From NCBI GenBank assembly GCA_043803405.1, contig JAZDKB010000004.1, positions 64,001 through 128,000 on the forward strand: a stretch of 64,000 bases of DNA. The letters run 5' to 3'. Source of the stretch: Spirochaetota bacterium (GTDB lineage: Bacteria > Spirochaetota > UBA4802 > JAFGDQ01). Of the stretch, positions 1 through 64,000 are shown piece by piece; the stretch's first letter is position 1; each line of letters starts with the position of its first letter. The notes under the pieces are model-generated. The model was not told where the DNA came from and searched no databases. It was given only the letters and a program-made list of their open reading frames with translations. The translations under genes were made by a program, and so were the position numbers.

Positions 1-2
1 CG

Positions 3-356
3 AGTGTGGATAATGGGAAACCGAGAGTGCGTCCTTTTGGATTTATGCTCGAAGAAAACGGGAAGTTGTATTTTTGCACAGGCACGGTAAAGGATGTTTA
101 TAAACAGCTTAAGAATGTTCCTTCTGTTGAGTTTTCCTGCTTGTCAAAGGATTTCAGCAAATGGCTAAGGGTGAACGGGCAAATTAAATTCAGCGACGAT
201 GCAAAGATTAAAGAAAAAATAATCAATTCTCAGCCGCTTGTAAAAAGTATTTATAAAACAGCTGATAATCCGGTATTTACGATATTCTTTATCGATAATG
301 GGAACGCATCCTTATGGGATTTTTCCGGAAATCCGCCTAAAACAATCAAATTGTAA
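3..356 (+). CDS. Pyridoxamine 5'-phosphate oxidase-like FMN-binding protein (5' end outside the window)
   Basis: Motifs KPRVRPF, GKLYFCTG.KDVYKQL..P.VEF; frame is open to the window edge. Confidence 0.8.
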   Translation, partial: SVDNGKPRVRPFGFMLEENGKLYFCTGTVKDVYKQLKNVPSVEFSCLSKDFSKWLRVNGQIKFSDDAKIKEKIINSQPLVKSIYKTADNPVFTIFFIDNGNASLWDFSGNPPKTIKL

Positions 357-448
357 TGTTGTTTTAAAACAATATTACGAACTTCCCCATTACAGACTGC
401 TGCAAAAGGTAAATGTCTTGTAATGAATTATCCAGCCAAAACAAAAGG

Positions 449-482
449 AAACAGCCGGTATGTTTGTGCCGGTTGTTTTTTT
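449..482 (+). terminator. Intrinsic terminator
   Basis: AAACAGCCGGTA...TGCCGGTTGTTT hairpin followed by a T run. Confidence 0.65.
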
Positions 483-583
483 ATTATCTTTCCGCAAATA
501 TTTTTTAATAATTAAAAAAGCACTTGAATGATTTATAGATTGTTCATAACTGATATTCAGAAAAATAAAAAATAAATAATTTT

Positions 584-1426
584 ATGGAAAAGAAAATAGA
601 TCTTCATGTTCACACCAAGGCTTCGGACGGGATTTTGACGCCGAAGGAAATGATAGATTATGCTGTGAAGAACGGAATTTCTTCGCTCGCAATTACAGAC
701 CACGATACAGTTGCAGGTTTGCCCGAGGCCATGGATTACGCAAAAGAAACCGGTTTTGATCTGGTTTCGGGAGTGGAATTCGGACTTGACTATAAAGCCG
801 GATCCTTTCATTTGCTTGGCCTGTTTGTCGACTTCTGCAATCCCGATCTTATTGCGGCGACCGAAAGATTAAAAGAGTCGAGAATGATCAGACTTGTTAA
901 AATGGTGGAAATCCTGACATGTGAAGGATATAGTATTTCTCTTGAAGAGGTGGAAGAGGAAGCAATGGGTGCTGCAGTCGGAAAGCCGCATATAGCAAGG
1001 ATCATGATAAAGAAGGGTTATGCTGAAGATATGAATTGCGTTTTTAAGAATTTTATGATAAAAGGCAAGCCCGGGTATGTCAAAAGAGACAGAATAAGCC
1101 TTGAGGAAGCTGTGTCTGTAATTAAAAAATCGGGCGGGATTGCGATCATTGCGCACCCGGTCTCTTTAAATTTAAAATTGAACAATTTTGAAAAGAAGCT
1201 GGATGAGTTTATACAATGCGGGGTAGATGGCCTGGAAGTCTATTCTTCAATGCATAGCATGGAAGATGTCTCCGGTTTTTTACACATTGCAAATAATAAA
1301 AATATAATGATTACCGGCGGCAGCGATTATCATGGAGACAGCAGCAAAGAAATAGGGGTTTACACTGATGGTAATTTTATTCCCGGACATTTGCTTGACG
1401 AAATACGAAAGCGCAGAAATAAATAA
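584..1426 (+). CDS. PHP-domain metal-dependent phosphoesterase (TrpH/YciV-like)
   Basis: DLHVHT..SDG, AITDHDT, AHP, GGSDYHG motifs. Confidence 0.9.
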
Positions 1427-1429
1427 TTA

Positions 1430-2518
1430 ATGAAAACACTGGATAAATATTTAGTATCTCAGTTTTTAAAAGTTTTATGCGGTTCCCTGGTATTCTTCCT
1501 GGGCATATATATAATTACAATTTATCTTGATAACCTGAAATATTTTACTCACCCGAACGTTCCTTTTAGCCTGGTAATAACTTATATCCTGAACGTAATG
1601 CCGGAAATACTTATACAGGTGCTTCCGGCTTCTGCCCTGTTTTCAACATCTTACATATTCGGCAGCATGAATTCCAGCAATGAAATAATAGCAGTCTATA
1701 ACGGACGAATAGGGTTTTCGAGACTTATCCTTCCATTAATAATTATAGGTATAATACTGGCCATATTATCGTTTCTGTTCTTTGAATTCGTATCTGCCGA
1801 GAGCAGCAACCGGGCTGTTGAAATAAAACAGAATATTAAAAAACTTACAGGGAAAAGCCTGGGGTATATGTTCAGTAATTCCAAGTGTTATTTAAAGGGG
1901 AACGACGGCACAATTTATTATGTAGAATATTTTGATTCCAATAGCGGGCTGATGCACGGGCCTGTGATTTTTAAATTCGACAGAGATGGCAACCTCTTTT
2001 TTCAATTGAACGCCAGGAGTGGCATTTACGATGAAAAAGAAAAAGTCTGGAATTTCAAAGATGTAATTATAAGTCATTATGACGGAAATGATAAATACAG
2101 GGATGAGCAAAAGAAAGCTTATTCAATGAAGCTGACTGAATCTCCAGCAAGTTTTATGAAGACGCCTGTCACTTTAATGCAGATGCGCCTGAAAGATGCA
2201 TTGGAATTTATCGAGAGCAAACGCAAAAGCGGAGCCGAATACAAGAATTTCCTTGTTGAATTTCACTGGAGATTTGCTTTCCCTTTCTCGGCTGTTATTA
2301 CAATTTTAATAGGGAGCGTAGCCGGGATATATTTTAGAAAAGCTGTGCTTGTTATGTCGATTTTTCTGGCAATAGTTTTATCTTTCGGATATTACGGAAT
2401 GCTTGCACTCGGAATTGCTTACGGAAAGGCCGGGAAAATTGATCCTATAATGGCCGCGTGGATCGCGAATGTTGTCTATTTGACCGGAGGGATCGCTGCG
2501 CTAAAGCTGAAGAAATAA
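1430..2518 (+). CDS. LPS export ABC permease, LptF/LptG (YjgP/YjgQ) family
   Basis: MKTLDKYL N-terminus, S.NEI.A motif, 3 TM + periplasmic domain + 3 TM, C-terminal P.MAAWIAN. Confidence 0.85.
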   Translation: MKTLDKYLVSQFLKVLCGSLVFFLGIYIITIYLDNLKYFTHPNVPFSLVITYILNVMPEILIQVLPASALFSTSYIFGSMNSSNEIIAVYNGRIGFSRLILPLIIIGIILAILSFLFFEFVSAESSNRAVEIKQNIKKLTGKSLGYMFSNSKCYLKGNDGTIYYVEYFDSNSGLMHGPVIFKFDRDGNLFFQLNARSGIYDEKEKVWNFKDVIISHYDGNDKYRDEQKKAYSMKLTESPASFMKTPVTLMQMRLKDALEFIESKRKSGAEYKNFLVEFHWRFAFPFSAVITILIGSVAGIYFRKAVLVMSIFLAIVLSFGYYGMLALGIAYGKAGKIDPIMAAWIANVVYLTGGIAALKLKK

Positions 2519-2613
2519 AGGATTTCGGCTGCTGGTGTAAATGTTTACAAGTCGTCTCAAAATTTAATGTCAGCTATTACTGTAAAATTTTTTTTGATTA
2601 CCTTTAATAGTTC

Positions 2614-2795
2614 GTCACAATTGAAATTGTGGGTAGAGAATTGAAATACGTTACAAAATTTTTGAGGACGCTTTTCGCACCCTGAAGCAAAAACCTTAAT
2701 AAACTGAAAAACAATATAAAAGGGTGCGATTCCGCAGAAAATTTTGTAATGTATTTCAATTCCTGACATTGTCAGCTCACTGAATCAATTGTGAT
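2614..2795. repeat. Long nested palindrome, MITE/REPIN-like
   Basis: Arms 2614-2624/2785-2795, 2638-2662/2738-2762 (24 of 25) and 2675-2683/2721-2729 (9 of 9). Confidence 0.7.
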
Positions 2796-2822
2796 GGCGC
2801 ACTAATATCTGGACTTTAAAAA

Positions 2823-3884
2823 ATGAATTTTTCTCTAATATTAAAATATTCAAGGCTGCTTCTGCTCCCGTTCATTCCGCTATATCTTCTTGCATTTTAT
2901 TTAATAAGATATTTTTCGAAACAGGAAAGATTTTCTGTGCCGGTTATATGTGTGGGAAACATTACAACAGGTGGCACGGGGAAAACCCCGGCAGTAATTT
3001 GCATTGCCCGGATTTTAAAGGAAATGGGATTTTCACCAGGCATAGCGAGCAGAGGTTATCGCGGCTCCAAATCTAAGGAAGGCGCAATTGTTTCAGACGG
3101 TAAAACAATACTACTTGATCATATTGAAGCGGGAGAGGAAGCATTATTAATTGCAATGTCGTTGAAGAATGTACCTGTTGCAATCTGCAGCAGAAGGACA
3201 GAAGCCGTGCGCGCTTTAATCTGTAAGTTTAACATTAACGTTGTTATCCTTGACGACGGGTTCCAGAATAATTCTCTTTATAAAGATATAAATATAGTAA
3301 TTATTGATGCGCTGAACCCTTTTGCAAAAGGATTGCTCTTGCCGGCAGGCAATCTGAGAGAGCCGTTATCTTCACTTAAGCGTTCGGATGCTGTCTTCAT
3401 TAATAAGATCGATCTTGTTGCGGAAAGTATAGCGAACGAAATTGTAATGAGAACGAAAAAACAAGCCGGGGGCAGTAAAATATTTTTTTCCGGATACGGT
3501 AACAGTATCTTGCTTAAAATGAATAATTTAAAGAGCGAAGTATCTGTTCAGAAAATTAAGAATAAAAAGATATTGCTTGTTTCCGGAATAGGCAATCCGG
3601 AATCTTTTGCGCGGACTATTGCTGAATACTGTCCCGCGGATATTGCGCATTTATCGTACCCTGATCATCATTCTTATTCTCAGCAAGACATGGGAATTAT
3701 TAGTCGCAAATCGCAGGGATATGATCTTGTAATAACAACTGAGAAGGATTATATCAAGATGCGCTGCTTTCAGGTTCCGGATAAGTTTTATTTTATGAGG
3801 ATTTCTTTTGTAATAAGAGAACCTGATCCATTTAAAAAATGGATTGAATCTTATTTGCGAAATATAAATAATAGAAAGAGCTAA
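2823..3884 (+). CDS. lpxK: Tetraacyldisaccharide 4'-kinase
   Basis: VPVICVGNITTGGTGKTP, SRGY, LDDGFQ, LLPAGNLREP, PDHH, TTEKD. Confidence 0.93.
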   Translation: MNFSLILKYSRLLLLPFIPLYLLAFYLIRYFSKQERFSVPVICVGNITTGGTGKTPAVICIARILKEMGFSPGIASRGYRGSKSKEGAIVSDGKTILLDHIEAGEEALLIAMSLKNVPVAICSRRTEAVRALICKFNINVVILDDGFQNNSLYKDINIVIIDALNPFAKGLLLPAGNLREPLSSLKRSDAVFINKIDLVAESIANEIVMRTKKQAGGSKIFFSGYGNSILLKMNNLKSEVSVQKIKNKKILLVSGIGNPESFARTIAEYCPADIAHLSYPDHHSYSQQDMGIISRKSQGYDLVITTEKDYIKMRCFQVPDKFYFMRISFVIREPDPFKKWIESYLRNINNRKS

Positions 3885-3907
3885 ATGGATGTGTTTAAAA
3901 AGATTAG

Positions 3908-3937
3908 TTAACTTACTCAACTTGACTGACTTTTTTT
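3908..3937. repeat. 30-bp dispersed repeat, copy 1
   Basis: TTAACTTACTCAACTTGACTGACTTTTTTT, 29/30 identical to 62217-62246. Confidence 0.75.
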
Positions 3938-3959
3938 GTAGTATAATAGTCGATTAAGG

Positions 3960-4073
3960 GATAAATGTCACAATAATCAGAAATTTTAAGGCGGCAGGAT
4001 GCCGCCGCGAGCCGCTTCTTACAGGAAGTATGCATTAGCGGCGAGAAAATTGATGATTATTGTGACATTTATC
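3960..4073. repeat. 114-bp palindromic element with perfect 20-bp terminal inverted repeats (MITE/REPIN-like)
   Basis: GATAAATGTCACAATAATCA (3960-3979) / TGATTATTGTGACATTTATC (4054-4073); internal hairpins GGCGGCAGGATGCCGCC and GCCGCT...AGCGGC. Confidence 0.8.
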
Positions 4074-4128
4074 AAGTATCCGTATTAAACGCATAAAAAA
4101 ATAGATAAATAATTATGGAGCGATAATT

Positions 4129-4539
4129 ATGCCGAACGATTGTTTATTCTGCAAAATAATAAGAGGGGAGATCCCTTCTGCAAAGGTTTACGAGGATAAG
4201 GAAGTCGTTGCTTTTCTAGATATTTTTCCTTTCACGAAAGGACATACTGTTGTGGTGCCGGTTGAGCATCATGAGACATTCTTCGATTTCCCGGACGACA
4301 AGGTTAAGAATTATTTCTGCACTCTGAAAAAACTTGCCGACAGGATAAGGATTAATCTTAATGCTGACGGGCTGAACATTGTACAGAATAATTTCCGCGC
4401 TGCCGGGCAGATCATCTTTCACATGCATTATCATATAATACCGAGGTGGACGAACGACAACCGTCCGTTTCTTAAGCAGCCCAAGGACCAGGCAACTCCA
4501 GAGTACATGGCTGAGATGCTAAAGCTTATAAAGGGTTAA
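4129..4539 (+). CDS. HIT family nucleotide hydrolase
   Basis: DCLFCKI, AFLDI.P.TKGHT, AGQ..FHMHYHIIPR histidine triad. Confidence 0.93.
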   Translation: MPNDCLFCKIIRGEIPSAKVYEDKEVVAFLDIFPFTKGHTVVVPVEHHETFFDFPDDKVKNYFCTLKKLADRIRINLNADGLNIVQNNFRAAGQIIFHMHYHIIPRWTNDNRPFLKQPKDQATPEYMAEMLKLIKG

Positions 4540-7031
4540 AAGTCAGTGCTTGCCTGTGCGCCCTCTGTGTCACCCGGGCCGTTGCGCCAGTTTTCGGCGC
4601 TTCCGGGCGCGGCTGTATCGATACGTTCCATCGATATTTTTGGGATGTTCGATCCTGCGGCCCACCCGGCCTGCATGTCGATGCAGTCTATTTCGCGTTT
4701 ATTGTAAAGCAGCCTGATTATGGCGCCTGTATTCCCGAGCGCTCCGGTGTATATCAGATCCGCGTTTTTGCCAGGCACTGTTGTGTCGTCGGTTCTCTCC
4801 AGAAGAAAATGCCCGTGAGCCGGAATGATTCCGTAAAGCTCTGTTTGTATGTTTCCGTCTATTGACCAGCCAGCAAGGCTGATGTCCGCGTCCGTATTGT
4901 TGTACAGTTCCAGCCACTCGTCGTTTGCCGAGAGATCTGTCCCTGCCCACGCGATCTCGGATACTGCAACTGTAAGGGCGCTGTGCCCAAGGTCGCCTTC
5001 CAAGTTATGAACTCCGGGTGTGGCAAGATTAAACAGCGCGTAAGAGTATTCATTGCCGATGTTTGCCTGAGTGTCGGTTGTAAACCAGTCAGCCGGATGT
5101 TGCCCGTCACCGGGCGTTTCTTTTCTTGCCATGCTTTTTTTAAGCAAATCGCTGTAGCCTGCGAACCCCGCGCTTCCGTTTCCTGCGCAGTCGATTACGT
5201 TGCCGGCCGCATCTTTAATGACTATCTGCAGGCTCTCGTTCGATATTGAGAGGCCGGATGTGACAATATACTTTTCCGGTTTAAAAGCAGATGCCGAGGG
5301 GTCCCTGTGCATTATCATACAATAACTGTAAGGAGCTATGGAGCATTCTTCAAGGTAAAGCGTTTTGCCGCCTGACCGCGCGCCCTCGATTGTCCATCCG
5401 TTCAGGTTAATTTCTTTTTCCCCTGTGTTTCGCAGCTCGATAAATTCGTCATTGGCGACTGTTTCGTCCCTGGATTTTCTGCTGCCCATCCACATGACTT
5501 CGTTGATTACTGCATCCTGGTATTCGTATTGTTCGTTGCTGCCGGTATTGCTGTTTACGATGTCTGTTCCTTCGTCCCATCTTTTTTGCCACTCGTCTTT
5601 ATAGAGCTTCGCGATTTCTGCTGAATAAAGTATAATGATATTTTCGTCGTTTTCCGCGTTCGCGTTGTAACTCCAGTTGAAGGAGCCGGTTATAACTGCC
5701 TCTTCGTCGATGATCATTGTTTTATGATGCAGCTTGCCGCCATGTCCGTCCGGCTGCTCAAAATAATTACCGTCTATTCTGCAGGGGATGTTCTCCTTAA
5801 CAAGCGATTCTTCCGAAGAGTTCGCGAGCTGAGACTCATCGAATATGCCTTTTATCTCTATCCCGTTTTTGTGTTTATTGATCAGCTGGTTTATGAGATT
5901 AAAATGAGTGAATGAAAATATCATGAAATAAATATTTTTTGCGGAAATATTGACAGTGTCCAGAAGATGGCTCATGGCTGTTCTGCCTTCGATAAGCGCA
6001 GGAGGGAACATGACGTCGATCGCTATGCCGTCAATTACATGACTGCGTTTGTCGCTTACAGGTGAACGGCCGGGGAGCCCGAGCAGGTACTCGAACTGTT
6101 CCCTGTAAGTACCCGCAATGCCTGCATCCTGAATGATAAGCGAATTATTGTTGTTAAGGTTAAAGTCCGTGTATGTGCAGTTCGCAGATCCTGTGAAAAG
6201 ATATTCGCTGCCTGCACTGTCTGTGAATAATGCGAACTTGTTGTGCATTATGCTGTCGTTCAGTAAAATGAAATCGTCGAAGCCGGCCGCTGCGGGAAAC
6301 TCGACGCGCTGTTTCCCTTCGGCAGGGAAATACGTATCGAGTGCCGAGGCAATTCTATAGTAGCCGGCGTAGTAATTTCCGGATCCTGCCGCGATTGTCC
6401 CGTCTCCGTCCAGGTCGCCGGCAAAGCGCACGTGTACTCCTCTTTCTATTGCGCTTTCTATTGCACAAAGCGCGTTCTCGCTGTCCATGCCGTAAAAGCA
6501 CAGGTCGAGGTATCCGCCTGCTGGCTGGCTGTTTATCATTTCCGTAAATGCTTCTTCAAGAGATGTATCCCGATCAGGACCTGAGAAATATACTTCTATG
6601 TTTGATTTAGTGAAGTTTATGTTGAAAGAAAATCCAGGAGTAGCCGGGTCATTGCTTCTGATCATTATTCTTCCAAAGTTATTTTTTTCTTTCGAGAAAA
6701 ATTGTAACGAGAAATTTGTGTTCCCGCCCGGTTTAACAATCCATGAAGGAGCTTTTAATATGCTGAAGCACAGCGAATCCGAATTGACGTTTTCCACTAT
6801 TAAATCGGATGATCCATTGTTCCCGATAGTGAAAACAATCTCCACAGGATTGCCGGAGTATGAGTGTATTCCTATTGTATCTCCGGGTTTTACTGTTGCC
6901 GAATTATACGTGATGCATATATCCGGGCTGCTTGCGTCCTGTGAAAGATCGCTGCAGGAAACAGAAGCGATGATTGAGAGATACATCGTTTTTATTATTG
7001 CTGAGAGAATAATCTTGATTGTTGCGTGCAA
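4536..7031 (-). CDS. Secreted phospholipase D-superfamily hydrolase (two HKD motifs) with an N-terminal Ig-like domain and two lamin-tail domains
   Basis: MHNKFALFTD...FTGSAN and LHHKTMIID...TGSFNWS; LTD motifs VINEVMWMG...DEFIELRN and VSEIAWAG...DEWLELYN; hydrophobic leader ending near a Cys. Confidence 0.8.
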   Translation of the reverse strand: MHATIKIILSAIIKTMYLSIIASVSCSDLSQDASSPDICITYNSATVKPGDTIGIHSYSGNPVEIVFTIGNNGSSDLIVENVNSDSLCFSILKAPSWIVKPGGNTNFSLQFFSKEKNNFGRIMIRSNDPATPGFSFNINFTKSNIEVYFSGPDRDTSLEEAFTEMINSQPAGGYLDLCFYGMDSENALCAIESAIERGVHVRFAGDLDGDGTIAAGSGNYYAGYYRIASALDTYFPAEGKQRVEFPAAAGFDDFILLNDSIMHNKFALFTDSAGSEYLFTGSANCTYTDFNLNNNNSLIIQDAGIAGTYREQFEYLLGLPGRSPVSDKRSHVIDGIAIDVMFPPALIEGRTAMSHLLDTVNISAKNIYFMIFSFTHFNLINQLINKHKNGIEIKGIFDESQLANSSEESLVKENIPCRIDGNYFEQPDGHGGKLHHKTMIIDEEAVITGSFNWSYNANAENDENIIILYSAEIAKLYKDEWQKRWDEGTDIVNSNTGSNEQYEYQDAVINEVMWMGSRKSRDETVANDEFIELRNTGEKEINLNGWTIEGARSGGKTLYLEECSIAPYSYCMIMHRDPSASAFKPEKYIVTSGLSISNESLQIVIKDAAGNVIDCAGNGSAGFAGYSDLLKKSMARKETPGDGQHPADWFTTDTQANIGNEYSYALFNLATPGVHNLEGDLGHSALTVAVSEIAWAGTDLSANDEWLELYNNTDADISLAGWSIDGNIQTELYGIIPAHGHFLLERTDDTTVPGKNADLIYTGALGNTGAIIRLLYNKREIDCIDMQAGWAAGSNIPKISMERIDTAAPGSAENWRNGPGDTEGAQASTDF

Positions 7032-7047
7032 GTGTTTACATACTCCT

Positions 7048-8457
7048 TTACTCTGCTAAGAATGCAATGCCGAACTGAAGCTGATTAAGCCTTTCCTGAA
7101 AATGTATATTGTAATAATCGTATCCGTAATCGTATTTGCAGAATACAGTAAGGTCTTCTATGTCCGGAAAAAAGTACTTCGGAAGAAAATGCACCTGCGC
7201 CTGGTAATTAAAGTTATCGGATATTTTTGCGCGTTTTCCTTTGATCGCCGGATGTCGGCTGTCTGCTGCTTCCGGAGACTGTATGTATTTTCTCCCTGAT
7301 GTTGCATACGAAACAGAGCCTGATATGCGCAGACAATCTTCAAGAAAAAAAAGTTTTGTTTTTAAAAACACGCGGCTAAGTTCGTATTGTCCTTTAAGCT
7401 CCTCCTCCCTGTTGAACCCGGGATGCCACTGGTAAGATGCTTCAATGCGTATCTTTTTAAATGTAACTGCGCTTGCTGCCGCTTCAATAAAATTAGTAGA
7501 AAAATTACCTGACTCGGTATTTACCCTGCCGTTGCTTGTATAAAAATTTCCGCTCTGGCCGTTTGAATGATGGCTGATCATTAAAGAGAAATACAGAAAA
7601 TTGATTTGCGAAGGCAGCGCATTATTTAAACTGTTCCACCACATATACCATGTTCCCCTAGGCATAAAGCTGGACGTCTTCACCGGCGCGGAATAATCTC
7701 GGAGCATACGCAAAGTTACCCTTGGAGTGAAGTTAATAAAATAATTATAATTGTCCCCGGCTCCTTTTGAGAATACGCGCATTTGCGGATTTATGTCAGC
7801 TTCGAAATGCTGGTTGCATTTTATTTTATCTTCATTGCTGCTGTTGTATTCAAAAGGATAAACCCCTATGTAAGACGGATCCATATTCTGCTCTATTATT
7901 TTTCGCTTTTGATTAAATGATCTTTCGGTTTTGCTTTCTTCTTCAGACATTTCAAAAAGGCCTTTCTCCTTCACTTCCTCTGACTTAAGCTGTTCTATCT
8001 TAACAGTTTGCGCTGAAAATTCCGTATAATAATTATTTGCAGTTTTTTCTTTTTTATCCTTCGCGTCTATATCCGCTCCTTTTGCTATGAGCAGTCTGTT
8101 TATTTTTAAAAGTTTATGCGCTGGAAAATTTCTGATATTATCGGGATTGGAAAAGAGTGATATTACCGCTGTTCTGCCGTCGTTATCGCGTGCATTGACA
8201 TTTGCGCCATTCGAAAGGAGCAGCCTGATTATTGTGTATTTTTTATTAAAAGAATAACCCGGTGTGTTTAAGCTGCATACAATGATGAGTGCTGTTCTGC
8301 CCCCGCTGTCTTTCGCGTCAATATCCGCGCCATTTAACAGCGCCGACCCAATGGCGTCGTAATCGAAATTTTTTGCTGCATTAATAAGATCGTCATCCGG
8401 ATATGCGAAGAGATTTATTGTGATTAATAAAAACATTGCGGCAATAATTTTTCTCAT
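7048..8457 (-). CDS. Secreted ankyrin-repeat protein fused to an outer-membrane phospholipase A (OMPLA/PldA-like) barrel
   Basis: Signal peptide; ankyrin repeats GADIDAKD.GGRTAL and GANVNARDNDGRTAV; SAPVKTSSFMP and HHSNG resemble OMPLA SAPFRETNY.P and HxSNG. Confidence 0.7.
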   Translation of the reverse strand: MRKIIAAMFLLITINLFAYPDDDLINAAKNFDYDAIGSALLNGADIDAKDSGGRTALIIVCSLNTPGYSFNKKYTIIRLLLSNGANVNARDNDGRTAVISLFSNPDNIRNFPAHKLLKINRLLIAKGADIDAKDKKEKTANNYYTEFSAQTVKIEQLKSEEVKEKGLFEMSEEESKTERSFNQKRKIIEQNMDPSYIGVYPFEYNSSNEDKIKCNQHFEADINPQMRVFSKGAGDNYNYFINFTPRVTLRMLRDYSAPVKTSSFMPRGTWYMWWNSLNNALPSQINFLYFSLMISHHSNGQSGNFYTSNGRVNTESGNFSTNFIEAAASAVTFKKIRIEASYQWHPGFNREEELKGQYELSRVFLKTKLFFLEDCLRISGSVSYATSGRKYIQSPEAADSRHPAIKGKRAKISDNFNYQAQVHFLPKYFFPDIEDLTVFCKYDYGYDYYNIHFQERLNQLQFGIAFLAE

Positions 8458-8917
8458 GTTTTCTCCTTTTATGCGCCTGTTAAAAAAATTTATTGCGTAA
8501 ATATGATTTTACGGACGTTTAAATAAGACACTATCGACAATAGATGCAGCAATTTTATTTATGACATAATCGCTTTTGGTTTTATAATTTTTTCACTAAA
8601 ATAGTACAATGAATAATATATTAGTCATTAAAGTATATTTTAATTTTATGATACGAAAGGAGAATGCAAGTAAAAAATATATTTTTTTCCTGTAAACCTT
8701 AATAAAAAGCAGGCGTTAATATGAAGCAAAAAAAGGCTGAAAGATTAATGAGAATTGTTTTTCTGCAATGTTTCAGGTATACCTGTTATACAACTGATTT
8801 CGAGTAGCATGTCTGTATTTATAATGGAAAAATTTAACAGTTGATTAAAATAAAAATGAACCGCTTTGAGAATAAATGGGTCTAATTGTTCACTACTAAA
8901 TTACAGGAGATACATAT

Positions 8918-9625
8918 ATGAAATTTATATGCTTCATTTTTCTGCCTTTCTTGTTGCTGCTTATATATACATCCGATAGTAATTCAGAGACTAAAGAAAA
9001 TACGGAAGTTCCAATTGACTGTCCTTTAAAAAATGGTATTGATGCCCATAACATGAAACCTTTTGAGAATGTAAATAAATACATTGATTTCCTGGAAAGA
9101 AAAGACAGAACTGCATGGCAAAAACCTGATCTTGTAATTTCATCTATGGGATTAAAGGGTTCGGAAAGTATTGCAGACATAGGCGCTGGCTCCGGGTACT
9201 TTACTTTTCGTTTTGCTTCGGCGCTGCAAAAAGGCAGAGTAATTGCCATTGATGCTGAACCTGATATGATTCGTCATATACACCATAAATCAATGATGAC
9301 AGGCATTAAAAATATTCAGGTAATACTTGCTTCTTATGATAATCCCAGAGTACCAAAAGATATCGATATAGTTTTTATTTGCGATGTTTTACACCATGTT
9401 AAAAACCGTACAGAATGGCTAATGAAACTAAATACAGAAATGAGAAAAGGGTCAAAACTTGTTCTGATTGAATTTAAAGAAGGCAATTTACCGGAAGGCC
9501 CGCCTAAGAAAATGAAAATTCCGGGTAAAGAAATGTTATCGATAGTAACTGAGGCCGGATTTAAACTAGTTAAACAAAATAATGATTTATTGCCTTATCA
9601 GTACTATTATGAATTTGAAAAATAA
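8918..9625 (+). CDS. Class I SAM-dependent methyltransferase with an N-terminal hydrophobic leader
   Basis: R.AWQKPD, IADIGAGSGYFT, DVLHH, PEGPP. Confidence 0.85.
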   Translation: MKFICFIFLPFLLLLIYTSDSNSETKENTEVPIDCPLKNGIDAHNMKPFENVNKYIDFLERKDRTAWQKPDLVISSMGLKGSESIADIGAGSGYFTFRFASALQKGRVIAIDAEPDMIRHIHHKSMMTGIKNIQVILASYDNPRVPKDIDIVFICDVLHHVKNRTEWLMKLNTEMRKGSKLVLIEFKEGNLPEGPPKKMKIPGKEMLSIVTEAGFKLVKQNNDLLPYQYYYEFEK

Positions 9626-9744
9626 AGGATAGATTTTTTGTATTCTAAACGTTCGTCCTTTTGAGAGAGATGGGGACGATAGACGTATATTAAATTTCGC
9701 GTTCATCTATTTCTCTGGTTATAGTTAGCAGTGTGTTGCAGTAT

Positions 9745-10146
9745 TCAGTTACAGCAATCGATCGGCTGATAATATAAATCCTGACTTTCCAGTAATATCA
9801 TTTTTCTCCCGCCATCTTTATATGCGGTTATAACAGTGTTGAATTGAACTGCTGTTATAGTAGTTGGCGAATGGGTAAATGCAATAATAACATCTTCGTT
9901 GAAATTTTTATTTGCATCTAATGTTAACTGATAATCCGAAATTGCCCCATCGCCGTAGGTCTTTACCGTTACTATATCTGCGTCAGTAGAACCGGCAATA
10001 TTCAGATGAACTTCGCCTATGCCTTCACTAGTAATAATAGCATTCCATCCTGAGCTTGTTATCGTTAAATTGATATCCGGATCTTGGGTGTAACATGAAA
10101 AAAGAAAAAGAAATATTGGGAATAGAATCAATTTTATTTGTTTCAT
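9745..10146 (-). CDS. Putative lipoprotein (start moved to ATG 10146)
   Basis: RBS TAGGAGA upstream; MKQIKLILFPIFLFLFSC lipobox-like leader. Confidence 0.6.
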   Translation of the reverse strand: MKQIKLILFPIFLFLFSCYTQDPDINLTITSSGWNAIITSEGIGEVHLNIAGSTDADIVTVKTYGDGAISDYQLTLDANKNFNEDVIIAFTHSPTTITAVQFNTVITAYKDGGRKMILLESQDLYYQPIDCCN

Positions 10147-10549
10147 AAAATTATCTCCTAATAAAAAAATAATTTTTAATTTCTGTATTATTATTAAAAG
10201 CGCCATTGATTTCAATTAAAAAAAATAAATTTTTCTGTAATATTATAATTATCTAATATAATTGCATTTTAATTAAGATATTAAATCTGCATTCCTTCGG
10301 TAATCGTAATCGGCAAATGCAGCAAGCGATATTGTACATATAAGAGAAGTTTTCGTACAGGAGAACGGGAGAGCTGCAACTGCTATCGCAGCAAGAAGTG
10401 CGGCGTGTTAAAATGCGCGTGCGGGAGCTGAGCACAGGCAAACGAAAACACGCCGACTTACAATTAGCAAAGGCGATCGGGAGGAGAATAGTACTTAGAA
10501 GCAAAAAGCGATCTGAAACAGATGTTAAAAACTTATTTTATAGATTTGC

Positions 10550-11083
10550 TCAATCCTTAAATTCTTTAACTACAGCTTCGTATTTTTCATGAATCATTTT
10601 TCTATCAAAATCCCAAAATTCAGCAAGCATAGCCTGATCTTCTTCATCTGAAAAATAAGTGCGCGATGCAGGGAAAAACACATCATCTTCTTTCTTTATG
10701 TGCTTTGGATAAAATTCTATAAGCATTTTTAAACATTCTGTTATTTCTAAAAGTGATCCTTTATCTCCATTCCGATAACGTGTGTTAGCCTCAACTAAAG
10801 CTTTTGTTGTTTTTCGGCCTAATAGATGATCTTTTATCAATTCACTCATCAGCTTATGATCTTTTTCAGATAAATTTTTATTTCGAAGATTTCTGAATAA
10901 AATATCTTCTTCTTTTCCATGGTGAGTCCGGTCAGCATAAATCCGAATGAAGTCAACAGCTGTATCTATAAAATATGGATCAACCGATTTTTCCTGTTCG
11001 GCAAGTTTTAATTTCTTTTGAATTACATTTATCATTTTTTCAATTAATCTATGTTCTATCATAAGCGGGCCACGTGCTTGCAT
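10550..11083 (-). CDS. Hemerythrin/HHE cation-binding domain protein
   Basis: LMIEHRLI, HHGKEEDILF, HIKKEDDVFFP; RBS AGGAGG. Confidence 0.88.
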   Translation of the reverse strand: MQARGPLMIEHRLIEKMINVIQKKLKLAEQEKSVDPYFIDTAVDFIRIYADRTHHGKEEDILFRNLRNKNLSEKDHKLMSELIKDHLLGRKTTKALVEANTRYRNGDKGSLLEITECLKMLIEFYPKHIKKEDDVFFPASRTYFSDEEDQAMLAEFWDFDRKMIHEKYEAVVKEFKD

Positions 11084-11270
11084 ACCTGATCCTCCTGATA
11101 TTAATTTTAAGATATTATTATTTTGTTTCCATATAACTATATAATAAAACTAAAATTTTCAATCAAAAAAAATAATAGATCAGTTATCGCATCACAATCA
11201 GGATATTAAGTCATATACAAGCCGCATTCGTGATAAGCAGGTGCCTCAGGCAAAACGGATGAAATAAAGT

Positions 11271-11289
11271 TGACGTTTTAAAAACGTCA
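11271..11289. promoter_or_regulatory. Perfect 9-1-9 palindrome overlapping a TTGACG -35-like hexamer; candidate operator
   Basis: TGACGTTTT-A-AAAACGTCA about 70 bp upstream of the thioesterase gene. Confidence 0.55.
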
Positions 11290-11361
11290 GGTTTTGATGA
11301 TCTCTGTCAAGCTTTAGCGCAGGATAACTATTTAATAAAACGATAAGGAAAGGTGCTTATT

Positions 11362-11835
11362 ATGAATGAAAAAGCCGTTCAGGATTATTACCGCGATGAA
11401 TATTCGCATTGTTTCGGATGCGGCAAACTCAATGTAGACGGTATGCAGATCAAGAGTCATTGGAACGGAGAAGAGAGCATCTGTCATGTTATGCCAAAGC
11501 CGTATTTCACGGGAGGCTTTCCTGGAAACTTATATGGCGGACTGATCGCCTCTCTGATTGATTGCCATAGCGCTGCTACTGCATCGGCAGCGAAGCTGTC
11601 CAAACAGGGGTTTACCCTTGAAAACCATCAGCTTTCCCGTTTTGTTACGGCATCATTGAAAGTCGATTACCTGAAACCGACGCCGATGGGAAAGGTGCTG
11701 GAATTACGGGGAACAATCAAGGAAATCAGAGAACGGAAAATTATCGTTAATGTTACGCTGTCAGCTGAAGGCGAAATCCGCGCGAAGGGAGAAGTGTTGC
11801 TCGTCCAGCTTCCGGAACAGGAAGGAACCATTTAA
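11362..11835 (+). CDS. PaaI-family hotdog thioesterase
   Basis: CFGCG..N..G, YGGLIASLIDCH, FVTASLKVDYLKPTP; ATG 11362 preferred over GTG 11353. Confidence 0.85.
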   Translation: MNEKAVQDYYRDEYSHCFGCGKLNVDGMQIKSHWNGEESICHVMPKPYFTGGFPGNLYGGLIASLIDCHSAATASAAKLSKQGFTLENHQLSRFVTASLKVDYLKPTPMGKVLELRGTIKEIRERKIIVNVTLSAEGEIRAKGEVLLVQLPEQEGTI

Positions 11836-11902
11836 TACCTGCCTGTTGATATTTTATCAGTATCAATCACATAATTTTTCTGTTACAAGAAATGGAGGCT
11901 GC

Positions 11903-13963
11903 ATGAATACATTGTTTTATCCCCGGAGTGTTATGGTTGTCGGTGTTTCCAACGATCCGGTAAATTTGGGAAGATCTATTGTCCAAAACCTTGACCGCTT
12001 CAAGTTTAGCGGTCCCGTCTATTGCGTAGGAAAAGATGGCGGATATCTGGGAGAGAGAAAAATTTATACATCCATCGAAGCTGTAGATGCAGTGCCTGAT
12101 CTGGCTGTTTTTCTCATCCCGGCACGTTATATTCCAGGTGCAATGGATGCATGCGGAAGAAAAGGAATCCGCTATGCTGTGATTGAAACTGCAGGATTTA
12201 CCGAATTTGCAGAAGAAGGCCGCAACCTTGAAGATCAGCTGCGCAATGCTGCAAAGCAGTGGAATATTCGCTTTGTCGGTCCTAACTGCATCAGTATTAT
12301 CAATCTGGAAAACGGTCTAGTCCTTCCCTTCGTTTCATTTTACCAGCCCGAAACAAAGCTGGGTCATATATCCCTCGCTTCCCAGAGCGGCGGAGTAGTA
12401 GTAGACAGTGTCCGGCTTCTGTCGCTGGAAAATCTCGGTTTTAATAAACTAATAAGTATGGGAAACAAGCTGGATCTGAACGAGAATAACTTTTTTGAAT
12501 ACCTGGTATCGGATCCCGGCACTCATATAATAGGATTATATCTGGAACATATTGTAGACGGACGACTGCTCATGAACATTGCATATCAAAGCAACAAGCC
12601 GATTATCATTTTGAAGTCAAACATTGCCGATTCAAGCAGGAATATCGCCATGTTTCACTCTACTGCGCTTGCCGGAGACAATACGGTAGCAGATTCGGCG
12701 TTCAGGCAGGCCGGGCTTTTCCGCGTGAATAATATGCGTGAGATGATGGATAATTTCAAAATTTTTTCTCTGCCGCCATTAAAGGGGCCACGGCTTGGGT
12801 TGCTCTGCCGTTCCGGCGGCCAGGGAGTAATGCTGGCAGATTCCGCCTACAGGCATGGATTCGCATTATCCCGGTTCTCCGATGACTTTTTCGCATTTGT
12901 AAAAAAAGAAGTTCGTGCCGGCGTCATTCGGCTTACCAATCCTTTGGATATGGGGGATGTTTTTAATCTTCAGACACACATAGAAATTATGAAAAAGGCT
13001 CTCCAGGAAAAGGACGTGGATGGACTGGTGTTCAGCCATGCTTATATTGGAGATTGGGAGGTTCAGGCTTCCGAAGATCTCATCCGTGCTGCCCGTGATC
13101 TCTCGCTCGCTTACCGGAAACCGGTTGTCATCACAGTTGTGCCAAAAAAACAGGAATGGTTTTCAATGAAAGAGGCCGTTGATTTCCCAGTCTTCAGTGA
13201 GGCGGATGACGCGATCCGCGCTCTCGGTAATTCCTTACATCATTTTACAAACCTGTCTCTCCCGGGCTGGTCCCGGAAAAGGATTCCTCTTTGTAATGCC
13301 GGTAAAGTGCCCGGAAACAATGATTCGCGTAAATCCTCACGGCTTCTGGGTCCGGGAGAATCATATAGGCTGCTTGCTTTAACCGGGCTGCCTGTTGCGG
13401 ATTATCGGGTTGTCAGAGACGTTAAGGAAGGCGTAAAGGCTGCGAGTGAGATTGGCTATCCGGTTGCGGTGAAGATCGCTGAGCCGAATGTTCTCCATAA
13501 GACCGAGGAACAGGGAGTGAAACTCAATATCGCTGATGCGGCAGAACTGGAACGGATAATCAATGATATGAACGGAGAAGAATTTCTTATCCAGAAAATG
13601 GCCGGTACTGGACTGGAAGTCATTATCGGCGGTAAACAGGATAATGAATTCGGACCGATAATTCTCTTCGGGCTTGGAGGTATTTTTGTTGAGGTAATGA
13701 AAGATGTGGCCATTCGCGTAGCTCCTGTTGAAGACTATGACGCCGAAAGCATGATCGCCGACACGCATGGCGCCCGCCTGCTGGAAGGCTTCAGAGGGCA
13801 GCCCCCGGCTGACAAAGCGGCCTTAAAGAAGTGCCTGATGACTATTTCCAGACTGCTGTATGATCATCTGGAGATTACGAACCTCGACATCAATCCTATG
13901 ATCGTCCATAATGACGGCATGGGATGTGTTATTGTAGACGCGAAGATCGAAGTGAGTGAATAA
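11903..13963 (+). CDS. ADP-forming acyl-CoA synthetase (acetate-CoA ligase family; CoA-binding + ATP-grasp)
   Basis: RBS GGAGG before ATG 11903; LFYPRSV.VVG, GPNC, SQSGG, phospho-His in FHSTALAG, HKTE, FGP.ILFGLGG, LDINP. Confidence 0.88.
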   Translation: MNTLFYPRSVMVVGVSNDPVNLGRSIVQNLDRFKFSGPVYCVGKDGGYLGERKIYTSIEAVDAVPDLAVFLIPARYIPGAMDACGRKGIRYAVIETAGFTEFAEEGRNLEDQLRNAAKQWNIRFVGPNCISIINLENGLVLPFVSFYQPETKLGHISLASQSGGVVVDSVRLLSLENLGFNKLISMGNKLDLNENNFFEYLVSDPGTHIIGLYLEHIVDGRLLMNIAYQSNKPIIILKSNIADSSRNIAMFHSTALAGDNTVADSAFRQAGLFRVNNMREMMDNFKIFSLPPLKGPRLGLLCRSGGQGVMLADSAYRHGFALSRFSDDFFAFVKKEVRAGVIRLTNPLDMGDVFNLQTHIEIMKKALQEKDVDGLVFSHAYIGDWEVQASEDLIRAARDLSLAYRKPVVITVVPKKQEWFSMKEAVDFPVFSEADDAIRALGNSLHHFTNLSLPGWSRKRIPLCNAGKVPGNNDSRKSSRLLGPGESYRLLALTGLPVADYRVVRDVKEGVKAASEIGYPVAVKIAEPNVLHKTEEQGVKLNIADAAELERIINDMNGEEFLIQKMAGTGLEVIIGGKQDNEFGPIILFGLGGIFVEVMKDVAIRVAPVEDYDAESMIADTHGARLLEGFRGQPPADKAALKKCLMTISRLLYDHLEITNLDINPMIVHNDGMGCVIVDAKIEVSE

Positions 13964-14024
13964 TCATTTCTTAACAAATGTGATAATTTAAAGATCAATA
14001 GCTGTTTACGTAATGATTAGTGTT

Positions 14025-14109
14025 GTATAATTCCGAACGGATGAGAGAAATCTCCTGATTAAATGTAAAAATATATTTCCCAGTCGCTATCGCTTCTTCG
14101 AAATGACAA
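14025..14109. repeat. Degenerate inverted pair of REP-like elements between convergent genes
   Basis: Minus strand TTGTCATTTCGAAGAAGCGATAGCGACTGGGAAAT and plus strand ..ATTCCGAACGGATGAGAGAAATCT resemble the widespread TGTCATTNCGAG...GAAATCT REP type. Confidence 0.5.
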
Positions 14110-14182
14110 TTCAATATATTCAATCGTAAAATGCTATAGTCGCATATTTAACGCAAACCTGGGCTTATATAATGAAGAAAAT

Positions 14183-14950
14183 TCAGGGTACAGACGCTTC
14201 ATTTATTATAATATATATTGCCTTTAATAAGTGCGCGCTTTGCGCAAGCTGTAAATAGGCCTCTTCTTCCGTTAACCTGGTTTTATGTTCCTCTTGCATA
14301 GCATAGCCAATCTTTGAAGCTTGATTTGCAATATTTGAAATATGTATTGCTATTTCTTTATAGAATTTATTGATATTTGCAGACAACCGGATAGTGGGAA
14401 TTTTACTCATCCTTTTACGTATCTCTTCCGTAATCCTTAAAACCTTTGAATCAATCGTTTCATCCTTTGGGCCTGCATTTTCGACAATACCATCGTTGGT
14501 GCTATGATTTTCTTTATTAAAGTTATTATATTCAATGTTGTGAAAAGGCATTGATAGGTCCCCGATATAATGCGAGGCAAAACCAAGTGAATAGAGAGCG
14601 TACTTGCTTCCTGATCCCTTTATAATATAATTATTTATTGATGCTATTATTGCACCATAAAGATGCCCATTCGTGTCACCCGCTTTGTTATAATCATTAA
14701 ACTGGGCAAGTACTATATCTGGAGTAATCTTGTCTCCCTTTGGAGTATTGTTGTAATGATTTCCCGATTCTATTTCTCCGGCTTTTTCTTTTGCCATGTC
14801 GGCGCCTACTGCAAGGTAGGCATAATTACCAAGTCCGGCTGCTTTTGCAATTGCCATGTGTGTGGCGTCGTGCCAGGCCATTACTTGACTTGAGCAAAGA
14901 AGTAAAGCGAATACAACTGCTATGTAATTAAATAAAGATAAAAGTCTCAT
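14183..14950 (-). CDS. Secreted S1/P1 nuclease / zinc phospholipase C-fold protein
   Basis: Signal peptide followed by mature N-terminal W-H..TH; HY.N; HYIGDLSMPFH; H...D zinc ligands. Confidence 0.75.
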   Translation of the reverse strand: MRLLSLFNYIAVVFALLLCSSQVMAWHDATHMAIAKAAGLGNYAYLAVGADMAKEKAGEIESGNHYNNTPKGDKITPDIVLAQFNDYNKAGDTNGHLYGAIIASINNYIIKGSGSKYALYSLGFASHYIGDLSMPFHNIEYNNFNKENHSTNDGIVENAGPKDETIDSKVLRITEEIRKRMSKIPTIRLSANINKFYKEIAIHISNIANQASKIGYAMQEEHKTRLTEEEAYLQLAQSAHLLKAIYIIINEASVP

Positions 14951-15089
14951 AAGCACCTCTTGCTCCGGTTGAATTTATAGTCAGTTTTCAAAATATTTAT
15001 ATAAAGCAATAAGCCGATTAGCGATTATAAAACCAGCTATATAATAATATTGTTTCCCAATAGATATAAAGTATTAATGTTATTTTCAA

Positions 15090-16715
15090 TTAAAAAAATA
15101 AGGACGCATATATTCCAAATTTAGGATATAAACTGCTGTCCTCATAACTCTTATTAAGAGTCGTGCTCCGGGCTTTGTGATATTCCAGCGCTGTAAAAAA
15201 ACCGAAGTTATATTTGTTTTTATAAGTGTAGATCAGATAAACAGCGTTTGTATGGGAATCGCTCCGGTATTTGAACAATTGATCTTTTGCTGAATCAATG
15301 CCGGGAACTCCTGTAATGTCATTTCCAACTTCATATCCGTTGTACGAGTTTTTAAACTTTATTCTTCTGTAAATATAGCTATATCGTATATTTATATTTT
15401 CAAGATATATGGTTTCTAAGTTAAACCTTAGTATCCCTATCTGGGTATTTATTTTTATTTTTGGTACTGTATTTGCGTTATTTTCAGAATCATCAGTTGA
15501 ATCATTGTATTTATTACCCATAAAAGAAAAAGGATCAAATTGTAATTCGATTTTTAAAAAATGGTTCTGATAACTGGCGCCAAAACGATATGAGGGTGCG
15601 AAACCATAGTAACCGTTATTTTTGCTTCCATCCCGGATCCCCATGTTTAAACTGTCATAATACCATTGCAATGTGCATCTGCCATAATCTAATCCTGTTT
15701 CAAATGATATGCTGGGATTTAAACCATCATCCGGTGTTTTAAGGTCTCCTGATTTCCATTTGTATTTTTCCCATGGGACCAGGAACATATTAGGATCGAT
15801 CATGATGCCCAGGTGGAAATAATCGACCTTAAATCTATAGTAAATCTGTGTCTGGGTTTCTTCGTGGACAGAGTAGGGCATTGGGGCGCTCCCTGTGAGA
15901 AATATATGCTGGTAACCGAATATACCCGATGAGTACTCATTCTGCAAAATAGGTGTAAGATTGTTATTCCTGGAATTGGATGAGCCATATCTTGATCCGT
16001 ACGAAAACCAGTATCCGAGTGAAGTATAGTTTTTATATATCTGGGGTACGGCATAGAATTGCTGATATGTGTTATACTTATCAATACGCTCCCTGCCTGC
16101 TTTAATCCTGTCCAGTTCGATCTTGATCTGCACTGAATCATTCAGCATTTGCTGAGGAAAAACTTTTATTGTTTTTGCTTTACCTTTTTGAGTTTCTAAA
16201 TCAATAACCGGGCATAATCTGAAAGGATATGGATGCACGAATTCATAATTAATATTGCCATTATTATTAAAATTAATTTCCTTGCTGATTTTTTTAATTT
16301 TTATTTTCCAGATATTTTCTTTTGAGATTAAAACCTCGTGTCCGTCCAGGGTCAAAAAGGAAATATCGTTTTCGGAATAATCGATCGGCCAGCCTTCAAT
16401 AAGATTAACAATTTTATTATTCTGGACTGTGTCGATCTGGACTATATCTTCAAGTTCGTTTTTCTGAATCTGTATATAGGGAAAACTGTCTATTGAATAA
16501 GAGGTAAAATAAATTATTTCATACCTGGGGATCTCTTTAAATTTACCCTCCAGGGTTAAGAGTGTAATCTTTGATTTTTCTACTTTTAAAATGACTCCAA
16601 GTTCTCTTTCACAGGAAGAAACATAAAGTCCCTGTATATTTATAGCATATAGCGCTTCCGGAATAAATATTAATAGAAATATTAATATTATATATTTTTT
16701 AAAAAATAAGTTCAA
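15090..16715 (-). CDS. Uncharacterised outer-membrane protein (paralog B; start moved to TTG 16715)
   Basis: MNLFFKKYIILIFLLIFIPEALYA signal peptide, parallel to its paralog; amphipathic beta-strands; C-terminal FGIYASLFF. Confidence 0.6.
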   Translation of the reverse strand: MNLFFKKYIILIFLLIFIPEALYAINIQGLYVSSCERELGVILKVEKSKITLLTLEGKFKEIPRYEIIYFTSYSIDSFPYIQIQKNELEDIVQIDTVQNNKIVNLIEGWPIDYSENDISFLTLDGHEVLISKENIWKIKIKKISKEINFNNNGNINYEFVHPYPFRLCPVIDLETQKGKAKTIKVFPQQMLNDSVQIKIELDRIKAGRERIDKYNTYQQFYAVPQIYKNYTSLGYWFSYGSRYGSSNSRNNNLTPILQNEYSSGIFGYQHIFLTGSAPMPYSVHEETQTQIYYRFKVDYFHLGIMIDPNMFLVPWEKYKWKSGDLKTPDDGLNPSISFETGLDYGRCTLQWYYDSLNMGIRDGSKNNGYYGFAPSYRFGASYQNHFLKIELQFDPFSFMGNKYNDSTDDSENNANTVPKIKINTQIGILRFNLETIYLENINIRYSYIYRRIKFKNSYNGYEVGNDITGVPGIDSAKDQLFKYRSDSHTNAVYLIYTYKNKYNFGFFTALEYHKARSTTLNKSYEDSSLYPKFGIYASLFF

Positions 16716-18345
16716 AAGCGCCACCGTATTCACATTTTTGTAATATTTTATTATCTTTATGATCAAAAAAATTATAATTATAAATATTATAGTAATAATT
16801 GAAGGTTGCTTTGATCGCCACATAATCGCTGAATCGGTTATGTAAATAGACTCCGGCATTATAATGCTGAAATTTTATATTATTTTTGTATTGTGGATAA
16901 ATCTGGCTGCTACCTGTCAAATCAAGGGCTTGAAAGGTCTCGCTGTATTTCCCGGACAGTATAATTCCATCAAGTCCAAGTTTTAACTCATTTGTTAAGC
17001 TGTAAATCAGTCCTGCTCTGAAATAGAATGAATTCAAACTGTATTTTTTTAAAGGGGTTGAATCATCATCCTCATATTCGGAATAGCCATTGACCTGTTT
17101 ATTATCTCCGGCATATCGTACAAAAACATTTTTCTTAATATCTCCGTTGCTGTCATTATAATCAGATATAGAAAAAATAGCCTTTATTTTCAGGTCTCCT
17201 TTATAGTAAATAAATCTTACAGTCGGGGATGTCTTTGGGGAAACGATTTCTCTTACATGGTTATTAACGTTCAAAGCATATATGGGATAGAACATGCCTA
17301 GAGAAGCGGAATATGGACCGTAATCAATTCCTAATAAAAGCATGTAATTATAATTAATCTCAACATAGGGGTTGTAGGAATATAATAGACTATTTGAATA
17401 ATCCAGATTATTCTTATCCTGTGTATAAAACCTGGTTCCTGCTGGCAGAGAACCGAGATTCATGTTCCCTATAAAAAGAGTATTGAAGAAATGAGTCTTA
17501 ACATCAGACTGCAGTATATTCGTATCAAAAAGTTCAGGAAGCCACTCTGAATCTGTTGTACCAACGGTTGTTTTACTCTGAAAACCATAGGCTTTGCCTG
17601 TAGACCATTGCATATACAGATCACCATTATTACTTTCTTTAAATCCGGCTTTCCGAAATAGTAAATTGCTTCCGAGTTTAAAATCCTGATCAAATATTAA
17701 AGGTTTTGCGTATAGATAGGTTCTTTCCTGGTAGCTGTATATTTTTATCAAATTATCCCGGGTTTTAATTAAATATTTACTAATATTTATTTTACCTTTA
17801 AATACCCTTGTAGGGTAAATAGTCAGTCCAGAAATGATTTTGCCTGTTCCCTGTGTGTTCTCATTCTCAGTATTTAAGATTACTTTTTTATAATTTGAAA
17901 GCTGCATACTGTCATTTTTTTTAAAATCATATTTTCTGAGTTTAACTATGTCTGTGAGTTTATGAACATGAATCTTGCCGCTTAGATCAAAAAATATAAC
18001 CATTTCATCTATCATTTGTATAGGAAAACCGGTAAAGGAGGGCGTGTCATTATCGAGTAGATATACATCCCGCAAATATTCCGCAATCTGTGAATTCAGA
18101 TCAATTTTTTCTATTGGATTCAAAACTATATTGTATATATATAAAACTTTTATACTTTCTTTATCTATTTTATTAACTTTGCCTTCCAGTGTCAGCACGC
18201 TTAAAGATGTTTCGTCAACACCTAATATAAATCCGGAATAATTCCGTTCTTTATTATCAGTAAAATTATAAATTTCAAATGCTGCGGCATTTATTTGAAA
18301 AATTATAATAATCAGAACTGATATTAGTATTTTAATAAGATTCAT
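16699..18345 (-). CDS. Uncharacterised outer-membrane protein (paralog A)
   Basis: Signal peptide; aromatic beta-strand-rich C-terminal half; C-terminal YGGAFELIF. Confidence 0.65.
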   Translation of the reverse strand: MNLIKILISVLIIIIFQINAAAFEIYNFTDNKERNYSGFILGVDETSLSVLTLEGKVNKIDKESIKVLYIYNIVLNPIEKIDLNSQIAEYLRDVYLLDNDTPSFTGFPIQMIDEMVIFFDLSGKIHVHKLTDIVKLRKYDFKKNDSMQLSNYKKVILNTENENTQGTGKIISGLTIYPTRVFKGKINISKYLIKTRDNLIKIYSYQERTYLYAKPLIFDQDFKLGSNLLFRKAGFKESNNGDLYMQWSTGKAYGFQSKTTVGTTDSEWLPELFDTNILQSDVKTHFFNTLFIGNMNLGSLPAGTRFYTQDKNNLDYSNSLLYSYNPYVEINYNYMLLLGIDYGPYSASLGMFYPIYALNVNNHVREIVSPKTSPTVRFIYYKGDLKIKAIFSISDYNDSNGDIKKNVFVRYAGDNKQVNGYSEYEDDDSTPLKKYSLNSFYFRAGLIYSLTNELKLGLDGIILSGKYSETFQALDLTGSSQIYPQYKNNIKFQHYNAGVYLHNRFSDYVAIKATFNYYYNIYNYNFFDHKDNKILQKCEYGGAFELIF

Positions 18346-18432
18346 TTTTTTTATTTGCTACGAGGAAAGTCAGATTTCTTAAAAATTGAACACTCAATGC
18401 CGGGCAATTAATCCGATTATTAAAACAGGCTG

Positions 18433-19092
18433 CTAAAAGTAGCTCGCTGCCAAAGCAATAAAAAATTGTCCGCTGTAATAGAAGATTAAACTTAAATGAT
18501 TATATTTCCATGGTTTCCAGAACTTATTCGCAGCAAGAATCATGTCCGAAATATAAAAAAGTAATGCGCCGGCGATAATCATTAATGCCTGTTCATTATT
18601 AAAAGAAGGACTGCTGCTTGTCGAGAAAGCCCGGCTTACCATAATGGAGATTATTGCTATATACCCGATAACCGGAAGCTTAGTAGCTTCAAGCCTGGAA
18701 CGGATAAGCACATAAAAAGAAATGCCTGTAGTTAAGAGAATTATTGCGGGCAGGGTATCCCATAAAGAGAAACGTCCAAGCAACATAAAGACAATCGTAT
18801 AAATTATATGTGCTGTAAAAAACAAACTCAATCCTGTAATAAAGGACTTTTTCCCATCAAACATTAAAGCTATATCACCGCCAATGGAAAATAGAAGTCC
18901 AAGTAATATACCGAATGTGTAAAGCAGGTTCTGTGTTGGCTCTAGAAAAGATAATAGCGCCGCACAGATCACAATTAACGTAGAAAGCGGTTTAAAAAAA
19001 TATATTTGTTGCTGATTGTTATTAAATCTGGCCCGTATTAAAATAAAAACTGTAATAACCAATACCGGAACCAGGTATAATGAACTTTTCAC
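18433..19092 (-). CDS. YhhN family lysoplasmalogenase
   Basis: FKP, GL.FS..GDI.L, GL..FF.AHI.Y, GALLFYISD..LA..KF, YY.GQ. Confidence 0.88.
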   Translation of the reverse strand: MKSSLYLVPVLVITVFILIRARFNNNQQQIYFFKPLSTLIVICAALLSFLEPTQNLLYTFGILLGLLFSIGGDIALMFDGKKSFITGLSLFFTAHIIYTIVFMLLGRFSLWDTLPAIILLTTGISFYVLIRSRLEATKLPVIGYIAIISIMVSRAFSTSSSPSFNNEQALMIIAGALLFYISDMILAANKFWKPWKYNHLSLIFYYSGQFFIALAASYF

Positions 19093-19241
19093 CGAAAGCC
19101 CCCGATAGTTATCATTATATTAATTTTTATATCTGCCGATTTTTTAAGCTTGTAAGACTGCCGTTTCAGTGAGGCAGCGTGTTGGCTTATCCATGATTTA
19201 ATAATATTAATTTGATAGTCAAGCTGTAATTATTAGTTTTT

Positions 19242-19385
19242 TCATCCTTTCTTTCTTTTTTTCAGGTTCTCATCCTGAGAACATTTCCTGCTTATTCAGG
19301 TAGAAACTCCAAGTTTCGGTAATAGCCATCTGTTTAGAATAAACCACCCGATTATAATAAGAATTAAGATATATTCCGGTTTCAT
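19242..19385 (-). CDS. Putative 47-aa single-TM selenoprotein (UGA at codon 30); not in ORF track
   Basis: RBS AAGGAGA; MKPEYILILIIIGWFILNRWLLPKLGVST-U-ISRKCSQDENLKKRKKG; UGA at 19298-19296 followed by a perfect 7-bp hairpin. Confidence 0.7.
19266..19282 (-). promoter_or_regulatory. Bacterial SECIS-like hairpin of the microprotein
   Basis: GUUCUCA-GGA-UGAGAAC with the apical loop about 20 nt 3' of UGA. Confidence 0.65.
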
Positions 19386-19521
19386 GATATTTTAAATCTC
19401 CTTTTATTATTTTTATCTGACAAACCAAAGCTGGGGGAGAAACCGGCGCGATAGCACCGAAAATATCCTCCCCATCATTTATAATTTTTTTTCTGGAATA
19501 TGAATTAAGTAATATATAAAT

Positions 19522-19824
19522 TTAACAATGAGCGCCATTATTGATCGTAAAACCTTCATTATAGGCTGTTTTGTAGAAATCTATTTCTAAAGGTGAATTG
19601 CCGCCTATCATGCCTATGGTTTTTTCATCAATTATGATCTTTACTTTATCGAAATTGTACAGCTTATCCTTTGTGTCTTTTGACTCATCCAGAGCCATCC
19701 CCAGATTGGGTCCGCCTCAGCCTATTCCTGCTACATAAAGTCTAAATGCAGGTTCCTTATAATCGGATTTTTCCAGTAGTTCACTAAGCCGAATCTTTGC
19801 TTCGTTGGTTATGTTGATATTCAT
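19522..19824 (-). CDS. HesB/IscA-like selenoprotein, 100 aa (Sec36); not in ORF track
   Basis: RBS AGAGGAG; MNINITNEAK...RLYVAGIG-U-GGPNLGMALDE...EIDF...GF...HC; the G-U-GGP.LG.ALDE context is typical of HesB-like selenoproteins; UGA at 19719-19717. Confidence 0.9.
19682..19696 (-). promoter_or_regulatory. Bacterial SECIS-like hairpin of the HesB-like gene
   Basis: GGCUC-UGGAU-GAGUC with the loop starting 25 nt after UGA; shares CUC(A/U)GGAUGAG with the neighbouring gene. Confidence 0.6.
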
Positions 19825-19858
19825 AATGTGCTCCTCTTTGTAATTATTTTTTATCTAT

Positions 19859-19886
19859 TTATCATATTATATTGATAATATGATAA
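19859..19886. promoter_or_regulatory. 12-4-12 inverted repeat, candidate ArsR operator
   Basis: TTATCATATTAT-ATTG-ATAATATGATAA between the arsR stop and the HesB-like RBS. Confidence 0.5.
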
Positions 19887-19902
19887 TAATGGCCAAAAAA
19901 AA

Positions 19903-20178
19903 TTATGATTGTAAAATCTTAATTATTTCCTTAACCCGTTTATCTACTACTTCATAGCACGTATTAACCCCGTCTTTTCTGGGTACTATTATACCTCTGT
20001 TTTTTAATACTGCCAGATGCTGTGAAACCGTCGACTGCGGGAGCTTAAGCTTTTCAACCATTTTGTTGACATTGCATTCATATTCGGCCATCAACCCCGT
20101 GATCAGTTTTAATCTTACAGGATGCCCGATGGCTTTTAATATTTCACTGTCTTTGTTAAAATCGATTGGTTTACTCAA
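19903..20178 (-). CDS. ArsR/SmtB family transcriptional repressor
   Basis: LKAIGHPVRL, QSTVSQHLAVLK..GI...RKDG...Y; two Cys (ECNV, TCY). Confidence 0.9.
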   Translation of the reverse strand: MSKPIDFNKDSEILKAIGHPVRLKLITGLMAEYECNVNKMVEKLKLPQSTVSQHLAVLKNRGIIVPRKDGVNTCYEVVDKRVKEIIKILQS

Positions 20179-20354
20179 AGCCTGCCCCTTTTTATCATTT
20201 ATATATCTATATATTACAATATTATAATATACTTGTCAAGTAAATATTTCGAAAAATACCCAGGAAAGCGCCTCAAAATTACTTTACAAATAAGGGGATA
20301 CTAATAAAAACGTAATCATAAATAAAAAAATACTATTATAGTACAGGGACTTTT

Positions 20355-20783
20355 ATGGAAAACAATATCACAAAAATGATAGTCGAAAGCAAACCTTCCA
20401 GCGTTACTCTTGCGTTCAGGTTGATTTTGGTTTCGATCGCGATCGGAATTATTAACATGATACTGGAATATTTTGAGGGTGGATTGTATTATTATTCAAC
20501 TTCCGGAATTATTGCCACAGCCCTTATTATAATGGGTATCATTCTTTTTCTGGCTTTTCAAATACAGAGAGGAAAAAACTGGGCGAGGATAATATTCTTT
20601 ATTGTTGTTTCCATTGGTATTGTTTTCTCAGTGCCTCAGTATATGAGCACTTTCAGCAGGAACTTTCACATCTGGATAATAAAAATTATTATGGCTTTGA
20701 TTGATATTGCTGTTATTGTTTTGCTCTTTAATAAACAATCCCACGATTGGTTTCTGAAGATAAAGAATTCCATGAAAGGATGA
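20355..20783 (+). CDS. Four-TM membrane protein
   Basis: Four hydrophobic segments; GKNWARI and LLF...S..WF motifs. Confidence 0.7.
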   Translation: MENNITKMIVESKPSSVTLAFRLILVSIAIGIINMILEYFEGGLYYYSTSGIIATALIIMGIILFLAFQIQRGKNWARIIFFIVVSIGIVFSVPQYMSTFSRNFHIWIIKIIMALIDIAVIVLLFNKQSHDWFLKIKNSMKG

Positions 20784-20785
20784 TT

Positions 20786-21478
20786 TTATTTATTCTTTTT
20801 TGCGATTAATATTATACCTGTAAAAAACAGTATTACTGCGATTAACAGTTTTGTTATATTGTTTTTGTTAAATGAGATATTTTCTTCATCTATATCTATG
20901 TTAAGCGATCCTGTAAGAATAAATTTGTTTTCTTTTTTATTATGCTGCTGTGCCGATTTATTAAATGCTCTAACCATGTCTTCGGCTTTTAATGTACCGG
21001 TTAATATTTTACCGTCAAATGAAGGGTTAGATGAGAGCTTTTCTATTTCTGCTGAATCTGCGGCATCGAACTTCTCCCATATCCCCCGAATCCCCTGGAT
21101 GCTGGCATACTTCAGGTCAAAATGTTCAGGATTTTTTTCTGTTCTGATAAAGATGCTTTTGTGAGAGCTTCCGTCTCTGAATAGATAATAATATTCCAAA
21201 CCGACTAACTTGTTAAATATCGGTAGATATTTACGACCTTTGCGTAATTCTTTTACAAAGCTTCCGGCAATGTCAATATCGCCTTTTAGCGAAAGGTAGT
21301 CTGACCTGATACTGTTTTTATCTATCATGCTGATAGTTGCGATCTCCGGAATTTTATTTAATTCAAAATAACGAGGCAGATAGTTGTACATGATGATAAC
21401 GGAGCCGGAAACGCATATTATGGCGAAGATAATAATGATTATTCTTCTGAGTTGCTTAGCGAGCGGATTATTGTCCAT
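20786..21478 (-). CDS. Hypothetical membrane protein (TM at both ends)
   Basis: 230-aa ORF with N- and C-terminal hydrophobic helices. Confidence 0.6.
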   Translation of the reverse strand: MDNNPLAKQLRRIIIIIFAIICVSGSVIIMYNYLPRYFELNKIPEIATISMIDKNSIRSDYLSLKGDIDIAGSFVKELRKGRKYLPIFNKLVGLEYYYLFRDGSSHKSIFIRTEKNPEHFDLKYASIQGIRGIWEKFDAADSAEIEKLSSNPSFDGKILTGTLKAEDMVRAFNKSAQQHNKKENKFILTGSLNIDIDEENISFNKNNITKLLIAVILFFTGIILIAKKNK

Positions 21479-21659
21479 TTTATTTATGATTCAAAAAACG
21501 ATTGATATATATAATATAGTGTACTTGCTATTTTTAAGATGAGTTCAAATTTTTTCCACATTTTTTTAAAAAGACTGCGATAAAATAAATTGACTTTTTT
21601 TAAAGTATCTAACCTGATTTTCGGCATTAACAAATAAAAACGATATATTCCACGGAAAA

Positions 21660-22847
21660 ATGATCCCCCAGAATATTGAACGTCGCATTCGTCAGCACAT
21701 ACAGGCAGGGAAGCATATTTTTTTTGCTATTGTTCAGCCTGGTTTTGAAGAGACAGCTTTGCAGGAAATTTTGTGCAAAGACGTTCAGCTTTCGGATATT
21801 AAAATCACAGAAGGCGGGATAGAATTCAGCGCCGGCATTAAAGATATATGGGAATTAAATTTTACATCCGGGTGTCTTACGCGGATATTGATGAGGATCG
21901 GAGTTTTTAAAGCTTTATATTTTGAAAAGTTTCGTGAAAAGATTGAATCAGTGCCATGGGAACTTTATTTAAAGCCTGAACAAACACCGGGCTTTAGTAT
22001 TAAATGCAGGCATTCGAGGCTTTATCATACCGGGCGCATTGAAGAGGAATGCGGAAAAGGCATACTGTCACGCATGGAAAAAGTATATCCGGCAACGGCA
22101 CGAGAAGAGTCATCCGAAGTAAATAGGCCGACTGTGTATGTACGCTTCGAAGACGACATCTGCACTGTAAGCATCGATACGACTGGGGAGCCTTTATATC
22201 GAAGAGGCTTTCGCACCCACATAGCAAAAGCTCCCATGAGGGAGACACTTGCTTCGTGTATTTTGCGCGAGGCTGGCGTTGAAAAGTTCGATGCTCTTCT
22301 GGATCCGATGTGCGGTTCCGGAGTTATACCTCTCGAAGGCGCGCTTATCTCAAGGGGCATCCCTGCCGGAATGTGCCGTTATTTTGCATTCGAGGACTGG
22401 CCCGGGCATCGCGAAAAAGCCTTTAATTATCTGAAAAAGAAAATTATTAAGAAAAGCAAATCAGGGTCTACAGGGTTTGCTGTTTATGCTTCCGATATTG
22501 ATGAGAAAGCAGTAGAGACGGCGCGTTATAATTTCGGGACTTCGGGCATTGCGGGGGATGTCGAAATATCCTGCTCCGATTTTTTTTCTCTTAAGCGCAA
22601 AGACTTTCCGGAGGAGAAGCTGCTGATTGCATTCAATCCGCCTTACGGCGAAAGGATCGGCCTGAAGGATGTAACGCAATTATACAGACAGATAGGAATT
22701 AAACTACGCAGTGGTTTTTCAGGATCGGTCTGTGCCGTTATTGTCCCAGGTATCAAAGCGGAAAAAGCGCTGGGGATATCTCCTATAAAAAGAATTCAGT
22801 TCATCAACGGCGGTATCCGGGTTGCGCTGGTTATCGGATTATGTTAA
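21660..22847 (+). CDS. THUMP-domain RNA methyltransferase (RlmL/YpsC-like)
   Basis: SIDTTGEPLYRRGFR, AP.RETLA, DPMCGSG, NPPYGERI. Confidence 0.88.
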   Translation: MIPQNIERRIRQHIQAGKHIFFAIVQPGFEETALQEILCKDVQLSDIKITEGGIEFSAGIKDIWELNFTSGCLTRILMRIGVFKALYFEKFREKIESVPWELYLKPEQTPGFSIKCRHSRLYHTGRIEEECGKGILSRMEKVYPATAREESSEVNRPTVYVRFEDDICTVSIDTTGEPLYRRGFRTHIAKAPMRETLASCILREAGVEKFDALLDPMCGSGVIPLEGALISRGIPAGMCRYFAFEDWPGHREKAFNYLKKKIIKKSKSGSTGFAVYASDIDEKAVETARYNFGTSGIAGDVEISCSDFFSLKRKDFPEEKLLIAFNPPYGERIGLKDVTQLYRQIGIKLRSGFSGSVCAVIVPGIKAEKALGISPIKRIQFINGGIRVALVIGLC

Positions 22848-22912
22848 TCCTGTCTTTCGGTATACCTGAACTGCATATCCGCTTTTTTTAAAGCTGAAAT
22901 TACAGGCTGCCT

Positions 22913-24421
22913 TTATAGGCTGTTGCAGCAAAAGATGTCTATTGTTTTACCATCTGTGGTAACCAGAGCATCATCATTTTGAACCGTAAGACGCTTTCCA
23001 GTTTTCCAGTGTTTTAACCCTCCGCTTATCATGTTAATAGCGCGCCTGGGAATTATAGACTCATTTAGTTTTAAACGAATCGGATCCGGCATAGCCGAAT
23101 ATCCGTTGTTGATGACCACAAGGGCAACGTCGTCCGTTGCAATCCGCAAAAACGCGTATACCAGATCGTCCGACCACAGCGTTATGGTTGTGCCGTATTT
23201 AAGAGCCGCGTTTTCCCTGCGTAACCGTATCAGATCGCGTGTCCATATATATATTTCGTGTTCCTTGCGGTATCGCTCTTCCGGGTGGTTGTTGCTGCCG
23301 ATCACATGCCACGGAAAATCGCGGCGCAGATCGCGGTCATCTCCGGTCTTCCATCCTTCAAGCCCCAGCTCGGTGCCGTAGTATATCTGCGGGATCCCGC
23401 GCATTGTGAAAAGGGCGCTCAGACACAGCTTTGTTACACGTATTGCCCAGTCAAGGCCTGCTCCGTCGCCAGTATGCTTTGTCCTTGCATGGCTCATGAT
23501 CCGCCGTTCCAGGTCGTGGTTATCCAGAAGAGTAACCAGCCTGTTCGCATTGCGGTAGCCTCCCCTGACAGGGTTGTCATTATCGAGCACGCCTAGCGGC
23601 TCATTGTCGTTCAGCCGCGGACGCGCAAGCCAGTAGCACAGGCTGTCATCGTAAATTAAAGTTGAGCGCAGGGCAGTGCATAACGGGAAATCGAAGATTG
23701 AATCGAAATCATGGTAATTCTGGTACTGGAGCAGCTTTTCGACTTCGTCCTTGCCTTCAAACAGCACCTCCCCGATAAGACAGAGTTCAGGATATTCGCC
23801 GCGGAGCTGGGATTTGAAATAATGCCAGAATTTCGGTTCTACGTGCTTCACGGTATCCATACGGATATTGGTGACCTTGCCTTTATTTATCCAGTCCTGG
23901 ATGTTGTTTATAAAGTAGTCGAGTACCTGGGGATTGTCATGATCAAAGTCGGGCAGGCCGGCAAGCTCCCCTTTAATGTCGCCGGTACCGCCGGTGTTGA
24001 ACCATGAAGGATCAAAGTTCACCTGCGCTCCATATCCAGCATGATTCACAACCATATCGAGTACAACCTTTATGTCTCTTGATTCACATATCTCGACGAA
24101 TTTTCCGAGTGTGCTCATGTCTGCTGACCTGGGTAAATACGTGCCGTCGAGCAGCCTCGCGTCGAGTCGCTCAAAATTTTGCGGCCAGTAATAGTGGTAG
24201 GGGTCAAAAGCGCCGGACTTGGGGATATTCTCATAAACGGGGGTTATCCATACTGTTGTTACGCCCAGCTCGATTAGATAGTTGAGTTTGTCAACAATTC
24301 CGTCGAGCGTCCCTCCGTGAATGCTTGTGTCCGATGGATCTGCGTTTTGCTTATTTCTGCCGAAGAAGCGATCCGTTACAATGAAGTAGATAATGTCATC
24401 CTGAGTAACATGTTTTATCAT
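22913..24421 (-). CDS. Cytoplasmic GH13 alpha-amylase-family glycosidase
   Basis: DMVVNH, RMDTVKH (nucleophile), GEV (acid/base), LDNHD, RGIPQIYYGTE; no signal peptide. Confidence 0.9.
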   Translation of the reverse strand: MIKHVTQDDIIYFIVTDRFFGRNKQNADPSDTSIHGGTLDGIVDKLNYLIELGVTTVWITPVYENIPKSGAFDPYHYYWPQNFERLDARLLDGTYLPRSADMSTLGKFVEICESRDIKVVLDMVVNHAGYGAQVNFDPSWFNTGGTGDIKGELAGLPDFDHDNPQVLDYFINNIQDWINKGKVTNIRMDTVKHVEPKFWHYFKSQLRGEYPELCLIGEVLFEGKDEVEKLLQYQNYHDFDSIFDFPLCTALRSTLIYDDSLCYWLARPRLNDNEPLGVLDNDNPVRGGYRNANRLVTLLDNHDLERRIMSHARTKHTGDGAGLDWAIRVTKLCLSALFTMRGIPQIYYGTELGLEGWKTGDDRDLRRDFPWHVIGSNNHPEERYRKEHEIYIWTRDLIRLRRENAALKYGTTITLWSDDLVYAFLRIATDDVALVVINNGYSAMPDPIRLKLNESIIPRRAINMISGGLKHWKTGKRLTVQNDDALVTTDGKTIDIFCCNSL

Positions 24422-24527
24422 ATTTCCCCCTTAACAATGTTTAATACCGACAAAGTATTGAACAATGATATGGGTGAAATAGCCGGCATTGTCGTATTTA
24501 TATCATTGCTTAAAGCAATTGTCAATA

Positions 24528-25307
24528 CTACGCAAATCCTTCGCAAAAGGAATCCATATTTAAACCGATTGATGCATGGTCGTACCCTCCCTCGAGGATC
24601 GCATATCTTCGTCCGTTGCAAAGCTTTTCCGAGTATTCCTTCATCAGCCGCCCGAGCTCGGTGTAATCCTCGGGATAAAGAAGAGCGCCCCAGTCGTAAA
24701 TGCCCTGATCGAATCCTGCCGATGCTGCGAAAATATCGACATCCTTTAAATCTTTCATGTAGTCTTCGACTTCACGGATATAATTGCGCCTTGTTGACGA
24801 TGCGGGATTGAGTATATAGACAGTGAGGCCGTCAGTCCGATCGTCCAGAATATTTATATTCCCGTCCCCGGTATGAAGATCAAAATCGAGCACAAAGGCT
24901 TTTTTAATTTTTTTCTCAGCATACAGTTTCAGGAGGCTTATGGACATGTTATTGAAGTAACAGAAACCCCAGCACGAATCACCCGAAGCGTGATGCCCCG
25001 GAGGCCGAATCACTGCGAATGCAGGCTCGCCGTTGCAGGCTGTTTCAGCTGCCATGATGGCTCCCCCTGCTGCCAGAGCCGACAGCTCGTACAGAAGGGT
25101 ATCCTGTTTTATATAATCATAGTGGGTCCTGCCGTGCGCTCTTAAAATATCTGCCTCGCTTGCAGGGACAGGCGTAATAATATCATATTTTTCGGGCTTT
25201 TCTTTTATTATCTTCATTATCCCGTCAAGACGGCCTTCACGGGATGCCGGGTCCATAGAGTAACTTGAATTATAGTAACGCTCATGGAAAACGATTTTCA
25301 TGCTCAT
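24528..25307 (-). CDS. Histone deacetylase-family amidohydrolase
   Basis: RPPGHH, GFCYFNN, DFDLHTGDG, SAGFD, LEGGY; RBS GGAGG favours ATG 25307. Confidence 0.9.
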   Translation of the reverse strand: MSMKIVFHERYYNSSYSMDPASREGRLDGIMKIIKEKPEKYDIITPVPASEADILRAHGRTHYDYIKQDTLLYELSALAAGGAIMAAETACNGEPAFAVIRPPGHHASGDSCWGFCYFNNMSISLLKLYAEKKIKKAFVLDFDLHTGDGNINILDDRTDGLTVYILNPASSTRRNYIREVEDYMKDLKDVDIFAASAGFDQGIYDWGALLYPEDYTELGRLMKEYSEKLCNGRRYAILEGGYDHASIGLNMDSFCEGFA

Positions 25308-25446
25308 ATTTTCCTCCACCAGATAAATCTTATAATTATTATCATATTATTAATATGGATAGAATCAAGTATAAAAAATGAATTTTCGTATGGGAAGATC
25401 CTGGGAGATGTTTGCATTTAATGATACATTGAGGCAGAACCTCTAT

Positions 25447-25478
25447 GGCAAATTGCCTGCTTTGTATGGCAATTTGCC
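25447..25478 (-). terminator. 11-bp perfect inverted repeat just 3' of pgk (terminator or stability hairpin)
   Basis: GGCAAATTGCC-N10-GGCAATTTGCC; no clear U tract. Confidence 0.45.
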
Positions 25479-25495
25479 GGTATAGAACCGAAATA

Positions 25496-26668
25496 TTATT
25501 TGTCCAGCGCAGCAACTCCGGGAAGCGTTTTGCCTTCGAGAAGTTCGAGGAACGCTCCGCCGCCAGTTGAGATGTACGACATCTTGTCCGCTAAGCCGTT
25601 GTCGTTTACAGCTGTTACGCTGTCGCCGCCGCCCACTACGCTAACCGGGCACATCGCGATCGCTTTGCCGATATCGATAGTGCCTTTAGCGAAATTTGGC
25701 ATCTCGAAAGCGCCCATTGGGCCGTTCCACACAACTGTCTTTGCGTTTTTAATAACTTTGCCGAATGCTTCGATCGTTTTCGGTCCTATGTCGAGGCCCA
25801 TCATGTTATCCGGGATCTTATCAATGCTTACGCTGCTTGCGGGCGAATCATTTTTAAACTCGGAAGCTATTACAGTATCAACAGGCAGCAGTATTTTATC
25901 TTTCCCCAGATCAAGAATTTCTTTTGCAGTGTTAACCAGGTTATTTTCCAGCAGTGATTTACCCACATTATATCCTTTGGCTTTTAAAAAAGTATATGCC
26001 ATTCCGCCGCCTATGATTAAGTAATCAACTTTGTTAATTAAATTTTTCAGCACTTCGAGCTTGGTAGATATCTTTGCGCCGCCTATGACCGCTACAAGAG
26101 GACGCTGAGGATTAGCAGTGATCTTTTTAAAATACTCGATCTCGTCTTTAAGAAGGAAGCCTGCGCCGCACTCTTTTACAAACTTCGTGATCGCTTCATT
26201 GGAAGCATGTCCCCTGTGGGCTGTTGCGAACGCGTCGTCAATGTACACATCGCCGAGGCTCGCAAGTTTTTTACCGAATTCCTTATCGTTCTTTTCTTCT
26301 TCGGGATAGAACCTGATATTCTCCAGAAGGGCAACGTCGCCTCCCTTCAGTTTGTCGACTGCCGCTTTTGCCTTGTCGCCTATCGGTTCCTCAATAAATT
26401 TGACTTCCTTTCCCAGCACTTCAGAAAGGCGCTTTGCAACAGGTTTAAGGCTCATCTTCGGCACAACCTTTCCATCCGGCCGCCCAAGATGCGAAATAAG
26501 AATAACCTTTGCGTTATTATCCATGCAGTATTTCAGTGTAGGCAGTGTAGCAGTGATCCGCGTATCATCTGTAATTTTCATTTCCTTATCATAAGGAACA
26601 TTATAATCCACCCTGATGACTACGCTTTTATTTTTTAAGTTAATTTGATCGATATACTTGATCGCCAT
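25496..26668 (-). CDS. pgk: Phosphoglycerate kinase
   Basis: RVDYNVP, SHLGRP, LLENIRF, WNGPMG.FE, STGGGAFLE. Confidence 0.98.
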   Translation of the reverse strand: MAIKYIDQINLKNKSVVIRVDYNVPYDKEMKITDDTRITATLPTLKYCMDNNAKVILISHLGRPDGKVVPKMSLKPVAKRLSEVLGKEVKFIEEPIGDKAKAAVDKLKGGDVALLENIRFYPEEEKNDKEFGKKLASLGDVYIDDAFATAHRGHASNEAITKFVKECGAGFLLKDEIEYFKKITANPQRPLVAVIGGAKISTKLEVLKNLINKVDYLIIGGGMAYTFLKAKGYNVGKSLLENNLVNTAKEILDLGKDKILLPVDTVIASEFKNDSPASSVSIDKIPDNMMGLDIGPKTIEAFGKVIKNAKTVVWNGPMGAFEMPNFAKGTIDIGKAIAMCPVSVVGGGDSVTAVNDNGLADKMSYISTGGGAFLELLEGKTLPGVAALDK

Positions 26669-26737
26669 ATTTATCTCCTGTTAAAATAATATTTATTGTG
26701 AATTAAAAAATATATTGTAAGATATTTAATCGTTCGC

Positions 26738-27619
26738 TTATTGCAAATCCTGCTTCAGTTTACGCTTTGTTATTATCTTCGATATGATTATCGAGATCTC
26801 ATATAAAAGCATCACAGGCACAGCAACCAGGGTCTGGCTGAGTATGTCGGGCCCCGGGGTCAGCAGCGCCGCGAATATCCATATCAGCACAATCGCGTAT
26901 TTTCTTTTCGAGATCAAAACAGCCGGGCTAATGATGCCGATCTTTGTAAGAATCATGATCAGCACAGGCAGTTCGCACATTAGCCCCATCGCAAAACAGA
27001 AAAGCATAACAAAGCTTAAATATTTGCTCGCTCCAATTATACTATTCATATTGTCGGGTGTAAAGCTTAAAAGCATTGGTATCGCTATAGGCAGCAGAAA
27101 AAAATATGTGAGTACAATGCCGGTGTACATTAAAAATACAGCGGCAATAACCGAAAAGCCGATAAACCTTCTATCGTTCCTGCTGATTGCAGGTACAATA
27201 TATTTCCATATTTCGTAAACAATTACAGGCAAGCATGTAAATATACCTGCAATAAGCGCGGCCTTAGCCCTGATGACGAATCCTTCACTTAAATTAAATA
27301 AGCTTAATTTTAGGCCTGTTTTTAAAAACGGTTTATTGATAATATTTATTATATAATCAGATAGAAAGAAAAAGCTGGCAAGGGTGACTATTGTAATGCT
27401 GGTAAGTGATACTATCAGTCTGGAGCGCATCTCGTTTAAATGGCCCACCAGAGTCATAGGCAGGTCGTTGCGGTCAGCCGCGTTCTCATCTGTTTCGTTA
27501 TACGGCGAAAGCGCGTCGCCGGATGATTTGCTGTTTTTGCTTTTAGATTTTTTTAGATATGGATCCTTATGCTTTTCGCTTTTGCCGGATTTTTGCGGGA
27601 TGTTCTTTTTTGCTGTCAC
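26738..27619 (-). CDS. tatC: Twin-arginine translocase subunit TatC
   Basis: M.L..HL.E.R.RL, YEIW.YI.PA, ELP, RKYA, AALLTP.PD, LLYE; charged N-terminal extension. Confidence 0.93.
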   Translation of the reverse strand: MTAKKNIPQKSGKSEKHKDPYLKKSKSKNSKSSGDALSPYNETDENAADRNDLPMTLVGHLNEMRSRLIVSLTSITIVTLASFFFLSDYIINIINKPFLKTGLKLSLFNLSEGFVIRAKAALIAGIFTCLPVIVYEIWKYIVPAISRNDRRFIGFSVIAAVFLMYTGIVLTYFFLLPIAIPMLLSFTPDNMNSIIGASKYLSFVMLFCFAMGLMCELPVLIMILTKIGIISPAVLISKRKYAIVLIWIFAALLTPGPDILSQTLVAVPVMLLYEISIIISKIITKRKLKQDLQ

Positions 27620-27772
27620 CTGGAGTTTTCTCCGAAAAAAGAAATTAAAATAAGGATAAGTTGTATTTAATACATCAACCCCTTTAGAGGGACTGGGCTG
27701 CCTAACGTTAAATATCTGTTATTATTATTTGCTTTTGGCAATCATACTTGTATACCATCGCAATTGCCCTTT

Positions 27773-27965
27773 CAGCCCCCTAACCCCCGAAGGGGGCAGG
27801 ATCGGGAAAAATATTTATATTATAACTTATATCTTTAACCAGATATATTATATTATCTGATATTTTTACTCTTTATTCGTTGATTTAAACCTTTTAAATA
27901 CTAAAGATAAATAATATCGATTCAACACATTCCCAATCATGCCCCCTTCGGGGGTTAGGGGGCTG
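27773..27965. repeat. Inverted pair of GC-rich REP elements enclosing an AT-rich spacer
   Basis: Perfect 26-bp arms CAGCCCCCTAACCCCCGAAGGGGGCA (27773-27798) and its reverse complement (27940-27965); degenerate third copy near 27678-27700. Confidence 0.85.
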
Positions 27966-28042
27966 GGAACATATGTTTAAACTGGCACATAGGTTACAAT
28001 TTAAACTAAGCGCATAGTTTGCACTTTTATTTATTTTACGAA

Positions 28043-29461
28043 TCAATATCTGTATAAATCAGACTTAAACGGGCCGTTTATCGGGATACCGAGATAATCG
28101 GACTGCTCTTTTGTCAGCTTTGAAACTGTAGCTCCAAGCCTTTCCAGATGAAGCCTTGCGACTTCCTCGTCAAGCTCTTTCGGCAAAGTATAAACTTTCT
28201 TCTCCAGCTTTTCTTTCGCGAGCTTCATTTGAGCTAAACACTGATTCGTAAAGCTGGTGCTCATTACAAAGCTGGGATGACCTGTTGCGCATCCAAGATT
28301 GACAAGTCTTCCTTCAGCAAGGACAATAATGGAACGCCCGGATTTTAAAGTCCATTTATCAACCTGCGGCTTAATATTTTCCTTTTTGCAATCCTTGCTA
28401 TTCTCCAGATACGACATTTCAATTTCATCATCAAAGTGGCCTATGTTGCAGACAATTGCTTCATCTTTCATCTTTTCCATGTGCTCGCCTGTAATTACCC
28501 TGCAGCACCCGGTAGCTGTAACAAAAATATCCCCTATGGAAGCCGCCTTATCCAAAGAAGTAATCTCGAATCCTGCCATCAATGCCTGCAATGTGCAGAT
28601 AGGATCGATCTCTGTAATAAGCACGCGCGCGCCGAAGCCTCTCATTGACTGAGCGCATCCTTTGCCCACATCGCCGTACCCGCAGATCACGATTACTTTA
28701 CCTGCAATCATGATGTCCGTAGCGCGTTTGATGCCGTCTGCGAGCGATTCCCTGCAGCCGTACAGGTTATCGAACTTCGACTTGGTTACCGAGTCGTTTA
28801 CGTTTATTGCAGGGAAAAGCAGTTCGCCTCTTTCCATCAGCTGATATAATCTGTGTACGCCTGTTGTAGTTTCTTCGGAAACCCCGCGTACTTTTGCAGC
28901 TATTTTTGTCCATTTTTTCGGGTCATTTTTAAAGCCATCTTTTAGCCTGTCAATTATTAGCTGGAATTCCTTGTTGGAATATTTCTTTTCCAGAAGTGAA
29001 GGATCTTTCTCGGCTTTAACGCCTTCGTGAATCATCAGCGTTGCGTCCCCGCCGTCGTCTACAAGCAGGTCGGGACCTGATCCGTCGGGCCATGTAAGCG
29101 CCTGCTCTGTGCACCACCAGTATTCTTCAAGTGTCTCGGCCTTCCACGCGAAGACGGCAGCGCTGCCTGCTTTTGCAATCGCAGCAGCAGCATTGTCCTG
29201 CGTAGAGTAAATATTGCACGACGCCCATCTCACGTCCGCGCCAAGCGCTGTAAGCGTTTCAATCAGCATGGCGGTCTGTATGGTCATGTGCAGGCTTCCC
29301 ATTACCTTCATGCCTTTAAGGGGCTTTTCCGGGCCGTATTTTTTTCTGATTGCCATAAGGCCGGGCATCTCGTTTTCCGAAAGCTGCATTTCTTTTCTGC
29401 CCCAGTCAGCATGAGACATATCAGCCACCTTATATTTTAAGGTCTTGTCTAACTTAATCAT
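28043..29461 (-). CDS. ahcY: S-adenosyl-L-homocysteine hydrolase
   Basis: [61 protein letters not shown] before ATG 29461. Confidence 0.98.
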
Positions 29462-29661
29462 TTTTTTCTCCTGATTTATTTTCACTTAAGATTTGTCCCA
29501 AAACTTATAACCCGATATGGCTATATATTGGTTTATGGGCATACCTTTCAAATGTGTTTCAATATTATTTCTCCCGGTTTACAATGCCGGGACTGAATGC
29601 CGGCATACTTTTTCCTTGTTGCCGGCTGCTTTAATTTCAGTTGATTTTTCGATAAATTTGA

Positions 29662-30576
29662 TCATGATTTTATCGCCAGATATAAATTAAGTTTTAAATT
29701 GTTTTGAATTTCAAACTCGGTACTTTCTTTTAAAGAAAACTCAGTATTTATAAGCCAGTTCTCTATTTCATTTTTTTCGAATCCGAGCCACCTGTCGCCG
29801 TATTTTGTACGCATCGTTTCGTTGCTATGCTTCAATAAATCCACAATAACAAATGAACCTTTTTTTCTGAGAACCCTGGATATTTCGTTAATTGCTTCCG
29901 AAGGAGAAGATAAATGATGAAGAACCATATTCGCAACCGCAAAGTCCGCTTCATTATCGCTCAACGGCAAATGTTCCAGGTCGCCAAGCCTGAGGCTAAG
30001 CCTGTCCGCGTCCGCAAAAAGGATTCTTTTAGCCTGTTCAAGCATTTTTGCCGACCGGTCTACGCCTATTACATTTTCTGCATGCTGAAGCAGGGTGGGG
30101 ATCAGATCCCCTGTTCCGCAGCCGACATCAACAGCCAGTTTACAGCTTTTCATGTACTGGGCGATGATTTTATTAATGTCAAAATCGCCTGTAATATTTT
30201 GCTTTAGCTTGCTCCAGTTTCCGGCAACCTTATCAAAGAAACGCGTTGTTTCGCTGGATCTGCTCTCAACGATTTTCCGGCATTTTTCGATATCCGGTTT
30301 TAATTCATTTTCAGGTGTTAACAGATTTTTTATTGATTTAATAAAAGGAAGGCTGTTCCCGTTATTTGCCGCCGAATAAAATATCCATAAACCATCCCGC
30401 CTGTATTTAACCAGCCCGCTATCCAGCAGAATCTTCAAATGCCTGGATATCCTTGGCTGGCTCATATTAAAAACAGATACGATTTCATTAACATTAAGTT
30501 CATAATGAAATAAGATGTTAAATAGTCTTAAGCGGGTATTATCCGATAATGCTTTGAAATAATTATCTAATTCCAT
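29662..30576 (-). CDS. sahR: ArsR-HTH + SAM-methyltransferase-domain regulator (SahR type)
   Basis: KALSD.TRLR...SQPRISRHL HTH; DVGCGTG and NMVLHH MTase domain; directly upstream of ahcY; alternative TTG start at 30585. Confidence 0.8.
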   Translation of the reverse strand: MELDNYFKALSDNTRLRLFNILFHYELNVNEIVSVFNMSQPRISRHLKILLDSGLVKYRRDGLWIFYSAANNGNSLPFIKSIKNLLTPENELKPDIEKCRKIVESRSSETTRFFDKVAGNWSKLKQNITGDFDINKIIAQYMKSCKLAVDVGCGTGDLIPTLLQHAENVIGVDRSAKMLEQAKRILFADADRLSLRLGDLEHLPLSDNEADFAVANMVLHHLSSPSEAINEISRVLRKKGSFVIVDLLKHSNETMRTKYGDRWLGFEKNEIENWLINTEFSLKESTEFEIQNNLKLNLYLAIKS

Positions 30577-30744
30577 ATATAACAATATACTTATATAGTA
30601 ATATAATTTTTGTCAAGTATAAATAATATTTGTATTAATATTCCATATCTCCACATTTTCTGTCCGGTCAGGTTTTTTAATAAGAACGAGTTTGTATACC
30701 GATAATATTAATATACAGGATTACACTATTATACAGGAGTTAAT

Positions 30745-30885
30745 ATGAAAGAACATAAAATGAAATCGTATTTATATAAATGCAAATGCGGGTATACTCT
30801 AAATGTTTTTGTTGACTATGGGATTCCGCAGGAATTTGTAAAATGCAGAAAGTGCGTTACTGAAATCAAACGGGAAGAGAATTAA
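30745..30885 (+). CDS. 46-aa zinc-ribbon microprotein; not in ORF track
   Basis: RBS CAGGAG; MKEHKMKSYLYKCKCGYTLNVFVDYGIPQEFVKCRKCVTEIKREEN with CxCG...CxxC. Confidence 0.7.
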   Translation: MKEHKMKSYLYKCKCGYTLNVFVDYGIPQEFVKCRKCVTEIKREEN

Positions 30886-30905
30886 TAACTATAATAAATT
30901 GCATC

Positions 30906-30921
30906 CGTGACATTTATCACA
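30906..30921. promoter_or_regulatory. CRP/FNR-type box
   Basis: CGTGA-CATTTA-TCACA, 9/10 match to TGTGA-N6-TCACA. Confidence 0.4.
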
Positions 30922-31135
30922 TAATCTGTAATTAAAATTTGTCTTTCAGCACCAAATTGCTCAGTGAATATAATTTCAATATATATTTTTAACAATTACT
31001 GGTCATAGGACTATAAGCCTGAGCTGCCCCCGGTAGACAATACATTAAATTCTGCTTTCTTTTTAAACGGGTGATAAATTATAATGTGCTGTTGTTTATT
31101 ATAACAGAAAAAAATACAGTTACAGGAAGTATTTT

Positions 31136-32737
31136 ATGGAAATTGAATTTGTAGGCGGTGCAAGGACTGTTACGGGATCATCTTATATCCTTAAGGATAA
31201 AGATTTCCAGATTATGATCGATTGCGGGATGTTCCAGGGAAGAAGCCAGATAAGGGAAAGGAATTTAATCCAGCTTATATATGCCCCGGCACAAATAAAT
31301 ACTCTGCTATTGACCCACGCGCATATTGATCACAGCGGGCTTATTCCAAAACTTGTTAAAGAAGGGTTTACCGGTAAAATCTTTGCTACGCGTGCTACAT
31401 CTGACCTTTGCACTGTAATGCTTCCGGACAGCGCTCATATACAGGAAATGGAGATGGAATGGGTCAACAGAAAAAATAAAAGACTGGGACTGCCTATCCA
31501 GGATCCGATATACACGGTTGAAGACGCGGAGAACTCAGTAAAAAATTTTATTCCGGTTGAATACGGAAATAAAGTGAGAATTAATTCCCGCATTGAAGCA
31601 AGATACAGAGACGCCGGACATATTCTCGGATCATCCATGATTGAATTATGGGTTGATGGGGAAAATGGTAAAACCAAAATTGTATTTTCAGGTGACCTGG
31701 GGAAAAAGGATCAGGCTTTTATAAGAAATCCTGATATTATAGAAGATGCGGATATCCTTTTAATAGAATCGACTTATGGAAACAGGCTTCATAAGCAGAA
31801 AGAAGATACTCTTGAGGAGTTTAAAAATATTATTTTAAATTCATACAACAAAAAAGGTAATATTATTATACCTGCGTTCGCAATTGAAAGGACACAGGAA
31901 ATAATTATTGAGCTGTCAAAGCTTTTTAAAGAAAAGTTGATTCCTGAGATTCCTGTTTATGTCGATTCACCGCTCGCAATAAGAGCTACCGAAATATTCA
32001 GAAGAAACGTAGATTATTGTGATGAAGAAACAAAAAAAATTATTATGTCTGGTGGTAATCCCTTATACTTTCCGAATTTATTTTTTACCAGAACAGCGGA
32101 AGAGTCAAGGAAGCTTAACGACGAGGTGAGCGGCGCTATCATTATTTCCGCAAGCGGAATGTGCACAGCGGGAAGAATAAAATATCATCTTTTGCACAAT
32201 CTTTACAAAACCGAGTCCTGCGTAATATTTGTCGGTTTCCAGGCAGAGGGAACAATAGGCAGGCGACTTGTTGACGGCGCTAAACGCATTAAATTGTTCG
32301 GAGAAGACGTTATAGTAAACGCGAAGATACACACGCTTGGCGGTTTTTCCGCGCATGCGGACAGGGATGGCCTTCTTGAATGGATGGGCAATATTAAAAA
32401 TAAAAAGCTTAAAGTATTTATTGTTCACGGCGAAGAGGAAGCTGCACAAAGTTTTGCACAAACAGTAAGATCGAAGTTCGGATATGATACTTATGTCCCG
32501 AACTGGGGGGAGATTGTGGATCTCTCGACAATGCGGTCAAGGATCGCCTCATACGGAATAACCGAAACATACACTACAGTTGACCATGAGATTGAAGCTT
32601 TAACAGAAGCATTAAAATCCCTTAGTGAACAATATAAACATGCCCGTGATGAAAAAAGAATTAAAGATATGAAAAAATTACAGAGTGATTTAAATGATGC
32701 GCGGGAAATGCTGGCTCTGATTTCGTATGAATTATAA
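31136..32737 (+). CDS. MBL-fold beta-CASP ribonuclease
   Basis: GGARTVTGS, THAHIDHSG, AGHILGS, ESTYG, SGMC.AGRI, FSAHAD, VHGE. Confidence 0.92.
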   Translation: MEIEFVGGARTVTGSSYILKDKDFQIMIDCGMFQGRSQIRERNLIQLIYAPAQINTLLLTHAHIDHSGLIPKLVKEGFTGKIFATRATSDLCTVMLPDSAHIQEMEMEWVNRKNKRLGLPIQDPIYTVEDAENSVKNFIPVEYGNKVRINSRIEARYRDAGHILGSSMIELWVDGENGKTKIVFSGDLGKKDQAFIRNPDIIEDADILLIESTYGNRLHKQKEDTLEEFKNIILNSYNKKGNIIIPAFAIERTQEIIIELSKLFKEKLIPEIPVYVDSPLAIRATEIFRRNVDYCDEETKKIIMSGGNPLYFPNLFFTRTAEESRKLNDEVSGAIIISASGMCTAGRIKYHLLHNLYKTESCVIFVGFQAEGTIGRRLVDGAKRIKLFGEDVIVNAKIHTLGGFSAHADRDGLLEWMGNIKNKKLKVFIVHGEEEAAQSFAQTVRSKFGYDTYVPNWGEIVDLSTMRSRIASYGITETYTTVDHEIEALTEALKSLSEQYKHARDEKRIKDMKKLQSDLNDAREMLALISYEL

Positions 32738-32742
32738 AATTA

Positions 32743-33567
32743 ATGGAACAGCCTGATATAAAGGAAATAATAAATAATGTATTTATTTGCATGCCGTTTA
32801 TTAATTTAAATGAGCGGTATGCTCATTATTTCAGGCTTATAAAAAGGAACAGGTTAAATCTTGAAATAGGCATTGATTTCAGGGCGCTGGACAAATTCCC
32901 GGCTGAATATTTCAGGAAGCTGGCCGATGAGTTGCTTGGTCTCGGCATCAGCACAACAGTACACGCTCCGTTCCATGAGATTTTTTTAGGCGCGCCGGAC
33001 ACCCTTGTCCGGAAAGCCGCTTTAAAAAGAATGGATAATGCTTTTAAGGTTATAAAATATTTTTTGCCGAAATTAGTTGTTGTCCATCTGAACTATGAGG
33101 AAAAACGATACCGTTTTATTTACGACGAATGGTTAAATCAAATCATTCCCAACCTGAAGCGTTATGCGGAGAAATGCGGCAGAATAGGAGCGTTCCTTTC
33201 CGTAGAGAACGTTTATGAAGAAACGTCCGATGCCATGACAGATGTCTTTAATAATTTAAAAGGTTATCCTGTATATCATTGTCTTGATGTTGGGCATCTT
33301 AACTGTTTTTCGAAGATGGATCTGGAGAGCTGGCTTTTTAACCTGGGCCCGTATATCAGGCAATTTCATTTGCATGATAATAACGGCATTAATGATACTC
33401 ATTCTCCGATAGGAACAGGCAATATTGATTTTAATAAAATAAAAGCATTTATATCAAAAGCAAATCCAAAACCGGTAATAACGCTGGAGCCCCATTCCGA
33501 GGAAGACCTATGGAAGACGCTGGAAGGTTTCCATGAAAAAGGATTGCTTGAATCGCTTAAAAATTAG
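32743..33567 (+). CDS. Sugar-phosphate isomerase/epimerase / AP endonuclease 2 TIM-barrel protein
   Basis: HAPF, VENV.E, LDVGH, HLHDN.G..D.H, LEPH. Confidence 0.85.
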   Translation: MEQPDIKEIINNVFICMPFINLNERYAHYFRLIKRNRLNLEIGIDFRALDKFPAEYFRKLADELLGLGISTTVHAPFHEIFLGAPDTLVRKAALKRMDNAFKVIKYFLPKLVVVHLNYEEKRYRFIYDEWLNQIIPNLKRYAEKCGRIGAFLSVENVYEETSDAMTDVFNNLKGYPVYHCLDVGHLNCFSKMDLESWLFNLGPYIRQFHLHDNNGINDTHSPIGTGNIDFNKIKAFISKANPKPVITLEPHSEEDLWKTLEGFHEKGLLESLKN

Positions 33568-34006
33568 CCAGTATCTCTTCTTCTTTTGCGCGCATGATTT
33601 TTTCGTCTTCATCTGATCTTTCGTGGTCGTATCCGAGCAAATGCAGCACCCCGTGTATCAAAAGGCGCGTTATTTCATCCGCAAAGGCTGCTTCATATTT
33701 CTCCGCGTTCTCAGATGCTTTTTCCAGAGATATGTATATATCTCCCAGTTCTTCTAATCCGGATTTTACAGCCGGGAAAGGTATTTCTCTGTAAGAGAAT
33801 GAAATAACATCAGTAGGTTCGTTTTTCTTTCTGTAATCTTTGTTTATTTTTTTAATATATTTATTATCGCAAAGTATTATGGTTATAACCGCACTTTTAA
33901 GCTTAAGCTTTTTGCATATTGCGGCAACAGTTTTTTTTATTCTTTTTTCGGTTATGTCCAAATAGGGTAGGGAAATGTTTCCTTCCGTGAAAATATCAAT
34001 TTTCAT
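33557..34006 (-). CDS. ybeY: Endoribonuclease YbeY
   Basis: N.DYR....PTDVISF, LGDIYIS, HGVLHLLGYDH. Confidence 0.95.
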   Translation of the reverse strand: MKIDIFTEGNISLPYLDITEKRIKKTVAAICKKLKLKSAVITIILCDNKYIKKINKDYRKKNEPTDVISFSYREIPFPAVKSGLEELGDIYISLEKASENAEKYEAAFADEITRLLIHGVLHLLGYDHERSDEDEKIMRAKEEEILANF

Positions 34007-36263
34007 TTTCGTTGCTGTTTAATATTTTTTCTTCCAGTTGTTTTACATCTTCTTCTTTCGGATATTCAAGTCTTGTATGGAATAAACCATTTAAAACTCT
34101 TATTATTGATGTTTGAATCAATTTTAAATCGGATATATTCAGGTTTGAGTTTTCGAGTTCGCCTTCATTTAGTTTATTATAGATTATTTTTCTTACCAGT
34201 CCTTCAAGCTTTATACTTGTCGGTTCCTGGAGCGAACGCGATGCCGCTTCTACCGAATCGGCAATCATTACTACGGCCGTTTCGCGGCTTTGCGGCTTAG
34301 GCCCCTCATAACGGAAATCCTCTCTGTCAATATCAGTTTCTCCGGAGCTTTCGGCCATCTCCAGTGCCTGATGATAAAAATAAGTCATAGTAGAAGTGCC
34401 GTGGTGCTCTCTTATAAAATCGATTATTGAATCGGGAAGGCCGTTTTGTTTTGCTAGCTCAACTCCGCTTTCAACATGAGAAAGTATCAATTTTGTATAA
34501 TCTTCGGGCGACATATCCGTATTATCAACGGAATTCCCTTTATTCTCCACATAATATTTTGCATTATTGACTTTCCCGATGTCGTGATAATAGCCGCCTA
34601 CCCTGGCAAGGATTGGATCTGCTCCGATCGCTTCGCATGCAGCTTCAGCCATGTTGGCAACCATAAGCGAATGATTGTACGTGCCCGGGGCCCTGATCAG
34701 CATTCTTTTAAATATTTTTGCATTTAAGTCGGACAGCTCGAGTAACTTGAACCTGGTTGTTACGCCGAAAATATTTTCATATATCGGGAATATCCCCATC
34801 ACAAGAATTGAATTCATTATCCCGTGAGCAAATGAAAGCTGTATGTTTTTAAAAATATTATAAGCTGTGTATTCTTCCATAAGACCTATGGCAACAACGA
34901 TTATTGAATTAATTAATCCGATTGTAAATCCGCTGCGCAGGAATTCAGTTCTTTTATTGATATTACGGATTACAATTATACCGAGTATAGCTGAGCTGAA
35001 AGCGATAGTCATGCTCGCGAATGAAGCCTGGGTAATAATATAGCTGAAAAAAATGATGAATATTGTAACCAGTATTGTAATAAATTTATCGTTAGACAGC
35101 GCCGCAATAGTCATCGTTACAAACGGGATCGGTAAAAGGAGCGCAAGTATGAAGTTGCTGTTAAAAATGTTTTCGGATCTGGTTAGAGCGAAAGTATAAA
35201 CAATAAATAACAATACAAGCGAAAATGTTATAAGCGGAATCTTTCTATTCTGCTGATTTTTATTATCAGGCTCATCTGAAAAGAAAATCGATATTAGTAT
35301 AAGAATCAGCTGAAGCAAAAGTATCCCTATTGTATAGGTAATATTAGTGGAAGCTGAATTTTTATTTAAAATTTTAATATTATTCAATGATTCAGTTGTT
35401 ATGGTATCTCCTTCTCTCGCCAGCATTTGTCCTTTTTTAAGAATTCCCATGACAGGTTTGATCGTCTTTAATTTTTCATCTATGCGTCTTTTTGTCTCTT
35501 CGAGATTAAATTTTAAATTCGGTTTTAATTCAGTCTTTATAATATTATAAACAATATTTAAATGTTCTTTGGATTTAATTGCCGATATTGAATAACATAT
35601 CCCGTATAATTCTTCATTGATGTTATTAATCGTTTTTATATCCTGGAGCTTGCCGGATTTCTCATCAATATCTTCAGCTGTATTTATTGTCCTGATAGTG
35701 ATATTCTGATTGTCATTATTCAGCGGATTTTTTGCAGGTTGATCCAAAATTCCGTTGTCATAGATAAAGATCAATATTCTATTAACGGTTCTTTTTAATA
35801 TTTCAAAATTATCGGTTTTTAAAATGTTCCATAAAGTTCTATCGTCATAATTGAAAGTTTTCGGCAATGTATCTTTTAAAGCTATCAGCTGGAATGTTCT
35901 GTCTTCAATGCGATTTGGAGGATTCTCTTTCAATACCTTTGCAGCGTAGTAAAACAGACTATCTGTTTTATGCAGGTTTTCAATAAATACCGACTGGTCC
36001 CTGTCAAAAACAATCGGAAAATTTTCAATTATTCTTTTTCTGGCTATTTCAGTTTCAGTTTCATTTACATATTGTATTTCGCGCGAAGTTTTTATGTCTT
36101 CCCGTGCAATATCTCCTATACTGTAATCGTAAGTTGTGCTGATGGCGTTTATCGATAGCAGGATTGTTGAAATGATAATTACTGCCAGCATCAGATAAGT
36201 AATAAACCGGAAATCCGGTTCCAATTTAAATTTTATAAAATTTCTTTTAATTGCTCGGTTCAT
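33996..36263 (-). CDS. 7TM-HD phosphodiesterase (PgpH-like, HDIG)
   Basis: Extracellular domain, 7 TM, APGTYNHS, YYHDIGK, EHHGT, ADSVEAA. Confidence 0.9.
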   Translation of the reverse strand: MNRAIKRNFIKFKLEPDFRFITYLMLAVIIISTILLSINAISTTYDYSIGDIAREDIKTSREIQYVNETETEIARKRIIENFPIVFDRDQSVFIENLHKTDSLFYYAAKVLKENPPNRIEDRTFQLIALKDTLPKTFNYDDRTLWNILKTDNFEILKRTVNRILIFIYDNGILDQPAKNPLNNDNQNITIRTINTAEDIDEKSGKLQDIKTINNINEELYGICYSISAIKSKEHLNIVYNIIKTELKPNLKFNLEETKRRIDEKLKTIKPVMGILKKGQMLAREGDTITTESLNNIKILNKNSASTNITYTIGILLLQLILILISIFFSDEPDNKNQQNRKIPLITFSLVLLFIVYTFALTRSENIFNSNFILALLLPIPFVTMTIAALSNDKFITILVTIFIIFFSYIITQASFASMTIAFSSAILGIIVIRNINKRTEFLRSGFTIGLINSIIVVAIGLMEEYTAYNIFKNIQLSFAHGIMNSILVMGIFPIYENIFGVTTRFKLLELSDLNAKIFKRMLIRAPGTYNHSLMVANMAEAACEAIGADPILARVGGYYHDIGKVNNAKYYVENKGNSVDNTDMSPEDYTKLILSHVESGVELAKQNGLPDSIIDFIREHHGTSTMTYFYHQALEMAESSGETDIDREDFRYEGPKPQSRETAVVMIADSVEAASRSLQEPTSIKLEGLVRKIIYNKLNEGELENSNLNISDLKLIQTSIIRVLNGLFHTRLEYPKEEDVKQLEEKILNSNENEN

Positions 36264-36363
36264 TTTATATTTTAGTTAATAATTTCTTTTTTGCCTATTA
36301 ATCCGCAAGATTTCTTTAAAAATTGTTTCTCTTACGTTTTACTTAAAAATGAGAGAATGTCTT

Positions 36364-37335
36364 TTATCTCTTCTCAGTTTTGCTATGATTATCATACGCT
36401 TCAACTATTTTGTCAACAATAGGATGCCTGCAGATGTCTTCTCTTGTAAACTCGATAAAACCTATCTCTTCAATGCCCTGCAGAACTTTTTTTGCGTGAA
36501 GCAGGCCGGAGTCCCTGGGTTTATCGAGATCTATTTGAGTAACATCGCCGGAAACAACAATGCGAGAATTATTCCCAAGCCTGGTCAGGAACATTTTCAT
36601 CTGTGATTTAGTCGTGTTCTGTCCTTCGTCAAGAATAATAAAGGCATTGTTCAATGTGCGTCCTCTCATGTATGCAAGCGGAGCGATTTCAATGCTGCCT
36701 GCTTCTATCAGTTTAGGGATCTTTTCGTACGGGAGCAGATCAAAGAGCGCGTCGTAAAGCGGACGAAGATATGGATTGATTTTCTGGATAAGGTCGCCCG
36801 GCAAAAATCCTAGGCTTTCTCCTGCTTCGACAGCAGGCCTTGTCAGCACAATCCTTTCGACTTTTCTTGAAGTAAAAAAATGCAACGCAGCCGCAACCGC
36901 CAGGTAAGTCTTTCCCGTACCTGCAGGGCCTATCGCGAAGGTTAAAGCTTTTTTTTGAATAGTGGATAAATAGTTCGCCTGATTCATCGTTTTCGGAACA
37001 ATTGTCTTGTTCGATTCCGGAATCGTTATCTTTAGCTTTTTTATTTCGCTGGCATCGACATGTTTCCCGCCGGCTATTGTTTTTGCAAGGTATTTCAAAT
37101 CCAGATCATTAAATTCATAATCAGTATTATGGATATGAAGATAATCTCCCATCAGATGAATCAGCTTTAATGCTTTTTCCGTATTCTCTTTGCTGGAATC
37201 TATAATAAGTGTATTCCCGCGCGGAATTATTTTTACGTTTAATATGTTTTCAATTGTCCTGATGTTTTTATCTTTATAACCGCAGAGCCTTTTATAAAGC
37301 GATACATCCTCTATTTCTATTTGATTTTCAGTCAT
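36364..37335 (-). CDS. phoH: PhoH-family ATPase
   Basis: GPAGTGKTYLA, RPAVEAGE.LGFLPG, YMRGRT, DE.QN; ATG 37335 preferred. Confidence 0.93.
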   Translation of the reverse strand: MTENQIEIEDVSLYKRLCGYKDKNIRTIENILNVKIIPRGNTLIIDSSKENTEKALKLIHLMGDYLHIHNTDYEFNDLDLKYLAKTIAGGKHVDASEIKKLKITIPESNKTIVPKTMNQANYLSTIQKKALTFAIGPAGTGKTYLAVAAALHFFTSRKVERIVLTRPAVEAGESLGFLPGDLIQKINPYLRPLYDALFDLLPYEKIPKLIEAGSIEIAPLAYMRGRTLNNAFIILDEGQNTTKSQMKMFLTRLGNNSRIVVSGDVTQIDLDKPRDSGLLHAKKVLQGIEEIGFIEFTREDICRHPIVDKIVEAYDNHSKTEKR

Positions 37336-37342
37336 AGTCGTT

Positions 37343-39112
37343 TTAAACCGTTTTAATGGAAAGTTCCTCAAGCTGCTGAGGAGATACATAAGAGGGCGCT
37401 TCGCTCATCAGACATTGGCCTCGTGCTGTTTTCGGGAACGGTATAACGTCGCGAAGCGAATTCCGTTTTAATAAAATCATCAGTATCCTGTCAAGACCGA
37501 GCGCAAGCCCTCCATGCGGAGGAGCGCCGTATTTAAGAGCCTCAAGCAGAAAAGAAAATTTAACTTTAGCTTCTTCTTCTGATATCCCAAGTAAAGAAAA
37601 CATTTTATGTTGAAGCTCAGTATTGCTGATTCTAATAGATCCGCCCCCGATCTCCGTACCGTTCAGAACAATATCGTAAGCCTGAGCTTTAATGTTAGTT
37701 ACGCTGTCCGGGCTGATTGAATCCAGAAGCTTTATATGATCAAGCTTTGGAGATGTAAACGGATGATGCATTGAATAGTAACGTTTATCTTCAGTATTGT
37801 ATTCAAGAAGCGGAAAATCCGTAACCCAGATAAAATTTAAAATATTCTGGTCTATTATTTTAAAATCATTTGCAAGTTTTACTCTAAGGTTGCCCAGAGC
37901 ATCGCACACGGTTTTTTTAATGTCGCTTGCTAAAAAAATAATTTCACCGCCTTTTAACTGCAACGTGCTTTTTAATGCGTTCTTTTCATTTTCCGAAAGG
38001 AATTTAGCTATGCCGCCGTCGAATGCTCCGTTTTTAAAACGTACAAAAGGCAGCCCTTTGGCTTTGAATATTTTAACAAATTCCGTATATTCATCAATGT
38101 ATTTTCTGGATATTTTATCGCCTTCCGGGAAGTTTAAGGCTTTAATGATTCCGCCATCCTTAAGAGCCGAAGCAAATACCTTGAATTCGGAGTTCTGAAA
38201 AATATCCGACAGATCGGCAAGCTCCATTCCGAACCGTGTGTCCGGAGCATCCTTCCCGAATCTGTCCATTGCTTCATCGTAAGTGATACGCTTAAATGGT
38301 ATTTCAATATCTTTACCTGAAATTTCTTTAACTATTGTCTTTAATAAACCCTCGACAATTTTTATTATCATATCCATTGTAACAAACGAAAGTTCAATAT
38401 CGATTTGTGTAAATTCAGGTTGCCTGTCGTTTCTTAAATCTTCGTCCCTGAAGCATTTTGCAATCTGAAAATAACGGTCGAATCCGGATATCATAAGTAT
38501 TTGTTTAAAAAGCTGGGGGGATTGCGGAAGTGCATAAAACATATTTTTGTTAATTCTGCTTGGGACAAGAAAATCGCGTGCTCCTTCCGGCGTGGATTTG
38601 TTCAGAAGAGGAGTTTCTATTTCAAAGAACCTGTTAGCCGAGAGATATGCCCTTGTACATTGCATCAGCAAATGCCGTTTTATTATGGCGTCTTTCATCG
38701 TTTCTTTGCGCAAATCGAGGAACCTGTATTTAAGCCTTAAATCTTCGCTTACGTTTGCATCCGAATCCACCTGTATAGGAGGCACAGGCGAAGTGCTTAA
38801 GATATCTATTCTATCCGCAATAATTTCAATCTCTCCGGTCTTCATTTCCGGATTTATTGCTTCTTTTGACCGCGCTTTTACTTCACCCGAAACAAACAGG
38901 CAATATTCGCTTTTTGCTTCGTTTAATATTGCAGCCAATTCCGGGGACTTAGCCGGATCGACTGTTATCTGCACAAGCCCGGAGATATCCCTTAATTCTA
39001 AAAAAACAATTCCTCCCAGGTCTCTTTTTCTGTTAACCCATCCGGCAAGCCTGACATTTTTATTTACATCCGTTTTTGTCAATTCACCGCAATAATTTCT
39101 TTCTTCAAACAT
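37343..39112 (-). CDS. aspS: Aspartate-tRNA ligase
   Basis: RLKYRFLDLR, TPEGARDF, LPQSPQ, FRDED, RQPEFTQ, GAPPHGG. Confidence 0.97.
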   Translation of the reverse strand: MFEERNYCGELTKTDVNKNVRLAGWVNRKRDLGGIVFLELRDISGLVQITVDPAKSPELAAILNEAKSEYCLFVSGEVKARSKEAINPEMKTGEIEIIADRIDILSTSPVPPIQVDSDANVSEDLRLKYRFLDLRKETMKDAIIKRHLLMQCTRAYLSANRFFEIETPLLNKSTPEGARDFLVPSRINKNMFYALPQSPQLFKQILMISGFDRYFQIAKCFRDEDLRNDRQPEFTQIDIELSFVTMDMIIKIVEGLLKTIVKEISGKDIEIPFKRITYDEAMDRFGKDAPDTRFGMELADLSDIFQNSEFKVFASALKDGGIIKALNFPEGDKISRKYIDEYTEFVKIFKAKGLPFVRFKNGAFDGGIAKFLSENEKNALKSTLQLKGGEIIFLASDIKKTVCDALGNLRVKLANDFKIIDQNILNFIWVTDFPLLEYNTEDKRYYSMHHPFTSPKLDHIKLLDSISPDSVTNIKAQAYDIVLNGTEIGGGSIRISNTELQHKMFSLLGISEEEAKVKFSFLLEALKYGAPPHGGLALGLDRILMILLKRNSLRDVIPFPKTARGQCLMSEAPSYVSPQQLEELSIKTV

Positions 39113-39352
39113 ATATTGGCCTTTTTTTAATTAAGTAAAATAATTATTTGTACTATTTTACGGACAAACAGAAAGTAAAATAGTGTTATTAATTATTAAT
39201 TAAGTAGATATTATTAACTATTATTATTTATATCGATATACATTAAGAATTACGGCGTGTATAAGTCTACATTTTTTTCGGGAATAAGGTCATGTTTAAA
39301 TGAATGGATAATGAGGCTTTTTCTGCACTGAAAGCAAATATTGTTTAATCCT

Positions 39353-39426
39353 TAGCGGAGGAGGGACTCGAACCCCCCACACCACGGATATGAGCCGTGT
39401 GCTCTAACCTACTGAGCTACTCCGCC
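39353..39426 (-). tRNA. tRNA-Met(CAT), elongator type
   Basis: GGCGGAGTAGCTCAG...CACGG-CTCATAT-CCGTG...GGTTCGAGTCC...CCGCTA; CCA not encoded. Confidence 0.88.
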
Positions 39427-39432
39427 TTAATT

Positions 39433-39505
<73 letters not shown>

Positions 39506-39805
39506 ATCTAGGGTGAACTAAAGTGAAATGAACGATAAGTGTCAATCACTTTTATTGCAAACATGCAATTTTTATACCTTCCAAATATTATTAAAGAAAG
39601 GTTTATGCATTATGGCTATGCAATGTAGCCACTTTTCATGTTAAAAAGCTTTAATGACACATCTTTCAATTAATAATATATTATTAAATTGATTATTGCA
39701 ATGAAATTTGTTTAAATAATTATAAAATAACTTATCCTGTCAATTAATGCTTGATTAACAGAAAAAATAAATATTTAAAGAATAAAAATTTATTAATGAT
39801 AATCT

Positions 39806-41083
39806 ATGAATTATTTTCTGAGAAACATAATACTCATATTTCAAGAGATAAGAAAAAATATATTCAAGACTCTGCTGTCAAGTTTCGGGATGATATTTCT
39901 TATTTCTTTTCTTGTTGTTTCTATATCGATAAAAAATTCCGTATCGGATTATTTAAAGAAAAGGATTTTCGGCGAACTTAAGATCAACCAGGTAAAAATC
40001 ACCCCTCAAAGCCAGACATCTGTTTTAAAATTCTCCGCTTCCGATATTGCAATCAGCGATGCGCAAATAAAAAAAATCAGGAATATCGAAGGTCTGGAAA
40101 ATCTTGAAGAAGTAATCAGGTTGAATTGTCCCACGTCGCTTAAGGCAGGCATGCTTGGCATGTATCTTAAAACGGATATGCTGATTAGCGGAGTGGATGC
40201 TTCATTTTTTAAAGATACGAAATTAAAATGGAAAGATTTTAAACAAAAAGATTATATACCTGTTGTTGTTCCGCTTTTTGTAATGGATGTTTATAATAAT
40301 TTTGCAGCTTCAAACGGTTTGCCTGCGCTCGGGCCAAAAGCATTAAACATGCTGTCTATTGAAATGCTGATTGGTAGGTCTTCTTTTGTCCGCAACAGTA
40401 GGAAAGAATTTAAATTCAAAGCGAAGCTATTCGGCTTTACAGAAACAATTACTACAGCAGGCATCATTGTACCCTCCGCATTTATTAAAGATTTTTGCCG
40501 TGCTAACAGCGAAGATCTTCAGCTGACGGAGAATTGTTATTCGCGTATAATGCTTGTCGGCAGCGTGAAAGATATAAAGCAAATACCAGGCGTAACCGGA
40601 AAAATACAGGCGCTGAATCTCAGTGTGGAATCCCAGGCTGATATTGCAAACAAAACCGAAAAGGCTTTGTTTTTGCTGAACGTCACGCTAAGTCTCATAT
40701 TCGGGATAATATTAGTGCTGACAGTATTAGCTGTATTTAATTCTTATCTGGCTGTCGTATATAACAGGAGTTATGTGTTTTCAATTCAAAGAATGCTCGG
40801 CACGTCAAAACTGCGGATCGTATTAATTTTTGTACTGGAGTCGGGAATTATCGGAGCTTTATATGGTTTGGCCGGGTATTTCATCGGATATTATCTCATG
40901 ACTTATTTGACGAATAACATCCCGAACTGGATGCCGCTTTTACAGGGATTAAATTTTAAACTCGAGACTCACGAATATTTGCCGGCAGTGATCGCTTTTT
41001 CTGTTTTGGTATCGAACATTTCAGCATTGATACCGGCAGTATTTGCTTCAAATCTTAATCTCTTTAATGCAGTAAAAAGATAA
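39806..41083 (+). CDS. MacB/FtsX/LolC-type ABC permease
   Basis: TM1 + large periplasmic domain + 3 TM; R.LG...I...F..E, S.LIPA..AS. Confidence 0.8.
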   Translation: MNYFLRNIILIFQEIRKNIFKTLLSSFGMIFLISFLVVSISIKNSVSDYLKKRIFGELKINQVKITPQSQTSVLKFSASDIAISDAQIKKIRNIEGLENLEEVIRLNCPTSLKAGMLGMYLKTDMLISGVDASFFKDTKLKWKDFKQKDYIPVVVPLFVMDVYNNFAASNGLPALGPKALNMLSIEMLIGRSSFVRNSRKEFKFKAKLFGFTETITTAGIIVPSAFIKDFCRANSEDLQLTENCYSRIMLVGSVKDIKQIPGVTGKIQALNLSVESQADIANKTEKALFLLNVTLSLIFGIILVLTVLAVFNSYLAVVYNRSYVFSIQRMLGTSKLRIVLIFVLESGIIGALYGLAGYFIGYYLMTYLTNNIPNWMPLLQGLNFKLETHEYLPAVIAFSVLVSNISALIPAVFASNLNLFNAVKR

Positions 41084-41095
41084 AAAATAATTTGA

Positions 41096-43099
41096 ATGAT
41101 GAAAGATAAAAGTAAAATCATAAGGCGTTATAACGAACTTGTTAACCTTATAGAAAAATATAATTATAATTATTATAATCTCGACGCGCCTGTTGTTGAT
41201 GATTCCGAATATGATTTGCTGATGCAGGAACTCGTCGATATTGAAAAAAAATATCCGGAAATAAAGTCCGAAAATTCCCCGACGCAGAAAGTTTCCGGCT
41301 TTGCTTCGGAAACTTTTTCCGAAGCAAAGCATGATCCTCCTATGCTAAGCTTAAGCAATGTCTTTACTATAGATGAATTGATCGACTTTGATGCAAGATG
41401 CAGAAAAAATTTAAATGTCAGTAACGACATTTTGTATTGCTGTGAATTAAAATTCGACGGACTGGCAGTTGAAGCAATTTATGAAAACGGCAGATTCGTT
41501 AAAGGATCAACCAGGGGAGACGGATTAGTCGGTGAAGATATTACCGCGAATCTGGCGATGTTAAAAGATTTGCCTCTTGTTCTTAAAGGGAAAATACCTT
41601 CTTTCCTTTCAGTCAGGGGCGAAGTTTTTATGACTCACAGCGAATTCGATCGCTTAAATAAACTAAAAGAGTCTAAAGAACAATCGTTGTTCGCAAATCC
41701 CAGAAACGCGGCTGCCGGGTCTCTGAGGCAATTGAACCCGGAAATCACAAAGGAAAGAGATCTGAAAATTATTTTTTATTCGCTTGGAAAAATTGACTCG
41801 GATCGTAAAATCGGCAATCAAAAAGATTTGTTTGATTATCTTTCAATATTAAAACTGCCGGTTTCTGATAAAATAGAATACGGCGATATTAACAAGATGC
41901 AGGACTGCTATCATTACTGGAACGAAAATCGGCATACCCTTGATTTTGATATAGACGGCATAGTAATAAAAGTTTTAGATTTCGGATACAGGGAAAGCCT
42001 TGGCATTACAAGCAGAAATCCCAGATGGGCAACTGCCTGGAAGTTTCCTGCAAAAGAAGCGGTCACAGTTCTGGAGTCAGTCGATTTCCAGGTGGGGAGG
42101 ACAGGCATCATCACTCCTGTGGCCAATCTGCGCCCTATAAACATTGGAGGCGTACTTGTTAAGAGAGCGACCCTCCATAACTTTAATGAAATTAAAAGGC
42201 TCGATATCAGGATCGGCGATAGCGTAAAAGTAAAAAGGGCAGGAGATGTTATTCCTAAAGTTACGGATGTTGTAGCAGATAAAAGGCCGTTCGATATTAA
42301 AGAGATTGAGACGCCGGAGAAATGCCCGTCGTGCGGGAGTAATCTAGTAAATGAGGATATTTACGTTCGTTGTGTAAATCCGGAATGTGAAGCAATAAAG
42401 CTCGAAAAACTAATATTTTTCGTTTCAAAGAATGCAATGGATATTGAATCGTTCGGGCCCGAGCTTATTTTAAGACTGTATAATGCCGGTATAGTAAAGT
42501 CAATTGCCGATATTTTTAAGCTCACAAAAAATGATCTGCTTAAAGTAGATCGAATGGGAGATGTTCTTGCGGAGAAAATTCTGACCGCAATCGGAAACCG
42601 GAAGTCCGTATCGCTGTCGTTCTTTCTGCGCAGCCTCGGCATCAGGAACATCGGCGATCATTTGGCAAAAGTTATCGCAAAAGAAGTAAAAAGCCTGGCA
42701 AAACTTTTTGAAATAAGCAAAGAAGAACTTTCGGATATCTTTGAAGTAGGCCCGGAAGTTTCCGAGTCTGTTTATGCTTTTTTTCATAACAGGGATTCTC
42801 TTAAACTCGTTAATGAAATTGTAGCTTCAGGAGTAGTTGTCCGGGATGAGGTAGTGGAGGAATCCGGCATTGATAATATTAAGAACAGGAATTTCGTTTT
42901 CACCGGCTCTCTTTCACGTATTTCCAGAAAGGAAGCTGAAGAGCTGGTGGAAAAATACGGAGGGCGCGCATCGGGTTCGATAAGTAAAAAAACAGATTAC
43001 CTTGTGGCCGGCGATTCACCGGGCTCGAAATACAATAAAGCGCGCGAACTGGGTATTGCTATACTTACGGAAGATGAGTTTTTTAAGATGATAAAATGA
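41096..43099 (+). CDS. ligA: NAD-dependent DNA ligase
   Basis: ELKFDG, STRGDG..GED, NPRNAAAGSLRQ, VGRTG, C4 zinc finger, BRCT. Confidence 0.97.
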   Translation: MMKDKSKIIRRYNELVNLIEKYNYNYYNLDAPVVDDSEYDLLMQELVDIEKKYPEIKSENSPTQKVSGFASETFSEAKHDPPMLSLSNVFTIDELIDFDARCRKNLNVSNDILYCCELKFDGLAVEAIYENGRFVKGSTRGDGLVGEDITANLAMLKDLPLVLKGKIPSFLSVRGEVFMTHSEFDRLNKLKESKEQSLFANPRNAAAGSLRQLNPEITKERDLKIIFYSLGKIDSDRKIGNQKDLFDYLSILKLPVSDKIEYGDINKMQDCYHYWNENRHTLDFDIDGIVIKVLDFGYRESLGITSRNPRWATAWKFPAKEAVTVLESVDFQVGRTGIITPVANLRPINIGGVLVKRATLHNFNEIKRLDIRIGDSVKVKRAGDVIPKVTDVVADKRPFDIKEIETPEKCPSCGSNLVNEDIYVRCVNPECEAIKLEKLIFFVSKNAMDIESFGPELILRLYNAGIVKSIADIFKLTKNDLLKVDRMGDVLAEKILTAIGNRKSVSLSFFLRSLGIRNIGDHLAKVIAKEVKSLAKLFEISKEELSDIFEVGPEVSESVYAFFHNRDSLKLVNEIVASGVVVRDEVVEESGIDNIKNRNFVFTGSLSRISRKEAEELVEKYGGRASGSISKKTDYLVAGDSPGSKYNKARELGIAILTEDEFFKMIK

Positions 43100-43195
43100 A
43101 TATCAATAGACATCCCTAGATTAACCTTTAACCCTAATTATTACGCCAATATATGAGGTTTTAAAAATAGTTTTGGTATCTATTATTAAATAATA

Positions 43196-44845
43196 TTGCA
43201 AAAAGAAAACCAGATGCAAGATAAAATATTAAATTTCTTTAGAAATTATTATTACATTCTAAGCGGATTCCTGGTCTTCCTTTCATTCCCAACTTACGAT
43301 ATCTGGTTTTTAAAAGGATTCAGTTTTTTCGCATGGATATCTCTGGTGCCCTTACTGGTTTACATCAGGGAAAAAAGTTATAAAGAAATATTGTGGTCGT
43401 CTTTTATTGCGGGCATAATTTGGAATTATTTAGTATATGGCTGGATAGGCGACTTCGGGGCAAATGTCAAAGGCGGTGATCTTGTTATACAGGCCTTTAT
43501 GACCCCAAGCCTCACGGTATTTTTTGTAACAAAAATTTTAATGGCAGAATACTTTTCAAGACAGTTTGAAAAGTGCAGAATTTTTATTTATCCGTCGATA
43601 TGGATATTTATCGACTGGATAGAATCTATCGGTTTTCTTGCATTCCCCTGGACATACTGGGGATATTCTCAATTTATGTTCACTCCGTTTATTCAGTTGA
43701 GTTCATTAACCGGAGTGATGGGAATTACTTTTATATTAATTTTAGCGAATAATATATTTGCTGATTTTTGCAATAAATATTTAAAACAGGATAAGAAGTT
43801 CAAAGAATTATTATGTTCTTCTGCTGTTAAAAAAATATTAGCACTAATATTTTTTGTTATAATAATTTCCTGTTTAGGGCAATATGTTGTAAGTAATTCC
43901 GGCGCCTCGGAAAAACGCGACCTTAGAATTGCAGTAATCCAGTCGTGCATATCTCCATGGGAGAACTGGAATCAAAATCGCTTTAAATATCTGGAGAATC
44001 TGGAATATTATACAAAGCTTTCACTTGAACAAAATCCGGATATACTGATATGGTCGGAATCCGCTACGCTGGAACATATATCATATCATTACGCAAACGG
44101 AAACCTGAATGAATTTGAGCGCAGAGTGCTGGAAATAGCAAGATCAGCAGGGAAACCTCTCGTGACCGGGGAGATCGGAGTTGCTGAGGAAATTTTTCCG
44201 CACAGGCGTTATCCTCAGAACAATGCTGTTCTAATTAGTGAAAAAGGCGAGGTTGTCGATACTTATGCGAAAATACACCTAGTGCCTTTCGGTGAGTGGT
44301 TTCCTTACGAGAAGTGGTTCCCTTTTCTGAAAGAACTTCTGTTCCAGTTCGGCGCATCAAATTTTGTACCCGGCCGGGAACCTTTGGTATTTCAAGCTTT
44401 AAACAGAAAATTCGGAGTTTTGATTTGCTATGAAGGTATTTTTTATAAATTATGCCGAAAATATAAAAATTCAGGCAGCGAATTTCTAATTAATATAACC
44501 AACCTTGGATGGACTGATGCGTATGCAGGCCATATACAGCAATTTGCCGCATCCAGGTTCAGAGCAATTGAAAATGGAGTTTGGTTTATTAGCGCAAGCA
44601 ATTCCGGTATTACAGGATTAATAGATCCCTATGGAAGAATCGTTGAGTCAATTCCAAGACTAAAGCAAGGTTATCTTGTATCAGATTTAAATATTAATCT
44701 AAATCACCCAACTTTTTATTCAAAATACGGAGATATAATTATTTATTTCGCAATAGCATTTATAATTGTAATTATTCTTACGGCATTCTATAAGTTCTTT
44801 ATAGTACGTATAAAAAACAATTACAAATCATCTCAAAAATTTTGA
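43196..44845 (+). CDS. lnt: Apolipoprotein N-acyltransferase
   Basis: FPW...GYSQ, WSE, YAKIHLVPFGE, ICYE, RAIEN; alternative ATG at 43214. Confidence 0.93.
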   Translation: MQKENQMQDKILNFFRNYYYILSGFLVFLSFPTYDIWFLKGFSFFAWISLVPLLVYIREKSYKEILWSSFIAGIIWNYLVYGWIGDFGANVKGGDLVIQAFMTPSLTVFFVTKILMAEYFSRQFEKCRIFIYPSIWIFIDWIESIGFLAFPWTYWGYSQFMFTPFIQLSSLTGVMGITFILILANNIFADFCNKYLKQDKKFKELLCSSAVKKILALIFFVIIISCLGQYVVSNSGASEKRDLRIAVIQSCISPWENWNQNRFKYLENLEYYTKLSLEQNPDILIWSESATLEHISYHYANGNLNEFERRVLEIARSAGKPLVTGEIGVAEEIFPHRRYPQNNAVLISEKGEVVDTYAKIHLVPFGEWFPYEKWFPFLKELLFQFGASNFVPGREPLVFQALNRKFGVLICYEGIFYKLCRKYKNSGSEFLINITNLGWTDAYAGHIQQFAASRFRAIENGVWFISASNSGITGLIDPYGRIVESIPRLKQGYLVSDLNINLNHPTFYSKYGDIIIYFAIAFIIVIILTAFYKFFIVRIKNNYKSSQKF

Positions 44846-44902
44846 AATGTACTTCTATTTAAAATCGGTTATTTATATAAAATCACATCTTTACGATGAG
44901 GT

Positions 44903-45421
44903 CTATTTTTTTATCTGACTATAATATATTTTCCTGACATTATAAAAAAAATCCATGTATTCCTGTTTTTTGTAATCCGGATATGTCCAGTCCCATGGCT
45001 GGAATTTTTTTTCAACATATTTTAATTCGTTTTCAAGATAAACACCCTTATTGAGATATATTCTGTGGAAATACTCCTTACATGAAGCGAGGTACACATT
45101 TGATAATGTGAGATAACCTGGGTCAATATTTATCTTCCTTTTATCTTTATCGATTTTTTTTTCAATTTTATTGGTAAATAGTTTGATTTTAACAATTTTT
45201 TCTCTTTGGATCAATTTTTTAAATGAGATTAATACTTTAAAAAGTTTATTGCCGATAGAATTATAATATTCAGTATGAACAAAAGGTATATTCATAGTTT
45301 TAAAATCAATAATCCCGAATTTTTTGCTTAGTTGGATTTCAGCTGAAGATAAATGCTCTTCAGATGCAGTTAATATACCTATAAAAAGCTTTGCTTTTAC
45401 AGGTATTACAGGTTCAGCCAT
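44903..45421 (-). CDS. DUF4416 family protein
   Basis: F.HT.YY, K..TN.IE, R.INIDPGYL, HRIYL..GVY, WTYPDY. Confidence 0.8.
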   Translation of the reverse strand: MAEPVIPVKAKLFIGILTASEEHLSSAEIQLSKKFGIIDFKTMNIPFVHTEYYNSIGNKLFKVLISFKKLIQREKIVKIKLFTNKIEKKIDKDKRKINIDPGYLTLSNVYLASCKEYFHRIYLNKGVYLENELKYVEKKFQPWDWTYPDYKKQEYMDFFYNVRKIYYSQIKK

Positions 45422-45576
45422 GATTTTTTATCCATAAGAGTATTTTTTAAACTTAAAACAATAACATACATATATTAATAACAACGGCAATAATTTTTAT
45501 AAAAAAATAAATTTTTTTATTGACATAAAATCAAGTTAAATATATTTAGTATATATAACTTACTAAAGTAAATTTT

Positions 45577-45694
<118 letters not shown>

Positions 45695-45720
45695 TTGGCA
45701 TTATTCAATTATAAATTATA

Positions 45721-45750
45721 AAAACCCATGTTAACAGCATGGGTTTTTTT
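45721..45750 (+). terminator. Intrinsic terminator of 5S rRNA
   Basis: AAAACCCATG-TTAACAG-CATGGGTTTTTTT. Confidence 0.8.
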
Positions 45751-45895
45751 ATTAATAATTATTGCTGAAGACTGCATTCATTGTAGCAAAATACAGTGCT
45801 CATCAGACCAATACAAAATCATTAAAGACTTGCCATTAATAATTTTATTAATTTTAAAAATGTTCTTTGGGCAGAGAAATGTTTCCTATTAATAT

Positions 45896-45930
45896 AAAAA
45901 GCCGCAGTAAAATTTCTTTCTGCGGCTTTT
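45896..45930 (-). terminator. Intrinsic (likely bidirectional) terminator after the LipL21-like gene
   Basis: AAAAAGCCGCAG...CTGCGGCTTTT. Confidence 0.75.
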
Positions 45931-45959
45931 ATTTTTTATTCTTTAGTCGGAATTATATG

Positions 45960-46421
45960 CTATTTTGTTACGGCTGTTCCGCTATCGACTTCTTTTCTTA
46001 AATTTTTCTTTTCAACCTGGTATACTATTTCACAGTTGTCGTCATCATCAAAACTGGATTTTACAATAGTGCCACCTTTTACAAGACCGCCGAATTCTTT
46101 AGAAACAGCGATTCCTGTGGAAGCATAATCTGCAGCGCCTGCAGCACCTTCAAGTCTAGCACCTACAAATTTTTCAATGATTCTCTTTTGAGCCATAATC
46201 TGGGCTGCTTCCTGAGCTGTGCCTCTTCTCTGGATTTTATTTTGTAAACCTTCTTTCGGAACTCCTGTTGAGGTCACTCTGAATATGTCCGGACTAACCC
46301 AGCCTTCTGTAACAAAGCTTTCTCCTTTAACCTGTCCACCCATGGAACCTGAACCGCCTGAACATGCTGTAAAAACGATTGCAACAGCTGCAAGTAAGCA
46401 TAAGCTAAAGATTCTTTTCAT
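45960..46421 (-). CDS. LipL21-like surface lipoprotein
   Basis: Lipobox FTA-C; EGW, EKFVGA.LEGAAG.AD..STG..VS....G.VKG and C.IVY resemble leptospiral LipL21 (from recall); RBS AAGGAGG. Confidence 0.65.
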   Translation of the reverse strand: MKRIFSLCLLAAVAIVFTACSGGSGSMGGQVKGESFVTEGWVSPDIFRVTSTGVPKEGLQNKIQRRGTAQEAAQIMAQKRIIEKFVGARLEGAAGAADYASTGIAVSKEFGGLVKGGTIVKSSFDDDDNCEIVYQVEKKNLRKEVDSGTAVTK

Positions 46422-46720
46422 AAAAAAATCCTCCTTATTTTTTTGGGGTAAACCCTAAATTTCAAATCCGATCATAAATACGGATTTATAAATAACATAC
46501 TTTTACATCTAAAACTTATTATTCTAATAGATAATATCGATTGAAATCAAAGTCAAGTGTAAAAATGAAAATTTTTTTAAAAATCAGAATTAAAAAAAAT
46601 TAGTGATTTCCGACAAAAATTAAATAATTGTATATAATTTTTAATGCTTTTATAGAATAGTAGAATTTTTATTTATTTTATAATTCAGTTTATAAAAATA
46701 GCACATGTTAGGTTTTAAAA

Positions 46721-47332
46721 CTAACTTCTAGTAAAGACCTTGTTCCCATGTATTTTTAAACGATCTTCGCAAAAAAGTTTTATCGATTCCGGAAAAATTT
46801 TATGCTCTTCTTTTAGAATTCTGGCAGACAATGTTTCTACCGTATCGGTATCAAGAACTTTGACTGCGGTTTGTAAAATAATCGGGCCTGTATCTGTACC
46901 TTCATCTATAAAATGAGTTGTGCAGCCTGTGATTTTTACTCCTTTTTCAAACGCCTGTTTCTGAGCATTGGTTCCGGGAAAAGATGGAAGCAGGGCGGGA
47001 TGAATATTTATTATTCTGTTTTTGTACTCATTAACAAAATATGGACTAAGCACTCTCATGTAACCGGCTGCCACAACCAGGTCGGTATTATTCTGCTTGA
47101 GTAATTGCACCATTGCTTTTTCATGATCTTTTTTGGAAGTAAAGGATGCAGGGTTTACGAAAAACGAGTTCATACCGAAATCGTTTGCAAGATCAAGCGC
47201 TTTCGCTTCTTTTTTGTCGGAAATTAAAATCCCTAAAAGCGCATTAATTTCTCCTGAGGATATTTTTTCCGCAATTGCTTTAAAATTCGATCCGCGGCCT
47301 GAGGCTATAAATGATACTATCTTTTTTTTCAT
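46721..47332 (-). CDS. purN: Phosphoribosylglycinamide formyltransferase
   Basis: SGRGSN, AGYMR, INIHPALLP.FPG, D.GTDTGPII, EEH. Confidence 0.96.
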   Translation of the reverse strand: MKKKIVSFIASGRGSNFKAIAEKISSGEINALLGILISDKKEAKALDLANDFGMNSFFVNPASFTSKKDHEKAMVQLLKQNNTDLVVAAGYMRVLSPYFVNEYKNRIINIHPALLPSFPGTNAQKQAFEKGVKITGCTTHFIDEGTDTGPIILQTAVKVLDTDTVETLSARILKEEHKIFPESIKLFCEDRLKIHGNKVFTRS

Positions 47333-47694
47333 TAATTACTCCGCTATTTAAAGCTATAATTTCTTAATGCAGCTGGTTGCTAATTTTAAACAAGCTGTTG
47401 TTAAGATGAGTTGAAATTAAAATAAAAAAAATATTAACAGCAGTCAAATATAAATTCGATTGATGGTTCAGGATAATAATCAATCGTGATTTCCGGAATC
47501 GCATTTTACATAATGGAGGTTTTATTTAACTAAAAAAATGATTGATCTTTTTATTTTAAAATAATTATAAATAATTTGTAAAAATCGGCTGATTACTAAT
47601 GATACGGAGTTGGGCAATGATCAAATATAAAGAGATTATAGATGCCGGTGGTATATTATCCTGTTTTTTGAAAAATTCAACGAAATAATAATTT

Positions 47695-48357
47695 ATGAGC
47701 ATTCTATCGCTATGTGATGTCGGCAAATCATTTAGAAAAAGAAAGATTTTAAGTGAAATTAACCTGGAAATTGAATCGGGTTCTATTAATTCGTTATCCG
47801 GCAGATCTGGTTCGGGAAAGACAACCTTGCTGACTGTAATGTCAGGTTTGCTGAAGCCGGATTCGGGACAGGTGTTTTATAAAGGAAAGAACATATATAA
47901 ATGGGCCGATTTTAAAAGATCTGCCTACAGGAATAAAAACGTAGGATTTATTTTCCAGTCGTTCAATCTCCTTCCGGATTACACCGTTTATCAAAATATA
48001 GTTTATCCGGCAGTTCTTAATTTTTCCGCAAAAGGCATTAAACAAAAAGCTGATTATTTAATTGAATATCTTGGAATAAAAAACATTGAAAACCATTTGC
48101 CTGCCGCTATTTCCGGGGGCGAAAAGCAGCGGGCTGCTGTTGCCAGGGCAATGATGAATGATCCGGACATTATATTTGCCGACGAGCCCACTGGAAATCT
48201 TGATTCAGATACCGGTAAATCAATATTTGCATTATTTAAGGACATTCAAAAAAAGCATGAAATTAGTTTTATAATTGCTACTCATGATAAATATATTATC
48301 AGGAATTCGGATTATCATTATAGTTTAATGAACTGTAGCATTACAAATAAAACTTAG
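47695..48357 (+). CDS. LolD/MacB-type ABC ATPase
   Basis: [34 protein letters not shown]. Confidence 0.9.
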
Positions 48358-48433
48358 AGTGTATACTTAAACCTATTGCAATATCCGGATTCATTGGTAT
48401 TTTTTATAAATTATTTATTTATCCAGATTGATT

Positions 48434-49192
48434 ATGTTTGAAATAAAAAAAATACTTACTGCATGCATAAATTTTCCAGGCATTATTATACTTTTTTTGC
48501 TTATTACAGGTTTTTACGGTTTTATGAAAAAGTCACGGATTTTAAAATATAATTTAATTTGCGGAATTATTTTATATTGTTTGTCTGTATCTTATTTTAC
48601 AAATAATTTAATAGGATTTATAGAGCAGGAAAGAATTTATAAAGGCACGCCGGCTGTAGACGCAATGATCCTTCTCGGCGGGGGGACAGTGGATGGGGTT
48701 CCGGATATTTCCGGTAAAAGTATCCCGTCAACCGACATGGTTGTGCGTCTTGTTGATGCAGCAAGGCTATATAAAAAATATAAATATCCGATAGTGGTAA
48801 GCGGCGGGACCATCCAGGGCAGAGATAAGGAAACTGTTATTGTTGAAAGATTTTTGGCTGATTTAGGAGTAAAAAGAAAAGATATTATACTTGAAGACTC
48901 AAGCAGGGATACTGTTGAGAATGCTTTGAATGTTAAGGAAATTTTCAGGAAAAACGGATTCAAAAAGGGCTTGATAATAACATCCGCTTATCATTTAAGA
49001 AGAGCTGAGTTTATTTTTAGGAAGACTGGCATTGAAGTTTATCCGCATTCAAGCGGAATACTATCCGATAGAAATATTAAGCTGAGTCTATTTGATTTTT
49101 TACCCAATACTAATGAACTGGATAAAACTGCTGTTACATTGAAGGAAACATTCGGGCTGTTATTTTATTATATTAAATATGCAATTTTTTAA
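48434..49192 (+). CDS. YdcF/ElyC (DUF218) envelope protein
   Basis: LLGGG, VSGG, E..SRDT.ENA, TSAYH..RA. Confidence 0.85.
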   Translation: MFEIKKILTACINFPGIIILFLLITGFYGFMKKSRILKYNLICGIILYCLSVSYFTNNLIGFIEQERIYKGTPAVDAMILLGGGTVDGVPDISGKSIPSTDMVVRLVDAARLYKKYKYPIVVSGGTIQGRDKETVIVERFLADLGVKRKDIILEDSSRDTVENALNVKEIFRKNGFKKGLIITSAYHLRRAEFIFRKTGIEVYPHSSGILSDRNIKLSLFDFLPNTNELDKTAVTLKETFGLLFYYIKYAIF

Positions 49193-49278
49193 CGGGAACA
49201 TCTGGTAATGCTATTCAGGTGGAAAGTCTTTCTAAAAAAAATATTAGAACGTAATAACAGGCATTATGGAGGATTCAT

Positions 49279-50223
49279 ATTTATCATAAAAAAAGAATAC
49301 TTGTAACCGGCGGCGCGGGTTTTATCGGCTCTCATTTGTGCGAATTGTTGTTAAAACAGGGCAATGAAGTAATCTGCGTGGATAATTTTTTTACAGGCGC
49401 AAAGGTCAATATTAGTCATCTGTCCGAATATGATTCTTTTGAATTTATACGGCACGACATTGTTTTCCCGATATTTCTTGAAGTTGAAGAAGTATATAAT
49501 CTGGCATGTCCTGCTTCGCCGATTCACTATAGATATAATCCCGTTAAAACCGTTAAGACAAACGTAATGGGAGCAATTAACATGCTTGGGCTGGCCAAGC
49601 GCGTTAAAGCAAAGATTCTGCAGGCATCCACAAGCGAAGTTTACGGAGATCCGGATATTCATCCGCAGAAGGAGGACTACTGGGGCAGGGTTAACCCGAT
49701 TGGGCTGAGAGCCTGTTATGATGAAGGGAAAAGATGCGCTGAAACATTATTTTTCGATTATCACAGGCAGAATAAAGTAAATATACGTGTTGCAAGAATC
49801 TTTAATACTTACGGGCCGAAAATGATGCCGGATGACGGCAGGGTAGTGAGCAATTTTATTGTACAAGCCCTTAAGAACGAAGATATTACTATTTACGGCA
49901 AAGGTGACCAGACCAGGTCTTTTTGCTATATTGATGATTTAGTAAGCGGTCTGGTTAAATTAATGAATTCTCCGGATGATGTTATTGGACCTGTAAACCT
50001 GGGCAATCCGGTCGAAAATACAGTCCTGGATCTGGCTAAAATGATAATGAGCTTAACAAATTCAAGATCTAAAATTATTTTTCATCCGCTGCCTGAAGAT
50101 GATCCTGTAAGGAGAAAACCCGATATAGCACTTGCGAAAGAGAGACTGTCCTGGGAGCCATATATTAAAATTGAAGAAGGACTGCAAAAAACAATAGAAT
50201 ATTTTGATAAAATATTAAAATAG
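49279..50223 (+). CDS. UDP-glucuronate decarboxylase (UXS-like SDR); probable ATT start
   Basis: [14 protein letters not shown] lies upstream of the track's TTG start; [28 protein letters not shown]. Confidence 0.9.
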
Positions 50224-50233
50224 CTTTTTCGGG

Positions 50234-50755
50234 TTATTGAACCGCAGAAATTAAATCCAATGCCTGCTTTTTATAAGTGCCGGTATCGCTTTCAATTACT
50301 TTTTGCAGGTTTTCCCTGCATTTTTCGTTATTTCCTAAATTATAGTAACTGATAGCAATGTTCAGGAAGGCTGCGAATTTTATATAATTAAACTTTGCCA
50401 GGTCGTAATTTATAACAACTGAAAGTTGTGTAATCGCATCCTCGTATTTTCCGATTAAAAACAGGTTTTTACCGATATAATAGTTTGAAATTCCGACAAT
50501 AATGTTGTTGGTTTGATTGGTTTTAATGCATTCCTGAAAGGTTTCTATGGAAAGATCGTTCAGTCTGTCTTTATAGGCTATATAACTGGCATACAGAAGA
50601 TTTTTATTGTTTATAAATTTTTCGTTTAAAACAGTATCCCAGAATAATTTATCCTCTTCAATTAAGGCTATATTCTTTTTGTTTTGGCTGGCTTCGGTTG
50701 TATCACCGGTTATAATTAATGCTAATAAAAAAACAGGTAAAAATATCTTTTTCAT
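50234..50755 (-). CDS. Secreted TPR protein
   Basis: Signal peptide; TPR-like helices YYIG..LF..GKYEDA and NIAISYYNLG..EK. Confidence 0.7.
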   Translation of the reverse strand: MKKIFLPVFLLALIITGDTTEASQNKKNIALIEEDKLFWDTVLNEKFINNKNLLYASYIAYKDRLNDLSIETFQECIKTNQTNNIIVGISNYYIGKNLFLIGKYEDAITQLSVVINYDLAKFNYIKFAAFLNIAISYYNLGNNEKCRENLQKVIESDTGTYKKQALDLISAVQ

Positions 50756-50944
50756 TTGTGATCCCGGCAGTTCGTTAGATGATGTACGGTGTAACTATCT
50801 TTATAATATTTTAAATTAATATTTAAATTAGTCAAATAATAATTACAATATTTAACAAATAATTAATTTTGAATGTATTTTAATGCATCAGTAAATACCC
50901 GCTACTTTTATCTTTTTTTGTTTCTAATAAAGACTATTTTTTAC

Positions 50945-50974
50945 TTGACAATTTAATTCACTTAAATTTATAAT
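50945..50974 (+). promoter_or_regulatory. Sigma70-type promoter of the PKS operon
   Basis: TTGACA (50945-50950)-N18-TATAAT (50969-50974); RBS GGAGAGG before ATG 51064. Confidence 0.75.
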
Positions 50975-50997
50975 CCACTTTTAAATTTCAATATCGA

Positions 50998-51011
50998 ACT
51001 GACTTGTCAGT
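50998..51011. promoter_or_regulatory. Palindromic operator candidate (TetR-type)
   Basis: ACTGAC-TT-GTCAGT just downstream of the -10 box. Confidence 0.6.
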
Positions 51012-51063
51012 CTAATTATTTTGAATATTAATTAAAACAAAGATATTTATTTGGAGAGGCTAG

Positions 51064-54000
51064 ATGTCCAAGAAAGACAACAGATACCCGCAGGAAGGCA
51101 TTGCTATTATTGGTTTGGGGTGTTATTTTCCCAAAGCCAGAGGAATTGATCAATTCTGGCAAAATGTACTAAATAAAGTTAATTGTATAACGGAAATTCC
51201 GAAGGGACGATGGGACCCGGCTGTATATTATAGCCCTGATAAAAATGCTCCTGATAAGACATATTCAAAAATCGGGGGATTTGTTGATCCTTTTGATTTC
51301 AGCATACTTGCAAAAAAGTTTAAAATTCCTCCAATGATATTAAACGCAATGGATGTTACGCAGAAGTTTGCTTTACTGGCAACAAGCGATGCTCTTGAGG
51401 ATGCCGGATACGGCAACAAGGAATTTGACAGGTCAAGAACTGCTGTCATTATCGGCAATTCGATGGGTGGCGATAAATCTGATTATTCGGATTTCAGGGT
51501 ATTCTTAAACGAAGTTGAATATAATTTAAGGAACAGCCCTGCTTTTTCCAGGATCGATCCCGCAACGCAAAATAAAATCATTGAAGAATCCGTATATAAA
51601 CTGAAATCCGGCATTTTGAATATTACCGAGGATACAATGCCCGGAGAGCTTTCCAATGTTATAGCAGGCAGAATTTCGAACGCTTTAAATCTTACGGGAC
51701 AGAGTATTACGGTGGATGCAGCCTGTGCATCTTCTTTCGCAAGCTTTCAGGAAGCGGCAAGAGGATTAAGATGCCATGACTTTGATATGGTAGTGGCTGG
51801 CGGCACTGATTATATGATGGGGCCAAGCCCGTATATTAAATTCAGCAAGATAGGAGCTCTTTCTGCGGATGGCTCAAGACCCTTCGATGCCCGAGCAAAC
51901 GGTTTTGTAATGGGAGAAGGTACCGGTATTTTTATTCTTAAAAGAGTAAGTGACGCAAGGAGAGACGGGAATAAGATATATGCGATACTTGCCGGCATTG
52001 GTGCCTCTGCAGACGGGAAAGGGAAGGGCATTACGGCTCCTAATCCCAAAGGGCAACACCTGGCGGTTTCCAGGGCTCTCGCAGAAGCAGGCTACGGTCC
52101 TGAAACGGTTCAGTATGTTGAAGCGCACGGGACTTCGACTATTGTCGGCGACCTGGCGGAAATGGAAGGACTGCTGAGTGTCTGGGAAAATAAAGGCATA
52201 AAAAATAACTCAATAGGAATCGGATCGGTAAAATCGAATATCGGCCATTTAAAAGCAGCTTCAGGTTCTGCTTCCATAATTAAACTCGCATTAGCTCTTA
52301 AGAATAAGATAATGCCCCCTTCAATAAATTACGAGACTCCGAATCCGAACATTGCCTTTGGCAGGATTCCGTTCAGAGTAATAACCGATCCAACAGAGTG
52401 GCCTAAAGGAATTGACGGCAATCCGAGAAGGGGAAATGCAAGCTCCTTTGGTTTTGGTGGTACGAATTTTCATGCAGTATTTGAAGAAGATACCGGTGAC
52501 AATGGAATGCCTGCGCCTGTAAAATATTATTCGGGTGCGGAATTAACTCAAAATGAAAGTTCTCCGGTTATAAGAGGAGTGCAAAGCTCCGCCCCGCAAA
52601 CAACGGTTTGCGATTATAGTCATAAGAGATATGAATTATCCGAAGAAAACAATAAAAAGCTGCATGGTGAAGCGATAATTATAGGCGGTTCATCATGGAA
52701 TGATATAAATGACAGACTGGCTTCTCTTAAAAAGGAAATAACCGGCAGCAGCATTACAATGCGCGATCTCTTTAAAAGATTCAATATGCAAAGCAATTCT
52801 ATGGACTACAGGCTTGGGATCGCAGCCTTTTCACTTGATGAATTTCTGGGAAAATTTAATTCGGTTCCTGAAGGATTCGAGAATATAAAACGCAGAATGG
52901 TGTTGAAAAACAAAGGCCTTTTTTACGGCGAGCATCTTCTGGAAAAAAAGAAATCCCTGGGAAAAATTTGCTTCCTGTTCCCAGGACAGGGAAACCAGTA
53001 CATAAATATGTTCAAGGATCTTTATAATAAATATAAAGTCTTTAAAGATACATTCGATGAAGCTGACCGTATAATGTATGATTTTATGGGAAAGGGAATT
53101 TCCGATCTTTTTTTCCAGAATGACGATATTTCCGGTAGCGACCTGGAAGCTGCTGAGGAAATGGTTCAGCCTACTGAAATTACCCAGCCGGCGGTATTGG
53201 CTGTAGATTATGCCATGTTCAAGCTATTGCGTAGCTTTGGGATAAATCCGGATGTTGCGGTAGGACATAGCCTTGGTGAATACGGCGCATTGATCGCTGC
53301 TGAAGTTATGAGTTTCAGGGACGCCCTGTATGCGGTTTCTGCGAGAGGCAAAGAGCTGGAGAACATAAAGTGGGATGAAATAGGAAAAATGCTGAGCGTG
53401 TCAGCTTCAACAGAAAAGGCAGAACAGCTTTTGAAAGGAATAACAGGTTATGCAATAATTGCGAATAAGAACTGCAATTCCCAGGTAGTAGTAGGCGGTG
53501 AAGGTAAGGCGGTTCTTCAGGTTATGGACAAATGCAAGGCCGAGGGCATACCTGCCCAGCTTCTCCCTGTATCGCAGGCATTCCATACCAGGGTACTGGA
53601 GCCTGCTGGCCCATCATACAGAAGAACGCTGGAAAATCTCCGGATTAATAGCCCGAAGATAGATATAGTCGCAAATCTTACAGGCGATTATTATCCAAAA
53701 GGTGAAAATGCCCGCGGAAAGATAATAGATATTCTTGTGCAGCATATATCCAATCCTGTTGAATTTATGAAATCAGTTCAAAGGATGTATTCGGACGGAG
53801 TAGATGTTTTTATCGAAGCGGGACCAAAGAGGAATCTCTCTTCATTTATTTTAAATATTCTTGATAAGCAACCCCATCTTTCGATTGCAACGAATCATCC
53901 GAAAAGAGGCGGTATAGGCGCGTTTAATGATACACTTGCTGCGATGTCGACTCACGGGTTCGATATTGACTGGAACGGCATTGATGAGAATGGAAATAGA

Positions 54001-57000
54001 ATGAATGATCCGGACTGGAGATACAGAGATAAATTTCTCGGCAAACCGGAGATAATTACAACAGCATCCGCTGTTATTGAAAAGAAAACTGAAGCTAAAG
54101 GATTTGATATGAGCAATAACGAACAGAAAAAATATCTGAATAATACTGATTACAGCAATGTTTCTATAGATAAGTTTTACGGTGATTTCCAGTCGAAGCA
54201 GAAGAAGCTTCTTGAAGACGTCATGGATATTTACTCTAAAAAGAGCGAGGAACTCCTTAATGAACAGATGAGGGATGCTCTTTATTATAAGAAGGAAGTT
54301 GAGAGGAATAAGATTAATTTTGACAGAGTAATGATCTCGGGCGTGGCAATGGGGCTTCCGGGCGAACGCTTCAAGGTATTTGATGAGCATGTCTACGACA
54401 GGTTGGCCGACGGCATTAATATGATTGATCCTGTTCCTCAGGATGTAAGGGAAAGGATAGCGGAAAAAAATATTACCCGTCTTTTAAAGAAAAGCGACGG
54501 TGAAGCTTCATTTGAAACAATAACTGATAAAGCAGATGTTGTGAAACTGTGCGGGAGAAAAGGCCAGTTTGATCTTCACGAAGAATACGGTGTTGCTAAG
54601 GAATTTATTGAAAACATTGAATCTTCCACTCAGCTTGCCATAGCTGCAACGATTGAAGCGCTTAGGGATGCAGGTATTCCGCTGGTGATGAACTACAAGC
54701 GGACATCGACAAATAAACTGCTGCCCGCGTTCTGGGGGCTTCCCGAAGACATGCAGGAAGAAACCGGGATTATTTTCGGCGCGGCATTCCCGGGTGAAAA
54801 TATGGTTGTTGAAGAATTGTCCAAAGCGCTTGCATATAAATACGGGAGTAAAACAAAAAGGGAACTGGTTAAACTTTATTCATCAATTATTGAAAAAATT
54901 AAAGATGAAAAAGTCAGGGAATTGCTTACTGAATGGTATGCAGAAAATTATTCAATATTAAAAGACGGGATAGGTGAAGAAAATCTTTATCAATTCAACA
55001 GAAAATTCATATTTAAAATTCTGGTTATGGGACACTCTCAGCTGGCGTACTTTATAAAGGCAAAAGGCCCGAACATTCACATTAATGTAGCGTGTTCTTC
55101 AACAACAGCCGGTATAGGTATTGCCGAAGACTGGATACGTACCGGAAGGGTGAAGAGGGTTATTGTAGTGGCTGCGGATGATGTTACTACTAATACGTTT
55201 CTTGAGTGGATACTGAGCGGCTTCCTTGCAGTAGGTGCAGTCAGCACTGAGGAGAAGATTGAAAATGCTGCCATACCGTTCGATAGAAGAAGAAACGGTA
55301 TGATTGTAGGCATGGGCGCAGCATGTCTTGTTGTTGAAGCTGAATCCGAGATCAGAAAAAGAGGGATGGAGCCAATAGTAGAAGTAATATCGACAGAATT
55401 CGGGAACAGCGCGTTTCACGGAACAAGGATAGATAATGTTCACATACGCAGAGTAATGGAAAGAGTTATTTCCAAAGCTGAGGACCGGTTGAATTTGAAA
55501 CGCAGCGATATTGCGAAAAAAATGCTTTTCATGTCACACGAAACTTACACACCTGCACGCGGCGGAAGCGCATCCGCAGAGATCAATGCATTAAGGAATA
55601 CTTTCCAGGACAGTTATAAAGATATTATAGTTTCAAATACAAAGGGCTTCACCGGCCATACTATGGCGGTAGGCATTGAAGATGTTGTTGCTGTAAGGGC
55701 GCTTCAGACAACAAAAGTGCCCCCGATTGCCAATCACAGAGAAGTTGATCCTGATCTTGGAATGATAAACCTAAGTAAAGGCGGGAAATATGAGCATCTT
55801 CAGTATGCTTTAAGGCTGGGGGCAGGATTTGGCTCTCAGATAGCTATGAGCGTGCTGAAGCTTGTTAGCAGAAAAGAAGACCGTATTATTAATAAGGGCG
55901 CATATTCTGAATGGCTGAAAAAGATGTCGGGGATTGAGAATCCGCAGATCGAAGTAGTAAAGAAGACTTTACGCATTAAAGACGATGGTTCTATAATGAA
56001 AAAAGACAGGGCTGCATTTGTTGAAGCTGCAGCCACTGAAACTCCTATAGATGACGATATTGCGGTGCGCTATGCCGATTCATCGGCTGCGGCGCAAAGG
56101 CAGCAGGTTGCGGCATTTCAGCCGCAGGTTTCTCCGGCAGCCGCTCCTCAGACTGCACAGGCAGATGAAGCAATTAAGCAAAAGATAATGAAGATAGTAG
56201 GCGAGAAGACGGGATATCCGGAAGACCTGATTGAGTTTGACCTGGATATGGAAAGCGATCTTGGAATAGACACTGTTAAGCAGGCAGAGATGTTCGGCGT
56301 AATCCGCGAGACATTCGGTATTGCCGCGGACGAAACTATCCGGATAAAGGATTTTCCGACTCTTAATCATGTAATCGGATTTGTGAAAACAAAGTCGCCG
56401 CAATTCGCGGGACTGGCTGCGGCCTATACGGCGCCGGCAGTTCAGACAGTATCTGCTCCGGCTGCTGCAGTCGCCGGGGCTCCTGCGGGCGCGCTTGACG
56501 GCATCAAAAAGAAAATAATGAAGATAGTAGGCGAGAAAACAGGCTATCCTGAAGACCTGATCGAGTTCGATCTTGATATGGAAAGCGATCTTGGAATAGA
56601 TACTGTTAAGCAGGCAGAGATGTTCGGCCTGATACGCGATACTTTTAATATACCTGCTGATGAGAGCATCCGGATAAAGGACTTCCCGACGCTTAACCAC
56701 GTAATCGGGTTTGTGAGATCAAAGTCGCCGCAATTCGCTGGAATGCCGGATGCTGCGTTTGCTGCGCCTTCTGTTCAGGCTCAGCCTGCTGCTATGCAAG
56801 CGCAGTCAGTATCTGCTCCGGCTGCTGCGGTCGCCGGAGCTCCTGCGGGCGTGCTTGACGACATCAGAAAAAAAGTGATGAAGATAGTAGGCGAGAAGAC
56901 AGGCTATCCGGAAGACCTGATCGAGTTTGACCTTGATATGGAAAGCGATCTTGGAATAGATACCGTTAAACAGGCAGAGATGTTCGGGCTTATCCGCGAG

Positions 57001-60000
57001 ACGTTCAATATTCCGACTGATGAGAGCATAAGGATAAAGGATTTTCCGACTCTGAACCATGTTATTGGATTTATTACGTCAAAGTCGCCGCAGTTCGCTG
57101 GAATTGCAGCGGCTGCGTTAGTTGCGCCTTCTGTTCAGGTTCAGCCTGCTGCAATACCTACACAGGCTGTAGCTGTTCCGGCTGCTGCTGTCGCCGGGGT
57201 GCCTGCTGACGGGCTTGATAATATCAGAAAGAAAATAGTTAAGATAGTTGAAGAGAAGACAGGTTACCCTGAAGACCTGATAGAGTTCGATCTTGATATG
57301 GAGAGCGATCTTGGAATAGATACTGTTAAGCAGGCAGAGATGTTCGGCCTGATACGCGAAACATTCGGTATACCTTCTGACGAGACTATCCGGATAAAAG
57401 ATTTTCCGACTCTTAATCACGTGATCGGGTTCGTAAGGACTAAGTCGCCGCAATTTGCAGGAATGGCACAGGCCGCTCCTGCAGCAGCGCCGGTTGTTCC
57501 TGCACAGCCAGCTGCTTCACCTGCGCAGGCTGTATCTGTTCCGGCTGCTGCAGTCGCCGGTGTGCCTGCGGGCGAACTGGACGACATCAGAAAAAAAATA
57601 GTAAAGATAGTTGAAGAGAAGACCGGTTACTCCGAAGACCTGATCGAATTTGATCTTGATATGGAAAGCGATCTTGGAATAGATACGGTTAAACAGGCAG
57701 AGATGTTCGGCCTGATACGTGAAAGATTTAATATTCCTGCTGACGAGACTATCCGCATAAAGGATTTCCCGACTCTTAATCATGTGATCGGGTTCGTAAA
57801 ATCAAAGTCTCCGCAATTTGCAGGAGCTGCTACTCAGACGAAACCTATTGAAGAGCAACAGACTGTAACAACAGAAGTTAAGGAGGCTGTAAAAAGCAAT
57901 ATTAAAAGAATGACTATCGAGATGCGCGAAGAGCCTCTTGATAAGAAAGGAACGCCCAGATTCAACTTTAAAGGGCTTAACATACTTATAACTGATGACG
58001 GCAAAGGCGTAGCAACTGCAATCGAAAAAACTTTGAAAGAAGCTGAAGCCAGTGTCGAGATTATCAATCAAACCGAAATGGAAGATGTTGGTAATTTAAA
58101 GAAAGCAATCGAGAGAGCAAAGAAGTCCGGAAAAATAAATGGCGTCATTCATCTGACTTCATTTGAAGAATCTAAATCTCTTGATGATATGAGCTTTGAA
58201 GACTGGAGAAAAAATATTTTCAGAAGAGTAAAATCCCTGTATTATATTTCGAAAACACTTCAGCAGGATATTAAAGAAAGCGGCAAAAATAATACTGCAT
58301 TTCTTGTGTCTGTAACGGACATGGGAGGCACATTCGGAGTTAACGATTTTACATCGAACAATCCGATTGGCGGCGGCGTGAGCGGACTTACAAAAGGACT
58401 GGATAAGGAATTTAACCAGACTAAGAAGGAAGTCCTGGTAAAGGCAATTGATTTATCTTCATTGGATAAACCGGCTGCTGCTGCGAAGACAATACTTAGC
58501 GAGATTCAGTTCGGAAGCCGGAGAGTCGAAGTTGGATATGTTGGCAGAACCAGGATGGTCCCACAGGTTATTTATAAGGACATTGATTTCAGCATAGAAC
58601 CGAGAACAGCTCTTGGCGAAGGATCGGTCTTTGTTGTCACAGGAGGCGGCTACGGCATCACAAGCGCAATTGCCAAGGATATAGCAAAAAATTTAAAGGC
58701 AAAGCTCGCGATCATTTCACTTGAGACTTTGCCTGAGAATATTACGGAGCTTGCTAATCTTGATGCGAACGGACTAAAGCAGCTTAAGGATAAAGTCGTT
58801 GCCGAACTTAAGTCGAAGAATGAGCGCGTTACTCCTGTGATGATAGACAAGGAATACAGTAAATACACGATCGCTATCGATATTTACAAAAATGTTGAGG
58901 AAATGAAAAGGCTCGGAGCGCCCGATGTTGCGTATTACAGCTGCAACGTAATGGATAACGCGGCCATGACTGATATAATCAATAAGATCAGGGAAAGATT
59001 CGGCAGGATCGATGCCGTAATACACGGCGCAGGCATAAACAAGGATAAATTCCTTGAAGATAAATCCTTTGAGGACTTTTCGCTTGTTGTAGATGTAAAG
59101 GCTGACGGGTGTTACAATATAATGGAAGCAGTAAAGAAAGACGGGGTAAAGGCTCTCGTTACTTTTGCTTCAATATCCGGACGTTTCGGGAACATCGGAC
59201 AGACGGATTATTCGTCGGCGAATGACCTGCTCAACAAATACGTGGAGCATTCGAACAGAAGATTTGCGCCGGATATGAAGGCAGTGTCCATGAACTGGAG
59301 CGGATGGCTGGGCGTCGGTATGGCAACCCGCGGAAGCATAGCCAAGATATTCGAAGAAAGCGGCGTTGACATGATCCCGATGGAAGAAGGGATAACCAAG
59401 GTAAGGGAAGAATTGCTGTATGGCAATGATGCCGAAATCATAGTGGCAGGCAGGGTAGGAGCAATAGACAGCGATAACATCATAGCAGGCGATAAAAATA
59501 ATGATTATCTGGCAGCTGTCAAACGCCTTGAATCAAAGGATCAGTTTCCTTTAATTGATGAGATAATAAACCTGAAGCCGAATCGTTCAATCGTCGTTAA
59601 AAAGAAGCTCGATACAGAAGCGGATGTTTATTTGAAAGATCACGCTATTGAAAACATACCGTATTTTCCTGCTGTTATGGGAATCGAGACATTTGCGGAA
59701 ACAGCGGTTCTTTTATTTCCGAAAAAACGCGTAAAATTAATGAAAGATATTAAGTTCAATATCCCGATTAAAATTTTTAAAGGCAAGCCGCTGGATCTTA
59801 TTACGACTGCGGAAAAAGTTAGCGAGCAGAATGGAGAGATTACACTAAAGGCCAGAATAGAAACCGAGTTCTTTAACAAAGCCGGAGTAAAGCTTGGCGA
59901 CAATAAACTGCATTTTGAGGCAGAGATTGTGCTTTCGGACAAGGGCGCTGACAAGAAAAGTTTAAAATCGGATGGAGTCGATATTGAGTTAATACAGAAA

Positions 60001-60462
60001 GCAAAAGGTAAAAAAATAATTAACGAAGAAGAGATTTATAAGAGATTCTTCCATGGTCCTAAATTTCAGGTACATGCCGGAGTAATTAAAATAAAAGAAG
60101 AAATGATATATGGTTTACTCTCTGCCAAAAATGCGAAGGGTGAAGATCATTTTACTTTTGTAAAGAAGCCGCATTTTATTGCCAATCCGATGGCTATTGA
60201 AGCAGCGTTCCAGAACGCCGGGCTTTACGCAATGACCAAAGAAAATAAAATGTCGCTTCCGGATGGAATAGATGAACTTGTATTCGTTCAGATTCCTGCA
60301 GGCGCAAAAGAGCTTTTTATGAGCGCTAAATACATTAAACATGATGATCTGAAACACGAATACGATACGGTTATACTTGACGGTCAGGGAAATGTTTATT
60401 CGGTAATGAAAGGTTACAGAATGATAAACATAGGAGACTTGAAAGAAAATGAGAAGTTTTAG
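51064..60462 (+). CDS. Iterative type I PKS/FAS, PfaA-related: KS-AT-KS-ACPx5-KR-DH
   Basis: KS1 DAAC221/EAH355/GH395; AT FPGQG, GHSLG, QAFH; KS2 VAC1344/SH1492ETY/TGH1532; five DLGIDTVKQ ACPs; KR TGGGYGI, GQTDYSSAN; DH DHAI..IPYFP, FHGP.FQ. Confidence 0.92.
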   Translation: MSKKDNRYPQEGIAIIGLGCYFPKARGIDQFWQNVLNKVNCITEIPKGRWDPAVYYSPDKNAPDKTYSKIGGFVDPFDFSILAKKFKIPPMILNAMDVTQKFALLATSDALEDAGYGNKEFDRSRTAVIIGNSMGGDKSDYSDFRVFLNEVEYNLRNSPAFSRIDPATQNKIIEESVYKLKSGILNITEDTMPGELSNVIAGRISNALNLTGQSITVDAACASSFASFQEAARGLRCHDFDMVVAGGTDYMMGPSPYIKFSKIGALSADGSRPFDARANGFVMGEGTGIFILKRVSDARRDGNKIYAILAGIGASADGKGKGITAPNPKGQHLAVSRALAEAGYGPETVQYVEAHGTSTIVGDLAEMEGLLSVWENKGIKNNSIGIGSVKSNIGHLKAASGSASIIKLALALKNKIMPPSINYETPNPNIAFGRIPFRVITDPTEWPKGIDGNPRRGNASSFGFGGTNFHAVFEEDTGDNGMPAPVKYYSGAELTQNESSPVIRGVQSSAPQTTVCDYSHKRYELSEENNKKLHGEAIIIGGSSWNDINDRLASLKKEITGSSITMRDLFKRFNMQSNSMDYRLGIAAFSLDEFLGKFNSVPEGFENIKRRMVLKNKGLFYGEHLLEKKKSLGKICFLFPGQGNQYINMFKDLYNKYKVFKDTFDEADRIMYDFMGKGISDLFFQNDDISGSDLEAAEEMVQPTEITQPAVLAVDYAMFKLLRSFGINPDVAVGHSLGEYGALIAAEVMSFRDALYAVSARGKELENIKWDEIGKMLSVSASTEKAEQLLKGITGYAIIANKNCNSQVVVGGEGKAVLQVMDKCKAEGIPAQLLPVSQAFHTRVLEPAGPSYRRTLENLRINSPKIDIVANLTGDYYPKGENARGKIIDILVQHISNPVEFMKSVQRMYSDGVDVFIEAGPKRNLSSFILNILDKQPHLSIATNHPKRGGIGAFNDTLAAMSTHGFDIDWNGIDENGNRMNDPDWRYRDKFLGKPEIITTASAVIEKKTEAKGFDMSNNEQKKYLNNTDYSNVSIDKFYGDFQSKQKKLLEDVMDIYSKKSEELLNEQMRDALYYKKEVERNKINFDRVMISGVAMGLPGERFKVFDEHVYDRLADGINMIDPVPQDVRERIAEKNITRLLKKSDGEASFETITDKADVVKLCGRKGQFDLHEEYGVAKEFIENIESSTQLAIAATIEALRDAGIPLVMNYKRTSTNKLLPAFWGLPEDMQEETGIIFGAAFPGENMVVEELSKALAYKYGSKTKRELVKLYSSIIEKIKDEKVRELLTEWYAENYSILKDGIGEENLYQFNRKFIFKILVMGHSQLAYFIKAKGPNIHINVACSSTTAGIGIAEDWIRTGRVKRVIVVAADDVTTNTFLEWILSGFLAVGAVSTEEKIENAAIPFDRRRNGMIVGMGAACLVVEAESEIRKRGMEPIVEVISTEFGNSAFHGTRIDNVHIRRVMERVISKAEDRLNLKRSDIAKKMLFMSHETYTPARGGSASAEINALRNTFQDSYKDIIVSNTKGFTGHTMAVGIEDVVAVRALQTTKVPPIANHREVDPDLGMINLSKGGKYEHLQYALRLGAGFGSQIAMSVLKLVSRKEDRIINKGAYSEWLKKMSGIENPQIEVVKKTLRIKDDGSIMKKDRAAFVEAAATETPIDDDIAVRYADSSAAAQRQQVAAFQPQVSPAAAPQTAQADEAIKQKIMKIVGEKTGYPEDLIEFDLDMESDLGIDTVKQAEMFGVIRETFGIAADETIRIKDFPTLNHVIGFVKTKSPQFAGLAAAYTAPAVQTVSAPAAAVAGAPAGALDGIKKKIMKIVGEKTGYPEDLIEFDLDMESDLGIDTVKQAEMFGLIRDTFNIPADESIRIKDFPTLNHVIGFVRSKSPQFAGMPDAAFAAPSVQAQPAAMQAQSVSAPAAAVAGAPAGVLDDIRKKVMKIVGEKTGYPEDLIEFDLDMESDLGIDTVKQAEMFGLIRETFNIPTDESIRIKDFPTLNHVIGFITSKSPQFAGIAAAALVAPSVQVQPAAIPTQAVAVPAAAVAGVPADGLDNIRKKIVKIVEEKTGYPEDLIEFDLDMESDLGIDTVKQAEMFGLIRETFGIPSDETIRIKDFPTLNHVIGFVRTKSPQFAGMAQAAPAAAPVVPAQPAASPAQAVSVPAAAVAGVPAGELDDIRKKIVKIVEEKTGYSEDLIEFDLDMESDLGIDTVKQAEMFGLIRERFNIPADETIRIKDFPTLNHVIGFVKSKSPQFAGAATQTKPIEEQQTVTTEVKEAVKSNIKRMTIEMREEPLDKKGTPRFNFKGLNILITDDGKGVATAIEKTLKEAEASVEIINQTEMEDVGNLKKAIERAKKSGKINGVIHLTSFEESKSLDDMSFEDWRKNIFRRVKSLYYISKTLQQDIKESGKNNTAFLVSVTDMGGTFGVNDFTSNNPIGGGVSGLTKGLDKEFNQTKKEVLVKAIDLSSLDKPAAAAKTILSEIQFGSRRVEVGYVGRTRMVPQVIYKDIDFSIEPRTALGEGSVFVVTGGGYGITSAIAKDIAKNLKAKLAIISLETLPENITELANLDANGLKQLKDKVVAELKSKNERVTPVMIDKEYSKYTIAIDIYKNVEEMKRLGAPDVAYYSCNVMDNAAMTDIINKIRERFGRIDAVIHGAGINKDKFLEDKSFEDFSLVVDVKADGCYNIMEAVKKDGVKALVTFASISGRFGNIGQTDYSSANDLLNKYVEHSNRRFAPDMKAVSMNWSGWLGVGMATRGSIAKIFEESGVDMIPMEEGITKVREELLYGNDAEIIVAGRVGAIDSDNIIAGDKNNDYLAAVKRLESKDQFPLIDEIINLKPNRSIVVKKKLDTEADVYLKDHAIENIPYFPAVMGIETFAETAVLLFPKKRVKLMKDIKFNIPIKIFKGKPLDLITTAEKVSEQNGEITLKARIETEFFNKAGVKLGDNKLHFEAEIVLSDKGADKKSLKSDGVDIELIQKAKGKKIINEEEIYKRFFHGPKFQVHAGVIKIKEEMIYGLLSAKNAKGEDHFTFVKKPHFIANPMAIEAAFQNAGLYAMTKENKMSLPDGIDELVFVQIPAGAKELFMSAKYIKHDDLKHEYDTVILDGQGNVYSVMKGYRMINIGDLKENEKF
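56170..57830 (+). repeat. Five tandem ACP-coding repeats with Ala/Pro-rich linkers
   Basis: Near-identical units spaced 330, 360, 360 and 363 nt apart. Confidence 0.95.
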
Positions 60463-61273
60463 GAACACATATTATGATATAAAAGAGCATCATAATCATA
60501 CACTTAAATTTCTTAATTCCAGTATCGCGTTTATCGATATCGAAAATGTCAAAAAGCGAATGAGCAAAAGAGGCGAGCATGCTTATGATGATTTTCTGAC
60601 CGATTGGGAAAATTCTTATATTAACGAACTAAAAGTTCCTAAAAGGAAAATGGATTTTCTTTGCGGAAGGCTTGCAGGCAAAAGAGCTGTCAGAAGACAT
60701 CTGATAAAAAATTCCTATGCAGGTATTGAAGATGGGAAAGAACATCCGGTTTTTAAAGACATTGAGATAAAAAGAACAGTAACCGGAAGGCCGCTTGTAT
60801 TTATTAAAGACGGATCATCTCCAAACGGCTCATCCGAGTACCATGTTTCAATTTCGCACACGGAAGGCGTTGCAGCTTCTCTTGTGTCAAATAAGATGGA
60901 TTGCAAAGGCATCGGCATAGATATTGAAAGGATAGAAGAAAGGGACACTTCGTTGTTAAATGTGGCTTTTACGGAACAGGAAATAAGTAAATTACTAAAA
61001 AATTTTTCCGGACAAAACGGAAATACAAAAATAATATTTGAGAATAATGTAGCTAAATACTGGTCAATAAAAGAAGCGGTAATGAAGTGCATGGGTGTTG
61101 GAGTAAATATTGATCTGAAGGATATCGAAATAACGGTTTCCGGCGATTATAATTCGGTAGTGAGTTTAAAGAATGAAGCTCAGAGTAGATTTGAGCTGCT
61201 AAAAGGGAGTGATTTAAAAATAGAGTCTACAAAAATTGAAAAGTTTATGATTTCCATAGCCTGTCTGTATTAG
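60449..61273 (+). CDS. Sfp-type 4'-phosphopantetheinyl transferase
   Basis: FLCGRLAGK, GRP, SISHT, GIDIE, WSIKEAVMK; overlaps the PKS stop by 14 nt. Confidence 0.88.
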   Translation: MRSFRNTYYDIKEHHNHTLKFLNSSIAFIDIENVKKRMSKRGEHAYDDFLTDWENSYINELKVPKRKMDFLCGRLAGKRAVRRHLIKNSYAGIEDGKEHPVFKDIEIKRTVTGRPLVFIKDGSSPNGSSEYHVSISHTEGVAASLVSNKMDCKGIGIDIERIEERDTSLLNVAFTEQEISKLLKNFSGQNGNTKIIFENNVAKYWSIKEAVMKCMGVGVNIDLKDIEITVSGDYNSVVSLKNEAQSRFELLKGSDLKIESTKIEKFMISIACLY

Positions 61274-61281
61274 TAGTTATT

Positions 61282-62220
61282 ATGCAAAATGAAAAGTCAA
61301 AATATATTTTAAATGACGGGCTTCTCGACGAACCGTTAATTGAATCGGAATTTAATTCCGAACTTTTGGAAGTAACAAGTTCTGCTGCTTTTAAAGCTAA
61401 TGATAAATCGGCAAGGATAATTAGCGATCATATTTACAAGTATTTCGAAAAAGTAAGCAATGATCTTTATAATGCTAACAGTTCGAAATTAATACCCGAT
61501 CTGATAAGTATTTTAATACAGGTAATGAAATCGTCAGGTATTGAAAAAGTATCGTTTCGTGTGGATATATTAGGCAATATTATCGATTTTTTTAAACATG
61601 ATGGCAAGCCGCCCAAAAAGCCAAAAAGCAAAGACAAACGCCAGGCTGTTCTCGATGCTGCGATGATTGTTTTTTCAAGAACCGGATTTCACGAAACCCA
61701 TGTAGATGAAATCGCGGAGCTGGCCGGGGTGGCGAAGGGCACGGTATATCGTTATTTCCAGAGCAAGGAAGATATTTTAAGAGAGATTATTAAAGCCAAT
61801 AACGAAGTGCTGACAAAAGATCTAATGATTATTTTCAATAAGGACGGGCATATACTTGAACTTATAAAAGAAGCTATTGAATACTATGTGGAATTTTTTG
61901 ACAGCAATAAGGATCTTTATAAAATACTTACACATGCGCCGTGGATATTGAATGATATAAGTGATCATTTTTATAAAAATATTATTTCTCATCTTAATGT
62001 TGTGAGGAGAAGAGTTTTTACTTTAACAAGAGAAGGCGTGGTTAAACCGACCGATTTTTATACTGTATTCTACGGCATTTTCGGATTTATTGACGGAGTA
62101 ATACAGAAGTGGTTCAGGCGGAACTGCGAATATTCATTAAAGGAGGAGCTATCGGTTATAATTGAAGTATTATTTTACGGATTTGTTTCGGAAGGTGAGA
62201 GAAAAGAAAAATTTATTTAA
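61282..62220 (+). CDS. TetR/AcrR regulator with an N-terminal extension of about 115 aa
   Basis: KRQAVLDAA..VF...GF..T.VDEIA..AGVAKGTVYRYF.SKE. Confidence 0.88.
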   Translation: MQNEKSKYILNDGLLDEPLIESEFNSELLEVTSSAAFKANDKSARIISDHIYKYFEKVSNDLYNANSSKLIPDLISILIQVMKSSGIEKVSFRVDILGNIIDFFKHDGKPPKKPKSKDKRQAVLDAAMIVFSRTGFHETHVDEIAELAGVAKGTVYRYFQSKEDILREIIKANNEVLTKDLMIIFNKDGHILELIKEAIEYYVEFFDSNKDLYKILTHAPWILNDISDHFYKNIISHLNVVRRRVFTLTREGVVKPTDFYTVFYGIFGFIDGVIQKWFRRNCEYSLKEELSVIIEVLFYGFVSEGERKEKFI

Positions 62221-62303
62221 CTTACTCAACTTGACTGGCTTTTTTTATTCATATTAATTTTTTTTCAGCAAAAGAATAAAAAAGGTCAATCTGGTTGAAT
62301 AAT
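62217..62303. repeat. 30-bp dispersed repeat copy 2 plus a degenerate inverted partner (MITE-like)
   Basis: 62217-62246 matches 3908-3937; 62278-62302 AAAAAAGGTCAATCTGGTTGAATAA is an imperfect reverse complement (about 19/25). Confidence 0.55.
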
Positions 62304-62357
62304 ATTTTAAAAAATAATTAAAATTTAAACCTAATAGAGATTCGGAGAATTTTATAA

Positions 62358-64000
62358 ATGGCAAAACTAAAATACAATGACTTAATGTTCAATTTTGAAA
62401 AATGCGTACAATGGCAGGACATCGCAGACGCATTGGGCAAAGAAAACCACTTTGATGAATATATGATGACAATGAAAACAGTGGGAGACTTTGTCCAGAA
62501 CCTGGTTGAACCCTTTGCAGAAGAGATTGACAATGATGAATGCAGGGTTGAGACCGACAGTAACGGCAAAAATAAAGTAAGAATAGCCGAGCCCATGGCC
62601 AAGCATTTTGAGAAGCTGAAAGAACTGGGTCTTTTTTGCGGAGTTACAATACCTGAAGAGCAAGGCGGTTTTAATTTCCCGCTGACTGCATTTTTTGGAT
62701 TCGGCGAAGTAATTACAATGGGGGATTCAAGCCTAGGACTTACACCCATGCTTAACGAAGGATGCGCACAGGTAATCTCCGAGTATGCGAACGAAAAAAT
62801 ATGCGCGGAATATCTGCCAAAGCTTATTTCCGGAGAAAGACTTTGTGCAATGGGCTTAACCGAGCCTAGTGCCGGAAGCGACCTTGTTGCTGGAATACAG
62901 ACAACGGCAAGACCTGTTGACAAGGAAAAGGATAAAGACAAAGCTGAAAGGATAAGCGAACTTGAGAAACTGGGAGACGTTTATATTATTAACGGCACAA
63001 AGATATTCATATCAAACGGATACGGAGATGTGCTTACGCTTGCAAAAATAAATGACGGAATCAGCATGTTTTTAGTATATGAAGAAGATAAAGTAGTTCC
63101 CAGAATAGAGCACAAATTAGGCATAAGGGGCTCTGCAACATGCGAAATATTTTACGACAATTCCCCCGGAGTTTTAATCGGCGAGCTGGGCGGTGGTTTA
63201 ATACCGAACATGCTGAAGCTGATGAACATTGCAAGACTCGGAGTCGCCACTCAGGGCCTCGCGATAGGAGAAAGAGCCCACAGATACGCTATTGAGTATG
63301 CTAATGTCCGTGTTCAGTTCGGCGTTCCAATTATTCAGCATTCTCCGGTACGCCAGATAATATTTGAAAACGAGATCGAACTGCAGGCTTCGCGCGCCCT
63401 TGTTTATACCGGAGCATATTATTTTGATATGCGCCTTGCGCTAAATAAAAGATTAAAGACGCTTAAAGAAGGCACACCGGAGTATACAGAAGTAAAAAAC
63501 AAGCAGAGAAAATATTCCAGAATTGCGGAGATATTAATATCGCTTTCCAAATATGATGCAACGGAACTCGGAAATAAGGTAGCAAGCTCATCATTGCAGG
63601 TTTTCGGCGGATACGGTTTCACCAGGGAATATCCAATGGAGCGTTTCTACAGAGACGTAAGAATTACAAATATTTATGAAGGAACTACCCAGATACAGGT
63701 TGAGCAGGTATTTAACGAGACGTTCTATGTCGATAAAGTCGGACTTATCAACCAGTTCAAACTTGGCGGGAATAAAGGATTTGTCGAGAATGATAAGAAC
63801 AGAGTATTCCTTGATATCTTTCTTAATGAATATAAAAATGAAATACTCTCGAAATCTGCGGGTAATCCTGTATTGTCAGGGTTGATAAATAAAGTCGATA
63901 AAATGAGAGAATATTTAAAAGAAGCCAGACAAATACTTTTTATTGAAGAAAGAAACCGCGGAAAAGAGCTGGGCAGGAAATATAACGCGATATATCAGCA
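62358..64000 (+). CDS. Acyl-CoA dehydrogenase (runs off the window end; not in ORF track)
   Basis: RBS GGAG; AMGLTEPSAGSD, INGTKIFISNG, KLGIRGSATCE, QFG.PI, QVFGGYGF..EY..ER.YRD.RITNIYEGT. Confidence 0.93.
   Translation, partial: MAKLKYNDLMFNFEKCVQWQDIADALGKENHFDEYMMTMKTVGDFVQNLVEPFAEEIDNDECRVETDSNGKNKVRIAEPMAKHFEKLKELGLFCGVTIPEEQGGFNFPLTAFFGFGEVITMGDSSLGLTPMLNEGCAQVISEYANEKICAEYLPKLISGERLCAMGLTEPSAGSDLVAGIQTTARPVDKEKDKDKAERISELEKLGDVYIINGTKIFISNGYGDVLTLAKINDGISMFLVYEEDKVVPRIEHKLGIRGSATCEIFYDNSPGVLIGELGGGLIPNMLKLMNIARLGVATQGLAIGERAHRYAIEYANVRVQFGVPIIQHSPVRQIIFENEIELQASRALVYTGAYYFDMRLALNKRLKTLKEGTPEYTEVKNKQRKYSRIAEILISLSKYDATELGNKVASSSLQVFGGYGFTREYPMERFYRDVRITNIYEGTTQIQVEQVFNETFYVDKVGLINQFKLGGNKGFVENDKNRVFLDIFLNEYKNEILSKSAGNPVLSGLINKVDKMREYLKEARQILFIEERNRGKELGRKYNAIYQ

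Follow-up and report, generated by a model that had tools for sequence, protein, structure and literature searches.

The window, a 64,000-nucleotide stretch of DNA from a Spirochaetota bacterium, carries on its minus strand, at 19242..19385, a small gene, recognized by its frame, translation and homologues, for a single-pass membrane protein of 47 amino acids with an in-frame UGA at codon 30 and a cysteine at codon 35. Comparison of homologues makes it very likely that this UGA is read as selenocysteine (Sec) and that the product is a selenoprotein, because TGA and Cys codons alternate at this position, the downstream Cys is kept, the genome encodes the Sec machinery, and a SECIS-like hairpin past the codon covaries. 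The family itself is already a predicted selenoprotein; what is new here is its unit with an arsR gene and a HesB-like gene, together with its fusions to thioredoxin.

The small gene and its in-frame UGA codon

The sequence-only reading had described a ribosome-binding site, an ATG, one transmembrane helix, a UGA followed by ISRKC and a basic tail, and all of these were found at the positions claimed. The ribosome-binding site AAGGAGA (19397..19403, minus strand, assigned from the sequence) lies 11 nt 5' of the ATG at 19385, from which the frame runs through 29 codons to the TGA at 19298-19296 (minus strand), the predicted Sec30, and then through ISRKC and the basic tail to a TGA at 19244-19242. 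The last residue of ISRKC is Cys35 (19281..19283, minus strand), the conserved partner of U30 in a U-x4-C arrangement. A transmembrane helix running into a W-x5-W-x-LP motif was predicted for codons 3-24 (19314..19379, minus strand) by AlphaFold2, hydropathy and the family alignment, and it is the single hydrophobic helix of the protein, with a top 19-residue Kyte-Doolittle mean of 1.88. The AlphaFold2 model, used solely for the limits of the helix (residues 3-24), had a pLDDT of 88-89 across residues 1-20 and, as a whole, a pLDDT of 73 and a pTM of 0.37; residues 25-36, carrying U30 and C35, form a low-confidence loop. In the family alignment, the conservation of W-x5-W-x-LP-x2-G-x2-T in the helix equals that of the Sec and Cys positions, with part of it accounted for by the search patterns. 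No second copy of the gene was found in the window's own genome.

A contig from an RNA run (X1) spans 19250-20206 with zero letter differences from the window, which for that run excludes misassembly as the source of the TGA. The flanks of the arsR, hesB-like and small genes were nearly without cover in this run, which had been selected using the same stretch and whose contigs come with neither strand nor start and possibly include DNA. Two sister runs contained next to none of the words of the stretch.

The codon at the UGA position was compared in 104 distinct loci, which are what is left of 110 after removal of four duplicates and of L035 and L036, two loci with TGA that the pattern had missed. 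TGA was found in 92 loci, TGC in nine and TGT in three, so that homologues with Cys aligned to the UGA, proposed earlier as a check, do exist (12 of 104), and not one of the 104 stops there with TAA or TAG. Conservation also extends past the UGA, as a Cys follows the Sec position within seven residues in every one of the 104 loci and with the exact x4 spacing in 94, in tails of 8-140 amino acids (median 23). The 80 wider loci in this set are the top 80 of 354 loci when scored by their match to the read-through protein, and this ranking favours loci conserved past the UGA. The same-order relatives contributed 30 loci out of 31 matches, 28 with TGA and two with TGC. Three genomes of relatives (G003, G024 and G010) have extra divergent copies of the small gene (L035, L036 and L037, respectively), which do not lie by hesB and keep the TGA. 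In two database homologues, P0027 and P0020, the Sec position is taken by Trp or Arg, which may be an artefact of gene callers reading TGA as Trp or a single-base decay of the UGA.

The genes of the Sec machinery, which the sequence-only reading had asked to be confirmed, are present in the window's genome: selA, selB, selD and the tRNA-Sec gene (selC) all scored over their cut-offs and lie together on contig C26. The selD gene on this contig (L004, G000:C26:6414-7340) itself holds an in-frame TGA, and SelD is likely a selenoprotein. Among the 41 genomes of the order, selA was found in 31 and the small gene in 27, and all 25 relatives carrying the TGA form have selA. Of the ten genomes without a selA match, G033 (84% complete) alone has the small gene, in a Cys form, and its hesB neighbour likewise has Cys; in another genome, G012, Cys is found in the small gene and TGA still in hesB.

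A hairpin with a perfect 7-bp stem and a GGA loop about 20 nt past the UGA had also been claimed, and it is indeed present. This bacterial SECIS-like element (19263..19290, minus strand) has the stem GTTCTCA/TGAGAAC at 19282-19266 and the loop at 19275-19273, beginning 20 nt past the UGA, and its minimum free energy (MFE) fold has 6 bp plus a lower stem of 4 bp. Folded alone, it reached -8.3 kcal/mol (z -1.94), a value equalled by 10 of 200 shuffles. The bSECIS model, as set out in the accessible part of PMC13188914, specifies a loop of 3-9 nt with G in position 1 or 2, a stem of 4-16 bp, a spacing of 16-37 nt and an MFE of at most -7.5 kcal/mol, and the hairpin agrees with all of these terms (3-nt GGA loop, 6-7 bp, 20 nt, -8.3 kcal/mol). 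In a screen looser than the published model, with loops of 3-14 nt and no energy cut-off, a SECIS-like loop was found in 86 of the 92 TGA loci, where shuffling of synonymous codons gave an expectation of 44.8, with a mean folding z of -1.74; the corresponding values for the Cys loci were 6 of 12 against 3.2, and -0.73. In an alignment of 38 TGA loci, chosen mostly from the window's lineage so that kinship inflates the counts, an 8-pair stem was 76% paired, with 37 cells in which both sides had changed; none of 500 shuffles reached either value, and six slid registers were all lower. The hairpin is thus modest alone and stands above chance by its conservation across homologues.

If the UGA were a true stop, the gene would encode a 29-residue membrane peptide, and the sequence downstream would be an RNA element or a tiny frame restarting at an ATG. 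An ATG follows the TGA immediately in 71 of the 92 TGA loci, and database forms of 29-30 amino acids end at the Thr before it, as expected of such a peptide; five of these entries (P0014, P0017, P0028, P0035 and P0040) bear out the earlier expectation that gene callers would truncate the protein at this point. Sec insertion is always incomplete, so some truncated product is likely in any case. Stop and restart is nevertheless unlikely, since 21 of the 92 TGA loci, including the window with its ATA, have no ATG after the TGA. Against a true stop there are, further, the absence of TAA and TAG from all 104 loci, the unbroken frame of the 12 loci with Cys, the synonymous variation of the downstream Cys codon (TGT in 44, TGC in 41) and the occurrence of selA in every one of the 25 TGA-carrying relatives, and we regard termination as highly improbable.

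Occurrence of the family and earlier records

Beyond the order, a profile of the small protein matched in 71 of 122 genomes of the class, a strict pattern found 354 loci in a species-level genome set, and the family counts 957 protein clusters. The titles of the best 80 of the 354 loci include Spirochaetota, deltaproteobacterial lineages, Planctomycetota, Acidobacteriota, Chloroflexota, Calditrichota and Methylomirabilota. A query of the ESM Atlas with one of the natural Cys homologues gave one unnamed cluster at 0.88, with Planctomycetota as the commonest phylum, which we take as a lead only. Two proteins, P0004 and P0019, were dismissed as repeat artefacts.

The family is listed among the known predicted selenoproteins in Data S1 of deep-Sep (PMC12013277), where all six of its entries consist of a hydrophobic helix, [IV]LP[KR][LM]G[IV]xT, U-x4-C and a charged tail. 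By inspection, no sequence difference sets the window protein apart from these six entries, and their common motif LP-x2-G-x2-T-U-x4-C suggests that all belong to the same family. Entries 3 and 4 of the file, both family members, adjoin a HesB-like entry; if Data S1 follows genome order, the pairing of the small gene with HesB may occur in other lineages too. The family label does not occur in the deep-Sep main text (PMC12013277) or in the rows of Table S1 that were searched, and the accessible parts of the deep-Sep material give no function or gene context for the family. The family is likewise absent from the accessible text and table of a 2026 catalogue of 119 prokaryotic selenoprotein families (PMC13188914), and the term 'lovleyi' is absent from the accessible main texts of PMC9312934, PMC2398784 and PMC5029168. 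A literature search, outside of which lay subscription papers and several supplements, found no paper on the function of the family.

Searches of sequence databases gave a similar picture. The window protein matched no Pfam or NCBIfam model, and 34 aligned members gave scattered weak matches, of which the best was Arabinose_trans (E 0.0056, six members). The best match of the small protein among PDB sequences had an E value of 0.25, and plasmids gave no match. A likeness to the DUF2892/YgaP-like transmembrane family (PF11127), some members of which end in LG[IV]STC, did not hold up as kinship: DUF2892 has two helices and a CP motif, hhalign gave 5.9% over six columns, with column-shuffled controls reaching up to 1.3%, and PF11127 had no match among the 34 small-protein family members.

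Neighbouring genes and thioredoxin fusions

In the window, three genes follow one another on the minus strand: arsR, a hesB-like gene and, last, the small gene. The first (19903..20178, minus strand) encodes an ArsR/SmtB-family regulator (NF033788, 77.6 bits, cut-off 55) with two Cys, in ECNV and TCY; linked ArsR proteins from three lineages have a common Cys in C-[NHD]-V. The second (19522..19824, minus strand) is a HesB-like (IscA/HesB) selenoprotein gene with the motif GIG-U-GGP and its UGA at 19719-19717, over the cut-off for PF01521 and below the cut-offs of its NF038090 and TIGR01911 matches. It had been missed in a plain ORF list, and of its 29 best matches in relatives, 27 have TGA.

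A HesB-like gene lies directly upstream of the small gene in 25 of the 30 relatives' loci, with 19-184 nt between the matches, and arsR was found in 6 of the 30. At the level of the class the link to HesB was seen in 13 of 28 loci, and in the 80 wider loci it was seen in four, all of them duplicates of same-order loci, and in none of the 76 non-duplicates. A complex prediction for the natural Cys pair of G033, HesB-like and small protein, gave a score of 0.00, which counts neither for nor against an interaction of the two. Elsewhere in the window's genome, at G000:C43:66989-67740, another arsR precedes an IscA/HesB-like gene that has Cys (QSCCG) and a tail rich in Cys, and about 2.4 kb further on there is a weak match to thioredoxin. 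Downstream of the small gene are a YhhN-family membrane protein (PF07947, 18433-19092, minus strand), which did not stand out among the recurring neighbours of the small gene, and, at 15090-18345 on the minus strand, two adjoining, similar-looking AT-rich ORFs of 589 and 548 amino acids, Phe-ended, like outer-membrane proteins.

Two palindromes precede the genes of this unit. A perfect 12-4-12 palindrome (19859..19886, unstranded) covers the -10 box of a promoter-like site 5' of the hesB-like gene, and an imperfect one (20210-20231) overlaps a sigma-70-like promoter, TTGACA-17-TAATAT (20210..20239, minus strand). Related AT-rich palindromes over -10 boxes before arsR and hesB are present in L009, L010, L012, L014 and L021, and are perfect in L014. 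On their sequence, the two palindromes of the window are candidate ArsR operators, a case weakened by the overlap of the palindrome with TATAAT. Between the hesB-like gene and the small gene there is a GC-rich hairpin without a U-tail (19434..19473, minus strand; -22.5 kcal/mol, z -2.53), in a gap of 136 nt 5' of the small gene that is much shorter in most relatives. No terminator-like site was called at this hairpin, which may be a stabiliser, a processing site or an attenuator.

Within 1.5 kb of the 80 wider loci, we found ArsR at 25, a TlpA-like redoxin at 8 and thioredoxin at 6, compared with ArsR or thioredoxin in about 0.25% of random windows of the window's genome; many of the ArsR loci are close kin (18 also share NikR), and their counts therefore overstate independent events. 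NikR was near 18 loci in all, zf-HC2 anti-sigma-like genes near 12, a cytochrome bd subunit I-like gene near 8 and RND efflux parts (HlyD/AcrB) near 3, in other lineages. At the search depth used, 48 of the 80 loci had no ArsR, thioredoxin, HesB or TlpA within this distance. The feature that recurs across phyla near the small gene is thiol chemistry.

The genetic link to thioredoxin takes the form of overlapping or adjoining genes in several phyla, and of fusions. In L009 and L021, the stop of the small gene overlaps the start of a thioredoxin gene. Seven sequences have the small protein fused to a WCGPC thioredoxin, namely three of the 80 loci, one of them with Sec, and four database proteins out of six longer ones found, of which P0146 scored over the TIGR01068 cut-off. 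The other two of the six, P0149 (zf-HC2) and P0150 (asparagine synthase), look like accidental joins and were left uncounted. There is no Met where thioredoxin begins in P0146 and P0147; in five of the seven fusions a Met is retained close to that point, and these could be lost stops. The named fusion loci are all from Planctomycetota, and seven is a count of sequences, for which a thioredoxin tree gave no number of fusion events. The Sec-containing fusion (L040:2273-6667) has ArsR and RND efflux genes around it and, upstream, genes for a PerR/Fur-like regulator and a rubredoxin-like protein as well as a peroxiredoxin-like frame. In the genome of the window, thioredoxin is on a different contig from the small gene.

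Proposed role and its alternatives

The sequence-only reading had called the protein redox or metal-binding, and the thioredoxin fusions would favour redox. We put at about even the chance that the small protein is a membrane-tethered Sec30/Cys35 redox pair that thioredoxin recycles and that belongs to a thiol-stress module. Under this proposal, SelB and tRNA-Sec would read the UGA by way of the hairpin, and the helix would insert with its N-terminus out and its C-terminus in, a topology suggested by the charge bias (a mean net charge of -0.4 over residues 1-6 and a mean of 4.9 Lys+Arg on the C-terminal side) and by the C-terminal position of the fused thioredoxins. U30 and C35 would therefore be at the cytoplasmic face, the U-x4-C stretch being part of a flexible loop. 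An oxidant close to the membrane, such as peroxide, sulfane sulfur or an electron acceptor in the membrane itself, would turn the pair into a selenenylsulfide ring, which cytoplasmic thioredoxin would reduce again. The Cys-bearing ArsR would repress the unit at the palindromes until thiol stress, and the small protein and the HesB-like selenoprotein would then be made together.

Against a redox relay, the spacing in U-x4-C is not among the standard ones of oxidoreductases, and metal binding would suit a loop with two Cys equally well. The protein could instead be a membrane-anchored ligand of a metal, a metalloid or an Fe-S cluster, in which Sec30 and Cys35, perhaps of two protein molecules, would bind a soft metal or a cluster and so anchor the HesB-like A-type carrier or supply it, while ArsR senses metal. 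The HesB-like gene directly upstream in most of the relatives' loci, the joint switch to Cys of both genes in G033 and the invariance of both the Sec/Cys and the Cys position are in keeping with such a ligand, as are the membership of ArsR in a metalloregulator family and the NikR and RND efflux genes near some of the wider loci. The link to HesB is, however, limited to lineages, as the class-level and wider counts indicate, the small gene of G012 has changed to Cys while its hesB keeps TGA, and the fusion partner is thioredoxin rather than a metal or cluster protein; a metal ligand is possible, but we consider it on the unlikely side. Small single-helix proteins also serve membrane complexes such as oxidases and pumps, and the small protein might be an accessory or regulatory subunit of one, such as a cytochrome bd-like oxidase, an RND pump or an anti-sigma factor, with the W/LP/G face of the helix binding and U-x4-C acting as a redox switch. 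The conservation of the helix motif exceeds the needs of a plain anchor, and the cytochrome bd, zf-HC2 and HlyD/AcrB neighbours would suit such a role. Part of that motif conservation is explained by the search patterns, though, no single membrane partner is shared by the different phyla, and neither the window nor the 30 relatives' loci have one close to the gene, which leaves an accessory subunit improbable.

Returning to the membrane-tethered redox pair, the nearest known systems are SELENOK and SELENOS, which, like the small protein in its proposed topology, have one membrane helix and no CxxU fold and carry Sec C-terminal to the helix, on its cytosolic side. In the accessible parts of the respective papers, SELENOK is described as forming an intermolecular diselenide (PMC9344019), and SELENOS is a proposed reductase with a Sec188-Cys174 selenosulfide (PMC3628699). 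The small protein differs in being far shorter and in having its Sec six residues past the helix, in mid-chain (30 of 47) and before the partner Cys; the window protein and the 34 members gave no SELENOK or SELENOS match in Pfam at E 0.1, and the likeness is an analogy only, with no kinship suggested. The HesB-like selenoprotein (TIGR01911/NF038090) shares the predicted unit with the small protein and has its own UGA, but it has an unrelated, soluble IscA-like fold, and the pairing was found in the window's lineage only; the function of HesB-like selenoproteins is described as unclear in the accessible part of PMC11097638. A fuller picture, in which a membrane selenoenzyme of fewer than 50 residues, a minimal counterpart of SELENOK and SELENOS, would pass electrons between cytoplasmic thioredoxin and a membrane acceptor in at least seven phyla, mostly anaerobic lineages, and would form a two-selenoprotein relay with the HesB-like protein in the window's lineage, we regard as unlikely in its entirety.

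The surprise to specialists is limited by the family's being already recognized as a predicted selenoprotein. Though common where it is found, the family lacks a model in Pfam and NCBIfam and is clipped at the UGA by gene callers, and an annotation model for it is already within reach. The ArsR/HesB unit and the fusions to thioredoxin provide the first testable function for the family in the accessible literature, and the natural Cys versions make the small protein easy to express. If it is a true partner of the HesB-like selenoprotein, it would offer a way into the role and pathway of that long-orphan family.

Follow-up and report, generated by a model that had tools for sequence, protein, structure and literature searches.

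A spirochaete Type R megasynthase with a FabF-like second ketosynthase, probably a reducing fatty-acyl synthase

The closest described relatives of the synthase considered here were catalogued by Shulse and Allen in 2011 as Type R, with the layout KS-MAT-CLF-ACP3-6-KR plus a phosphopantetheinyl transferase (PPTase), members in Roseiflexus, Elusimicrobium minutum, Koribacter and Solibacter, and an uncharacterised product (PMC3098273). The Type R text of that paper lists no dehydratase (DH) and mentions no reductase, dehydrogenase, regulator or operator; a core fatty-acid role is proposed there for Types M and S only, and the characterised relatives in its table make chains of at least 20 carbons (PMC3098273). 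No Type R product is given in the pertinent parts of PMC3250452, PMC2613244, PMC10033605 or PMC8841776, nor was a characterisation found in the literature searched, which left out most subscription journals. For one step proposed below there is a precedent in Euglena, where an acyl-CoA dehydrogenase and electron-transfer flavoprotein (ETF) are described as reducing enoyl-CoA in fatty-acid synthesis (PMC6587861).

The window, by which we mean the whole 64,000-nucleotide stretch of DNA that was analysed (positions 64,001 to 128,000 of contig JAZDKB010000004.1 of a Spirochaetota bacterium), carries a megasynthase of this type, with the following parts.

51064..60462, plus strand: Type R megasynthase of 3132 aa, KS1-AT-KS2-ACPx5-psiKR-KR-DH (open reading frame, residue positions, Pfam)
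51085..52503, plus strand: KS1, a type I ketosynthase with C221, H355 and H395 (Pfam, motifs, alignment, tree)
52957..53943, plus strand: acyltransferase (AT) with GHSLG (S736), R761 and an AFH motif (Pfam, motifs, alignment)
54316..55878, plus strand: KS2, a predicted FabF-type ketosynthase with C1344, H1492, K1527 and H1532 and the family-specific E1493 and S1591 (sequence, model, tree)
56161..57813, plus strand: five tandem acyl carrier domains with an LGIDT motif and Ala/Pro-rich linkers (Pfam, motifs)
57886..59463, plus strand: structural and catalytic ketoreductase (KR) with K2679, S2703 and Y2716 (Pfam, alignment)
59536..60459, plus strand: PKS-type double-hotdog dehydratase with H2860 and invariant E3046 and Q3050 (Pfam, alignment)

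A preliminary description of the locus had reported a canonical KS1 and AT followed by a second ketosynthase with a full Cys-His-His triad, and all six residues are found at their positions and in their motifs. The 40-residue spacing between the two histidines is indeed the same in KS1 and KS2, and the long insertions ascribed to KS2 (residues ~1085-1605) can be specified as four relative to FabF, of 27, 19, 36 and 11 residues. Pfam assigns to the polypeptide two stretches each of KS-N and KS-C, a single AT, five ACPs, a KR and a PKS-type DH, and neither an enoyl reductase (ER) nor a thioesterase. The family is large (3813 of 7998 candidates match with an E value no higher than 1e-20), its closest members being 74-76% identical and carrying source names of Spirochaetes or Spirochaetota, and some homologues have N-terminal ACPs. 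In an alignment of the best 120 of the 3813 matches, KS2 keeps its Cys, His, Lys1527 and His without exception (120/120), and the same is true of the KS1 triad in the 118 homologues that contain KS1, the KR Tyr in all 103 that cover the KR and the DH His in all 98 that cover the DH; the AT Ser is kept in 118 of 120, the other 2 being gaps. Judged by this conservation of catalytic residues, the two-ketosynthase arrangement is neither chance nor decay. The epithet "highly divergent" applied earlier to KS2 holds relative to KS1 and other type I ketosynthases but not within the family, where, over the same best 120 of 3813 homologues, median identity to the query is 51% for KS2 vs 50% for KS1. By the motif rule for malonyl specificity, the AFH motif suggests a malonyl-specific AT. 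The earlier statement that no ER is present is likewise correct for the polypeptide and too narrow for the system, since relatives carry a fused ER or PfaD, or else an acyl-CoA dehydrogenase adjoins the synthase. The long form found in relatives reads ER-ER-KS-CLF-AT-KS2-ACPn-KR-DH and includes, besides KS2, a true chain-length factor (CLF) that lacks the Cys and His.

The synthase gene is followed on the same strand by genes for a PPTase, a TetR-family regulator and an acyl-CoA dehydrogenase, in that order, and is preceded by two candidate control sites.

60449..61273, plus strand: 4'-phosphopantetheinyl transferase, overlapping the synthase stop (Pfam, NCBIfam)
61282..62220, plus strand: TetR-family regulator with an N-terminal extension (Pfam)
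62358..64000, plus strand: acyl-CoA dehydrogenase of 614 aa, ending 202 bases beyond the window at G000:C4:128202, with E441 in YEGT (Pfam, profiles, alignment)
50945..50974, plus strand: promoter-like site of sigma-70 type, TTGACA-18-TATAAT, 12/12 to consensus (consensus match; function inferred)
50998..51011, no strand: palindromic operator-like site ACTGAC-NN-GTCAGT, between promoter and start codon (perfect-copy count)

Our best reading, in which we have middling confidence as a whole, is an iterative, de novo, fully reducing fatty acid synthase in which KS1 and KS2 both elongate and the dehydrogenase runs in reverse as the enoyl reductase; the more general proposition that the synthase is a reducing fatty-acyl synthase we consider probable. 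The PPTase would arm the five ACPs, the co-regulated carboxyltransferase discussed below would make malonyl-CoA, and the AT would load malonyl. KS1 and KS2 would divide the condensations by chain length, most likely with KS1 starting and KS2 extending, and the KR and DH would yield trans-2-enoyl-ACP, to be reduced by the dehydrogenase with electrons from ETF. The TetR protein would repress both the synthase operon and the carboxyltransferase through the palindrome, coupling the operon to malonyl-CoA supply. Because there is no thioesterase and no PlsX, the release route can only be guessed, as AT transfer to CoA or direct use by an acyltransferase.

The regulatory part of this scheme rests on the distribution of the palindrome. 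The stretch between the TetR and dehydrogenase genes showed neither a terminator nor a strong promoter, and of the 5 promoter sites in the 400 bases searched (vs 3.3 in shuffles) only that at 50945-50974 is perfect. The window's genome contains 2 perfect copies of the palindrome vs 0.18 expected, the second of which precedes a carboxyltransferase gene. The same pair of sites, at synthase operon and carboxyltransferase, occurs in the relatives G002, G003 and G004, and G006 and G097 each have one perfect copy, before the synthase operon; all 10 perfect palindromes in the 6 genomes precede one of two loci, the synthase operon in 6 cases and the carboxyltransferase in 4, compared with 2 sites for the reversed control pattern in the 5 relatives. 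At the second site the divergent gene differs in G002, and therefore the carboxyltransferase is the conserved target. Among 21 other upstream regions, 7 have the exact 10-base core, 4 have it with one mismatch and 10 lack it, the last group including each of the 7 dehydrogenase regions as well as the short forms, i.e., those without a fused reductase, of G097 and G072. The same TetR family adjoins the long-form synthases of relatives, and the best NCBIfam match of the TetR protein is FadR, far below cut-off. The palindrome is likely bound by the TetR protein.

For extender supply there are 90 synthase loci to draw on: that of the window, 9 more from its class, and the 80 best among 562 confirmed genome matches. 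In 62 of them the synthase is flanked on each side by 2.5 kb or more, and these are referred to as well flanked; the other 28 were dropped as short. An acetyl-CoA carboxylase (ACC)-type gene lies in 41 of these 62, the representative being a single chain with the ACC central domain, and in G075 and G088 accD, accA and oadA-like genes are directly upstream of the synthase. No biotin carboxylase was found in the window's genome or in 4 of the 5 family members tested. What this genome does have, on three contigs, is a stand-alone MmdA/PccB-like carboxyltransferase, an OadA-like subunit and one biotin carrier. The operator-linked carboxyltransferase is MmdA/PccB-like at 785 bits, a match below cut-off that does not establish acetyl-CoA as its substrate. 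Since no biotin carboxylase was found, malonyl-CoA would probably come from transcarboxylation, on the model of the transcarboxylases.

In the window's genome, which is 94% complete, there was no match over the cut-offs for FabH, FabZ or FabF; FabK and PlsX were not found; FabI and FabV were sought by motif and SDR profile, with no FabI-like motif detected and no FabV match, although the FabV control was likewise silent; and acpP adjoins rnc without fabF. The genome does carry, on C36, a specialised type II lipid cluster that encodes two FabF-like enzymes (379 and 328 bits vs a cut-off of 494), a FabZ-like protein, an ACP, a thioesterase, a PPTase and the genome's only PlsY, and this cluster could supply membrane chains. 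We regard it as evenly balanced whether this organism draws its membrane acyl chains mainly from the synthase. KS2 is present in 24 of 103 genomes of the class. FabF over cut-off occurs in 3 of the 103, none of them carriers, and FabH and FabZ in 5 each (one carrier in each case); at 1e-85 a FabF-like match is found in 8 of the 24 carriers and not in the other 16, and the one-contig relative G060 combines a long form with no FabF-like, FabH or FabZ match. Outside the class, 50 of the genomes behind the 80 best loci were testable: FabF was present in 34 (26 over cut-off), FabZ in 22 and both in 18 (overlap counted by hand), and the notion that Type R always replaces FAS II fails on that coexistence. 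The synthase is present in 48 of the 121 genomes sampled from the family of the Bellilinea locus L034, and FabF in 0 of the 121. Moreover, genomes with neither Type R nor a FabF-like match are many (53 of 103 in the class, 73 of 121 in L034's family), so lack of FAS II does not require Type R; many such organisms manage without both systems, or the assemblies are incomplete.

The strongest alternative takes the same reducing chemistry to a specialised lipid, such as a very-long-chain acid, a wax or a diol precursor, and has membrane acids come from FAS II, the C36 cluster or uptake. The carriers in which FabF and FabZ coexist with the synthase fit this, as do the location of the only PlsY in the C36 cluster rather than at the synthase, the roughly half of the class that has neither system, and the chains of at least 20 carbons listed for characterised relatives (PMC3098273). 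Against it, no recurrent neighbour of the synthase is a tailoring, export or head-group gene: in at least 5 loci, the families found are ACC, dehydrogenase, PPTase, ETF, PfaD, an Fe-S oxidoreductase and TetR. The 16 class carriers without a FabF-like match also speak against it, and we think it rather unlikely.

The preliminary description had suggested that KS2 is not a chain-length factor and could be either a second elongase or an enzyme that condenses two acyl chains as the release step. Its best sequence matches among solved structures are FabF enzymes (E 4.5e-24, about 20% identity), and all 16 of its NCBIfam matches are stand-alone ketosynthases, with 0 type I PKS models. Against the FabF model TIGR03150 it scores 144.6 bits, below the cut-off of 493.75, so that by this score it would at most function like FabF rather than be one. 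A separate phylogeny of KS1 and KS2, which had been called for, places KS2 with the type II ketosynthases: in an unrooted 28-row tree without PfaA or PfaC reference rows, these split from KS1, CLF and a modular ketosynthase with UFboot 100, KS2 sitting on a long stem. In the structure prediction proposed at the same time, the fold of the model is closest to FabF and mitochondrial KAS (TM-score to target about 0.75-0.8), and at a mean pLDDT of 68 the insertions are too uncertain for a pocket to be read. Local differences from FabF include HETxT in place of HGTST and GFGS in place of GFGG, and an invariant Glu follows the first His while the Asp found a few residues later in FabF and KS1 is lost. 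KS2 as a CLF or as a decayed duplicate of KS1 is excluded by the intact triad, the grouping with type II enzymes and the long forms, which carry a true CLF in addition to KS2; on the first point the suggestion that KS2 is not a CLF was thus right. Read against the FabF mechanism, conservation of the catalytic set makes it likely that KS2 is a captured, active FabF-type enzyme. Of the two roles suggested, the second elongase fits best, given the FabF catalytic set and the type II grouping, and we lean towards KS2 being an elongase.

The other role would have KS1 build chains and KS2 join two of them in a final, releasing Claisen step, with a long-chain ketone or branched beta-keto acid as the product. 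Here the models are Pks13, an ACP-KS-AT-ACP-TE protein with an acyl-AMP ligase partner, and OleA, a KS-fold enzyme that joins two long chains. Such a step would suit a synthase without a thioesterase, and the long stem, the invariant Glu beside the first His, the large insertions, the N-terminal ACPs of some homologues and a co-regulated carboxyltransferase that could in principle carboxylate a long acyl-CoA can all be cited for it. The Glu, however, accompanies the loss of the Asp and so may be a structural swap, and KS2 keeps the Cys-His-Lys-His set of elongating enzymes. Nor does an acyl-AMP ligase or OleBCD-like gene recur as a neighbour; relatives hold true AccA/AccD or single-chain ACC; and the Pks13 model reaches 441 bits vs a cut-off of 2100. 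Chain joining by KS2 is, on balance, improbable.

With regard to the enoyl reductase that the polypeptide lacks, the 62 well-flanked loci divide as follows: 42 have only the dehydrogenase, 9 only PfaD, 6 only a fused ER (a tandem NMO/FabK-like reductase) and 5 none, with 0 having two together; over all 90 loci the numbers are 56, 10, 6 and 18. A dehydrogenase thus lies beside none of the 15 ER- or PfaD-bearing synthases. Of the five reductase-free loci, four were followed up (the fifth is L103): G097 has its dehydrogenase on another contig, G107 has PfaD elsewhere in the genome, and PfaD and FabK were not found in the Elusimicrobiota-type carriers G111 and G140. Among these loci the fused ER is confined to the window's class and PfaD to Chloroflexota; since the reductase classes track lineage, the 62 loci represent far fewer independent events. 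Archaeal forms, for which a neighbourhood scan of metagenomes returned 7 short loci only, lie outside the counts of reductase exclusivity. The window's own genome has no second type I ketosynthase, PfaD or fused-type ER by profile search.

Within the class, the short form occurs in 11 of 103 genomes (KS1 at E below 1e-200; the G072 copy is split over two contigs), the window's dehydrogenase lineage is found in exactly those 11, and in 10 of them it adjoins the synthase. A fused ER was confirmed in 5 of the other 13 class carriers, the remaining 8 being outside that check. Seven of the 11 short-form genomes belong to one family and, as kin, are not independent, and co-transfer of one operon could give the same 11/11 pattern. 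In other phyla, the dehydrogenases next to the synthase fall into a clade of their own (14 rows, SH-aLRT 100 in a quick tree), so that there seem to have been two recruitments. We considered and rejected orthology between these neighbours and the dehydrogenase of the window: a profile score of 419 bits had been inflated by two close relatives in the profile, and without those two it is 143 bits, third in the genome. The catalytic E441 is invariant in 10 of 10. There are no ETF genes at the window's synthase locus; the genome encodes ETF alpha and beta (G000:C4:176205-177958) and also has a fused ETF, on C42, as well as an Fe-S oxidoreductase, on C13, and ETF genes are present in 12 of the 42 dehydrogenase loci of the well-flanked set. 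Although direction is not readable from sequence, we consider it fairly likely that the dehydrogenase is the enoyl reductase, and the pathway is probably complete and reducing, with the ER supplied by a partner.

An oxidative dehydrogenase that desaturates, recycles acyl groups or supplies starters, next to a synthase that keeps its double bonds or uses an unrecognised reductase, would accord with the common role of the family, with ETF and Fe-S oxidoreductase neighbours that fit beta-oxidation too, with the ordinary acyl-CoA dehydrogenases that are the closest solved structures and with the silent FabV control, but it leaves unexplained both the 0/15 co-occurrence with ER or PfaD forms and the absence of the dehydrogenase from the 13 class genomes that have only the other synthase form, and is quite improbable.

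A broader reading follows, which we offer tentatively and as a single claim. Type R may be an unrecognised route to ordinary fatty acids in many bacterial phyla and in archaea, built on a PfaA-like core and a captured FabF, with a swappable last step (a fused FabK-like reductase, PfaD, or an ETF-fed dehydrogenase taken up on two or more occasions); where FAS II is missing, as in this spirochaete family, Anaerolineaceae and Elusimicrobiota, most fatty acids would come from it, and the Asgard form, a single ER-KS-AT-KS-ACP-KR-DH-PPTase chain, would be a complete archaeal type I FAS. If true, this would account for fatty-acid synthesis in some anaerobes that lack FAS II, add a new kind of enoyl reductase linked to electron-transfer flavoprotein, and give Asgard archaea a candidate type I fatty-acid synthase. 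In any case, a family of thousands is easily misnamed, since the PfaA cut-off is passed. The family as such is catalogued and uncharacterised; what makes this member a variant is a dehydrogenase of separate lineage, a regulon of two loci and the absence of biotin carboxylase. The operon is a small gene set with key residues C221, C1344 and E441, and the question is directly testable.

Compared with known systems, the synthase resembles the PUFA synthases PfaA-E (Types A and B) in its type I KS-MAT, tandem ACPs, KR, DH and PPTase. It even passes the TIGR02813 PfaA cut-off (1050.3 vs 1010.1 bits), and automatic annotation would therefore name it PfaA. It differs in having an active-type, FabF-like ketosynthase between AT and ACPs, and in a genome whose only type I ketosynthase is its own and whose other AT is a stand-alone FabD; the absence from that genome of PfaB, PfaC (KS-CLF-DH2) and PfaD rules out a standard PUFA synthase, as the preliminary description had held. 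FabF is the best sequence and fold match of KS2 and has the same Cys-His-Lys-His set, although KS2 has the four insertions and is fused into a type I protein. Unlike Pks13, the synthase lacks a thioesterase and an N-terminal ACP and falls far short of the Pks13 model (441 vs 2100 bits), and no acyl-AMP ligase or OleBCD-like gene of the kind expected for Pks13 or OleA recurs beside the synthases. Anaerobic synthesis in Euglena gracilis, as described in PMC6587861, shares with our proposal an ETF-fed dehydrogenase that reduces an enoyl intermediate; it is a reversed beta-oxidation on CoA in mitochondria with rhodoquinone, whereas here the substrate would be ACP-bound, on a malonyl-dependent megasynthase. 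The layout itself is that of Type R as catalogued in 2011, so the architecture has a described counterpart, albeit one given there with an uncharacterised product (PMC3098273). Like Type R, the window's synthase is a single KS-MAT-(KS-like)-ACP3-6-KR gene, with five ACPs, followed by a PPTase that has the hShxH motif and lacks P0 (here VSISH and TGRP), and its KS2 is 49-51% identical to that of proteins named Roseiflexus sp. and Elusimicrobium posterum, which share its architecture, the paper's exact strains being outside this comparison. It departs from the published layout in the DH that follows and, above all, in the domain labelled CLF in the paper, which has a full triad here and in the Roseiflexus and Elusimicrobium homologues; by this evidence the CLF label would fail for the whole Type R family, not just for this copy.

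The genes upstream of the synthase look unrelated to it, and lipid genes of the same genome lie on contigs C36 and C16.

Window 39806-50755: FtsX-like permease, NAD-dependent ligase, Lnt, purN-like formyltransferase, ABC ATPase, DUF218 protein, nucleotide-sugar epimerase and TPR protein
L001, contig C36, 80205-93779: type II lipid cluster
L005, contig C16, 5251-6290: housekeeping-type acpP directly adjoining rnc

The type II cluster comprises a CrtD-like flavoprotein, a B12 radical SAM protein (scoring above the TIGR04072 cut-off), a FabZ-like protein, an ACP, two FabF-like enzymes, a thioesterase, a DH-PPTase fusion and the sole PlsY of the genome. At L005, fabF, which usually lies between acpP and rnc, is absent from that position. 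On contig C37, a protein of 1893 aa (L009:3553-9231) shows AMP-ligase and SDR-like similarity and is probably NRPS-like.

An order found across many phyla is the synthase followed by a single-chain acetyl-CoA carboxylase-type protein of 1840-1950 aa; in one of the two listed here, the ACC central domain is detected. The window's genome has scattered subunits, and a biotin carboxylase was not found in it or in 4 of 5 family members tested.

L074:11899-17424 and L025:2-5731: single-chain acetyl-CoA carboxylase-type proteins
L128-L130, contigs C30, C53 and C43: carboxyltransferase, OadA-like subunit and single biotin carrier

The architecture of the synthase itself varies, and long and short (ER-less) forms occur together in two genomes (G072 and G097).

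L024, L026-L028, L032, L033 and L123: long-form proteins, 3700-4100 aa in length, that combine a tandem ER with KS, a true CLF, AT and KS2
L050, L054, L066, L076 and L092, and homologues P0025, P0047 and P0092: ACPs between KS1 and AT, or N-terminal

Neither a Type R synthase nor a FabF-like gene was found in 53 of the 103 genomes of the window's class, nor in 73 of 121 sampled genomes from the family of the Bellilinea locus.

Among the best 120 of 3813 matches, 21 homologues match the fused-ER profile. P0013, P0019, P0020, P0026 and others are proteins of ~3580 aa with the order ER-ER-KS-AT-KS2-ACP2-KR-DH-PPTase, several bearing the source names Heimdallarchaeota or Asgard; Thermoplasmatota forms have a fused PPTase and no ER. 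Judged from its domains, the ~3580-aa protein is a candidate for a complete one-chain fatty-acid synthase.

Follow-up and report, generated by a model that had tools for sequence, protein, structure and literature searches.

Threonine at the acceptor position of the acyl carrier domains of a PfaA-like synthase, and a co-encoded phosphopantetheinyl transferase as its probable partner

In a window of 64,000 nucleotides from a Spirochaetota bacterium, the whole of the DNA stretch that was analysed, five acyl carrier protein (ACP) domains of one megasynthase read Thr where Ser is expected to hold the 4'-phosphopantetheine arm, which leads to the question whether these domains are carriers at all and, if so, what residue bears the arm. 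To our knowledge, all characterised acyl, peptidyl and aryl carrier proteins hold the arm on Ser, and Ser is assumed as the acceptor by motif definitions, by annotation rules and by the routine use of Ser-to-Thr and Ser-to-Ala 'null' mutants. According to an earlier report, E. coli ACP(S36T) cannot receive the 4'-phosphopantetheine modification and the protein is non-functional (PMC3340395), and Thr is therefore a known null in the canonical system.

The five domains lie in a 3132-codon open frame (Table 1) in which every domain model was matched by Pfam, and the product scores 1050.3 bits against the whole-protein PfaA model (TIGR02813; curated cut-off 1010.1). The second KS-like domain retains its Cys (NVACSS). 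As the sequence-only reading had held, the catalytic domains look intact and the frame of an Sfp-type phosphopantetheinyl transferase (PPTase) runs across the PKS stop at 60462, the overlap being 14 nt; the PPTase looks intact as well. Among the annotated ORFs of window positions 39806-64000 the neighbours of the synthase are this PPTase, a TetR regulator, which from its position probably belongs to the cluster, and an acyl-CoA dehydrogenase; pfaB, pfaC and pfaD are not among them, and the ORF list and Pfam show no separate ACP gene in the cluster.

Table 1. Features of the synthase locus in window coordinates; Thr residues are numbered from the start of the megasynthase ORF.
Feature	Coordinates	Strand	Basis or detail
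PfaA-like 'Type R' megasynthase, 3132 aa	51064..60462	+	KS - AT - KS/CLF - 5 x ACP - KR - DH; ORF list, Pfam, NCBIfam TIGR02813
KS1, aa 11-478	51094..52497	+	PF00109, PF02801, PF16197; DAACASS, EAHGTST, KSNIGHL read in translation
Acyltransferase, aa 637-923	52972..53832	+	PF00698; GHSLGE in translation
Second KS-like (CLF-position) domain, approx. aa 1090-1650	54331..56013	+	Second PF00109/PF02801 stretch, PF08545 at aa 1340-1376; boundaries approximate
ACP1	56164..56394	+	Thr1737, ACT 56272-56274
ACP2	56494..56724	+	Thr1847, ACT 56602-56604
ACP3	56854..57084	+	Thr1967, ACC 56962-56964
ACP4	57214..57444	+	Thr2087, ACT 57322-57324
ACP5	57577..57807	+	Thr2208, ACG 57685-57687
Ketoreductase, aa 2522-2748	58627..59307	+	PF08659
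PKS-type dehydratase, aa 2829-3126	59548..60441	+	PF21089, PF14765
Sfp-type 4'-phosphopantetheinyl transferase, 274 aa	60449..61273	+	PF01648, 64.9 bits vs cut-off 25; conserved columns
TetR-family regulator, directly 3' of PPTase	61282..62220	+	PF00440

When 56080-57900 and the whole ORF were translated, five tandem repeats were found, each of the form ...EKTGY(P/S)EDLIEFDLDMESDLGIDTVKQAEMFG..., with the common core DLGIDTVKQAE and Thr in all five. This bears out the earlier claim that Thr replaces Ser in every ACP, and the Thr strings were matched again at G000:C4:120257, 120587, 120947, 121307 and 121670, the window being C4:64001-128000. A related genome has a Ser-type synthase (G011:C70, LEADLGIDSIKRVEIL) with the Ser-containing motif EADLGIDS, which had been given as the PfaA-type reading. 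The PP-binding model PF00550 matched five stretches of the ORF with 93.2 bits against a cut-off of 20.8, while none of the five domains has the Ser acceptor usual in carrier proteins. In a phmmer search of PDB chains the Thr aligned with the Ser of DLGIDS in PigH and with that of DLGADS in bacterial ACPs. An AlphaFold2 model of one ACP (mean pLDDT 83.4) has helices at residues 2-17, 38-52 and 68-78 and a three-residue helical turn at 62-64, with Thr38 the first residue of predicted helix II, and the best Foldseek matches of this model are ACPs (target-normalised TM 0.82-0.90 for the top four). As predicted by this model, the domain has the ACP-type helical fold with the acceptor position at the N-terminus of helix II.

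The substitution is a property of the family. In a motif search with the codon left free over 123 public loci from many phyla, 328 of the 329 matches carried Thr, encoded by ACC (163), ACG (132), ACT (19) or ACA (14); the one Ser match (TCG, L015) lies in an AT-ACP frame of different architecture that is no Type R synthase. Every Thr codon is a single nucleotide change away from a Ser codon, and judged from these sequences the recurrence of Thr far exceeds chance. The argument of the sequence-only reading that synonymous codons speak for selection on Thr is thereby strengthened, since Thr is family-wide with four codons in use, and close homologues, in which Ser would have refuted that reading, carry Thr. 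Among the matches listed, Thr-type ACPs occur in all 119 homologues (616 Thr residues against 1 Ser), and in a phylum sample of 401 genomes there were 62 Thr and 3 Ser matches. The domain profile was matched at E<=1e-30 by 1568 cluster representatives, Ser-type proteins included, and 114 of the top 150 were all-Thr. Thr is found across phyla, in archaea, where the forms are ER-KS-AT-KS-ACP-KR-DH-PPT, and in two synthase families, the second having the motif DLGIDTVKQVE in proteins of 3700-4100 aa. The surface DLG-x-D-T-VKQ-x-E, acceptor position included, is invariant across homologous domains. Two proteins, P0059 (with a fused PPTase) and P0247, have mixed tandem arrays in which the first ACP has Ser and the remainder Thr in the same column, and 34 proteins with PfaA-type ACPs are all-Ser.

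The PPTase encoded next to the synthase retains the W-x-x-K-E-x-x-x-K motif and the Mg-binding Asp and Glu, its Mg ligands being D158 and E160 and its catalytic residues E209 and K213. In 32 synthase-linked PPTases D158, K208, E209 and K213 are invariant and E160 is present in 31. The PPTase profile matched AcpS (3.5e-24) over both AcpS halves and Sfp (1.7e-15) over positions 3-157, and the best NCBIfam equivalog of the window enzyme, HetI, reached 33 bits against a cut-off of 370. The P1b' motif hShxH reads SISHT in the window PPTase and SISHS in the consensus of the 32. When the PPTase and one ACP were modelled together with CoA and Mg, the complex scored 0.61 and the best of 3 controls 0.02, against a mark attained by 116 of 157 solved complexes and by 2 of 215 mismatched pairs; at least 98% of contacts agreed between runs, the partner pLDDT was at least 79 and Glu209 touched Thr38. 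Such a model cannot tell Ser from Thr chemistry, and because PPTase-carrier complexes have already been solved, the pass may only mirror likeness to known structures.

A tblastn search with the single window PPTase found the gene in 19 of the 123 loci and was too insensitive; an iterated HMM, used instead, found it in 32. Downstream sequence extends for at least 4.5 kb in 62 loci, and in 29 of these the PPTase directly follows the synthase, 6 of the 29 having it as an in-frame fusion. Five genomes in which no PPTase adjoins the synthase were tested, and in 4 of them the PPTase comes just after an intervening ACC gene. Among 122 genomes of the window's taxonomic order, this PPTase was present in all 12 that carry the synthase and in 0 of the 110 that lack it, and the PPTase profile reached at least 128 bits in exactly these 12 genomes, the next best score being 102. 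In G118 (98% complete) and G080 (94%) the synthase-linked PPTase is the sole PF01648 match and the Thr-type domains are the sole PF00550 and TIGR00517 matches. This argument from a sole PPTase and a sole carrier is drawn from HMM searches of assemblies that are 94-98% complete. Even the Type R ACPs of G118 went undetected by PF00550 at E<=0.01, so Ser carriers that have diverged could escape too. A quick PPTase tree nested the enzymes of the second Thr family within those of Type R (support 97) and grouped three PPTases that have no link to a Thr-type synthase (85), but three myxobacterial fused PPTases fell, with weak support (73), on the side of this non-Thr-linked group. A single Thr-linked clade, for which the sequence-only reading had suggested a test, is therefore not established by this tree; a particular PPTase lineage does co-occur with Thr-ACP synthases, next to them or fused to them. 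In a comparison of Thr-linked and Ser-linked PPTases no residue that accommodates the Thr methyl was identified; position 113, where the Thr-linked rows have Gly and two apparently Ser-linked sequences have Asn, may be a lead to a Thr/Ser discriminator, with only three non-Thr-linked sequences compared.

Several known systems invite comparison. Enediyne PKSE is a PUFA-synthase-like iterative PKS without ER, of the order KS-AT-ACP-KR-DH-PPTase, with a single Ser-ACP and no second KS, and it is presumably what the fused forms (L014, L026, L046, L058), with their own C-terminal PPTase domain, resemble. With PfaA/PfaE (TIGR02813) the window cluster shares tandem ACPs, Ala/Pro-rich linkers, the KR-DH tail and a dedicated PPTase, whereas the PfaA ACPs read LGIDSIKRVEIL with Ser (in G011:C70 and in the 34 all-Ser proteins) where the window has LGIDTVKQAE, and an extra KS/CLF stands between AT and the ACPs, unlike in the KS-MAT-ACPn-KR-DH order of PfaA. 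The 'Type R' secondary lipid synthase of Shulse & Allen 2011 (PMC3098273) has a single pfaA homologue, KS-MAT-CLF-ACP(3-6)-KR, followed by a PPTase gene whose product carries the P1b' motif hShxH, in clusters scattered over Acidobacteria, Elusimicrobia and Chloroflexi. The window shares this domain order, the downstream PPTase and the P1b' motif, and the cluster is an uncharacterised 'Type R' secondary lipid synthase. The paper contains neither a product of Type R nor the words threonine or serine; beyond its account, the present analysis adds the Thr at the acceptor position, the forms with a fused PPTase, an ACC gene close by and a broader distribution. Such synthases occur widely in soil Acidobacteria, Actinobacteria, Chloroflexi and Elusimicrobia and in some archaea. 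E. coli AcpP S36T has the same substitution at the same structural position, but what is a null there (PMC3340395) is the conserved natural state here. When compared with Sfp, AcpS and the PPT domain of fungal FAS (PDB 4mrt, 1f7l, 2uv8), the window PPTase keeps both AcpS-like halves, the Mg ligands and the catalytic Glu and Lys; it belongs to a lineage distant from other Sfp-type PPTases, accompanies Thr-ACP synthases and presumably has Thr as its acceptor.

The residue, its position, its conservation and its genomic coupling to the PPTase are observed, and the best and a likely explanation of them is that Thr is the real 4'-phosphopantetheine acceptor in these ACPs, armed by the co-encoded Sfp-type PPTase, the modification itself being what we infer. 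Could the ACP-like domains instead never be phosphopantetheinylated and act as scaffolds or non-covalent binders, with the synthase working on CoA-bound substrates or a separate carrier? The null phenotype of E. coli ACP(S36T) fits this, as does the literature searched, in which neither a product nor a holo-form is reported, but we hold it improbable: the synthase is persistently accompanied by a PPTase whose catalytic residues are invariant and which in 6 loci is fused to it, no other carrier domain was found for it in G118 and G080, the acceptor position and the surface around it are invariant, and the cluster lacks a separate ACP gene. Moreover, ACPs multiplied in tandem are a typical feature of PUFA-type synthases with high flux. 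That Thr bears another group, either a different prosthetic group or a direct O-acyl group, is more improbable still, as KS, AT, KR and DH belong to the usual types that handle thioesters, and the enzyme linked to them is a PPTase. The upstream Ser at position -6 (ME-S-DLG), which the sequence-only reading had offered as another acceptor, is shared by the window and its closest relatives (P0005, P0016, P0039), but across 629 homologous domains this position holds Ala in 95% and Ser in 4%, and the AlphaFold2 model puts it in the loop preceding helix II; this alternative fails because of the Ala, which refutes it as a family-wide site, and we give it hardly any credence. Just as hard to credit is a decaying gene in which Thr is either a sequencing artefact or a local inactivating change that became homogenised. 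The repeats are 79-84% identical, so concerted evolution within the gene is possible, but three different Thr codons are used in the window gene, its frame is open with all domain models matched, and Thr recurs in many phyla, archaea included, and in both synthase families; the 328 of 329 matches, the 401-genome sample and the 119 listed homologues refute it. An alternative genetic code or sequencing error was likewise rejected from the open frame and from the recurrence of all four Thr codons across independent assemblies.

A further possibility, which we regard as rather doubtful, is that ACPs and PPTase form an orthogonal pair, in which the PPTase is Thr-specific, other PPTases do not load Thr and the pathway is insulated from housekeeping fatty-acid synthesis. 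Ser is nearly absent from the arrays though it is one mutation away, and E. coli cannot modify ACP(S36T) with the arm (PMC3340395). In G011 a Ser-type PfaA and a Thr-type synthase each have a separate PPTase as neighbour, and a further PPTase in the window genome, 503 aa long and with a PS-DH-like domain, differs from the synthase-linked one; PPTase matches in frames near this length occur in related genomes both with and without the synthase. Against this, Ser and Thr are mixed in the arrays of P0059 and P0247. Moreover, G092 (98% complete) has no PF01648 match besides the synthase-linked PPTase, yet it contains a carrier domain of NRPS type with Ser and a small Ser carrier, which suggests that one enzyme serves both residues. 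Strict orthogonality is therefore unsupported.

If Thr is the acceptor, the five domains would be true acyl carriers within an iterative PfaA-like 'Type R' synthase, with Thr in place of the usual Ser at the N-terminus of helix II. The co-encoded Sfp-type PPTase would install the arm by ordinary chemistry, with Mg-bound CoA and Glu209 as base on the side-chain hydroxyl, and KS, AT, KR and DH would act on thioesters borne by O-phosphopantetheinyl-Thr. Why Thr is used in preference to Ser is a matter of speculation; it may insulate the carriers from other PPTases or from hydrolases, or give a more stable linkage. In the full-text literature searched, including passages of PMC3098273, PMC3250452, PMC4882568 and PMC3340395, no description of a Thr acceptor was found, though subscription journals and bioRxiv supplements, outside this scope, may hold an earlier one.

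If this explanation is true, Thr would be a new acceptor residue for PPTases, the weak scores of these domains against PP-binding models would be explained, and synthetic biology might gain a carrier/PPTase pair with different cross-talk or linkage stability. On balance we lean towards a wider reading, in which O-(4'-phosphopantetheinyl)-threonine is natural and widespread in a PfaA-like branch (Type R, the DLGIDTVKQVE family and the archaeal forms) with its own PPTase lineage, and in which the Thr-ACP synthases would be the sole carrier system, and maybe the primary source of fatty acids, in some bacteria without AcpP and FabZ matches. Since the synthases are widespread and no product of any family member is known in the literature searched, the finding also flags an uncharted lipid pathway.

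When the translation of the 3132-aa synthase was examined, all five of its ACP repeats were found to read DLDMESDLGIDTVKQAEMFG, and the codons at the position of the phosphopantetheinyl Ser were ACT at 56272, ACT at 56602, ACC at 56962, ACT at 57322, and ACG at 57685. The translation and the codon strings thus bear out the sequence-only reading, in which Thr had been placed at the acceptor position of all five ACPs. In phmmer comparisons with PDB chains this Thr fell opposite the Ser of the PigH motif DLGIDS and of the bacterial ACP motif DLGADS. An AlphaFold2 model of the ACP from 34 family sequences (mean pLDDT 83.4) has helices at residues 2-17, 38-52, and 68-78 and a three-residue helical turn at 62-64; since helix II spans 38-52 in this model, the acceptor-position Thr, Thr38 in the numbering of the single domain, is its first residue. 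The best Foldseek matches of the model were solved ACPs, with target-normalised TM scores of 0.82-0.90 for the top four.

The synthase scored 1050.3 bits against the PfaA model TIGR02813 (NCBIfam), for which the cut-off is 1010.1. Its architecture, shown in the table, and the downstream PPTase fit the definition of the Type R secondary lipid synthase in the portion of Shulse and Allen (2011, PMC3098273) used here, which is KS-MAT-CLF-ACP(3-6)-KR with a PPTase. That portion places Type R in Koribacter versatilis, Solibacter usitatus, Elusimicrobium minutum, and Roseiflexus castenholzii and gives no product, and the words 'threonine' and 'serine' do not occur in its Type R text. The TetR-family protein encoded after the PPTase has a long N-terminal extension, its HTH beginning only at residue 124; this regulator and the acyl-CoA dehydrogenase may be members of the cluster.

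Features of the synthase locus and of related loci (aa positions are those of the synthase; G, genomes of the order, G000 being that of the window; C, contigs; L, loci)
Feature	Position	Strand	Basis or remark
Synthase ORF, 3132 aa	51064-60462	+	ORF translation
KS	aa 11-478		Pfam
AT	aa 637-923		Pfam
Second KS-like domain	about aa 1090-1650		Pfam; Cys kept in NVACSS
Five PP-binding stretches	between second KS-like domain and KR		Pfam
KR	aa 2522-2748		Pfam
PKS-type DH	aa 2829-3126		Pfam
PPTase ORF, 274 aa	60449-61273		overlaps synthase stop by 14 nt; PF01648, 64.9 bits
TetR-family protein, 312 aa	61282-62220		directly after PPTase
Acyl-CoA dehydrogenase	62358-63998		after TetR regulator; runs off window end
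Second PPTase, 503 aa	G000:C36:90199-91707 (L156:200-1708)		outside window; only other PPTase of the genome; PS-DH-like domain and PPTase domain
Second Thr family	L129-L144, e.g. G018:C57:23700-24900, G073:C1:1464800-1466650, G111:C22:19500-21250		related genomes
Carboxylase loci	L018:9822-13085, L006:10320-13727, L044:9884-13078, L079:9398-12832, L005:9660-13358		

A search with the ACP region gave 4742 proteins at E<=0.001 out of 8000 candidates scored. The 119 homologues listed (P0003-P0121) have 4 to 8 Thr domains each. In their sequences the motif G-x-D-(x)-[VIL]-K-[QR] is found with T in 616 cases, with S in one, with N in three, and with V in one, the N and V matches falling outside ACPs. 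Family members occur, for example, in Elusimicrobium posterum (P0024), Nostocoides vanveenii (P0073), Desulfoluna butyratoxydans (P0045), and Amycolatopsis sp. (L054). Scanning GTDB, at one genome per species, for D-L-G-x-D-NNN-V-K-Q-A-E with the acceptor codon left free gave at least 123 loci, from Acidobacteria, Actinobacteria, Chloroflexi, Elusimicrobia, Myxococcota, Gemmatimonadetes, Rhodothermales, and also archaea, Heimdallarchaeota included. These loci contain 329 matches, of which 328 are Thr, encoded among the matches listed by ACC (163), ACG (132), ACT (19), and ACA (14). The sole Ser among the 329 matches listed (TCG) lies in an AT-ACP frame of an actinobacterial MAG (L015:4741-6489) that reads DLGVDSVKQAE, with an architecture unlike Type R and flanks unlike those of Type R ACPs. 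A domain profile run against 1.84 billion cluster representatives matched 7881, 4481, and 1568 proteins at E<=1e-3, 1e-10, and 1e-30, respectively. In the best 150 of the 7881 proteins (646 domains) the acceptor column is T in 440 domains and S in 193, and the state is nearly all-or-none, 114 proteins being all-Thr, 34 all-Ser, and 2 mixed; VKQ accompanies Thr (427/440) and IKR or IKK accompanies Ser. When 140 domains were placed on a FastTree tree after masking of the acceptor, the S/T label required 4 changes, compared to 25.1 with shuffled labels, and a looser pattern in a 401-genome sample of the phylum matched 16 genomes, with 62 Thr, all followed by VKQ, and 3 Ser, all followed by IKR. 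Judged by these sequence comparisons, Thr is a character of the family and a local change is excluded; the observation is real and its breadth is far beyond what was seen from the sequence alone. Five homologous proteins (P0142, P0149, P0159, P0209, and P0225) have, behind the last true ACP, one further ACP-like domain that is degenerate and lacks any hydroxyl at its acceptor column (e.g. DLGVKD, DLGLTQ).

Tandem-ACP synthases with open frames of 3700-4100 aa are also found in the window's order, and at 15 of the 16 sampled loci their ACPs read DLGIDTVKQVEIFG; in all five cases checked a PPTase is encoded on the strand of the synthase, 8-19 kb upstream. At the sixteenth locus, G011:C70, the ACPs read LGIDSIKRVEIL, a classical Ser-type array with its own PPTase, and genome G011 therefore has both the Ser and the Thr kinds.

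Among 122 genomes of the order the exact ACP motif was found in 10, with 33 matches and Thr codons throughout, and 12 genomes reached 128-154 bits with the PPTase profile, all others no more than 102 bits. The two PPTase genomes without the exact motif, G108 and G080, also encode the synthase; an assembly gap starting right after DKTGYPE takes the place of the ACP array in G108, and in G080 the variant motif DLGIDTVKQVE is at a contig end. The PPTase is present in 12/12 genomes with the synthase and 0/110 without it, which, as the genomes are kin and the genes mostly adjacent, shows co-inheritance of a unit and not independent association. When neighbourhoods were counted in the 62 loci that extend 4.5 kb or more past the last ACP motif, a homologous PPTase was found 2.5-3.6 kb downstream in 29, in 6 of which it is fused in frame. 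The remaining 33 loci are for the most part acidobacterial and actinobacterial; in all five acidobacterial and actinobacterial loci examined a large multidomain acetyl-CoA carboxylase (BC-BCCP-ACC_central) lies downstream of the synthase, and the genomes of 4 of these 5 loci have a PF01648 match about 2.5 kb past the locus end, that is, beyond the carboxylase. On archaeal MAG contigs L046:1-9555 and L058:1-9885 a single polypeptide reads ER(NMO)-KS-AT-KS-ACP(Thr)-KR-DH-PPTase, and L014:1408-9594 has the same layout with the N-terminal part incomplete, the sources being Heimdallarchaeota and an unclassified archaeon. This fused form is a type I FAS-like enzyme that is complete in itself, its PPTase included. 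In 32 aligned PPTases D158, K208, E209, and K213 are invariant and E160, H137, and W205 almost invariant, and the profile of these 32 matches the structures of AcpS (3.5e-24) and Sfp (1.7e-15).

The question is then which residue would be loaded and by what. The Ser six residues upstream of the Thr, which had been proposed as an alternative acceptor, is restricted to close relatives of the window; among 629 homologous domains this position is occupied by Ala in 95% and by Ser in 4%, so it is not the attachment site of the family. These 629 domains hold no other conserved Ser, and two further conserved Thr, in EKTGYP and YPTL, are at ordinary structural positions outside the modelled PPTase interface. 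The most likely mechanism, to which we give good though not full confidence, is that the co-encoded PPTase would phosphopantetheinylate the Thr in the ordinary way. A model of the PPTase with ACP, CoA, and Mg scored 0.61 compared to 0.02 for the best of 3 controls, a mark reached by 116/157 solved complexes and 2/215 mismatched pairs, but PPTase-carrier complexes have already been solved and the pass may only mirror that likeness. At least 98% of contacts are shared between the runs, partner pLDDT is at least 79, and the modelled contacts are Glu209 of the PPTase to Thr38 and His137 and Thr138 to Asp37; what is predicted is canonical docking geometry, not chemistry. By analogy, a point against phosphopantetheinylation of Thr is the E. 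coli ACP(S36T) protein, which, in the section of PMC3340395 that treats it, could not be modified with 4'-PP and could not replace acpP. A full-text literature search found neither a holo-form nor a product of any family member, and a comparison of synthase-linked with other PPTases found no residue explaining Thr acceptance.

The proposal that the Thr-ACPs and a dedicated PPTase form an orthogonal carrier system is possible, but we do not favour it and consider it rather improbable. The PF01648 search of G118 (98% complete) and G080 (94%) matched nothing but the synthase-linked PPTase at E<=0.1, and Thr-type domains alone were matched by PF00550 (E<=0.01) and TIGR00517 (E<=1e-5); if these genomes have Thr-type carriers only, their PPTase acts on Thr-ACPs alone. 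The window genome has ordinary Ser carriers and a second PPTase, whose neighbourhood contains a FabZ-like ORF and also a Ser-type ACP (C36:83987-84625), and many genomes of the order, whether or not they encode the synthase, have frames of about 500-560 aa that match PPTases. However, G092 (98% complete), in which the synthase-linked PPTase is likewise the only one found, has an NRPS-type carrier (GGTS) as well as a small Ser carrier. Moreover, homologue P0059, which has a fused PPTase, has six ACPs (aa 2004-2600), the first with Ser and the five others with Thr, and the array of P0247 reads S, T, T; such arrays, with Ser first and Thr after at one column, are rare. These cases suggest that the PPTase accepts both Ser and Thr, which weakens strict orthogonality.

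In G118, G080, and G092 (94-98% complete) neither AcpP nor fabH gave a match over the cut-off, and fabZ was not matched. The Thr-ACP megasynthases may be the only ACP-dependent system of these three genomes and are possibly their primary source of fatty acids.
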